The position numbers and the translations under genes are program-made. Positions 1 through 24,000 of a stretch of DNA of 24,000 nucleotides are shown one piece after another. Every line of letters begins with the position of its first letter. The first letter of the stretch is position 1. The notes beneath the pieces were generated by a model. That model was given only the letters and a program-made list of their open reading frames with translations, had not been told where the DNA came from and did no database searches. The stretch covers positions 1 through 24,000 of the forward strand of contig NZ_STGY01000044.1 in the NCBI RefSeq assembly GCF_004912275.1, given 5' to 3'. Source of the stretch: Glycomyces buryatensis (lineage in GTDB: Bacteria > Actinomycetota > Actinomycetes > Mycobacteriales > Micromonosporaceae).

Positions 1-37
1 CTCGAGACGGCCCCGTCACATTATTCCTATAAGGACC

Positions 38-370
38 CTAAAGGTCGTCGCCGGGCAGTTCGGGCATCCGCGCCGCCACCCATTCGTCCACGGCCCCACC
101 GTTTTCGATCGCCGCTTGGAGACCGTTCATCATGCCGTGGAGGGTCCCGCGCAGGTACTGGAGGTTGCGCCAGGTGGTGGCGTGGAAGTCGGCGTACTCG
201 GCCCGCGCGTGCTCGACTCCCCCTGAGCCGGAACCGAACGCGGGCGCATTGGCCAGCGTCCCGGAGTCCAGGGACGGGAGGATCTCACCCTCCAGCTCCT
301 CTAGCAGCTCGCCGAGGAACTGCCGGTAGCGTTCGAGTGCCGCCGGGTCGTACGTGCGGGAGTTCGCCAT
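38..370 (-). CDS. Small (110 aa) helical-hairpin protein associated with a WXG/T7SS-type cassette; function unknown
   Basis: ORF 38..451 trimmed to the ATG at 370 (MANSRTYD...), which follows a GAGAGGAAGG Shine-Dalgarno-like sequence. It lies 13 nt after the upstream gene. Two predicted helices are separated by a Gly/Ser loop (FGSGSGG). GC3 is high. Confidence 0.6.
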   Translation of the reverse strand: MANSRTYDPAALERYRQFLGELLEELEGEILPSLDSGTLANAPAFGSGSGGVEHARAEYADFHATTWRNLQYLRGTLHGMMNGLQAAIENGGAVDEWVAARMPELPGDDL

Positions 371-383
371 CTCGCCTTCCTCT

Positions 384-1865
384 CTACGCGTAGGGGTCTT
401 CGTCTTCATCGACGAAGCCCCACAGGCTCTCGTCCTCGACCACGCCGCCATTGCTCCCGGAGTCGCCGGTGTCCATCCCGGCGTCCGGTGCGCCGTCGGT
501 CATCATGCCGAGGTCGATGACGCCGTCGTCGCCGAAGTCCATGGTCTCGACGGCCTCTGCGACGTCGTCTCCGAAGGCCGCGGTCCCTACGGCACCGGCA
601 GCGCCTGCCGCCACACCGATCGCCGCCCCGCCCCAGTTGCGGGGCGATCCCTCGCCTTCACCGGGTTCCTCGCGCCCGTCTCCGACAGGGCCCCAAGGCG
701 AATCATTGTCGGGCTTCACACCCGAGGGCGGTTCCAGCGACGGTTCCTGCGTGGTCTGGGGCCGGGTGATGCCGAAAGGCTGCCGCATCACCGGCGGCTG
801 AAGGTTGATGTAGGCCTGGTCGGCCACCGCCGGATAGCCGCGTTCGATGCGGATGGTCCGCACCGAGCGCAGCGCGTCGTCGCCGTGCCCGCCGCGCTCC
901 TGGATTTCCGCGTCGATCTGGGCGTGCCGGTCGGCGTATGCGCGCCGGCTGCGCTCGACGGCGGCGCTGTAGTGGTCGGTCGCGTCGGCCACGGCCAGCG
1001 CCTTCGCCTCCTCGACGGTGATCCCGTCGGTGTCCAGGCCGTCGCGTTCGAGATTGGCGGGGTCGCGGTAGTGCTCGAAGTACTGCGCGACCCGGGCGTC
1101 GATGTAGTCGATGATCTCGGTCGCCAGCTCGGGGTCGGCCCCGGCCAGCGCCAGCACGTGCTCGGCGTCCTGGCAGGTGTACTCGATGCAGTTCCCGTTC
1201 CACCACGCCGGTCGAATGTGGACGGACACCCAGCTGTGCCAGTCGCCCTCGATCCAGAATCGGGGAGCGGGGAACGGGATCTCGCCGGTGTCGCCGCCCT
1301 GGAGCGAGTGAAGGGCGTCTTCAGTGGACTGGAGGGAGGCGACGGTCGAATCGATGTCCCCCAGGACCCCCTCGACCAGGTTGCGGGTTTCGCCGCAGGC
1401 GGCCTGGAGGGTTTCGAAGCCGGGGCCGGACCAGCCTTCGGAGAGTTCGGTCAGGCCGGAGCCCAGCCGCTCGGACCAGTCGGCGAGCTTTCCGGCGACC
1501 TCTTCGGTCCAGCCTTGGCGCAGGCGCTCCAGCGAGTGCTCGTCGGTGCGTTCGGGCCGGACGGCGGCGACGGCCGAGCGGAAGTCCTGCTCGCTGGGGA
1601 AGGCCATGTTCCCGTCGGCACCGGCGACGCGCGGAGCGAGCCGGTAGAGCTGGTCGGCGACGGGGACCGCGGAGAGCAGCTGCTGCCAGTCGTTCTCGGC
1701 GGGATGCTCGGTGGGGTTGGTGCAGTCGGCATTGGCGCAGGGTCGGCGCGGCGGGGCGGGGCGACCGGCGGGGTCGCCCTGGACCGGTGGCTCCACGGCG
1801 CCGAATCCCATGGACGCGGTTTCGATGCCCGCATACGGTTTCGGCTGGAACTGGTTGTCGCTCAT
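384..1865 (-). CDS. Large (~493 aa) WXG-motif protein, putative T7SS-type substrate; C-terminal function unknown
   Basis: ORF 384..1934 trimmed to the ATG at 1865 (MSDNQF...), with GAGGTG 9 nt upstream. A central helix-turn-helix carries W-x-G (LSEGWSGPGF). The C-terminus is Gly/Ala-rich and then strongly acidic. The gene follows two YbaB-like genes. No catalytic motif recognised. Confidence 0.6.
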   Translation of the reverse strand: MSDNQFQPKPYAGIETASMGFGAVEPPVQGDPAGRPAPPRRPCANADCTNPTEHPAENDWQQLLSAVPVADQLYRLAPRVAGADGNMAFPSEQDFRSAVAAVRPERTDEHSLERLRQGWTEEVAGKLADWSERLGSGLTELSEGWSGPGFETLQAACGETRNLVEGVLGDIDSTVASLQSTEDALHSLQGGDTGEIPFPAPRFWIEGDWHSWVSVHIRPAWWNGNCIEYTCQDAEHVLALAGADPELATEIIDYIDARVAQYFEHYRDPANLERDGLDTDGITVEEAKALAVADATDHYSAAVERSRRAYADRHAQIDAEIQERGGHGDDALRSVRTIRIERGYPAVADQAYINLQPPVMRQPFGITRPQTTQEPSLEPPSGVKPDNDSPWGPVGDGREEPGEGEGSPRNWGGAAIGVAAGAAGAVGTAAFGDDVAEAVETMDFGDDGVIDLGMMTDGAPDAGMDTGDSGSNGGVVEDESLWGFVDEDEDPYA

Positions 1866-1988
1866 GGAGACGCACCTCGACGTGACGGAGCCAGAGTTCT
1901 CCTCAGCGTAGCGACTCCCGGCGGGCTCCGCCATCCCTTGATGGTCCCCAATGCACGACCGGGGCCGGAACGGACTAGGGCCGGCGTC

Positions 1989-2285
1989 TCACCCGAGTTC
2001 GGCGTAGTGCTCGGCGGCGATCGCGGCGGCGGCGTCCTCGGCTTGGCCCTGAGCTGCCGTGATGGCGGCCTGGAGTTCGGCGGCGAGGCTCTCTCGATCG
2101 GTGACGCGCAGGATGTTCTTCTCCAGGAAGACGATCCCGACGAGCCTTCCGCGCAGGTTCACGCAGGCCCGGGCGTGTCCCGACTCGGTGAGGTGCTCGA
2201 ACGTCTCGTGCTCGCGCCGGGCGAGTGCCGCTTCGATGCGCTGCATGACCTCGCGGGCGCGAGGGTCGGCGAATCGGTCGGTCAT
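1989..2285 (-). CDS. YbaB/EbfC-like small protein (98 aa), ESX/WXG-cluster associated type
   Basis: ORF 1989..2429 trimmed to the ATG at 2285, preceded by GAGGAGG. An ATGA overlap couples it to the upstream gene. The sequence pattern (ACVNLRGRLVGIVFLEKNIL ... LAAELQAAITAAQ) resembles the YbaB fold. Confidence 0.65.
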   Translation of the reverse strand: MTDRFADPRAREVMQRIEAALARREHETFEHLTESGHARACVNLRGRLVGIVFLEKNILRVTDRESLAAELQAAITAAQGQAEDAAAAIAAEHYAELG

Positions 2286-2719
2286 GGCCGCCTCCTCGAT
2301 TCGCCTTCCGTGAGGTCGGCGGCCCCGCGCTCCCGCTCCGTCTCGGCGGCGTCCCAGGCGGCCAGCAGCGACGCGGCGAGCGCGTGGTTGCCGGCCCCGG
2401 AGGCGGCGACGTCGAACTGGATCTTGCACAGGCGCCCGCTCGAATCGATGGCGATGGCGGTCAAGGAGTTCTCGTCGGTTCCGACGTAGCGGGCCTTGGC
2501 GAACTTCTCCAGCACTGCCTGCGCATCGGCGAACTGCTCGGCGAACGCTTCGACGTCGCCGCGGGCGGGCGGGTCGTTCAGGAGTCGCTGGGCGTTCTCC
2601 CAGTTCTCGTCGTGGGGAAGCTTCTCGAGCGTGGCGCGGGCTTCATCGATTTGCAGCTCATAGTCATCGGGCACACCCAGGTGCGCCTTGGGTGGTGCTC
2701 CGTCGTCTGGGGGTGTCAC
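2282..2719 (-). CDS. YbaB/EbfC-like protein (145 aa), second tandem copy
   Basis: GTG start at 2719 with GGAG 6 nt upstream. The YbaB-like core is TAIAIDSSGRLCKIQFDVAA ... LAASLLAAWDAA. It overlaps the next gene by 4 nt. Confidence 0.6.
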   Translation of the reverse strand: MTPPDDGAPPKAHLGVPDDYELQIDEARATLEKLPHDENWENAQRLLNDPPARGDVEAFAEQFADAQAVLEKFAKARYVGTDENSLTAIAIDSSGRLCKIQFDVAASGAGNHALAASLLAAWDAAETERERGAADLTEGESRRRP

Positions 2720-2764
2720 GGCCGCTCCAAGTTCGCTTCCCGAATCGGGGGGTTCGCTCGAATA

Positions 2765-3772
2765 TTACCGGCGCCCTGCGACCTTTTCCAGATCCCGATC
2801 CGCCGGCGGCCGGGGCGGCCGGGCTCCCGTGCCGACCAGCGTTCGGCCCTCGGACGGGTCGTGATCGTCGCGGCCACGTTGGCGCAATCGGGTGATGAGG
2901 AGCGGGCCTCCGAACGCGGTCGCCAGCGAGGCATTGATGAACACGAAGGTGAGCAGGTCGAATTTCAGCGGGGAGACCGCCACTGCCGCGATGTACGTCA
3001 AGCTCGGCTGGATCGAGTACAGCAGGGTCATGAACAGCGGCGCGGTGCGCTGCATGCCGATCTGCAGCAGGTACAACGGCAGAGCGATGCCAGCCACGGC
3101 GACCGCGGCGATGAAACCCAGCCGCCCGGCCGCGACGATCTCGACCAGCTCCGCGGGTCGCAGCAGCAGGATCGCCAGGGCCGCCATCCAGGTCAGGTGG
3201 AACCGGTGGGCCATCACGAAGACCGGGCTGATCCGCTCCCGCCCCAGCCGGTAGGACAGCAGCGGGATGGTGGCGAACAGCCCGCCCGCGATGAACGCGA
3301 CCCCCGTTCCCAGGACGAACGACCGGTCGAACGCGATCTGGCCGATACTCAGGGACCGGCTGGTCACCGCCATCACGAACAGGAGCGCTACGGAACCGAC
3401 GCACAGCTCGACGACGACATGGCGCCGCTGCCCCTTCGCGAAGCCGATGCAGGACACGACCAATGGCGCCATGCCGATGCCGATGGCCGAAGCCAGCGGG
3501 GCGGGGATCAACGAATACGACCAGTACAGCCCCAGAAAGGCCACCGCGGTGGACACGTTCAGATAGACCAGCAGCCGACGTGTGTCCCGGCGCAGCGACT
3601 CGGGTCGGGTGGAGCGCCGCACACCGGTGATCACATTGCAGACGACCGCGCAGGAGGCGAAGGCGCAGAACGACAGCAGCATGCTCTCGGTGCCACCGAT
3701 ATTGCCGGTCAGGAACCCATTGCCCGACGCCTGCAGGACCACGGCCGCGACGATGAGCACCACGCCGGGCAT
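2765..3772 (-). CDS. DMT/EamA-like multi-pass membrane transporter (335 aa)
   Basis: About 10 hydrophobic segments in two halves, typical of the drug/metabolite transporter superfamily. Its ATG directly abuts the TAG stop of the ATP-grasp gene (TAGATG at 3770-3775). Confidence 0.7.
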   Translation of the reverse strand: MPGVVLIVAAVVLQASGNGFLTGNIGGTESMLLSFCAFASCAVVCNVITGVRRSTRPESLRRDTRRLLVYLNVSTAVAFLGLYWSYSLIPAPLASAIGIGMAPLVVSCIGFAKGQRRHVVVELCVGSVALLFVMAVTSRSLSIGQIAFDRSFVLGTGVAFIAGGLFATIPLLSYRLGRERISPVFVMAHRFHLTWMAALAILLLRPAELVEIVAAGRLGFIAAVAVAGIALPLYLLQIGMQRTAPLFMTLLYSIQPSLTYIAAVAVSPLKFDLLTFVFINASLATAFGGPLLITRLRQRGRDDHDPSEGRTLVGTGARPPRPPADRDLEKVAGRR

Positions 3773-5005
3773 CTAGACGCTCGTCATCTCGTACAGGCGC
3801 GCCGAGTCCTCAAGTCGGTGTACCCGTTCGACATCGGCTATCACCGCCGTCGGGTCTGGATCGACGAAATAGGCCACCCCCGCGCTGGCAACGTTCAGCA
3901 GCCGGTTCACCACTTCGGTGTCCTTTTTAGGCAGTTTAGAGAAACTGTGGAAGGTGCGCATCCGGCGAATCAGGTCGAGGCCCGGCATGGCTTTGATCGA
4001 GCCGTCGCTGGGTGTCTGGAGGGAGACGGTGGCCAGACATTGGTGCGGCCGGTAAGGCGCGGTAACCCGGTCCTTGAACACGTTGCCGTCGAGCACCGAA
4101 TCGGCCAGTAGTGTGGCCTGGCTGTATCCGAACGAGCGGAAGAAGACGTCCGGAGGCAGCACCGGCCCTCCCAAACGGGAGTTGACCTCGATCAGCCTCG
4201 GCCCCTCCGCGGTAAAGCGGACCTCGGTGTTGGAGGCGCCCTCGGTGACACCCAGCGCGTCCAGGCACCGCAACGTGTACTCGACCACCGCCTTATCGTC
4301 AGAGTTCAATTCCGTGAGCATGCGCAGGCTGCGCCAGACCGGAACTCCATCGAATTCGTCGAAACGGTTGAGCGCTACGGAGCAGAGCGCGTGCCGTCCA
4401 TTGCGAGTCACCATATTGATGCTGTACTGCGGCCCGGAAAGGTACTCCTGCAAGACCACCGACTCGTTCGTGATCCGCAGCAGATTGGATCGACCCAGGA
4501 TCGCGGCGACGGCCCGAGCGGCCTGGTCGGGCGTGTCGCATACCGCCAGTCCGTCGCTGCCGCCGCTGGAACTGGGTTTGACCACGATCGGATAGGAGCA
4601 GAACGCCTCCAGCGCTGCGGGAACCGCCGACGCTTCGCTGACCACCGCGGTCTTCGCGACCGGGATTCCGCGGGATTCCACTGCTCGGATCATCTTGAGC
4701 TTGTCGCGGCGGGCGCCGTCGAGGGCGAGGTCATTGTGCGGGAGCCCAAGGGACGCAGCCAGCCGATCGGCGAGGTCGACGCCCATTTCCCCGCCCGGCA
4801 GGACTGCGGTCGTGCCGCGGCGCCGCAGTTCAGCGCGGGTCTGCTCGAACGAACGGTAGATCAGCTTTCCACCCGGCGCCGGGTCGATGTCGTACTGGTG
4901 CTGCCATTGAGGCTCATAGATGTGGAAAGTGGAAACTCCGCGTTCACCGAAGGCGTCCGCCAGGTTAATTCCACTGGAGAACAAGTCGACCAATGCGATT
5001 TCCAT
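3773..5005 (-). CDS. ATP-grasp domain ligase (~410 aa), L-amino-acid-ligase-like
   Basis: ATP-grasp motifs are present: IVVKPSSSGGSDG (Lys plus Gly-rich loop), VLQEYLSG (hinge) and RLIEVNSRLGG (Mg/ATP-binding E-x-N). The start is uncertain: ATG 5005 (MEIALVD, AGAGG upstream), with alternatives ATG 5026 and GTG 5041. Confidence 0.8.
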   Translation of the reverse strand: MEIALVDLFSSGINLADAFGERGVSTFHIYEPQWQHQYDIDPAPGGKLIYRSFEQTRAELRRRGTTAVLPGGEMGVDLADRLAASLGLPHNDLALDGARRDKLKMIRAVESRGIPVAKTAVVSEASAVPAALEAFCSYPIVVKPSSSGGSDGLAVCDTPDQAARAVAAILGRSNLLRITNESVVLQEYLSGPQYSINMVTRNGRHALCSVALNRFDEFDGVPVWRSLRMLTELNSDDKAVVEYTLRCLDALGVTEGASNTEVRFTAEGPRLIEVNSRLGGPVLPPDVFFRSFGYSQATLLADSVLDGNVFKDRVTAPYRPHQCLATVSLQTPSDGSIKAMPGLDLIRRMRTFHSFSKLPKKDTEVVNRLLNVASAGVAYFVDPDPTAVIADVERVHRLEDSARLYEMTSV

Positions 5006-5503
5006 TGAAATTCTACCTCTGTTCATTTCATCACTTCTCACCCGCGGCCATAGGAATGGCCGGTTCGGCGCCGCATCGCAATGGTGCGCAGGCTATTGCC
5101 GAATCGTTTCGCGAGCGAGCGAGCGACTGCCGGGTAATGGTGGAGGTGCCGGACCGAAGTCGGCGCGACAGGAGGAATCAGGTCGTTCGGTACTGGGGAC
5201 CGTGAATATCCATTGGCGATCAACGGGGATCACGGTGACATCATGGAGCGTAACGAGAATGGAGCGCGTCCGCTTGACACGGCGAGAATCGGAAACGTCT
5301 TCCTCCCCGATTCAACGGCGTTTCGCCACTCTCCGTGACCAGCGAGCGGCACTCACCAGCGACCTCTCGGTGAGACATCACGCTCGGTAATCAGATCACG
5401 ATATGATAACGGTTCAGATTCTCCACCGGTTCCGCCTGGCGGGCAAGGGAGAGCGACCTTGGAGATTCTCGACCTCCACCGGCCGACGGCGGCGTGCACT
5501 GGC

Positions 5504-5878
5504 TCATCGAACCTCGACCACGTACAACGTATCGGGGCTCATTCGGTCACCGTAATCCTCGGTGACGATGCCCGCCTCCGCCAGCAGACGCCCGATCCAC
5601 TCGATGGCTTCCGAATCAGACCCGATGTCGCCCATGACCTCCGGATAGCCGCGGTCCCCGGCGTTGTACGCCGCCCGCGCCGCGGCGCCCCGGGCTGGCG
5701 GTGTCCAGTAGAAGAGGATGCCCCGAAAATCATCGTCATTCTCCAGCGAGACGGACACGGCTCTGTGGTCCGGCCAGACGGGGTCGGAGCACCAGGGAAT
5801 ACCGGCCTTATCAAGGCATGCAACCACTGCGGCCTTGGCTTTCTTGAGCTCCTGATAGGAAGCACTCTGCAGCGACAT
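5504..5878 (-). CDS. Immunity-like paralog A (124 aa) of a five-member tandem family
   Basis: ATG at 5878 with GGAGG 7 nt upstream. It shares the family motifs AGIPW, RG(I/V)(L/F)FYW, AGI and a (S/N/D)P-x-TL-x-V C-terminus with the ORFs at 5912, 6279, 6870 and 7663. Confidence 0.7.
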   Translation of the reverse strand: MSLQSASYQELKKAKAAVVACLDKAGIPWCSDPVWPDHRAVSVSLENDDDFRGILFYWTPPARGAAARAAYNAGDRGYPEVMGDIGSDSEAIEWIGRLLAEAGIVTEDYGDRMSPDTLYVVEVR

Positions 5879-5911
5879 CGATGACCTCCGGTGCGAACGG
5901 GCTCGATTCAG

Positions 5912-6289
5912 TCACGGCGCCCAGACGACTTCAAGCGTGAACGGATCAGCGACATCATCGGTGTCTCTGGTGGGGATGCCGGCCCTCATGAGGATATCGG
6001 AGATCCGCTCGACACCTTCCTTCTCCATCTGCGCAGTGCGATCGATACCGAGGTCGTCCCAGGCACCGGTCTTCCAAGCCATCATGGCCTGGGCCGAATC
6101 CGATCGAGCCAGGAACCAGTTGATGAACACGCCGCGTTCACCCTCGTCCATCTCAACCGTGACCTGCGCTGCGGCAAGACCGGGTCGATTGAAGCCTTCA
6201 AACCACGGAATTCCGGCTTCTCCCAGGCACGCAACAACAGAGGCCTTGACGCGCTGGATCTCTTCCCGCGTAGCGTTCTCAAGCGACAC
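5912..6289 (-). CDS. Immunity-like paralog B (~125 aa)
   Basis: Motifs: AGIPWFEG, RGVFINW, AWDD, AGIPTRDTDD, DPFTLEVVWAP. The GTG at 6289 gives MSLENATREEI, which aligns with paralog A (MSLQSASYQEL). The alternative is the TTG at 6301 (ORF-track start). It overlaps the end of paralog C. Confidence 0.65.
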   Translation of the reverse strand: MSLENATREEIQRVKASVVACLGEAGIPWFEGFNRPGLAAAQVTVEMDEGERGVFINWFLARSDSAQAMMAWKTGAWDDLGIDRTAQMEKEGVERISDILMRAGIPTRDTDDVADPFTLEVVWAP

Positions 6290-6683
6290 TGATGATCTCA
6301 AGCGTGTAGGGATTCATGTCGTCCTTCAATTCCCGGTTCAGAATTCCCGCAGAGTGAAGCACCACGGAGAGTCTCCTCGCCCATTGTTGTTCAAGTGACG
6401 TGGCCTGATCAAACGAAGGGTCATCCCACTCACCTGCCTTCCAAGCGGCCATCGCCGATGCCTCTTCGGATCGAGCCGGTCTCCAATAGACGAACACTCC
6501 GCGCCCACCGTCATTATTGTCAAGCATTACGTGCGCAGCACCGGTGTCCAGCGGAGGAAGCAAGTCTTCATACCAAGGTATTCCAGCATCGTCCAGTGAC
6601 GCGGTTACCTTGTCGAATATCCGCTCCAGCTCCTCGAACGAGGCATCCTCTAGTTCATGCATGGCTTCAACATATCGATACAT
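6279..6683 (-). CDS. Immunity-like paralog C (~127-134 aa)
   Basis: Motifs: AGIPWYED, RGVFVYW, GEWDD, AGILNRE, NPYTLEIISVA. ORF 6279..6812 is trimmed to the ATG at 6683 (GAGGA 10 nt upstream). The ATG at 6662 (MHELEDASFEEL) aligns best with the paralogs. The longer N-terminal extension in the track overlaps a relic of another copy in a different frame. Confidence 0.65.
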   Translation of the reverse strand: MYRYVEAMHELEDASFEELERIFDKVTASLDDAGIPWYEDLLPPLDTGAAHVMLDNNDGGRGVFVYWRPARSEEASAMAAWKAGEWDDPSFDQATSLEQQWARRLSVVLHSAGILNRELKDDMNPYTLEIISVA

Positions 6684-6708
6684 GTGGTCACAGTCCTCGG
6701 TGTGCAGC

Positions 6709-6822
6709 TCACCCACCCGACAGCGTCCCCGGAGCACTGACGACCTCCAGCATGTATGGGGCGAAGACGTTCTCCGCCGCCAGAGTGCGGCGGCGGCCGG
6801 GCCGCGACTCATTCGAGTTTCC
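6709..6822 (-). pseudogene. Possible 3'-end relic of a sixth immunity-like paralog
   Basis: The open frame between TAG (6823-6825) and TGA (6709-6711) translates to ...RTLAAENVFAPYMLEVVSAPG... The segment PYMLEVVSAP matches the family C-terminus (paralog B: DPFTLEVVWAP*). There is no start codon and no N-terminal part. Confidence 0.35.
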
Positions 6823-6869
6823 CTAGCGGGTAGGAATTCCAGGTCTGGCGCGGGCCTGCTTGATCGGTC

Positions 6870-7661
6870 CTAGCGGATGCCGGTTACACGGAGGGTGTAC
6901 GGGGAGCAGTTGTCCTGCAAGTCCTCGGTGAGGACGCGCTCCTTCATCAGCGCCACGGCCAGCTCATGAAGCTTGTGCTGCTTGATCTCGCCGGCCTCGG
7001 CCAGTGCGGAGTCATCGAGCTGGTTGTCCGCGAACGCCTGCACCACACGGCTGTTCAGCGGCTCGCCTACGAACCAGGACAGGTACACGCCGCGGCCCTC
7101 GTCCTCGAGCTGGTCGACGACTATCTCGACCCCGGGTTCAGTCCCGCGCTCCTGCTCCGGGAATACGACGTAACCAGCTCGGCCCAACCGCTCGCCGACC
7201 GCGTCGACCGTCGCGGCGAAAGGACCGAATTCGGCCTTCCCGTCGGGGAATCCTTCCGCGTCACGGATCATGGCGCGCAGCACTTCGACTGAGGCATTGT
7301 TGAGCAGTGCGAGCTCTCGCAGGTCATCCGCGGTCGGCTCGCCCTCCATGTCGAAGAACTCGGCCGTATAGCTCACTGCACCGGGATCGACACCCGCACG
7401 AGTGAGCGCCACCTCCGCGGCAACGCTCGGCTGCCGCTCGCTGTAGATCTCAACGATCCGCGCCGAAGCGCCACGGGAGGCAAGTCGCTCCAGCAACTCG
7501 ATCTCCACTGGCTTCTTACCGATACTCCGAGCGGTGAGCACAGTCCCGTCGGCAAGCCGAACGGCAGCATAGTTACGTCGCACCGGACTCCACCCCGAAG
7601 GGGAGTCACTTTGCCTGGCCCGAAAGGCCACCGCGCTGAGTTCCAGGCTGTCGATCGACAT
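6870..7661 (-). CDS. Fusion protein (263 aa): N-terminal degenerate deaminase-like module plus C-terminal immunity-like paralog D
   Basis: The ATG at 7661 lies 1 nt after the upstream stop, and GGAGGA sits in the upstream gene's last codons. The C-terminal half carries family motifs (RGVYLSWF, SPYTLRVTGIR). The N-terminal half has the spacing of a cytidine-deaminase-fold H-A-E...P-C-x-x-C, but reads P-V-E (7503-7511) and, 24 residues later, P-S-V-A-A (7416-7430). Confidence 0.7.
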   Translation of the reverse strand: MSIDSLELSAVAFRARQSDSPSGWSPVRRNYAAVRLADGTVLTARSIGKKPVEIELLERLASRGASARIVEIYSERQPSVAAEVALTRAGVDPGAVSYTAEFFDMEGEPTADDLRELALLNNASVEVLRAMIRDAEGFPDGKAEFGPFAATVDAVGERLGRAGYVVFPEQERGTEPGVEIVVDQLEDEGRGVYLSWFVGEPLNSRVVQAFADNQLDDSALAEAGEIKQHKLHELAVALMKERVLTEDLQDNCSPYTLRVTGIR

Positions 7662-7662
7662 G

Positions 7663-8046
7663 TCAGTCCTCCTGCATAACTTCCAGGGTGAAGGGATTCA
7701 TAGGGTCATCAGTGTCCCTGGTGAGGATACCGGCTGCGCTAAGCGCGGCTGCGATGGTTTCCATCCCGTGCTCGGTCTTGGTTCCGACATCATCAATCTC
7801 CGGATTATCCCAATCGCCACCCTCAAAAGCCTCCACCGCCACGCACCTCTCGTTGCGACCTGGCAACCAGAAGACGAAGACTCCACGGTCACCAGGCATA
7901 TCATCAAGGGCGACAATCGCAGCCGCGTGATCCGGCAACCTGTCAGCATCATTAACCCACGGGATCGCGGCAGCCTCGAGCGCACAGGTCACCCGCTCAA
8001 AAGTCTGCTTTAGCTCTTCAAGCGGGACGTTTTCCAGGTCCCTCAC
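7663..8046 (-). CDS. Immunity-like paralog E (127 aa)
   Basis: GTG at 8046 with GAGG 7 nt upstream. Motifs: AAIPWVND, RGVFVFW, GDWDN, AGILTRDTDD, NPFTLEVMQED. Confidence 0.7.
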   Translation of the reverse strand: MRDLENVPLEELKQTFERVTCALEAAAIPWVNDADRLPDHAAAIVALDDMPGDRGVFVFWLPGRNERCVAVEAFEGGDWDNPEIDDVGTKTEHGMETIAAALSAAGILTRDTDDPMNPFTLEVMQED

Positions 8047-8062
8047 AGTGCAGCCTCGCCTT

Positions 8063-8536
8063 TCAATGTTCGGTTATGTCCCCAGCATGTTCAGGACCGA
8101 GCACCGGTGGAAGCTGCGGATATCGACTGCGATACCGCTGGACGACTCTCCGACTCGACTCCGAGAGCTGCTTAACAGATGCCGGCCGGGCAGTTTCACC
8201 GTCGGGCTCAAAGTCGACAGTCCAGATCGCTACTCCAAACTCGTTGCCAGTCGCCCGAAGCAGAGTCCCGTCGTCCCTGAAAACACGCGAGATGCCATGG
8301 AGATGGCCTTTTCGGTACCACTCCTCGAAGACAAGGTCGCCATCCTCGTCGATCTCCCCTGTCGGGCCGTCTCGTACGCCGTCTTTGAAGCTCAGGAACT
8401 CGAATCCCCCATCGGACCGCTCCTCGCCGAGCACACCATCGAACAAGTAGTCGCCACGCCAATACATGGAATTGTCATCGATGGTCACGTCATCGCCAGA
8501 CGTTTCCAAAACTCTGGGATCGTAGTCAGGTTTCAT
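8063..8536 (-). CDS. MORN-repeat-variant protein (157 aa), YwqK-type antitoxin/immunity candidate
   Basis: It has repeated Y/F-x-x-G-x-x-(D/H)-G units (FKDGVRDGPTGEIDEDGDLVFEEWYRKGHLHGISRVFRDDGTLL), as in YwqK-family immunity proteins. Its start is 9 nt after the stop of the deaminase gene. Confidence 0.65.
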   Translation of the reverse strand: MKPDYDPRVLETSGDDVTIDDNSMYWRGDYLFDGVLGEERSDGGFEFLSFKDGVRDGPTGEIDEDGDLVFEEWYRKGHLHGISRVFRDDGTLLRATGNEFGVAIWTVDFEPDGETARPASVKQLSESSRRVVQRYRSRYPQLPPVLGPEHAGDITEH

Positions 8537-8545
8537 ATCACTACT

Positions 8546-9271
8546 CTATCCTAAGAAGCCGGTCTTATTTCCATACGGCCGGTCCCAGCCGTCCCAAGCA
8601 CCATCAGCCCCATCGAGCATCTGCGCACAGTTCTCGCAGCATGCCATTCGATCTCCATAACCCTCGGAGCCTTCCTTGTTCACTTTGACGTTCTCGACCA
8701 TGAATTCACTGAGATCAGGGTCTCTACCGTCACTTCGTGCATCACGTAGCGCTTCGTTCATCCCTCGCACTTCCGCATGTTGGCCGGGCACTCCATGATC
8801 GACTTCTATATCAGGGAGATCGGACCCCCTGGGGTTCGGCATGGTCTCGGGCTCCAGCTTCTTCCAACTGGGGTCACCATCGTCATATTTCTTGAACCGC
8901 TCCTTGAGTGGCGGTTCAAGAGATTCTTCGGTCACATCCATTTTCGTGTTGTGGTTGTAGTAAATACGACCACTTTCGCGGTCCCAGACGGCACTCATGC
9001 ACGGTTGACGCCTTCCAGGGCCCCAATACTCCTTGTATCGGTCGTCACTGACCTCTGCGAGCTTCTGAAGCAGCGCATCTCGCAGTCGTGCCCTGTCTGC
9101 AGCGGGGTCGCCGGTGGGGGTGAGATGTGTCGGCGCTTTATTGGGGTTGGAAGGTTTTACAGGATCCTTCTTCTTTTTCTTCTTCTTATTGGGATTCTTG
9201 AAATCCGCGTATGGATCAGTTACCGATTTGTCTTCGCGACCCAGACTGCCCGAGCCGTTTTTTTCCACCAT
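8546..9271 (-). CDS. Stand-alone YwqJ-like nucleic-acid deaminase toxin (241 aa) with N-terminal Lys-rich disordered region
   Basis: Zinc-deaminase signature: GQHAEVRGMNEAL (H-A-E codons at 8771-8779) and MACCENCAQM (C-x-x-C within 8627-8641). A beta-strand segment (CMSAVWDRESGRIYYNHN) precedes it. GC is about 50% against the ~2/3 backbone. An immunity-type gene follows. Confidence 0.7.
   Translation of the reverse strand: MVEKNGSGSLGREDKSVTDPYADFKNPNKKKKKKKDPVKPSNPNKAPTHLTPTGDPAADRARLRDALLQKLAEVSDDRYKEYWGPGRRQPCMSAVWDRESGRIYYNHNTKMDVTEESLEPPLKERFKKYDDGDPSWKKLEPETMPNPRGSDLPDIEVDHGVPGQHAEVRGMNEALRDARSDGRDPDLSEFMVENVKVNKEGSEGYGDRMACCENCAQMLDGADGAWDGWDRPYGNKTGFLG
9165..9187 (-). repeat. 23-nt homopurine (AAG)3-AAA-(AAG)3 tract encoding K7 within the deaminase gene
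   Basis: The plus strand reads tccttcttctttttcttcttctt. On the coding strand this is AAGAAGAAGAAAAAGAAGAAGGA (N-K7-D). Confidence 0.9.
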
Positions 9272-9305
9272 TTCGAGTTCTCTCTTGAGAGGTCGGAATT
9301 GAGGG

Positions 9306-9836
9306 CTAAGAAGGGCTGAGGCCGATAGCGGTGCGAATGATGCCGTAGGCGGCGGTGTCCTGTGCGATCAAGGCCGCATACATGCTGGCCAGCGCCGCCG
9401 TGAAGGCCACTGCACCGGATTGGTAGGCCGCCAGCACCGCTGGAGCGGCCGGGCCTGCCGATGAGACTTGCGACCACTGACTCGGACCCAAGATCACCAT
9501 CGGGGTAGGCAGGACCCTATAGCCGATCGCCTCCGCCGATTGCTTGGTCGCCTTCAGCGCCGTCACCGTGGCCATCATGGTTGCGCCCATGCTCTCCAGC
9601 GCGCCCGCGCACACCACCAGTGCCGCATCACTGCGCCCTATGAAGCCAGCAACATCGCCTCCCCAGCGCACCATCTCCTGGTAGTCATCGCCCTGCCAGC
9701 TCGCGCCCATCCCCGCGACTTCCCCTGCATGCTGCGCACCCAAAGTGGTCACCTTCCCGGCCGCAGCCGCAATGGCCGCACCGAGGGACATCAACTGGGC
9801 CGGATTGGCGTCAAGCGCCTGCTGAAACGTGGGCAT
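9306..9836 (-). CDS. WXG/LXG-like protein (176 aa), putative T7SS carrier/partner for the downstream toxin
   Basis: ORF 9306..9863 trimmed to the ATG at 9836 (MPTFQQALD), 1 nt after the upstream stop (TGAcATG). It has a W-x-G motif (GASWQGDDY) in a helical hairpin, then an Ala-rich helical C-terminal extension. GC3 stays high to the last codons. Confidence 0.6.
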   Translation of the reverse strand: MPTFQQALDANPAQLMSLGAAIAAAAGKVTTLGAQHAGEVAGMGASWQGDDYQEMVRWGGDVAGFIGRSDAALVVCAGALESMGATMMATVTALKATKQSAEAIGYRVLPTPMVILGPSQWSQVSSAGPAAPAVLAAYQSGAVAFTAALASMYAALIAQDTAAYGIIRTAIGLSPS

Positions 9837-9837
9837 G

Positions 9838-10197
9838 TCAGGCCCGCACCGACGGTCCGCCATTGATGGTGGGCACTTGGAAACCGCTCAGGTCAGATTC
9901 GAAGGGTTTGAAGTCGGCGGCTCCGTCTTCATCGGCCTTGTCCCAGCTACGTGCGACTTTCGTGAGCACGCTGTGGGTGTCAGACAAGTGCTCGTGGAGC
10001 TCCTGCATGTCCTCTTTGAAGTCGTCGGCAAACTCCTTCGCCCCATCTGCGCACATGAAGCCGCGGTTGGCGGTTTCCGCCCGCTGGGCCGCGCGCACCA
10101 CGTCCTGCGGCAGGCTCTTCGCCTCGCTCGACAACTGCTTCATCTTCTGCGCACCGGAAAGTATCCGGGCGCTCTCGATCATCACAATGCCGACCAT
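9838..10197 (-). CDS. Small (119 aa) alpha-helical protein, WXG100-like / LXG-associated helper candidate
   Basis: ORF 9838..10239 trimmed to the ATG at 10197, with GGAGG 8 nt upstream. It is predicted all-helical (…EFADDFKEDMQELHEHLSDTHSVLTKVARSWDKADEDG…) and tightly coupled to the WXG/LXG-like gene. Confidence 0.55.
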   Translation of the reverse strand: MVGIVMIESARILSGAQKMKQLSSEAKSLPQDVVRAAQRAETANRGFMCADGAKEFADDFKEDMQELHEHLSDTHSVLTKVARSWDKADEDGAADFKPFESDLSGFQVPTINGGPSVRA

Positions 10198-10275
10198 GGC
10201 CGAACCTCCAGAGACACAACGCAAGCACAGAGCGCTCACATTTTATCGTCTGGTCGCCAAGGCAGGGGTACGCGA

Positions 10276-11130
10276 TCAGCGAGTGGCTTCCGCCCCAGCC
10301 TGTTGGGTTCCGGTGTCTCCGTTGCCGTTCTCCAGTGGCCATACCGTGGCCTCGACCGAGCCGACAAGTTCCAGCGGGCCCACCAGTGACGCCGTTCGCG
10401 CGACGGTGAAGTCGTCCAGAGCGAGCAGGCTGATGCCGCCGCGGCTTTGGGCAACTGCGGCGTAGTAGGCACCGGTGCCCCGGTCCTGGAAGACCCAGCC
10501 CGGTCTGGTGTCGGTCGGAATCGTGGGCACGCCTCCCGCCCGCCGCGGGTCCGGCAGGGCGCCGGTGGAAGCGGTGTCGGGCGCGAACGGCGACGTCGGG
10601 TAGTGCGGCTGGGGTGCCGAGCCTTCTGGGTCGGTCGGGGTTTCGTTGTAATCAGGCACTTGATACCTCGTGGGATCGCCGGATACAGGGATGGGCGGCG
10701 GGTTCATCGGCTGGTCGGGGACCGCGATGAGGGCGCGGACCTCCACCTTGCCGGCGACGGTGTTGACGGCGACCACTCCGATGCCGAGTGCCACCAGGTC
10801 AAGGCCCACCGCGAGGAGGACGCGCAGGTTCGGGTCGAGTCCGGTACCGAAGCGCGCCAGAGAGAACAGTGCAACAGCAAGCGCGAACACGACGAGTCCG
10901 GCCATCGCACCGGCGAGCGCGATCGGCCGCGAGACCCGCGGGGCGGGGGCGGACGGCCACTTCTCGGCGGCGCGGACACCGCCGAGTGCGATCGCCGAGA
11001 GCGCGGCCAGCGCGAGACCGGCGACGGCGAAGGCGATCGCGGCGGCGGTGAGCCGGCCGGCGATGTCGTCGATGTAGTCCACGTAGGGCTCCAGATCGTC
11101 GGGCTTGCGTTGTGTCGGTTCGGGCTCCAT
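10276..11130 (-). CDS. Membrane protein (284 aa), about 4 TM helices plus a Pro-rich linker and C-terminal extracytoplasmic domain; function unknown
   Basis: Four hydrophobic stretches include AAAIAFAVAGLALAALSAIAL, IALAGAMAGLVVFALAVALF and LLAVGLDLVALGIGVVAV. It is the first gene of the minus-strand toxin operon, divergent from the T4SS operon. Confidence 0.55.
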   Translation of the reverse strand: MEPEPTQRKPDDLEPYVDYIDDIAGRLTAAAIAFAVAGLALAALSAIALGGVRAAEKWPSAPAPRVSRPIALAGAMAGLVVFALAVALFSLARFGTGLDPNLRVLLAVGLDLVALGIGVVAVNTVAGKVEVRALIAVPDQPMNPPPIPVSGDPTRYQVPDYNETPTDPEGSAPQPHYPTSPFAPDTASTGALPDPRRAGGVPTIPTDTRPGWVFQDRGTGAYYAAVAQSRGGISLLALDDFTVARTASLVGPLELVGSVEATVWPLENGNGDTGTQQAGAEATR

Positions 11131-11183
11131 TGTGCGGCCCGTGCACGCTATCGAGCGTAGGACACCGACCTCCCCCAGTTTAG

Positions 11184-11199
11184 TGTCGGATTCCCGACA
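11184..11199. promoter_or_regulatory. Candidate operator palindrome in the divergent intergenic region between the toxin operon and the T4SS operon
   Basis: The palindrome is TGTCGG-attc-CCGACA (6-bp arms). A TATGAT -10-like hexamer lies at 11316-11321 on the plus strand, with only a weak -35. Purely sequence-based. Confidence 0.2.
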
Positions 11200-11421
11200 T
11201 GGAGTGATCGCCCGCAGGTCATTGCGGCCATTGATCGATTCCGATTCACTTGACGATGCTAGGTTCGCGGTCGCGCGTCGAACCGGCGAACGTGCACTCC
11301 GTCAGGGTCGCGGCATATGATGAGGGCAGACCCCGTGAAGGGTTGGGAGCCAAGAGACATGAGTGAAACTTGCATAACGTGAGGTCCATGTGACCCGTGT
11401 GGCAAGAGATGGGAATGAACG

Positions 11422-11703
11422 ATGAGAGAGACCTTCTGGACCATGGCGGCACACATGTCGCCAGTGGCGTCCGCCGAGATCAATACCAGCGGGATCATCG
11501 GCTTCTTCCTCTCGAAGATCGCCCCGATCCTCCTCGCCATCCTCGGCTTGATCTTCATCGCCCGCGCCAATAAGGGCGAGGTCAGCCGCGTACTCACCTC
11601 CTCCACCATCGCCATCCTCGGCATCGCCTTCATTGCCGGAGCGGTCGTCCTGGTGGCCGTCGGCGGCGGTCTCGTCGACGTCCTCTTCAGCAACGAGGAT
11701 TAA
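11422..11703 (+). CDS. VirB2/TrbC-like small two-TM protein (93 aa), T4SS pilin-like subunit
   Basis: It has two hydrophobic helices (IIGFFLSKIAPILLAILGLIFIA and IAILGIAFIAGAVVLVAV). It is the first gene of an operon containing VirB3-, VirB4- and VirB6-like genes. The start is uncertain (ATG 11422, 11443 or 11455). Confidence 0.5.
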   Translation: MRETFWTMAAHMSPVASAEINTSGIIGFFLSKIAPILLAILGLIFIARANKGEVSRVLTSSTIAILGIAFIAGAVVLVAVGGGLVDVLFSNED

Positions 11704-11787
11704 CCAGCCCCCACACTCCTCGGCGAAGTCCGCTAGCCGAGCCCGAACCATTGCAATACGTACTACCGGCCTGGACGGAGGACGCCA

Positions 11788-12177
11788 ATGCGCTTGCGCA
11801 CCGACGATGACATCTACCGTGCCCGGCTGCTCTACCTCGGCCCTCCCGGCTACACGCTCCCCGTCCACCTCCCCTACGGCCAGTACGGCGCCTTCGCCGG
11901 CCTGCTCGCGCTGTTCATGTTCATCCGCTGGGGCATCACCGGCGACGTCGAGCTCTTCCCCGCCATCGAGATCTCCCTCGCCCTCGTCGCGACCTCGCTG
12001 ATCTTCCGATACGTCGACGCCGACCGCCCCGCCACCAGCGTCCTGCGCACGCTCCTCACCGACTGGAAGCACACCCGCGACGCCGGGCACGAGCAGCGGA
12101 TCCCGGCGTTCACCACCCGGTCGATCCGTCTGCGTCCCACACTCGTTGAGTCCGCCCGACCTGAGGAGCGCCTATGA
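11788..12177 (+). CDS. VirB3/PrgI-like two-TM protein (129 aa)
   Basis: GGACGGAGGA precedes the ATG. It has two TM helices (YGAFAGLLALFMFIRWGI and AIEISLALVATSLIF). An ATGA overlap links it to the VirB4-like ATPase, the usual VirB3-VirB4 arrangement. Confidence 0.55.
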   Translation: MRLRTDDDIYRARLLYLGPPGYTLPVHLPYGQYGAFAGLLALFMFIRWGITGDVELFPAIEISLALVATSLIFRYVDADRPATSVLRTLLTDWKHTRDAGHEQRIPAFTTRSIRLRPTLVESARPEERL

Positions 12178-15100
12178 GCGGCGAGGATCGCCGACAGCCC
12201 GTCGCCAAGTTCTCGGCGCCCCGGCCCCCGGCGCCGGTGCGCGACCGGGAACGGCACCGCGACGAGGAGGACGACGACACCACGGCGCTGGCCGACGCGA
12301 TCTTCCGCTCGGAACCGGCGCCGGCGCCCGCGCCGCACCCCCCGACCGCCAACGCCCAGCCTCCGGCCTCACCCCCGCCGACCTCCCACATCTTGGGAGT
12401 CCAGCAGGGCACGCCTCAGGACGCCGCCCGACACGCGATGCCACCTGCGTCGCCGACGCCGCCGTCCACCGGTGGTCCACAGAGTTATCCACAGAATCAG
12501 GCAAGTTATCCACAGGGGTATCCACAGCGTTACCCACAGGCTCCGACCAGCGGGAATCCACAGAGTTATCCACAACAAGCACCGGGTTATCCACAGGGAA
12601 CCGGAAGTTATCCACAGGCCGGTAACCAGCAGCGCGGCAGTGTTTCCACAGGTCACCGGAATGACGCCCAAACCGGTCGGAACGGGAAGGTCCCGAGCCA
12701 GGACCTCGTCCCGATCAGGCAGGCGAACACCGACGCCGCGACGCTCGACAAGGGCGACGCCAAACCGACCCGCGTCCCCAAACCGGCGAAGAAGGAGAAG
12801 GAGCGCCAGCCGCTCCGCGAGCTCTCGCTGACCGAGATCGCCGGGCACGCGACCTTCACGCCCGCGTCGGTCACCGCCTGGTACGTCCTGCCCGGCGTCC
12901 GCTGGTCCTTCCGCCCCGATCTGGAGCGCGAAGCCCTCATCACCGCGATCTCGGAGCAGTTCGCCGGCCTCGCCGGGATGCGCATCCACATGCGTCGCAC
13001 CACCAAGCCGTTCGCCGCCGACGACTGGGCCCGCAACGTCGACCGGTACACCGCCAAGCCGCTGCGCACCGCCCCCGGCGGCACCTCCTGGGCCGAGCAC
13101 CTGGTCGCCGCTCAGCGGCACCTGCACTCGCTCTCCCACGCCGAGGGCCAGACCTTCCTGGGTATCACCTTCGCCCGCCGGTCCACCTTCGACAACCTGG
13201 GCGAGAAGGTCGGCCGCGTCTTCGGCCGCGGCACCAAGCTCTCCGAGCGTGAGCGCATCGAGAAGCGCAGCCAGCAGTTCGACGAGGTCCTCGGTTCCTT
13301 CGGGGTCCGCGCTCGCCGCGCCACCACCGCCGATCTCGAATGGCTCGTCTTCCGCTCCGTCGCCCTCGGCATGGAGCCCCCGCGCCTGCTCTCCGGCTCC
13401 GCCTCGGACTGGGACACCGGCGACGTCCTCGCCCTCACCGAGTCCATCGAGCGCTACCGCAGCCCCTACGGCTCCACGGTCAAGCTCGTCAACCGCCTCA
13501 CCGGCGAGGAGAAGCACACCGCCGTCCTGACCGTCGGCCGCATGGAGGAACTGGAGATCCCCCAGCGCCACGAGCCGTGGCTGCACTTCCACGAGCGCTG
13601 CCCCTGGCCGCTCGAGATCTCCAGCCGCGTCGACATCCTCGGCCCCGGCGAGGCCTTCCGCGACCTCGACCACCGCCTGCGCCTCATCCGTTCACAGCAG
13701 CGCGACTACGACGAGCACGCCATGGACGCCCCGCCCGAGCTCCAGCGCCTCGCCGAGCGCGCCCTCGGCGTCGGCGACGAGATGACCACCGGCCTGCCCA
13801 TCGACGCCGCCCGCGCCCACGGCTGGCACCGCATCGCCGTCACCGCCGACACCAAAGAGGAATGCCTGGAGCGCGCCCGCACGCTCATGAACATGTACCA
13901 GCGGGACATGCGCATCAGCCTCCAGCACCCCAAGAACCAGGACTGGCTCGCCCGCGAGTTCATCCCCGGTGAGCCCGTCGCCGGCACCGGCTACATCCGA
14001 CGGATGCCCGTCAAGCTCTTCGCCGCCGCCCTCCCCCAGGCCGCCTCCACGGTCGGCGACCAGCGCGGGGACCTGATCGGCCGCACCGCCGGCACCAGCC
14101 GCAGGCCCGTCTTCCTCGACCTCCACTTCGCCACCGAGGTCCGCGAGAAGTCCGGCCTGAGCGTCTTCGTCGCCGAACCCGGCGGCGGCAAGTCCACGCT
14201 CATGGGCGCGCTCGGCTACCTGGCCGCCAAGCGCGGCGTCCAGGTCACCCTGCTCGACCCGTCCGGTCCGCTCGCCCGCCTCTGCGACATGCCCGAGCTC
14301 GCGCCGCACTCGCGCGTGCTCAACCTGACCGGCTCCGAATACGGGACGCTCGCGCCCTACGCGCTCATCCCCTCGCCCAGACGCGAGCACTACGCCGATT
14401 CGCCCGACGGCCAGCGCGAATACGACATAGCCGTCTCCAACGCCCGCTCCGAGCGGCGCATGCTGGTCCAGGACATCTGCGCCATGCTCCTGCCCCCGCA
14501 GATCCAACGCGAGGCGAGCACCGCCAGGCTGCTGCGCCACGCGGCCCGCCACGTCCCGGCCGAAGAGGACTCCGCCCTCGAGGACATCGTCGAATCGCTC
14601 CAGGACGCCGAGGACCACGTCACCGGCGACGGCGCCGAACTCGCCGCGCTCCTGCTCGACACCGCCGAGATGCCGCTCGCGAAGCTCTTCTTCGGCAACG
14701 CCGACAAGGGCGTCCTCGAGGACGACACCGCGCTCACCGTCATCACCATGTCCGGTCTGCGCCTGCCCGACCTGGCCATCGAGCGCGAGTACTGGAGCGC
14801 CGAAGAGGCCCTGGCCTTGCCAATGCTCCACACCGCCCACCGCCTCGCGGTGCGCCGCGCCTACGGCGGGGACATGAACCGCCGCAAGCTCGTCGGCCTG
14901 GACGAGGCCCACTTCATGGAGGGCTGGAAGTCCGGCCGCAGCTTCCTGGTCCGCCTCGCCCGCGACTCCCGCAAGTGGAACCTGGCCGCGCTCGTCGCCA
15001 GCCAGAACCCCAAGGACATCCTGAGCCTCGACGTCCAGAACCTCGTCTCCACCGTGTTCGTGGGCCGCATCGCCGAGGACCGCGACGTCGCGGAGGAAGC

Positions 15101-15314
15101 GCTCAAGATGCTCCGCGTCCCCACCGGAGTCGGCTACGAGAACGTCCTCGCCTCACTCAGCGAGGTGGCCGCCGAAGACACCGAACGCCTCCGCTACCGC
15201 GAGTTCGTCATGCGCGACGTCGACGGCCGCGTCCAACGCATCCGCGCCGACTTCAGTTATGTGAGAGGACTACTCGACTACCTGAACACCACGCCCGGGG
15301 AGGAGAAGCGGTGA
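12174..15314 (+). CDS. VirB4/TraE/PrgJ-like T4SS ATPase (1046 aa) with a ~215-aa disordered N-terminal extension
   Basis: Walker A is AEPGGGKST (GGGKST at 14181-14198). Walker B is KLVGLDEAH (DE at 14901-14906). A downstream LVASQNPKD motif is present. GC3 is high from the ATG at 12174, so the extension is translated. The extension is Pro-rich, with S/G/R-Y-P-Q repeats. Confidence 0.85.
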   Translation: MSGEDRRQPVAKFSAPRPPAPVRDRERHRDEEDDDTTALADAIFRSEPAPAPAPHPPTANAQPPASPPPTSHILGVQQGTPQDAARHAMPPASPTPPSTGGPQSYPQNQASYPQGYPQRYPQAPTSGNPQSYPQQAPGYPQGTGSYPQAGNQQRGSVSTGHRNDAQTGRNGKVPSQDLVPIRQANTDAATLDKGDAKPTRVPKPAKKEKERQPLRELSLTEIAGHATFTPASVTAWYVLPGVRWSFRPDLEREALITAISEQFAGLAGMRIHMRRTTKPFAADDWARNVDRYTAKPLRTAPGGTSWAEHLVAAQRHLHSLSHAEGQTFLGITFARRSTFDNLGEKVGRVFGRGTKLSERERIEKRSQQFDEVLGSFGVRARRATTADLEWLVFRSVALGMEPPRLLSGSASDWDTGDVLALTESIERYRSPYGSTVKLVNRLTGEEKHTAVLTVGRMEELEIPQRHEPWLHFHERCPWPLEISSRVDILGPGEAFRDLDHRLRLIRSQQRDYDEHAMDAPPELQRLAERALGVGDEMTTGLPIDAARAHGWHRIAVTADTKEECLERARTLMNMYQRDMRISLQHPKNQDWLAREFIPGEPVAGTGYIRRMPVKLFAAALPQAASTVGDQRGDLIGRTAGTSRRPVFLDLHFATEVREKSGLSVFVAEPGGGKSTLMGALGYLAAKRGVQVTLLDPSGPLARLCDMPELAPHSRVLNLTGSEYGTLAPYALIPSPRREHYADSPDGQREYDIAVSNARSERRMLVQDICAMLLPPQIQREASTARLLRHAARHVPAEEDSALEDIVESLQDAEDHVTGDGAELAALLLDTAEMPLAKLFFGNADKGVLEDDTALTVITMSGLRLPDLAIEREYWSAEEALALPMLHTAHRLAVRRAYGGDMNRRKLVGLDEAHFMEGWKSGRSFLVRLARDSRKWNLAALVASQNPKDILSLDVQNLVSTVFVGRIAEDRDVAEEALKMLRVPTGVGYENVLASLSEVAAEDTERLRYREFVMRDVDGRVQRIRADFSYVRGLLDYLNTTPGEEKR
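12473..12650 (+). repeat. Array of ten co-oriented DnaA-box-like 9-mers, five of them perfect TTATCCACA, inside the VirB4-like CDS
   Basis: Perfect TTATCCACA at 12485, 12506, 12566, 12587 and 12608. One mismatch: GTATCCACA at 12518 and TTACCCACA at 12530. Weaker: TGGTCCACA at 12473, GAATCCACA at 12554 and GTTTCCACA at 12642. All spacings are multiples of 3 (12/21/24 nt), except 34 nt before the last, weakest site at 12642. Confidence 0.9.
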
Positions 15315-17224
15315 CCAGACCCCTCAGACTGCTCCTCGTTCTCTTCGCCGCCGCCGGTGCCCTGGTCTTCATGCCGAGCGGCGCCAATGCGCAGAGCGCT
15401 GGCGACGAATGCACCGACTACGAGTGGCACACCTACTGGAACGACTGCGTAGACGAACTTCCAGAAGGCCAGGAACTCGACTGCGAGGTGGCACCGCAAC
15501 CGGCCACCCCCCAATCCGGCATGGCCGGCTGGTTCGCCGAGCCCGCCAACCTCGACAAGAGCGAGGGCATCGGCACCTACAGCCGCTACGGCTACGCCGG
15601 TTACCAATTGCCGATGTACGGCGCGCAGGAAATGAGCATCGGCGGTTCCTGCGTCGATTCCCCGACCATTCCCAATGGCGCCGACACCGCCAATGCACTG
15701 GCCAATATGGAATTCAACGTCTCCCTCGCCACGGTCGGCGCCGCGAACTCGATGCGCCAGGCCGCCTGGGAGCCGGACCGCATGTGGGGCTGGTCGAACG
15801 GCTTCATGGAGACGGTCTCGAAGGTCATCTTCGACCAGGTCTTCACCGTCTTCGGCGCGGTCACCGTCGGCGTCATCGGCATCTACCTCCTGTGGCGTTC
15901 CCGCCAGGCCGACATGAACAACGCCGTGACCACCGTGGCCTGGGCCGCGCTGATCCTGGTGCTGGTGACGGCGGTCGTGCGCTGGCCGGTGCAGGCCGCG
16001 CAGTACACCGATGAGGCGCTGAAGATCGGCATGAACCTCAGCACGACGCTCATCAGCGACGATGCCGCTGAGGGTTGTGAGCGCCACGAGAACCTCACTC
16101 GAGAAGAGTACGAGGAGCTCAAGCGGAACAACCGGGTCGACCCGACCTACTGCATCGACACCCGGACTGCGGCCGTTACCGCTTCAGACACCGTCTCCAG
16201 CGAGGTCCTGTACCAGAACTGGCTCCGGACCATGCTCGGCCAGAGCGAAGAGGTCACCTTCGAGAGGTCGAACGGCGAAATTGTCGAGGAGAACGGCGAC
16301 CCGGTCGTGCGCGACTCGAACACCGCCTACAAGTACGGACCCGCCCTCTTTGCCGCGCAGGCGTTCTCCTGGACGGAATCGCAACAGGCAGAGCAGTCGG
16401 CCGGTGAACGCAACGACCTCATCGAGCAGAAGCAGGAGCTCTGGCGCAACCTGGTAGCCCAGATCCAGCAGGAAGACCCGGAGGCCTACTCGCACCTGAA
16501 AGGCGAGCGTGCCTGGGAGCGGACCGGCACCGGCCTGCTCGCCCTGCTCACCGCGATCATGTTCGCGCTCTTCGACATCACCGCTTCGGTGCTCATCATT
16601 CTGGGCTTCATGATCGTGCGATTCGCGATCGTGGCACTGCCGATCATCGGCACCATTGCCCTGCTCCGACCGGCCGGCGGACCCTTCAAGCGACTGGTCA
16701 ATACCGTTCTCGGTGCGGTCATCAACGTTGCCGTCTTCTCGATCGCCGCCGTGGTCTATATCTTCGCGGCCAGCCGTATCCTCGGCACCAGCATGCCCAT
16801 CTGGATGCAGGTCGTCCTCATTGGAATGCTGGGCGTGGCCGCATGGATGCTATTGCGGCCCTTTAGAAGGATCGCCGGTCTCGCAGCCGGTGGCGGCCCG
16901 ACCGATGCGCTTCTGGGAAGACGCGGCGGCGGAGACAATGACTCCGGCAGTTCTGGCGGCCCAGGAGGTCGGGGAGGCGACGGGAGCAATGGCCGCCCAG
17001 AGGGCACCTCCGGTCCGATCAATGACCTCAATAGGAACGTCGAAGAGCTCCGCCCGGCCGAGACCGCCGAGAACATTCGGGACATCCGCGACCAGACCGA
17101 GCCGGTACCCGGTCAGCCCTCCGGCTCCGGAGCCACCACCCCCGAGTCCGCTTCCAGCAGCAGCGGAAGCAGCGGCGGGGGTGGAGGCGGCACCGACGTC
17201 TACCGACCACCCCAACGGGAGTGA
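15311..17224 (+). CDS. VirB6/TrbL-like polytopic membrane protein (637 aa) with signal peptide and Gly/Ser-rich C-terminal tail
   Basis: The GTG at 15311 overlaps the VirB4 stop (GTGA), with GGGGAGGAGAAG upstream. This is preferred over the track's longer 14975 start, which lies inside VirB4. The signal peptide is LLLVLFAAAGALVFMPSGANA. There are at least 6 TM helices. The tail is low-complexity (GGGDNDSGSSGGPGGRGGDG...SSSSGSSGGGGGG). Confidence 0.65.
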   Translation: MTRPLRLLLVLFAAAGALVFMPSGANAQSAGDECTDYEWHTYWNDCVDELPEGQELDCEVAPQPATPQSGMAGWFAEPANLDKSEGIGTYSRYGYAGYQLPMYGAQEMSIGGSCVDSPTIPNGADTANALANMEFNVSLATVGAANSMRQAAWEPDRMWGWSNGFMETVSKVIFDQVFTVFGAVTVGVIGIYLLWRSRQADMNNAVTTVAWAALILVLVTAVVRWPVQAAQYTDEALKIGMNLSTTLISDDAAEGCERHENLTREEYEELKRNNRVDPTYCIDTRTAAVTASDTVSSEVLYQNWLRTMLGQSEEVTFERSNGEIVEENGDPVVRDSNTAYKYGPALFAAQAFSWTESQQAEQSAGERNDLIEQKQELWRNLVAQIQQEDPEAYSHLKGERAWERTGTGLLALLTAIMFALFDITASVLIILGFMIVRFAIVALPIIGTIALLRPAGGPFKRLVNTVLGAVINVAVFSIAAVVYIFAASRILGTSMPIWMQVVLIGMLGVAAWMLLRPFRRIAGLAAGGGPTDALLGRRGGGDNDSGSSGGPGGRGGDGSNGRPEGTSGPINDLNRNVEELRPAETAENIRDIRDQTEPVPGQPSGSGATTPESASSSSGSSGGGGGGTDVYRPPQRE

Positions 17225-17227
17225 CCC

Positions 17228-17770
17228 ATGAATCGCGCCCTCCGGATCATCTTCTCCCGCTACGGCATCGTGGTCATCATCCTGGTGCTGGTACTCGGCG
17301 CGATCGCGCTCGCCTCGGACAATGGACGGACCCCATTGACCGGAAACGACGTGGAGACCGACGACTCGACCGAGTCCTCCGAGCCATCGGACGAGATCAC
17401 CGACGACGACGGTTTCTACACCGAGGACTGCGAAGCCGATGACTGCTATGCGGCCGAAGAGCTTCCGCAGGAGGCCGTGGACCGGGCCGTGGAATTCGCC
17501 GAAGCCTGGCTCAATCCGAACGGTCTCGACCCCGACGCCTGGTACGACTCGATCGCTCCGTTTCTGACCACCGATCGCGCCGAGTTGATGGTGGGCGTCG
17601 ACCCCGCCACGCTCCCCGCCCAGAGCATCGACGGCGACGCGACGACCGAGGCTTCCAAGGTCAGCATCCCGATGAACACCGGCACCTTGATACTCACCAT
17701 GGCCGAAGGCTCCAATAGCTGGACCGGAGGCGACTGGCTGGTCTCCGCCATCGACTGGGAGGCATCATGA
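17228..17770 (+). CDS. N-terminally anchored protein (180 aa) with acidic linker and NTF2-like C-terminal domain; possible VirB8/TcpC-like T4SS component
   Basis: GGGAG lies 8 nt upstream. It has a single TM helix (YGIVVIILVLVLGAIALA). The C-terminal ~110 aa (AVEFAEAWLNPNG...WLVSAIDWE) resembles small alpha+beta conjugation proteins. The position between the VirB6-like gene and the hydrolase supports this call. Confidence 0.45.
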   Translation: MNRALRIIFSRYGIVVIILVLVLGAIALASDNGRTPLTGNDVETDDSTESSEPSDEITDDDGFYTEDCEADDCYAAEELPQEAVDRAVEFAEAWLNPNGLDPDAWYDSIAPFLTTDRAELMVGVDPATLPAQSIDGDATTEASKVSIPMNTGTLILTMAEGSNSWTGGDWLVSAIDWEAS

Positions 17771-18942
17771 GCACCATCCCCGACGGCGAAACCGAATCCG
17801 GGCCGGATGCCAACTCCGAGCTCGACGAGCCCCGCAGGCGCCTCCCCAAACGGCTTCGCCCCTTCATGTGGACCATTGCGGTCTTGACGGTGTGCTGCCT
17901 CGGGGTGGTCGTCTCGGTCGTGCAGCTCCTCTCGGACCAGGACGACGGCGATACCGGCAACCTGCTCGCCGCCGGCTGCGGTTCCGATATCGTGATCGAT
18001 CCCGGGGCCGAGTTCCCCCGAATCGGCGACTACAGCTCCGACCAGGTCAAGAACGTCGCCATCATCATCTCGGTAGGCCAGGAGATGGACCTGCCGAGCC
18101 GCGCCTGGATCATCGCGGTCGCGACCGCGATGCAGGAATCGCGACTGACCAACCTCGGTCACCTCGGCGGCGCCAATGACCACGACTCCCTGGGGCTGTT
18201 CCAGCAGCGGCCGTCCTCGGGTTGGGGAACGCCGGAGGAGATCCAGGATCCGGTCTACGCCTCGACCAAGTTCTACGAGAAGCTCCAGACCGTCGAGAAC
18301 TGGGAAACGCTGCCGCTTACCGTTGCCGCCCAACGAGTTCAGATCTCCGCGTTTCCCGATGCCTATGCCAAGCACGAGCCCGTCGCGGTCGACATCGTCA
18401 ATACCCTGACCGGTGGCGGGGGCCGGGTTTCGGCGGTCTCCACCGACATGGGGACCTGCGCGCAGATGGGCGAGTTGTCGGCGGCGGGCTGGATCAGTCC
18501 GACCGAGGGACCGATCTGGTCGGGCTTCCAGACTCCGGAGCGGCCCACGCACAATGGGGTGGACATCGGGGCTCCGCGGGACGCCAAGGTCGTGGCGGCG
18601 ACCGCCGGCACGGTGATCACCTCGGAGTGCAATGCCAGCCAGGGCGGTCAGCCGTACTCATGCGATGTGGACGGCGGCGTCGATGTCATGGGCTGCGGCT
18701 GGATGGTCAATATCCTGCACGCCGGTGACTACATCACCCGCTACTGCCACTTCGGAACAGCGCCGGTGGTGAAGGAAGGCGACGTGGTCCAGGCCGGGCA
18801 GCTCCTCGGGTATGTCGGATCTTCCGGTCACTCGTCGGGCCCGCACCTGCACTACGAGGTTCACCTGAACGCCGACCGCAGCCCTGCCGGAGCGGTCGAT
18901 CCGGTCGCCTTCATGAACCAGGTCGGCGCCCCGCTCGAATAG
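17767..18942 (+). CDS. Membrane-anchored bifunctional cell-wall hydrolase (391 aa): N-terminal muramidase/transglycosylase-like domain plus C-terminal M23 metallopeptidase
   Basis: An ATGA overlap links it to the upstream gene. It has one TM helix (MWTIAVLTVCCLGVVVSVV). The N-terminal domain carries ATAMQESRLTNL...SLGLFQQR. M23 motifs are HNGVDIGAP and GSSGHSSGPHLHYEV. Confidence 0.8.
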   Translation: MSTIPDGETESGPDANSELDEPRRRLPKRLRPFMWTIAVLTVCCLGVVVSVVQLLSDQDDGDTGNLLAAGCGSDIVIDPGAEFPRIGDYSSDQVKNVAIIISVGQEMDLPSRAWIIAVATAMQESRLTNLGHLGGANDHDSLGLFQQRPSSGWGTPEEIQDPVYASTKFYEKLQTVENWETLPLTVAAQRVQISAFPDAYAKHEPVAVDIVNTLTGGGGRVSAVSTDMGTCAQMGELSAAGWISPTEGPIWSGFQTPERPTHNGVDIGAPRDAKVVAATAGTVITSECNASQGGQPYSCDVDGGVDVMGCGWMVNILHAGDYITRYCHFGTAPVVKEGDVVQAGQLLGYVGSSGHSSGPHLHYEVHLNADRSPAGAVDPVAFMNQVGAPLE

Positions 18943-19004
18943 CACCCCGCTTCCGAGCAATCGACTCCCACACTCGCATAGCGTCCCTCCCACGGAGGAG
19001 AACC

Positions 19005-19038
19005 GGGGCCGACCGCTCCCCACCGAGCGGTCGGCCCC
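19005..19038. terminator. Perfect 14-bp-stem hairpin between convergent genes; bidirectional intrinsic-terminator candidate
   Basis: The hairpin is GGGGCCGACCGCTC-cccacc-GAGCGGTCGGCCCC. It lies 63 nt after the hydrolase stop and 18 nt from the stop of the convergent 19056 gene. No long U-tract. Confidence 0.6.
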
Positions 19039-19055
19039 TCTCTGAGGGGTGGGAT

Positions 19056-19334
19056 TCAGCCGGAGCACTCCCGCACGATGGTGGCCCACACTCGGACCGC
19101 CTCGGCGACAATCGCATCGCAGTGCTCCCGACCCCATTCCACGTGGAGCGGAGCGCAGACCCGCAGCCCGGGATCGTCGGTATCGAGGCGGATGACCGAC
19201 CCGAGCGCTTCGGGATCCTCACCCGGCAGGGTGATTCGCAGGCGGGCTTGGAAAGGGATCGTGTCGAAGCGCAGGAGCTTTCCGTCGATCCAGCTTCGGG
19301 CAGTGGCAGTGGTTTGACCGGTCTGGGCCGTCAT
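19056..19334 (-). CDS. Hypothetical protein (92 aa)
   Basis: ORF 19056..19598 trimmed to the ATG at 19334, which forms an ATGA overlap with the stop of the upstream 19331 gene. No motif recognised. Confidence 0.45.
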   Translation of the reverse strand: MTAQTGQTTATARSWIDGKLLRFDTIPFQARLRITLPGEDPEALGSVIRLDTDDPGLRVCAPLHVEWGREHCDAIVAEAVRVWATIVRECSG

Positions 19335-20290
19335 GAGGCCACCGCCCCTCCGAGTCCGCGCGTGGTGTCGAAGGCCCGTTCCCATTGGGCCATATGCGGG
19401 CTCGTATCCGCATCGGTCCGGTACGGGAAGGGTGGAGTCCGCCAACGACGGAGACCACCGTGTCGTTCGGTATTGCGTTCGCCGCTTTGCTCCGAACGCT
19501 GGTGACGCTCGGATGGCCGAGCGCCGTGTGCACCGTGCTTCGCCGCCCCGATCACCCGCAATACGAAGGCCCACACCGCCAACCACGGCCGGACACACCG
19601 CTCCATTGCCGCGACGGGCTTGATGGAGTGCGCCTCGTAGAGCGGCTGGGAGTCGATCAGGTATCGATCCCAGGCGTCCTCGCGGAGCTTATTGAAGCGG
19701 TGCGGAGGTTCATCGTCGCCGAGTCGGCCGAGGCGAGCGGGCCTATTGTTGCCCGGCTGGTCGGGGTGGCGAGGTTTGTTGTCACCCACGAACCGCAATG
19801 GCTCGGTGCTGTCCTCCCAGAAGCGCTGGCGCGCAGGCGGGCGCGGGGACGGAGAGGGACGCCGCTCGTCGGCCGCTTCGGGGGCGGGGTCGACGGGCGG
19901 ACGGTCCTGTCCGGAGTCCGCCACCGGCGGAGGCGGATCGGGGAGTTCCCCGCGCCTGTGACGGCCGGTTCGGGGGTCGGGACGCCAACCGGGCGTGCCG
20001 AAGGCACCGGGGTCGGCGGGATCATGCGGTTTGCCGCCGATCTCCCAGGTGTCACCGGGCCGGTGACGGAGATGCGGAGGCTCGTAGCGCGGAGAGCGCG
20101 GGTCGGAGTCGGGGATCGACGGGTCGTAGCTGTCGGGGTCGTAGCGTCGGGCCCCAGGGGTTTCCTCCGGGGCAGACGGGTTGTGAATGCCCTGTTCAGG
20201 GTAGGCGTAAGCAGCGGCATCCCGATCGAAGTCGGCCGCGTGATGTCCGTTTCCGGGCACGCCGGAATAGCGTATGGTCGTAGTTGCCAT
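19331..20290 (-). CDS. Proline-rich hypothetical protein (319 aa) with one C-proximal hydrophobic segment
   Basis: ORF 19331..20428 trimmed to the ATG at 20290 (MATTTIRYSG), with AAGGAG 8 nt upstream. GC3 is high on this strand. The first ~200 aa are disordered and Pro/Asp/Arg-rich. The hydrophobic segment is RPWLAVWAFVLRVIGAA. Confidence 0.5.
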   Translation of the reverse strand: MATTTIRYSGVPGNGHHAADFDRDAAAYAYPEQGIHNPSAPEETPGARRYDPDSYDPSIPDSDPRSPRYEPPHLRHRPGDTWEIGGKPHDPADPGAFGTPGWRPDPRTGRHRRGELPDPPPPVADSGQDRPPVDPAPEAADERRPSPSPRPPARQRFWEDSTEPLRFVGDNKPRHPDQPGNNRPARLGRLGDDEPPHRFNKLREDAWDRYLIDSQPLYEAHSIKPVAAMERCVRPWLAVWAFVLRVIGAAKHGAHGARPSERHQRSEQSGERNTERHGGLRRWRTPPFPYRTDADTSPHMAQWERAFDTTRGLGGAVAS

Positions 20291-20525
20291 CGGAGCTTGC
20301 TCCTTTGGTGGAAGTGCCGCCCGGTGGATCAGGTTTGGCGATTTGGGCCACCGGGCGGCGTCGTGTAGACGGCCATATTCAGCTAATGAAGTTACGCGCA
20401 CGCCCGCCGAAGTTTCCATCAGTCCCACCCAAGGAAACCTGGCGGGCGCGCGCAGTTACATGGTGAGTGTCGATCGCGAGGTTGTCAACCATAAGTGATG
20501 GCGTGTCGCGAAACTTGTGGAATGT

Positions 20526-21500
20526 TCAGTCCTCGGCAACGTCGAGTAGACCGTCGACATCCTCCAGCGAATCCACGCAATCCCCTTGCACACCAACCGT
20601 AAACGCGAACGCTTCGACGTTGAACGCCTTGAGTTCCGTTTCAACATTGACCATTGTGATTGGTGCCTCAGCATCCTCGACGAGCGTCGTGTCGAGCACC
20701 TCACCGGTGGCGTCGCTGTTCAGAGCTTCCCACTCTGCGATGGCCGAGATGAGGTCATCGGGAGTGGGTCCTGTGTAGGTATCGCACTGGTACTCGGCAG
20801 CGGCCTCCGAATCACGAAGCCTCACAACGGTAGCGATGAAATCCGAGGCGAGGGCTTCCGGATCGACCTCCGAGCCAGGCTCGTCGGTTGGCTCCGGTTC
20901 CAGTTGCACTGCATTGTAAACACAGAAGGAGTCGCCGTCCTCCTGGACGGTGACGGTGAATTCCTCGGGCCGCTGTCCTCCCTGAGAGATGTAGGTGACC
21001 GTCGCAGCTATGGAAATACCATCAGCGGATGCGACCGGGGCGTCGGTGGAGACATCGATATCGGAGATCCCACCCAGCTCTTCTCCGTATGTCTCTCGGA
21101 TGACGTCGAGGTCGCCCGCCGTTAGCTCCGGGGAGGCGCCATCACAGAGCGTGTCCTCGGCCCGCGAGGCATCGTTGTTGGAGCCGAACCGCAAATAACG
21201 CGCGGCCGCGTTGACCGCATCGGTCGGGGCCTCATCCCGAGGGTCGGTGTCCTCAGTGCTCCCGCCGGAAGCGAATCCGGGAGCAACCCAGCCGCCGAGG
21301 GCGAGCAGCAGGACCCAGCCCCCGACAAGCGCACCGACCCGTGTCCAGGTCCGAGCAGGCTCAGGAAACTCCGCCTCCTCAACCTCCCCGCGGCCGCCGC
21401 CCATCCCGGGACCCGCGGCTCCGGCAGGAGGGCGCTGGAAACTGCCGCGACCGGCCCTCCGCCGCCTGAACACCCGCCGAACACCCCTGCCAAACCTCAT
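20526..21500 (-). CDS. Membrane-anchored protein (324 aa) with two tandem small alpha+beta (NTF2-like) domains; function unknown
   Basis: It has an Arg-rich N-terminus and one TM helix (VGALVGGWVLLLALGGWVA). Two repeats of about 110 aa follow, each with a conserved Cys pair context (TLCDGASPEL...SFCVYN and EYQCDTYTGP...GDCVDS). The start is uncertain (ATG 21500 or 21404). Confidence 0.5.
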   Translation of the reverse strand: MRFGRGVRRVFRRRRAGRGSFQRPPAGAAGPGMGGGRGEVEEAEFPEPARTWTRVGALVGGWVLLLALGGWVAPGFASGGSTEDTDPRDEAPTDAVNAAARYLRFGSNNDASRAEDTLCDGASPELTAGDLDVIRETYGEELGGISDIDVSTDAPVASADGISIAATVTYISQGGQRPEEFTVTVQEDGDSFCVYNAVQLEPEPTDEPGSEVDPEALASDFIATVVRLRDSEAAAEYQCDTYTGPTPDDLISAIAEWEALNSDATGEVLDTTLVEDAEAPITMVNVETELKAFNVEAFAFTVGVQGDCVDSLEDVDGLLDVAED

Positions 21501-21673
21501 ACGAGCAACTTACCGTCCCACCCCAACCCCCACAACACTCCGCCTTACTTGTCGCGGAAGCAATCCGGATAGTTCTCAATCGAGATCCCCTACCCAGAGA
21601 CCCCACCGATGAAGCTTCCAGTCTGCCATCGGTGTTGCCGGGTGCATCCGTTCTCCGGGGACTAGCAGGAGGG

Positions 21674-22417
21674 TCAGTCTGCTGAAACCGAGCTCAACTG
21701 CTCAAGGACCGCAGGTAGATAACTTTTGGTCATCCATTCATTCAAGACCTCTGCAGAAATTAGACAGTCGGTTCCCAGATCGGTAGAATCACAATACTTA
21801 TGATAAGTCAATGGCTGATCGTAGTAATCCTGCTCGGCGGTGACCCGAATGCTAAGCCCAACCGCAAAATCCTGAGTCTCGCCCCATGCCCCAACAATAT
21901 AGAGTTCTCTGTTGCGAAACAGGCCATTCAATAGGTACACCTCACCATCGCTCCAGTCAGACGAAATCGGATCGATTGACGATGTGAGCACCTCATTCAT
22001 ATCAGCTTGCCCGCTTGACTGAAATCCGCCAAGGTTGTCATATGATGCGCTTGCACCTCCTGGCTCTACCGAATCACCGGTGAATACCCGCGCAGTGAAA
22101 TCAATGCTGCCAACTTCCTCCTCCCCCTCAAGTAGAGCGATCTGATTGTCGCAGCCAATGAAATCTTTCTCAGATTTCTCAGACCAGCTCTCCGTAAGAC
22201 CTTCTCCGAAGACAACATCGGATGCATCGCTAGTATTGAGCAATTCACAAGGTTGTACCTGATCGATGATCTCCGAAGTGTCATTACCTTTGTCGGTCGT
22301 GTCATTCGATCCGAAGCATGCGCTCAGAGCGAATGAAATCAACACCACCAGGGTCAATCCAAATCGGTGCGATGGCAACCGCCGAGACCGCTCAGATCGG
22401 AGCATATCTATGAACAT
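21674..22417 (-). CDS. Lipoprotein (247 aa), DUF3558-like
   Basis: Signal peptide plus lipobox (LVVLISFALSAC). A P-C-x-L-L motif (VQPCELLNT) follows shortly after the lipobox, as I recall for DUF3558-type actinobacterial lipoproteins. The start abuts the upstream stop (TGAATG). GC is about 47-50%. Confidence 0.6.
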   Translation of the reverse strand: MFIDMLRSERSRRLPSHRFGLTLVVLISFALSACFGSNDTTDKGNDTSEIIDQVQPCELLNTSDASDVVFGEGLTESWSEKSEKDFIGCDNQIALLEGEEEVGSIDFTARVFTGDSVEPGGASASYDNLGGFQSSGQADMNEVLTSSIDPISSDWSDGEVYLLNGLFRNRELYIVGAWGETQDFAVGLSIRVTAEQDYYDQPLTYHKYCDSTDLGTDCLISAEVLNEWMTKSYLPAVLEQLSSVSAD

Positions 22418-23374
22418 TCAGTAGACCTCCCCTTGAGTAAGACCGCTGTAGTCTGAGTTGATCTCTTCGGCCAGGGTGACAATTTCGGCCCTCCCATCGG
22501 TTAGTGCAGTCTCAGTCTTGTCCAGGCAATCTTGGAGTTTAGTTGCCAAGGATTCGAACGTATCCGAATCCAATCCGACACTGTACTCATTCTCCAGATA
22601 CTTTCCTTTGAAGTCACTGAACCAATTCGAGTTCCACTCACCACCATCGTCAAGGCCGAAGTTCTCGATGATCGACATGGCTCCATCGAGATAACCCAAC
22701 GGAGTGAACGCGGTAGCTCCAATGTAAAGATTCTCCAGAATGAAACCATGCCCCTTCTGCACTTCAATCAGCTCCTCCGCAAGTTTAGAAAGTTTCGCCC
22801 CCAAACTATTTCGAGTCTCGGCCTGAATTGAAAATTCTGCGGTTGTTACCTGGACAATCTCCCGGAGGATCGTTCTCTGAGTTCGGGCAGTTTCACGCGT
22901 GTGCCCGAATGCCAAGAACGCCTTTTCATTGTCAGCACCTCCTTCCCATTGCTCTTCCTCGTTCTCACCAACGAAGAGCGCGGATATCTTTTCGAAACTG
23001 CTGCCTTCCTGCTCTTCGATGAATTCGTCAAAGCTGGCCTTGAATTCAATAATACGGTCGAGCGAATTAGTCACGTCCAGGAGTGCATCGGGATACAGAA
23101 GTCTTGATAGCGTTTCCGAAGACTTATTGAAGCGGTAGGACGAATCCTGGCTAGCCTCATCTCGGATTGATTTCAAGGTCGATTCATCGGCGCCATACGT
23201 TATAGGACAGTTCGTAATTTCGCTCCAATCCTCGGTGGGCGTGTACGGGGTGTCGTCCCTGTAGTTGAAATCTTGTGTCGACGTCTTCCACTCTTCAATG
23301 GTGGCGCACCATACGTTCTCCCCTATTTCCGGAAAACTCTCAAGCACCAGCTCTCGTGTTCGAACTTCCACCAT
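22418..23374 (-). CDS. Acidic hypothetical protein (318 aa)
   Basis: A long ORF in a low-GC cassette, coupled to the lipoprotein gene. No motif recognised. An in-frame TAA (23381-23383) lies two codons upstream of the ATG, and a 26-codon ORF with a GAAGGA RBS precedes that TAA. Confidence 0.55.
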   Translation of the reverse strand: MVEVRTRELVLESFPEIGENVWCATIEEWKTSTQDFNYRDDTPYTPTEDWSEITNCPITYGADESTLKSIRDEASQDSSYRFNKSSETLSRLLYPDALLDVTNSLDRIIEFKASFDEFIEEQEGSSFEKISALFVGENEEEQWEGGADNEKAFLAFGHTRETARTQRTILREIVQVTTAEFSIQAETRNSLGAKLSKLAEELIEVQKGHGFILENLYIGATAFTPLGYLDGAMSIIENFGLDDGGEWNSNWFSDFKGKYLENEYSVGLDSDTFESLATKLQDCLDKTETALTDGRAEIVTLAEEINSDYSGLTQGEVY

Positions 23375-23491
23375 TGGCCGTTAGAACTGAAAGAGGACTT
23401 CCTCAATCTGCTCCGGTGTGATTTGAATACAGCTTGCCACTTCGGGACCGAAAGTAGACATGGGTGGTATTGCGTCCTTCCGTACGGAATA

Positions 23492-23875
23492 TCAGTAGTT
23501 GTCATCCAACTCGGTCAATAGCTCCGTCAGTTCAACTTCGGTATCTTCTTCCGCCGTTCTCATTGACTCCGCAGTTTGCTCCATCGCAGTGCCGAGGTTC
23601 TCCAAGTTCGTCGCCGACTCGCTTAGCGCCGTCTCCAACCTCTCATAGATAGTTCTCCATGCCCGTCCGACGGCGGATGCTCCAGCAGGCTCCACTGGAC
23701 CCCCGCCCGAGCCCGGGCCGACATTCGAAGTAACCGTTGCTTCCTGAAACATGGAGTCACGCGCTTTCCCCGCAGTTTGAGCGCCTTGCGCCAAGTCCCA
23801 ATACGCGTTAGCCAAATTAGGCAGTACGTCGGTTCCGATTTCTTCGATTTCGTCGATACTGTAGGCGCGAGCCAT
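23492..23875 (-). CDS. Small (127 aa) helical-hairpin protein, WXG-cluster type; function unknown
   Basis: The ATG at 23875 has AGGAGA 5 nt upstream (the track's TTG at 23878 is less likely). Two helical regions are separated by a Gly-rich loop (GPGSGGGP). The second half (RAWRTIYERLETAL...NLENLGTAMEQ) resembles the 38..370 protein (TTWRNLQYLRGTL...GMMNGLQAAIEN). Confidence 0.55.
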   Translation of the reverse strand: MARAYSIDEIEEIGTDVLPNLANAYWDLAQGAQTAGKARDSMFQEATVTSNVGPGSGGGPVEPAGASAVGRAWRTIYERLETALSESATNLENLGTAMEQTAESMRTAEEDTEVELTELLTELDDNY

Positions 23876-24000
23876 CAAGATCTCCTATCGCTTGTGAGCG
23901 GGTGGCTGGTACCCGGTGATTCGTGAGGCATGGCGATGCAGTGCCCAAGCGGACGTAGGCCCGGTCAACGGCAGCGGGATGATACCGAAGGGCCTCATAC

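Follow-up and report, generated by a model that had tools for sequence, protein, structure and literature searches.

A predicted split polymorphic toxin with a YwqJ-family deaminase behind a WXG-type carrier gene in Glycomyces buryatensis

The window analysed here is a stretch of 24,000 nucleotides of Glycomyces buryatensis (assembly GCF_004912275.1, contig NZ_STGY01000044.1, positions 1 to 24,000 of the forward strand). Between the positions 5504 and 11130 it holds the following genes, all read from the minus strand.

10276..11130, minus strand: membrane protein of 284 aa, a conserved neighbour outside the core cassette
9838..10197, minus strand: EspC/Tap/Lap-like small helical partner protein of 119 aa (T7SS_ESX_EspC match, conserved position)
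9306..9836, minus strand: WXG-type carrier protein of 176 aa, named WXG176 below (weak WXG100 match, invariant W-x-G)
8546..9271, minus strand: predicted YwqJ-family zinc deaminase toxin of 241 aa (PF14431 match, invariant zinc residues)
8063..8536, minus strand: predicted cognate immunity protein of 157 aa (pairing with the deaminase, MORN-like profile)
7663..8046, minus strand: par127, first of five paralogues of an uncharacterised family of about 125 aa (paralogy, family member in the related locus L020)
6870..7661, minus strand: par263, catalytically dead XOO_2897-like deaminase with a par immunity domain (sub-cut-off Pfam match, alignment with L020)
6279..6812, minus strand: par177, par-family paralogue (the gene call of the source contig has 152 aa from 6737)
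5912..6301, minus strand: par129, par-family paralogue (gene call of 125 aa from 6289)
5504..5878, minus strand: par124, par-family paralogue and last gene of the same-strand array

Read along the minus strand, the core cassette has the order EspC-like gene, WXG176 gene, deaminase and partner. A first-pass annotation, made from the letters alone, had proposed a deaminase toxin with its immunity partner at this place, and the two ORFs, with their spacing of 9 nt (8537..8545), are exactly as it gave them. It mentioned neither the WXG/EspC-like gene pair immediately upstream nor the array of five paralogous genes on the other side.

The 241-aa protein is a YwqJ-family deaminase with its catalytic residues intact. 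The only deaminase-family model that it matched in a Pfam search was PF14431 (YwqJ-deaminase; 30.6 bits, E 4.4e-7, Pfam cut-off 25.9 bits), over profile positions 65-134 of 138 only, and no SCP1.201/DddA-type or other deaminase model of Pfam was matched at E<=1. Among the features that define the YwqJ clade are Gx[CH]xE in helix 2 and the zinc motif CxxC (Iyer et al. 2011, PMC3239186). The former is found as G163-Q-H165-A-E167 within GQHAEVRGMNEAL (residues 163-175) and the latter as C212-E-N-C215 within MACCENCAQM (residues 209-218); G163, H165, E167, C212 and C215 are invariant across 11 aligned relatives, down to 22% identity. Both the family and the H-A-E and C-x-x-C motifs of the first reading are therefore upheld by profile search and alignment. 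Relatives were collected by a full HMM scan together with a genome scan, a word-indexed protein search having given a single toxin relative and no relative of the partner.

The deaminase domain occupies residues ~45-241 and ends only 26 residues past C215. The AlphaFold2 model (overall pLDDT 74.9) has a two-helix insert (122-130, 154-159) ahead of helix 2, and 7 of the 11 aligned sequences have a His at the position of H159 in DHGVPG. Residues 1-41 form a disordered basic tail rich in Lys and Pro (pLDDT <50), as had been noticed before, and neither a signal peptide nor a helical targeting domain was found in the toxin. Foldseek returned no significant structural match of this model to any solved chain; the top matches were nearly all cytidine, blasticidin-S or dCMP deaminases, at E 0.24 or worse and with a target TM-score of about 0.55. 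A plasmid database yielded no relative of the toxin.

The gene that follows, 8063..8536, is predicted to encode the cognate immunity protein, with a fold of MORN-like repeats. A homologue (33-48% identity) lies directly 3' of the deaminase in 13 of the 13 fetched loci (10 distinct) and likewise in L018 and L025 (related loci carry the prefix L). The pair is thus kept, without exception, in at least 12 independent related loci and down to 26% toxin identity, while an orphan copy of the partner, without toxin, is present in L015. The mean pairwise identity is 57% for the toxin and 65% for the partner, as against 78% for the more slowly diverging carrier, and the distances of toxin and partner are correlated (r 0.89). 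The protein contains MORN-like beta-hairpin repeats at residues ~30-110, followed by a conserved C-terminal tail of the pattern GPE.A.D...H, which ends in His. With E 3.5e-7 to 1.7e-6, residues 30-91 of its family profile match the MORN domain at the N-terminus of SET7/9 (1h3i, 1mt6, 1n6c), and the single sequence does so with E 1e-4. The YwqK/MORN-type label that had been given to this gene stands as regards the conserved downstream pairing and the SET7/9 profile match, but the protein falls outside the named models: with a threshold as loose as E<=10, none of 11 family members matches Pfam MORN (PF02493) or MORN_2 (PF07661), and for the window protein there is no match to any other Pfam model and, at E<=1, none to NCBIfam. 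Proteins called 'YwqK family antitoxin' are described as carrying a MORN domain (PMC11005410). A single-sequence structure model of the partner had pLDDT 42, and the plasmid database gave only matches at E~0.5. Judging from the pairing, the 157-aa protein would neutralise the deaminase.

The carrier gene likely starts at ATG 9836, one base past the stop codon of the EspC-like gene. Its product has a weak match to Pfam WXG100, below cut-off (E 0.0065), and W47-x-G49 is invariant within its family. WXG176 homologues form 33 clusters, all of 173-176 aa, with several per genome; those named by organism are all from Glycomyces and some are annotated as YukE. The EspC-like gene, which precedes the WXG176 gene in every locus looked up, encodes 119 aa from ATG 10197, as in the source-contig gene call (the mechanical ORF, from GTG 10239, has 133 aa). 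Pfam T7SS_ESX_EspC matches this protein below cut-off (E 2.9e-4), with weaker matches to DUF6507 and WXG100. It shows 43-66% identity to the gene at the same position in L006, L014, L015, L016 and L020, and PF10824 is among the precomputed matches of its homologues in L014, L023 and L024. No YxxxD/E export motif was seen on reading the EspC-like and WXG176 proteins of the window. The 284-aa membrane protein further upstream has no Pfam match. It is part of the conserved surroundings on conjugative elements of this family, with 74% identity in L006 and L020, and the WXG176 cassettes of L015, L016 and L022 lack it on their upstream side.

The deaminase had been called stand-alone, and this description has to be abandoned, since a WXG-type gene pair always precedes it and since in Glycomyces luteolus (L018) the WXG domain and the deaminase form one polypeptide of 346 aa, P0009. 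The WXG176 carrier aligns with residues 15-160 of P0009 (36% identity, E 2e-27) and the 241-aa deaminase with its C-terminal half (31% identity, E 3e-21), and P0009 matches PF14431 over profile positions 3-134 with 55.1 bits. Its gene lies between an EspC-like and a MORN-like homologue, the upstream one having 25% identity (E 1e-12) to the EspC-like protein of the window. On these alignments the WXG176 carrier is the counterpart of the trafficking domain with which fused toxins begin. In the window, carrier and deaminase are separate ORFs in different reading frames, parted by a TAG stop and a spacer of 34 nt, which rules out a fusion of the two by programmed frameshift or read-through.

Carriers of this type are followed by toxins of several kinds. 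Behind WXG176 paralogues of 52-76% identity we found YwqJ deaminases (window, L006), XOO_2897 deaminases (L020, L021, L022), a GH-E toxin (L014), EndoU (L016) and unknown toxins followed by SMI1_KNR4 (L019, L023, L024); the immunity types in these loci are SUKH-4, SMI1_KNR4, MORN-like and par. The deaminase/MORN-like pair is also present behind a second carrier type, WXG100_2 (PF25547), in at least nine loci, and homology between the two carrier types was rejected (hhalign probability 2.7%). In the WXG100_2 loci read at the junction, the carrier stop and the toxin start overlap by 8-11 nt, an arrangement that suggests translational coupling. A frameshift fusion was rejected there too, as the toxin frame in L004, L005 and L013 is closed 0-1 codons before the ATG and the overlap sequence is unconserved and without a slippery site. 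Since a WXG-type gene pair always precedes the deaminase, P0009 is fused and WXG176 paralogues precede other small toxins, the toxin of the window appears to be a split polymorphic toxin and not an orphan. Its tail resembles, in degenerate form, the tails of toxins behind WXG100_2-type carriers and is not the MTT.KH..PLPSS leader common to the L006 and L020 toxins behind its own carrier type, so that its recruitment by the present neighbour carrier is uncertain.

The deaminase/partner pair is compositionally foreign. The deaminase has a GC content of 0.54 (GC3 0.58) and the partner of 0.57 (GC3 0.63), against 0.62-0.66 (GC3 0.77-0.78) for the EspC-like and WXG176 genes and 0.70 (GC3 0.82-0.91) for the next genes out, the neighbours being summarised as 66-70%. 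The low-GC cassette of the first-pass annotation is therefore real, although the 50% of its hand count was too low. Compared with L006, the neighbouring genes show 64-74% identity and the toxin and partner only 46-48%, and DNA homology to sister loci ends ~15-20 nt past the WXG176 stop codon. A recombination boundary is thus located after the carrier stop, and together with the foreign composition it agrees with the cassette swapping that had been suggested. A promoter and terminator scan of 5200..11800 gave nothing above shuffled background.

The array downstream holds the remains of an earlier pair. The par paralogues share 27-40% identity among themselves and the family has no Pfam or PDB relatives, but the gene that comes right behind the separate XOO_2897 deaminase toxin of L020 encodes a family member of 129 aa, with 29.5-36% identity to par127, par129 and par177 (E down to 2e-13). 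In par263 a deaminase-like region (residues ~29-126) and a par domain (~140-263) are fused in frame. Pfam XOO_2897-deam matches par263 below cut-off (E 5e-4), and par263 has 35% identity (E 3e-11) to the active L020 toxin. Its C-terminal half can be aligned with the par proteins. The changes from C-S-E to P-V-E and from P-C-C-N-C to P-S-V-A-A have removed the zinc ligands. By its sequence par263 is a catalytically dead, displaced toxin-immunity relic, and the four other paralogues are predicted to be orphan immunity proteins for XOO_2897-type deaminase toxins. The locus keeps a clear record of a cassette replacement: ahead of the older XOO_2897/par pair, whose toxin died and fused to its immunity domain, the low-GC YwqJ/MORN pair was placed.

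Among the closest known systems is the ywqH-ywqI-ywqJ-ywqK(-ywqL) locus of Bacillus subtilis, whose toxin domain belongs to the same PF14431 family. YwqJ is reported to depend on T7SSb and to act as a cytidine deaminase on ssDNA, with minimal activity on dsDNA and a need for its catalytic Glu (preprint, September 2026, PMC13648612). The Glycomyces protein retains the His, Glu and Cys that correspond to those of YwqJ, and with them the extra N-terminal helix, and the operon logic of small helical partners, toxin and cytoplasmic immunity protein is common to both. YwqJ, however, unites an LXG trafficking domain, a PT-TG module and the deaminase in one long polypeptide, whereas the 176-aa carrier and the 241-aa deaminase are separate in Glycomyces; the endonuclease V gene of the ywq locus has no counterpart in the cassette, the immunity protein falls short of the MORN-type models, and in an actinomycete any type VII system would be T7SSa (ESX) and not T7SSb. 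By analogy with YwqJ, a preference of the Glycomyces enzyme for ssDNA rather than dsDNA is to be expected, and the interest in dsDNA base editing that had been attached to this gene is weakened. DddA (SCP1.201-like) and SsdA are likewise zinc deaminase polymorphic toxins with cognate immunity proteins, but they belong to other deaminase clades.

In architecture the cassette can be compared with the Tap/Eat loci known from Mycobacteriales and more widely from Actinomycetota, whose toxins are exported by ESX-4 (Benedict et al. 2026, PMC13444075), and N-terminal WXG domains are known on YwqJ-clade toxins (PMC3239186). The Eat/Tap loci and the Glycomyces cassette both combine a targeting module in the form of a helical bundle with one or two small tap-like helical genes, a payload that varies and includes nucleases, and an immunity gene downstream. 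In Eat/Tap loci the bundle forms the N-terminal part of a toxin of 400-1000 aa and export and toxicity are demonstrated, whereas in Glycomyces it is a separate 176-aa protein with payloads of 105-241 aa, and export and toxicity are predicted. The esxF-esxE-cpnT-ift locus of Mycobacterium tuberculosis is of the same general kind as Eat/Tap.

We therefore favour, with somewhat better than even confidence, the explanation that the locus is a split polymorphic toxin cassette of type VII (ESX/WXG) style on a conjugative element of Glycomyces, and that the deaminase/partner pair is its variable tip. The cassette adjoins a conjugation module of Gram-positive type, which encodes a TcpF/VirB4-like ATPase, an M23 hydrolase and a membrane protein like VirB6. 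Within the 24-kb window no gene for the core of a type VII system (EccC/EssC-type ATPase) was found. According to one study (bioRxiv 10.1101/2023.07.29.551094), the type VII substrates described so far all carry their own helical domain, so that export of a toxin without one would be without precedent.

We hypothesize that the EspC-like, WXG176, deaminase and immunity proteins are made from one operon and that in the producer cell the immunity protein binds the deaminase and holds it inactive. The toxin, which has no targeting domain of its own, would be recruited non-covalently to the helical pair formed by the WXG and EspC-like proteins, probably through its disordered basic N-terminal tail. 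The composite signal for type VII targeting would come from this pair, and export of the complex would follow. In a competitor that lacks the immunity protein the enzyme would deaminate cytosine in single-stranded DNA, as YwqJ does in B. subtilis, and in this way it would be toxic. Because carrier and toxin are separate genes, a new toxin-immunity pair could be inserted past the carrier stop codon.

An unlikely explanation is that toxin and partner are an intracellular toxin-antitoxin or addiction module that stabilises the conjugative element, in that cells which lose it are killed or mutated, the WXG genes being unrelated and serving, for example, conjugation. This would suit a toxin without signal peptide or helical targeting domain, and it would suit the linkage to the conjugation module, which recurs in L006, L020/L021 and L023/L024. 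Yet many chromosomal copies have no conjugation genes nearby (L001, L004-L013, L015, L016, L022) and the toxin is fused to a WXG domain in P0009. Moreover, the GH-E, EndoU and XOO_2897 toxins and the SUKH-4 and SMI1_KNR4 immunity proteins of the sister loci are types of secreted polymorphic toxin systems (PMC3482391), and orphan immunity arrays are typical of conflict between cells. PADLOC defence models matched none of the toxin, partner, carrier and par proteins, which speaks against such a module, and on the same result an anti-phage defence system was rejected.

It is quite unlikely that the separate toxin ORF is a silent reserve, kept as recombination stock for the tip of a fused toxin elsewhere. 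Standalone toxin-coding recombination cassettes are a defining feature of polymorphic toxin systems (PMC3482391), ~38 of the 85 detectable relatives of the deaminase have <=300 aa, and the tail of the window toxin is mismatched to its present carrier type. The gene is nevertheless the first after the carrier and not a distal orphan, it is complete and has its own ATG in at least ten genomes, and in WXG100_2-type loci the stop/start overlap is suggestive of coupled translation. A full-length fused recipient would also be wanting in most genomes, given that 33 of 33 WXG176 homologues are short. The catalytic core, finally, is under purifying selection, with a dN/dS of 0.07-0.30 in close pairs; diverged pairs (L004/L005) have a dN/dS of ~1.0, for which no positive selection is claimed because the extreme GC3 (~0.95) compresses dS.

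Delivery of the toxin by the conjugative type IV apparatus of the element, or an action during conjugation, for example on the transferred ssDNA, seems to us very improbable. The toxin and conjugation operons diverge from one 290-nt intergenic region (11131..11421), their linkage recurs in four locus types, and an enzyme that acts on ssDNA by analogy with YwqJ would find it where conjugation moves ssDNA (PMC13648612); but most copies of both carrier types lie away from conjugation genes, WXG/EspC-type partner genes mark type VII substrates, and neither a relaxase-type nor a type IV signal is known or can be seen. That the gene encodes a deaminase for housekeeping or nucleotide salvage, beside an unrelated neighbour, is scarcely credible, for although the nearest solved folds are free-nucleoside cytidine and blasticidin-S deaminases, these matches are non-significant (E>0.2), the sole family match is to the toxin clade PF14431, and the strict pairing, WXG context, rapid divergence, foreign composition and fused relative all fit a toxin.

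The split type VII-style toxin cassette allows a wider, tentative proposal that we regard as possible but short of probable, namely that Glycomyces has type VII 'cargo' effectors: small toxins that ride non-covalently on a WXG carrier and an EspC/Tap-like partner, with the short disordered leader at the N-terminus as docking peptide. The locus would then be a plug-in slot, found in part on conjugative elements, where pairs of any fold recombine at the carrier stop codon. The fused P0009 and the separate toxin of the window parallel the specialised and cargo effectors of type VI secretion (T6SS), although the secretion machineries are unrelated and the adaptor-toxin interaction in Glycomyces is a proposal. 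In full-text search the term 'cargo effector' occurred in T6SS contexts only, never for type VII, and keyword searches of the literature for type VII cargo effectors or separately encoded LXG toxin domains gave nothing relevant, which does not prove absence.

The locus adds to the YwqJ deaminase clade a compact (core of ~195 residues) and very divergent member, the action of the clade's founding member on ssDNA having been shown only recently, and it adds two uncharacterised immunity families, those of the partner and of par. The split of carrier and toxin beside a fused sister form in the same genus amounts to a natural experiment on cargo recognition by type VII systems, and the split family may serve to test whether cargo effectors of the type VI style exist in Gram-positive bacteria.

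The first-pass annotation had placed a YwqJ-type deaminase with HAE and CxxC motifs in the window, followed after nine nucleotides by a partner gene. Both reading frames and the 9-nt spacer were recovered. With the two genes preceding them they are:

8546..9271, minus strand: YwqJ-family deaminase, 241 aa, matching PF14431
8063..8536, minus strand: MORN-like predicted immunity protein, 157 aa, from its family profile against the SET7/9 MORN domain and from linkage
9306..9836, minus strand: WXG protein (WXG176), 176 aa, from its W47-x-G49 motif and homologue family
9838..10197, minus strand: EspC-like helical protein, 119/133 aa, from weak EspC, DUF6507 and WXG100 similarity

The deaminase assignment held, the protein matching the Pfam YwqJ-deaminase family (PF14431) with 30.6 bits (E 4.4e-7; cut-off 25.9 bits) and no other deaminase family at E<=1 in the Pfam search. 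Both motifs are present, GQHAEVRGMNEAL at residues 163-175 and MACCENCAQM at residues 209-218. Given the PF14431 match and the invariance of H165, E167, C212 and C215 in an alignment of 11 relatives with identities down to 22%, they are, as judged from sequence, not a chance occurrence. In the AlphaFold2 model (pLDDT 74.9) residues 1-41 are disordered and a long N-terminal helix (56-74) is followed by a beta/alpha core, in which HAE starts helix 166-180 and CxxC starts helix 213-218. Foldseek gave no significant PDB match, and its best, non-significant hits (E >=0.24, target TM-score ~0.55) were nearly all cytidine or blasticidin-S deaminases. The catalytic core is under purifying selection in close pairs (dN/dS 0.07-0.30).

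The toxin had also been described as stand-alone, a view that was abandoned because two same-strand genes, EspC-like and WXG, lie directly upstream and a fused relative exists. The first of these encodes the protein with weak similarity to EspC, DUF6507 and WXG100 (E 2.9e-4; Pfam). The second likely starts at ATG 9836, one base past the upstream stop, which gives 176 aa; its 33 homologue clusters are all of 173-176 aa, W47-x-G49 is invariant among them, and the homologues with organism names all come from Glycomyces, with several per genome and some labelled YukE. A full HMM scan of 1.8 billion representatives found one protein joining both halves, the 346-aa P0009 of G. luteolus, which resembles the window WXG protein in its N-terminal half (36% identity, E 2e-27) and the window deaminase in its C-terminal half (31% identity, E 3e-21), and matches PF14431 over full length (55 bits). 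P0009 lies between an EspC-like (E 1e-12) and a MORN-like (E 3e-14) gene, both homologous to those of the window. Taking this fusion together with its flanking homologues, the four genes of the window are, by sequence comparison, the fission version of a three-gene WXG-toxin cassette. Short toxin forms are not rare, since about 38 of the 85 relatives detectable in the full scan have 300 aa or fewer, and some of them may be fragments.

The carrier/toxin split recurs systematically, with a polymorphic toxin slot. At the WXG176 paralogues that were looked up, an EspC-like gene and a WXG176 gene are followed by a small separate toxin:

Window and L006 (Glycomyces sp. NPDC046736): YwqJ deaminase
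L014: GH-E nuclease, 192 aa
L016: EndoU_bacteria, 142 aa
L020, L021: XOO_2897 deaminase, 186 aa
L022: XOO_2897 deaminase, 105 aa, then SUKH-4
L019, L023, L024: uncharacterised proteins of 147-164 aa, then SMI1_KNR4

The toxin and immunity families of this slot are those listed for polymorphic toxins as C-terminal tips and immunity proteins (PMC3482391, PMC3239186). The deaminase/MORN pair was also found behind a second carrier, WXG100_2 (PF25547), at no fewer than nine loci; kinship of the two carriers was rejected (hhalign probability 2.7%). In the WXG100_2-type loci read at the junction, start and stop overlap by 8-11 nt, which fits coupled translation. Frameshift fusion of carrier and toxin was discarded, the frames being closed and a conserved slippery site absent.

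The toxins of L006 and L020, with unrelated catalytic domains (YwqJ-type and XOO_2897-type), have in common a 34-aa N-terminal leader, MTT(G/S)KH..PLPSS (L006 7890..7990 and L020 4544..4645; 47% identity, E 9e-5), with DNA homology reaching ~45 nt beyond the ATG. This leader is a candidate docking peptide for the WXG176 carrier. The window toxin is without it, which argues for caution on its recruitment by the present carrier, and its tail has a degenerate likeness to the tails of toxins behind WXG100_2 carriers.

The partner had been called a YwqK/MORN-type protein, and only the fold survived. Pfam, NCBIfam and PADLOC gave zero matches to the 157-aa protein, and none of 11 family members matched MORN or MORN_2 even at E<=10. 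Over residues 30-91 the family profile matches the MORN repeats at the N-terminus of SET7/9, a methyltransferase (E 3.5e-7; single sequence, E 1e-4), so the partner is MORN-like in fold, and the curated MORN/YwqK-type models do not detect it as a member. WD40 hits ranking above SET7/9 were set aside as sums of many weak repeats. The proposed linkage to the deaminase proved very strong: a homologue with 33-48% identity lies directly 3' in 13 of 13 fetched loci (10 distinct Glycomyces loci), and likewise behind the fused toxin of G. luteolus and, in L025, behind a deaminase with 26% identity. Across eight loci the carrier, with a mean pairwise identity of 78%, diverges more slowly than the toxin (57%) and the partner (65%), and the distances of the latter two correlate (r 0.89), which is only supportive of the pairing because the pairs are not independent. 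On another G. buryatensis contig (L015, 5001..6155) only 138 nt, and no toxin gene, separate a WXG176 gene from the MORN157-like gene (33% identity) behind it; a deletion seems to have removed the toxin there, leaving a copy that behaves like an orphan immunity gene. The partner family has a conserved C-terminal tail (…P..GPE.A.D…H; window 8063..8110), in which P148, A151 and the last residue, His157, do not vary across the 11 aligned sequences and also line up in two more distant homologues; as a speculation, this tail might reach the toxin zinc site.

The fall in GC noticed earlier is real, with 0.54 (GC3 0.58) in the toxin and 0.57 (GC3 0.63) in the partner, against 0.62-0.66 (GC3 0.77-0.78) in the two genes upstream and 0.70 (GC3 0.82-0.91) in the membrane protein and conjugation ATPase. 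It coincides with the end of DNA homology to L006, L020 and L021, which crosses the WXG176 stop codon and ends ~15-20 nt on, near window 9290. The contig of the window is also present in sequencing run SRR10030181, alongside contigs with proteins labelled G. buryatensis. Identity to L006 is 74% for the membrane protein upstream of the cassette, 64% for the EspC-like protein and 69% for WXG176, and 48% and 46% for toxin and partner. In the corresponding slot of the same element, L020 and L021 carry an XOO_2897-type deaminase and then a 129-aa protein, which in L020 belongs to the par family (29.5-36% identity to par127, par129 and par177; E down to 2e-13) represented downstream of the window cassette:

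5504..8046, minus strand: five tandem par paralogues of a ~125-aa family, with homologues at L006 9373..10167 and L020 5132..5521
6870..7661, minus strand: par263, one of the five, 263 aa, in-frame fusion of a deaminase domain and a par immunity domain

This family has the conserved motifs A-G-I-P-W, R-G-V-F-x-x-W and P-[YF]-T-L-E, no relatives in Pfam or PDB were found, and it is probably the immunity family for the XOO_2897 toxin clade. The N-terminal domain of par263 resembles the L020 toxin (35% identity, E 3e-11) and all its zinc ligands are lost (C-S-E to P-V-E; P-C-C-N-C to P-S-V-A-A). One reading of par263 is a relic in decay; another, possible one is that an inactivated toxin has been turned into a decoy or immunity protein. 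In the simplest history, a foreign YwqJ/MORN pair would have inserted just 3' of the carrier gene and displaced an XOO_2897/par pair, whose toxin would have decayed and fused to its own immunity domain while further par copies stayed as orphan immunity genes.

The surroundings of the cassette contain:

11422..18942, plus strand: Gram-positive-type conjugation module, divergent from the toxin operon
2765..5041, minus strand: ATP-grasp enzyme (422 aa) and EamA-family transporter (335 aa), between the immunity array and the YbaB-like genes
20526..23878, minus strand: island of very low GC (0.49-0.51)
38..2719, minus strand: third type VII-substrate-like cluster, from a WXG motif and YbaB/EbfC-like genes
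38..451, minus strand: 137-aa protein in that cluster

Besides two small membrane proteins and a protein of 180 aa, the conjugation module encodes a TcpF/VirB4-like ATPase of 1046 aa (NF052333, E 1.5e-23; Pfam AAA_10), a CD3337/EF1877-like membrane protein of 637 aa and an M23 peptidase. In L006, L020/L021 and L023/L024, too, WXG176 cassettes are flanked by these genes. The divergent ATPase, membrane protein and M23 hydrolase genes make it plausible that the toxin operon is an intracellular addiction module of a conjugative element, a reading which leaves the chromosomal copies, the fused form and the toxin and immunity families unexplained. Delivery by the element's own type IV apparatus has little support, and the protein is very unlikely to be a housekeeping deaminase. 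Position, coupling, selection and the absence of full-length recipients all contradict a silent recombination reserve.

The low-GC island looks like a second type VII-style toxin cassette. It opens with a 128-aa helical WXG/EspC-like protein (TIGR03930, E 0.0097); next come a helical protein of 318 aa carrying the WXG motif QWEGG, a predicted lipoprotein of 247 aa (…FALSAC…) and, last, a protein of 324 aa. Pfam and PADLOC gave no match to them, and NCBIfam the weak TIGR03930 alone. The third cluster holds two small YbaB/EbfC-like proteins (2282..2719 and about 1989..2285). In L020 a single 236-aa gene corresponds to the first of these and apparently to the second as well (the latter by sequence reading). 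The cluster also holds a 516-aa protein (384..1934) that has the WXG motif EGWSGPG and ends in an acidic C-terminus. The ATP-grasp/EamA pair looks like an insertion, since L020 lacks it at the equivalent position.

YwqJ of B. subtilis, of the same Pfam family as the window deaminase, is an LXG toxin encoded in ywqH-ywqI-ywqJ-ywqK-ywqL which needs T7SSb and E539 to kill neighbours; its substrate is cytidine in ssDNA, and dsDNA is deaminated only minimally (PMC13648612, preprint). In the Tap/Eat loci of Actinomycetota, genes for small helical partners and an immunity protein accompany a toxin that begins with a helical bundle and is exported in an ESX-4-dependent manner (PMC13444075). By analogy, we propose that the EspC-like and WXG176 proteins would form a helical targeting module, which the deaminase would join non-covalently, perhaps via its disordered basic tail; the MORN-like partner would hold the deaminase inactive in the producer, the complex would exit via a type VII system, and the toxin would deaminate cytosines in ssDNA of the target cell. 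No type VII core gene lies within the 24-kb window and no YxxxD/E export motif was seen on reading the two upstream proteins.

Neither the toxin family nor the immunity logic is new, nor are type VII-style polymorphic toxins. What is new is the consistent encoding of carrier and toxin by two genes in a single genus, beside a fused sister form, along with two undescribed immunity families and a clear record of cassette displacement. Type VII cargo effectors did not turn up in keyword searches of the literature. The split carrier/toxin form is worth testing, because the literature, in a statement of one preprint (bioRxiv 10.1101/2023.07.29.551094), gives every type VII substrate a helical domain of its own.

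Follow-up and report, generated by a model that had tools for sequence, protein, structure and literature searches.

A co-oriented array of putative DnaA boxes inside the coding sequence of a VirB4-like ATPase gene of Glycomyces

Ten 9-mers that share a TCCACA core lie in one orientation at 12473-12650 on the plus strand of a 24,000-nucleotide stretch of Glycomyces buryatensis DNA (hereafter the window), within the 5' part of a gene encoding an AAA_10 ATPase. I propose that they form a DnaA-box cluster in coding DNA, of the same kind as datA, DBCs, and D78, whose most likely effect is to sequester DnaA and which may, in addition, obstruct transcription through the operon in which it sits. I put the probability of this at roughly 0.55. 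The best reading of the sequence is that the array is kept by selection on the DNA itself, as a dense set of co-oriented, putative DnaA sites of high and lower affinity. In bacteria that lack Hda or SeqA, clusters of DnaA boxes outside oriC are thought to be a main restraint on re-initiation. Such clusters restrain initiation in B. subtilis and have been reported in Actinobacteria (PMC3245932, PMC3479198). What is unusual about the Glycomyces cluster is its embedding in a coding sequence.

All ten sites listed in the initial annotation of the window were found again at the same coordinates (Table 1) and with the same start-to-start spacings: 12, 21, 12, 12, 24, 12, 21, 21, and 34. Five are perfect copies of TTATCCACA, two differ from it at one position, and three at two, all within 178 bp. 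Shuffled sequences predict 0.02 perfect copies per 24 kb, and five or more copies appeared in none of 100 shuffles. There is no further perfect copy anywhere in the 24-kb window, as had been noticed by eye. If up to two mismatches are allowed, then about 25 sites are expected in the window, both strands considered, or about 0.2 per 178 bp; the array has ten. This density at least equals that of the B. subtilis clusters and that of oriC regions in the sister order Micromonosporales, where 7-10 sites are spread over 550-760 bp (judging from three Micromonosporales-type oriC regions, which stand in for the oriC of Glycomycetales).

Table 1. Positions in the window of the array, its parts, and the genes around it
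Feature	Position	Strand	Description
Upstream operon gene	11422-11703	+	93 aa
Upstream operon gene	11788-12177	+	129 aa; overlaps ATPase start as ATGA
Host gene	12174..15314	+	1046-aa VirB4/TcpF-like AAA_10 ATPase (Pfam, NCBIfam)
Conserved nucleotide island	12429..12653	+	contains the entire array; codon alignment of 16 Glycomyces orthologues
Upstream conserved block	12429..12449	+	CGACACGCG..CCACCTGCG; peptide R-H-A-x-P-P-A; rare codons
Array sites	starts 12473, 12485, 12506, 12518, 12530, 12554, 12566, 12587, 12608, 12642	+	
Double box A	12473..12493	+	TGGTCCACA-gag-TTATCCACA-g; weak (12473) and perfect (12485), 3-bp gap
Triple box B	12506..12538	+	TTATCCACA-ggg-GTATCCACA-gcg-TTACCCACA; one perfect and two one-mismatch, 3-bp gaps
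Double box C	12554..12574	+	GAATCCACA-gag-TTATCCACA-a; weak and perfect, 3-bp gap
Perfect box	12587..12595	+	21 bp past the preceding perfect box
Perfect box	12608..12616	+	21 bp past the preceding one; closes run of three at 21-bp phasing
Out-of-frame box	12642..12650	+	GTTTCCACA; two mismatches; frame GTT TCC ACA = V-S-T
Downstream operon genes	15311..18942	+	637-aa polytopic membrane protein, 180-aa protein, M23 peptidase
M23 peptidase	17767-18942	+	

The sites are probably DnaA sites, to judge from their sequence and arrangement. The extended consensus of the boxes in the array is RGTTATCCACAGG, and the flanks of 38 perfect sites give R-G-TTATCCACA-G-G. With these flanks the consensus is equal to boxes R1 (tGTTATCCACAGGg) and R4 (aGTTATCCACAGt) of E. 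coli oriC, both checked at the level of sequence, and to the perfect box of the double box at the dnaA promoter of three Micromonosporales genomes (agTTATCCACAg). The 9-mers were at the outset called DnaA-box-like, and consensus and flanks together make them look like genuine DnaA sites. The best-studied high-affinity box of Actinobacteria is a different sequence, TTGTCCACA (PMC4285127), which in the reading frame of the array would encode Cys-Pro-Gln. The sister order uses both types of box.

The layout points the same way. Co-oriented boxes separated by 3 bp occur as two pairs (12473/12485 and 12554/12566) and one triple (12506/12518/12530). Same-orientation pairs 2-3 bp apart are the unit bound in vivo by E. 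coli DnaA, and the in-vivo-bound double boxes at datA and at oriC R4 (...ACAgagTTATCCACAg) are laid out like double box A (PMC11317965). Stable binding of DnaA is set by the density of boxes and their affinity (PMC2533591). Three boxes at 21-bp phasing were found in more than 120 metagenome contigs, a set picked for that very spacing, which makes the 21-bp part of the match partly circular. Eighty of these contigs were examined, and in 20 of them dnaA and/or dnaN adjoins the array; among the arrays of these 20, 12 bp is the most frequent of the other spacings.

Nine of the ten sites read in frame as x-(Y/N/G)-P-Q (AGT/GGT TAT CCA CAG), and the tenth falls in another frame, so the Y-P-Q-type repeats described initially account for all but one of them. 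The local collapse of codon bias is real. In a gene whose GC3 is 0.91, TAT makes up 6 of the 7 Tyr codons inside the array and 1 of 18 outside, CCA 10 of 16 Pro codons inside and 1 of 64 outside, and AGT 5 of 9 Ser codons inside and 1 of 54 outside. Orthologous arrays are written in rare codons throughout, with the pattern xxT TAT CCA CAG. Across lineages, CCA is used in 178 of the 192 x-P-Q triplets of the arrays, and the x codon ends in T, again in 178 of 192, alike for Y, N, R, H, S, F, and D. Outside the arrays, NNT codons amount to 6.2%. The T ahead of CCA is retained, in other words, irrespective of the amino acid that it helps to encode. These patterns support a constraint on the 9-mers that acts on the DNA and not only on a protein repeat. 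The (S/G)-Y-P-Q repeat would then follow for the most part from the one frame that can accommodate RGTTATCCACAGG. When the YPQ segment by itself was used in a protein search for other genes that carry an array, no scorable candidates were returned.

Then there is the evidence from relatives. The array is found in 16 species of Glycomyces, at four Stackebrandtia-type loci (Stackebrandtia endophytica, S. albiflava, Ca. S. excrementipullorum, and one metagenomic relative), and in one more metagenomic lineage, L204; the Haloglycomyces ATPase orthologue (P0006) stands outside this nucleotide comparison. Neither the 9-mer nor its flanks differ among Glycomyces, Stackebrandtia, and L204. In at least three lineages, then, orthologues have preserved precisely this 9-mer in the same rare codons, the opposite of what the initial annotation had named as a refutation, namely YPQ repeats in GC-rich codons without the 9-mer. 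Of its two explanations for the A/T-ending codons, constraint at the level of DNA is upheld by these orthologues, and foreign origin is not. Four-fold sites are 48-53% identical between Glycomyces and Stackebrandtia, which is saturation, and in the ATPase domain just 13-19% of A/T-ending codons are kept between the two.

To either side of the conserved island that encloses the array, the DNA that encodes the N-terminal extension is hypervariable and rich in indels. Box 12506 is invariant in all 16 Glycomyces, and so is AAT CCA CAG in double box C; the weaker two boxes of triple B vary, through silent and amino-acid-changing substitutions alike. The out-of-frame box is exactly TCCACAGGT in 13 of the 16, is CCCACAGGT in L014, and has been lost in L012 and L015. 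The run of three boxes at 21-bp phasing recurs in Stackebrandtia and L204, and the spacers of the array differ from one another where the boxes are identical. In Stackebrandtia, the equivalent of the upstream conserved block runs on into an inverted one-mismatch box (TTATCCGCA, minus strand). The array lies on the sense strand in every lineage. Micromonosporales orthologues of the ATPase gene have no array, nor are there boxes in or near their operon, so the operon itself does not depend on the array. An analogous array built of TTGTCCACA was considered for these orthologues and rejected, since none is present.

The host protein is identical to the 'ATP-binding protein' of Glycomyces buryatensis. 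It matches AAA_10 (PF12846; E 2.3e-24), with a GGGKS P-loop motif in the translation, and TcpF (NCBIfam; E 1.5e-23), the latter well under the model's equivalog cut-off; no PDB entry matched the ATPase in a sequence search. Paralogues on conjugative plasmids are 31-37% identical to it. Residues 1 to about 215 (12174-12818) make up the extension that had been attributed to this VirB4-like ATPase: Pro/Gln/Ala-rich, variable in length, 18% Pro, 88% polar or small residues, and missing from the Streptomyces plasmid paralogue.

The array lies about 300 bp into this gene, the third of six in a tightly packed operon. Both small genes upstream are also found in L001, L002, L083, L204, and the operon of the plasmid paralogue, and the downstream genes are syntenic in relatives. 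The 637-aa membrane protein is VirB6-like, with a weak match to CD3337/EF1877. No coupling protein or relaxase is encoded in the operon, which consists of the ATPase, the VirB6-like membrane protein, the hydrolase, and small proteins only. The whole is a syntenic chromosomal locus, with 64-85% protein identity across Glycomycetales and Micromonosporales. A scan of 10800-13200 for sigma-70 promoters found nothing, and the sole terminator-like match in that interval is at the chance rate; Rfam and tRNA searches of the window gave no matches. In several orthologues the database places the start codon downstream of the array, which makes the array invisible to annotation-based intergenic scans. 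A single sister-lineage genome, a MAG, has the orthologous operon at a distance of about 0.3 Mb from rpmH-dnaA, and in Frankia a conserved VirB4-like gene, maybe an orthologue, lies 35-96 kb from the origin (PMC2266912).

How might such an array work? The course of events that I infer would begin with the occupation by DnaA of the five perfect boxes. From these, DnaA would spread cooperatively to the adjoining weak boxes, through the pairs and triples with 3-bp gaps and the 21-bp, two-turn phasing, until a DnaA oligomer extended across about 180 bp. Because the array has no unwinding element, it should not fire. The complex would instead tie up DnaA on the chromosome, or inactivate it there, and in this way hold back initiation at oriC, as do datA, DBCs, and D78. 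Since the array lies so early in the third gene of an operon, bound DnaA should also be an obstacle to RNA polymerase; DnaA on transcribed DNA can stop polymerase, according to references given within PMC11317965. Transcription in turn should evict DnaA from the array (datA is tuned by read-through transcription; PMC10950094), and expression of the T4SS-like apparatus would thus be coupled to the availability of DnaA. The idea can be carried further, to a datA-like sink for DnaA, order-wide, in the disordered linker of a conserved T4SS-like ATPase, where the YPQ peptide repeat is imposed by a regulatory motif in the DNA, and where a single piece of DNA mechanically couples the transcription of a cell-envelope machine to the initiation of replication. 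I hold this more tentatively, at slightly worse than even odds. Standing against a cluster within a gene are the experimentally defined stable DnaA clusters of B. subtilis, all of them intergenic (PMC2533591), and ChIP-seq of E. coli, which gave no support for the intragenic guaB site (PMC11317965).

Among the closest known likenesses is E. coli datA, a box cluster outside oriC that includes a double box composed of a weak box, gag, and TTATCCACAg (PMC11317965). Like the array, datA has no unwinding element. It restrains initiation, and transcription into it modulates its activity (PMC10950094). It differs in lying downstream of a tRNA operon, whereas the Glycomyces array is inside a protein-coding frame, in needing an IHF site, which has no counterpart at the array, and in having fewer boxes over a longer stretch. 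The DBCs of B. subtilis share with the array a high local density of consensus boxes, which leads to stable DnaA complexes (PMC2533591). They are mostly near oriC, their deletion causes early initiation, and some repress neighbouring genes (PMC3245932, PMC2533591). All eight stable sites, however, are intergenic (PMC2533591). The Glycomyces array is intragenic, strictly co-oriented, and dictates a peptide repeat. As for D78 of Streptomyces coelicolor, Smulczyk-Krawczyszyn et al. in 2006 reportedly found its affinity for DnaA to be above that of oriC, with over-replication upon its deletion and slow growth when it is present in extra copies. It is an actinobacterial cluster outside oriC, which PMC3479198 and PMC3245932 cite as regulating replication negatively, but Streptomyces boxes are of the TTGTCCACA type (PMC4285127). 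Boxes R1 and R4 of E. coli oriC have the same 11-13-nt sequence as the array (GTTATCCACAG[G]), and E. coli double boxes bound in vivo have the pairing with a 2-3-bp gap (PMC11317965). Unlike oriC, the array has no DUE, no IHF or Fis sites, and no opposed arrays of boxes.

An alternative view is that the array is primarily transcriptional, a DnaA roadblock or attenuator by which the output of the ATPase, the membrane protein, and the M23 hydrolase is confined to times of low, or of high, free DnaA, any titration being incidental. Its position early in a tight operon, on the sense strand in all lineages, suits this view, as does its retention in one gene throughout the order, which suggests a tie to that gene. 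Precedents, so far as PMC11317965 relays them from its references 27-29, are DnaA roadblocks described in transcribed regions, with boxes at the asnC terminator and in guaB proposed to stop RNA polymerase. Those, however, are single boxes, guaB is unbound in vivo (PMC11317965), and the five perfect and five weak boxes conserved across Glycomycetales far exceed what a roadblock needs. Furthermore, the sister order manages the same operon with no boxes at all. A box at the operon promoter occurs in one genome only, and for that reason I also rejected it as part of an autoregulatory loop. I consider a primarily transcriptional role unlikely. Titration by a mobile element's site was an early suggestion, and titration, along with the roadblock, remains the best candidate function, but the mobile element does not, given a syntenic chromosomal operon. 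It is improbable that a protein other than DnaA recognizes the sites, be it a protein specific to the lineage or locus, with sites in the manner of iterons or clt for the T4SS-like apparatus, or else a response regulator with direct repeats as its target. Direct repeats at one and two helical turns would suit many repeat-binding proteins, and the host operon is of the conjugation type. In conjugation of the Streptomyces type, cis-acting clt repeats lie in or beside the transfer gene. These, like plasmid iterons, are short direct repeats tied to a conjugation-type gene, and may be counted as a parallel. But the clt/TraB repeats and iterons are element-specific, and drift along with the protein that binds them, whereas the motif of the array is invariant between genera, and its 13-nt consensus is identical to authentic DnaA boxes, flanks included, both from E. 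coli and from sister-order dnaA promoters. This makes the iterons for an element-encoded protein, as first imagined, unlikely. Besides, the locus is chromosomal, without a Rep or TraB gene, plasmid paralogues have no extension, and neither the operon nor the window contains a candidate DNA-binding gene, a relaxase, or an FtsK-like translocase.

Nor is it easy to believe that the feature belongs to RNA or translation, with rare codons (AGU UAU CCA) slowing ribosomes in the linker or an sRNA or protein binding GUUAUCCACAG in the mRNA. Every site is on the sense strand and made of rare codons, as this would demand, but selection for rarity would fix neither one particular codon, nor T at the wobble position of the seven different amino acids that precede, nor an initial G in the codon that follows, nor a copy in another frame. 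Pausing at rare codons was rejected on the grounds that particular codons, and a T whatever the preceding amino acid, are what is fixed. Relatives, moreover, use the same motif in oriC and promoter DNA that is not transcribed, and no Rfam family matches. This possibility is very improbable, and more so is the null hypothesis that a Tyr-Pro-Gln repeat was selected as protein, its codons homogenized by duplication or gene conversion, and that it resembles DnaA boxes by coincidence. Such a coincidence does exist: in L131, from a genome of 28% GC, a GYPQQPP repeat yields TTATCCACA at 21-bp spacing through that organism's ordinary codons. In Glycomyces, on the contrary, the codons are rare, they are shared by genera that have reached saturation at synonymous sites, T-CCA-CAG persists through changes of amino acid, and one box is out of frame. 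Recent tandem duplication, the null explanation initially offered, is refuted by the presence of the array in several lineages together with that saturation and the out-of-frame box, and by spacers that differ between identical boxes. I give least credence to a second origin of replication, whether of the chromosome or of a mobile element integrated in it, even though box density exceeds that of sister-order oriC regions. The initial annotation had entertained a DnaA-dependent origin. The lowest-GC 40-mer in 11900-13200 consists of the boxes themselves, at 45% GC, so there is no AT-rich unwinding element, by contrast with the obvious AT-rich stretch at the oriC of L207; nor are there DnaA-trio-like repeats near the array. 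Neither the window nor the 6-10 kb covered at each of 21 related loci contains a dnaA, dnaN, or rep gene, and tblastn with E. coli DnaA and DnaN had no match in any of them (the positive control, L207, was detected). The window has no integrase, relaxase, coupling protein, or tRNA (Pfam/NCBIfam scans of 21 ORFs; tRNA search), megablast of the locus against plasmids found nothing, and the array sits within a conserved ORF whose chromosomal synteny spans two orders. The array is accordingly not an origin, and it does not belong to a mobile element.

If the array does bind DnaA, then clusters can hide in genes, and they can be removed by synonymous recoding that leaves the protein unchanged. A recodable array would offer an unusually clean test of the effects of titration versus those of transcription. 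It would also be a test case of dual coding, in which a DNA-binding motif shapes a protein, as seen in the rare codons, the fixed wobble bases, and the constrained neighbours, and it raises the possibility of a link between the replication cycle and a widely conserved actinobacterial T4SS-like operon. The reading as a DnaA-box cluster would gain support if the array turned out to be the densest cluster outside oriC, proximal to the origin, with RGTTATCCACAG at oriC or the dnaA promoter. Glycomyces may not be alone: a DnaA-box array lies within mnmE in a gut Firmicute, which hints that DnaA clusters embedded in coding DNA are a general, overlooked class.

The ten DnaA-box-like 9-mers reported between 12473 and 12650 are all present, every one on the + strand. 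Five of them are perfect copies of TTATCCACA, which occurs nowhere else in the window in perfect form (0.02 copies expected from shuffling). The perfect boxes share an extended consensus, R-G-TTATCCACA-G-G, and the window carries box pairs of the form TGGTCCACAgagTTATCCACAg and GAATCCACAgagTTATCCACAa plus the triple TTATCCACAgggGTATCCACAgcgTTACCCACAg. The initial annotation read all the sites as one in-frame peptide repeat. This holds for nine, which encode x-(Y/N/G)-P-Q and are written xxT TAT CCA CAG, while the tenth (GTT TCC ACA) lies in another frame. The local collapse of codon bias is real: within the array TAT makes up 6 of 7 Tyr codons, CCA 10 of 16 Pro codons, and AGT 5 of 9 Ser codons, compared with 1/18, 1/64, and 1/54 outside. 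Among 38 perfect sites, the codon after Gln starts with G in 30, limiting the residue there to G, A, E, D, or V.

The array lies within an ATPase gene, part of a compact six-gene operon (see table) common to Glycomyces sambucus, Stackebrandtia endophytica, and two metagenomic relatives. The encoded protein, 100% identical to a Glycomyces buryatensis 'ATP-binding protein', has a Pfam AAA_10 domain and resembles the conjugal ATPase TcpF, so the label VirB4-like was well chosen. ATPase identity is 64-85% across Glycomycetales and Micromonosporales and only 31-37% with plasmid-borne paralogues (Streptomyces, Rhodococcus, Enterococcus, Clostridium, and others). The Streptomyces plasmid pRVR2 has the same operon order and an ATPase without the N-terminal extension. 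In that extension (residues 1 to ~215), Pro accounts for 18% and polar or small residues for 88%; its length ranges from ~20 to ~580 residues among annotated orthologues. The suggestion of a mobile element finds no support, since neither an integrase nor a relaxase turned up in the window, and neither a coupling protein nor a tRNA. The operon is a conserved chromosomal T4SS-like module.

Coordinates of the operon genes and of a coding-embedded box array in human-gut contigs
Feature	Location	Strand	Description
First operon gene	11422-11703		93-aa protein
Second operon gene	11788-12177		129-aa protein
Third operon gene, host ATPase ORF	12174-15314		1046 aa, GC3 0.91
Operon gene after ATPase			637-aa polytopic membrane protein
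Operon gene after membrane protein			180-aa protein
Last operon gene			M23 peptidase
mnmE array	L105 ~2625-2700	antisense	Pfam TrmE_N, MnmE_helical, MMR_HSR1; array also in L086, L092, L108, L114, L136, L144, L146, L147, L156, L158, L159, L162

In the databases, several orthologues (P0007, 910 aa; P0010, 1021 aa) are made to start downstream of the array. Their true start is upstream of it (L204 9407-10000; L022 upstream of 6001), as shown by the open frame and by N-terminal motifs that are conserved (..AKFSAPRP.., ..TALADAVF..); with starts so misplaced, the array in those records would appear intergenic or in a spurious small gene. Upstream of the operon, on the - strand at 6870-9863, are weak matches to WXG100 and to YwqJ-like and XOO_2897-like deaminases, and PPE-like and DUF2563 genes occupy the corresponding side in G. 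sambucus. All of them look like polymorphic-toxin or type VII secretion cargo adjoining the T4SS-like operon. At 21500-24000, GC drops to 49-54% (64% in the whole window, ~70% in the operon), and none of the ORFs there (21674-22417, 22418-23374, and 23492-23878, - strand) matches a Pfam family; this DNA may be recently acquired. No RNA family matches the window.

Orthologous DNA was obtained by exact-protein look-up and by scanning species-representative genomes. Each of the 16 Glycomyces species has four to five perfect copies of the box on the + strand, spaced 21-60-21-21 in the 12 species that have five. S. endophytica, S. albiflava, Ca. S. excrementipullorum, and the metagenomic locus L083 have five each, spaced 66-21-21-45, and a third lineage (L204, 59% GC) has five perfect and four one-mismatch boxes. 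The array is absent from all 60 Micromonosporales-type loci. In Glycomyces, nucleotides 12429-12653 form a near-invariant island between indel-rich flanks. Just upstream of the array, CGACACGCG..CCACCTGCG (12429-12449) encodes R-H-A-x-P-P-A, a block invariant in Glycomyces and spelled with rare codons (CGA, CCA, CCT). In two Stackebrandtia species (L002 ~10531-10545; L022 ~5967-5981) the block runs on into TTATCCGCA, a - strand box in inverted orientation with one mismatch. This inverted box is broken in Glycomyces, where the block itself is still conserved.

Could the array be a mere by-product of the protein? A peptide repeat can generate such a pattern, and in one contig (L131, 28% GC) it does: a GYPQQPP coding repeat yields TTATCCACA at exact 21-bp spacing from the organism's ordinary codons. 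That is a true example of the null case, and the motif by itself is no proof. In every array-bearing lineage, YPQ is kept as TAT CCA CAG; elsewhere in these genes Pro-Gln is written CCG or CCC then CAG. CCA occurs in 178 of 192 array x-P-Q triplets, and a T-ending x codon also in 178, for Y, N, R, H, S, F, and D alike; outside arrays NNT makes up 6.2% of NNY codons. Between Glycomyces and Stackebrandtia, four-fold sites in the ATPase domain are 48-53% identical, i.e. saturated, and only 13-19% of A/T-ending codons there are kept. Taken with the out-of-frame copy, these findings exclude a repeat kept purely for its peptide, plain rare-codon selection, and recent tandem duplication of one unit, the null hypothesis offered earlier. 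The constraint is at the level of DNA, as had been suspected.

The nature of the motif points to DnaA. R1 and R4 of E. coli oriC are tGTTATCCACAGGg and aGTTATCCACAGt (checked against 5,425 E. coli genomes). In vivo, E. coli DnaA binds almost only same-orientation box pairs 2-3 bp apart, as judged by ChIP-seq and mutagenesis, including cTTGTAAACAgagTTATCCACAg at datA and cTTCCTGACAgagTTATCCACAg at oriC (Stringer et al. 2024, PMC11317965). Three perfect boxes spaced by 21 bp, used as a search pattern on metagenomes, matched at least 120 contigs (GC 25-63%). Of the 80 loci read, most have no long ORF across the array, and in 20 dnaA and/or dnaN adjoin it (tblastn with E. coli DnaA and DnaN, the queries validated by strong matches). 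Beside those genes 12 bp is the commonest further spacing; the pattern searched for itself accounts in part for the 21-bp share of the layout match.

Closer to home are three Micromonosporales-type oriC regions (L207, L208, L209) from the sister order of Glycomycetales. The rpmH-dnaA and dnaA-dnaN spacers contain 10-12 of the 14-17 TCCACA-core sites per locus. The oriC boxes are mostly gTTGTCCACAg, mixed with agTTATCCACAg (L207 4799-5350, 7460-8000; L208; L209), and in L207 two TTGTCCACA boxes follow each other at 21 bp. In all three genomes the dnaA promoter, in the rpmH-dnaA spacer, carries the conserved double box xxxTCCACAagTTATCCACA; its members are 2 bp apart, and the perfect one is agTTATCCACAg. 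The A-type box with these flanks is therefore a native DnaA site in Micromonosporales. A G-type box is described for Streptomyces and Mycobacterium (PMC4285127); in the array's reading frame it would encode Cys-Pro-Gln. DnaA probably binds the array sites.

It is very unlikely that the array is a replication origin, as was once proposed, because the boxes themselves are the lowest-GC 40-mers (45%) within 11900-13200, trio-like repeats are absent from that region, and neither dnaA nor dnaN was found in the window or 21 related loci (the control locus L207 scores).

I propose instead that the array is a cluster bound by DnaA that affects either initiation or expression of the operon, titration being its likeliest primary role (probability about 0.55). 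DnaA would occupy the perfect boxes and then spread cooperatively over the weak partners, giving a non-firing nucleoprotein complex of ~180 bp. By analogy with datA, the B. subtilis DBCs, and Streptomyces D78 (PMC3479198, PMC3245932, PMC10950094, PMC2533591; D78 through citing papers), this would be a DnaA sink or inactivation site. Because the array sits toward the 5' end of the third operon gene, in sequence that is transcribed and translated, DnaA bound there should also impede RNA polymerase (see roadblock references in PMC11317965), and transcription should evict DnaA, as read-through evicts IHF at datA (PMC10950094). I favor titration over a roadblock since the sister order has the operon without any box, the operon promoter has none, and ten sites exceed what a roadblock requires. 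In one MAG of the sister lineage, ~0.3 Mb separates the orthologous operon from dnaA, and in Frankia a conserved VirB4-like gene, possibly the orthologue, is 35-96 kb from the origin (PMC2266912).

No Glycomycetales locus has a box with at most one mismatch near the operon promoter except Ca. Stackebrandtia excrementipullorum, where an extra perfect box, cTTATCCACAag, lies ~65 nt upstream of the first gene (L019 4803). Virgisporangium ochraceum and two related MAGs, their ATPase genes without an array, have the 13-mer AAGTTATCCACAG (L035 13621, 13655; L042 13913; L077 13849) ~100 nt upstream of the + strand gene following the M23 peptidase gene. A TAnnnT -10-like element lies downstream of the 13-mer, and the site is probably a promoter regulated by DnaA.

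Among known systems, the putative function of the array, with binding predicted, has its nearest counterparts in datA, the DBCs, and D78. The array resembles them in box density, affinity, and pairing and differs only in lacking the intergenic location of the described examples compared (PMC2533591). In a comparison made without the original account of D78, which may be the same locus, I came across no earlier case of conserved DnaA boxes arrayed inside a reading frame and imposing a peptide repeat on the protein. Human-gut contigs (~41% GC) have four perfect and three one-mismatch boxes inside mnmE/trmE, encoding LDNYVDKLDNYVDK / LDNYVDKLDNYVDKWINAVDK. The B. subtilis jag-thdF cluster is intergenic, whereas the corresponding gut-contig array is inside mnmE, making it a second natural case of a coding-embedded array of predicted DnaA boxes; such clusters may be more widespread. 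In the gut contigs, dnaA is ~4.5 kb away.
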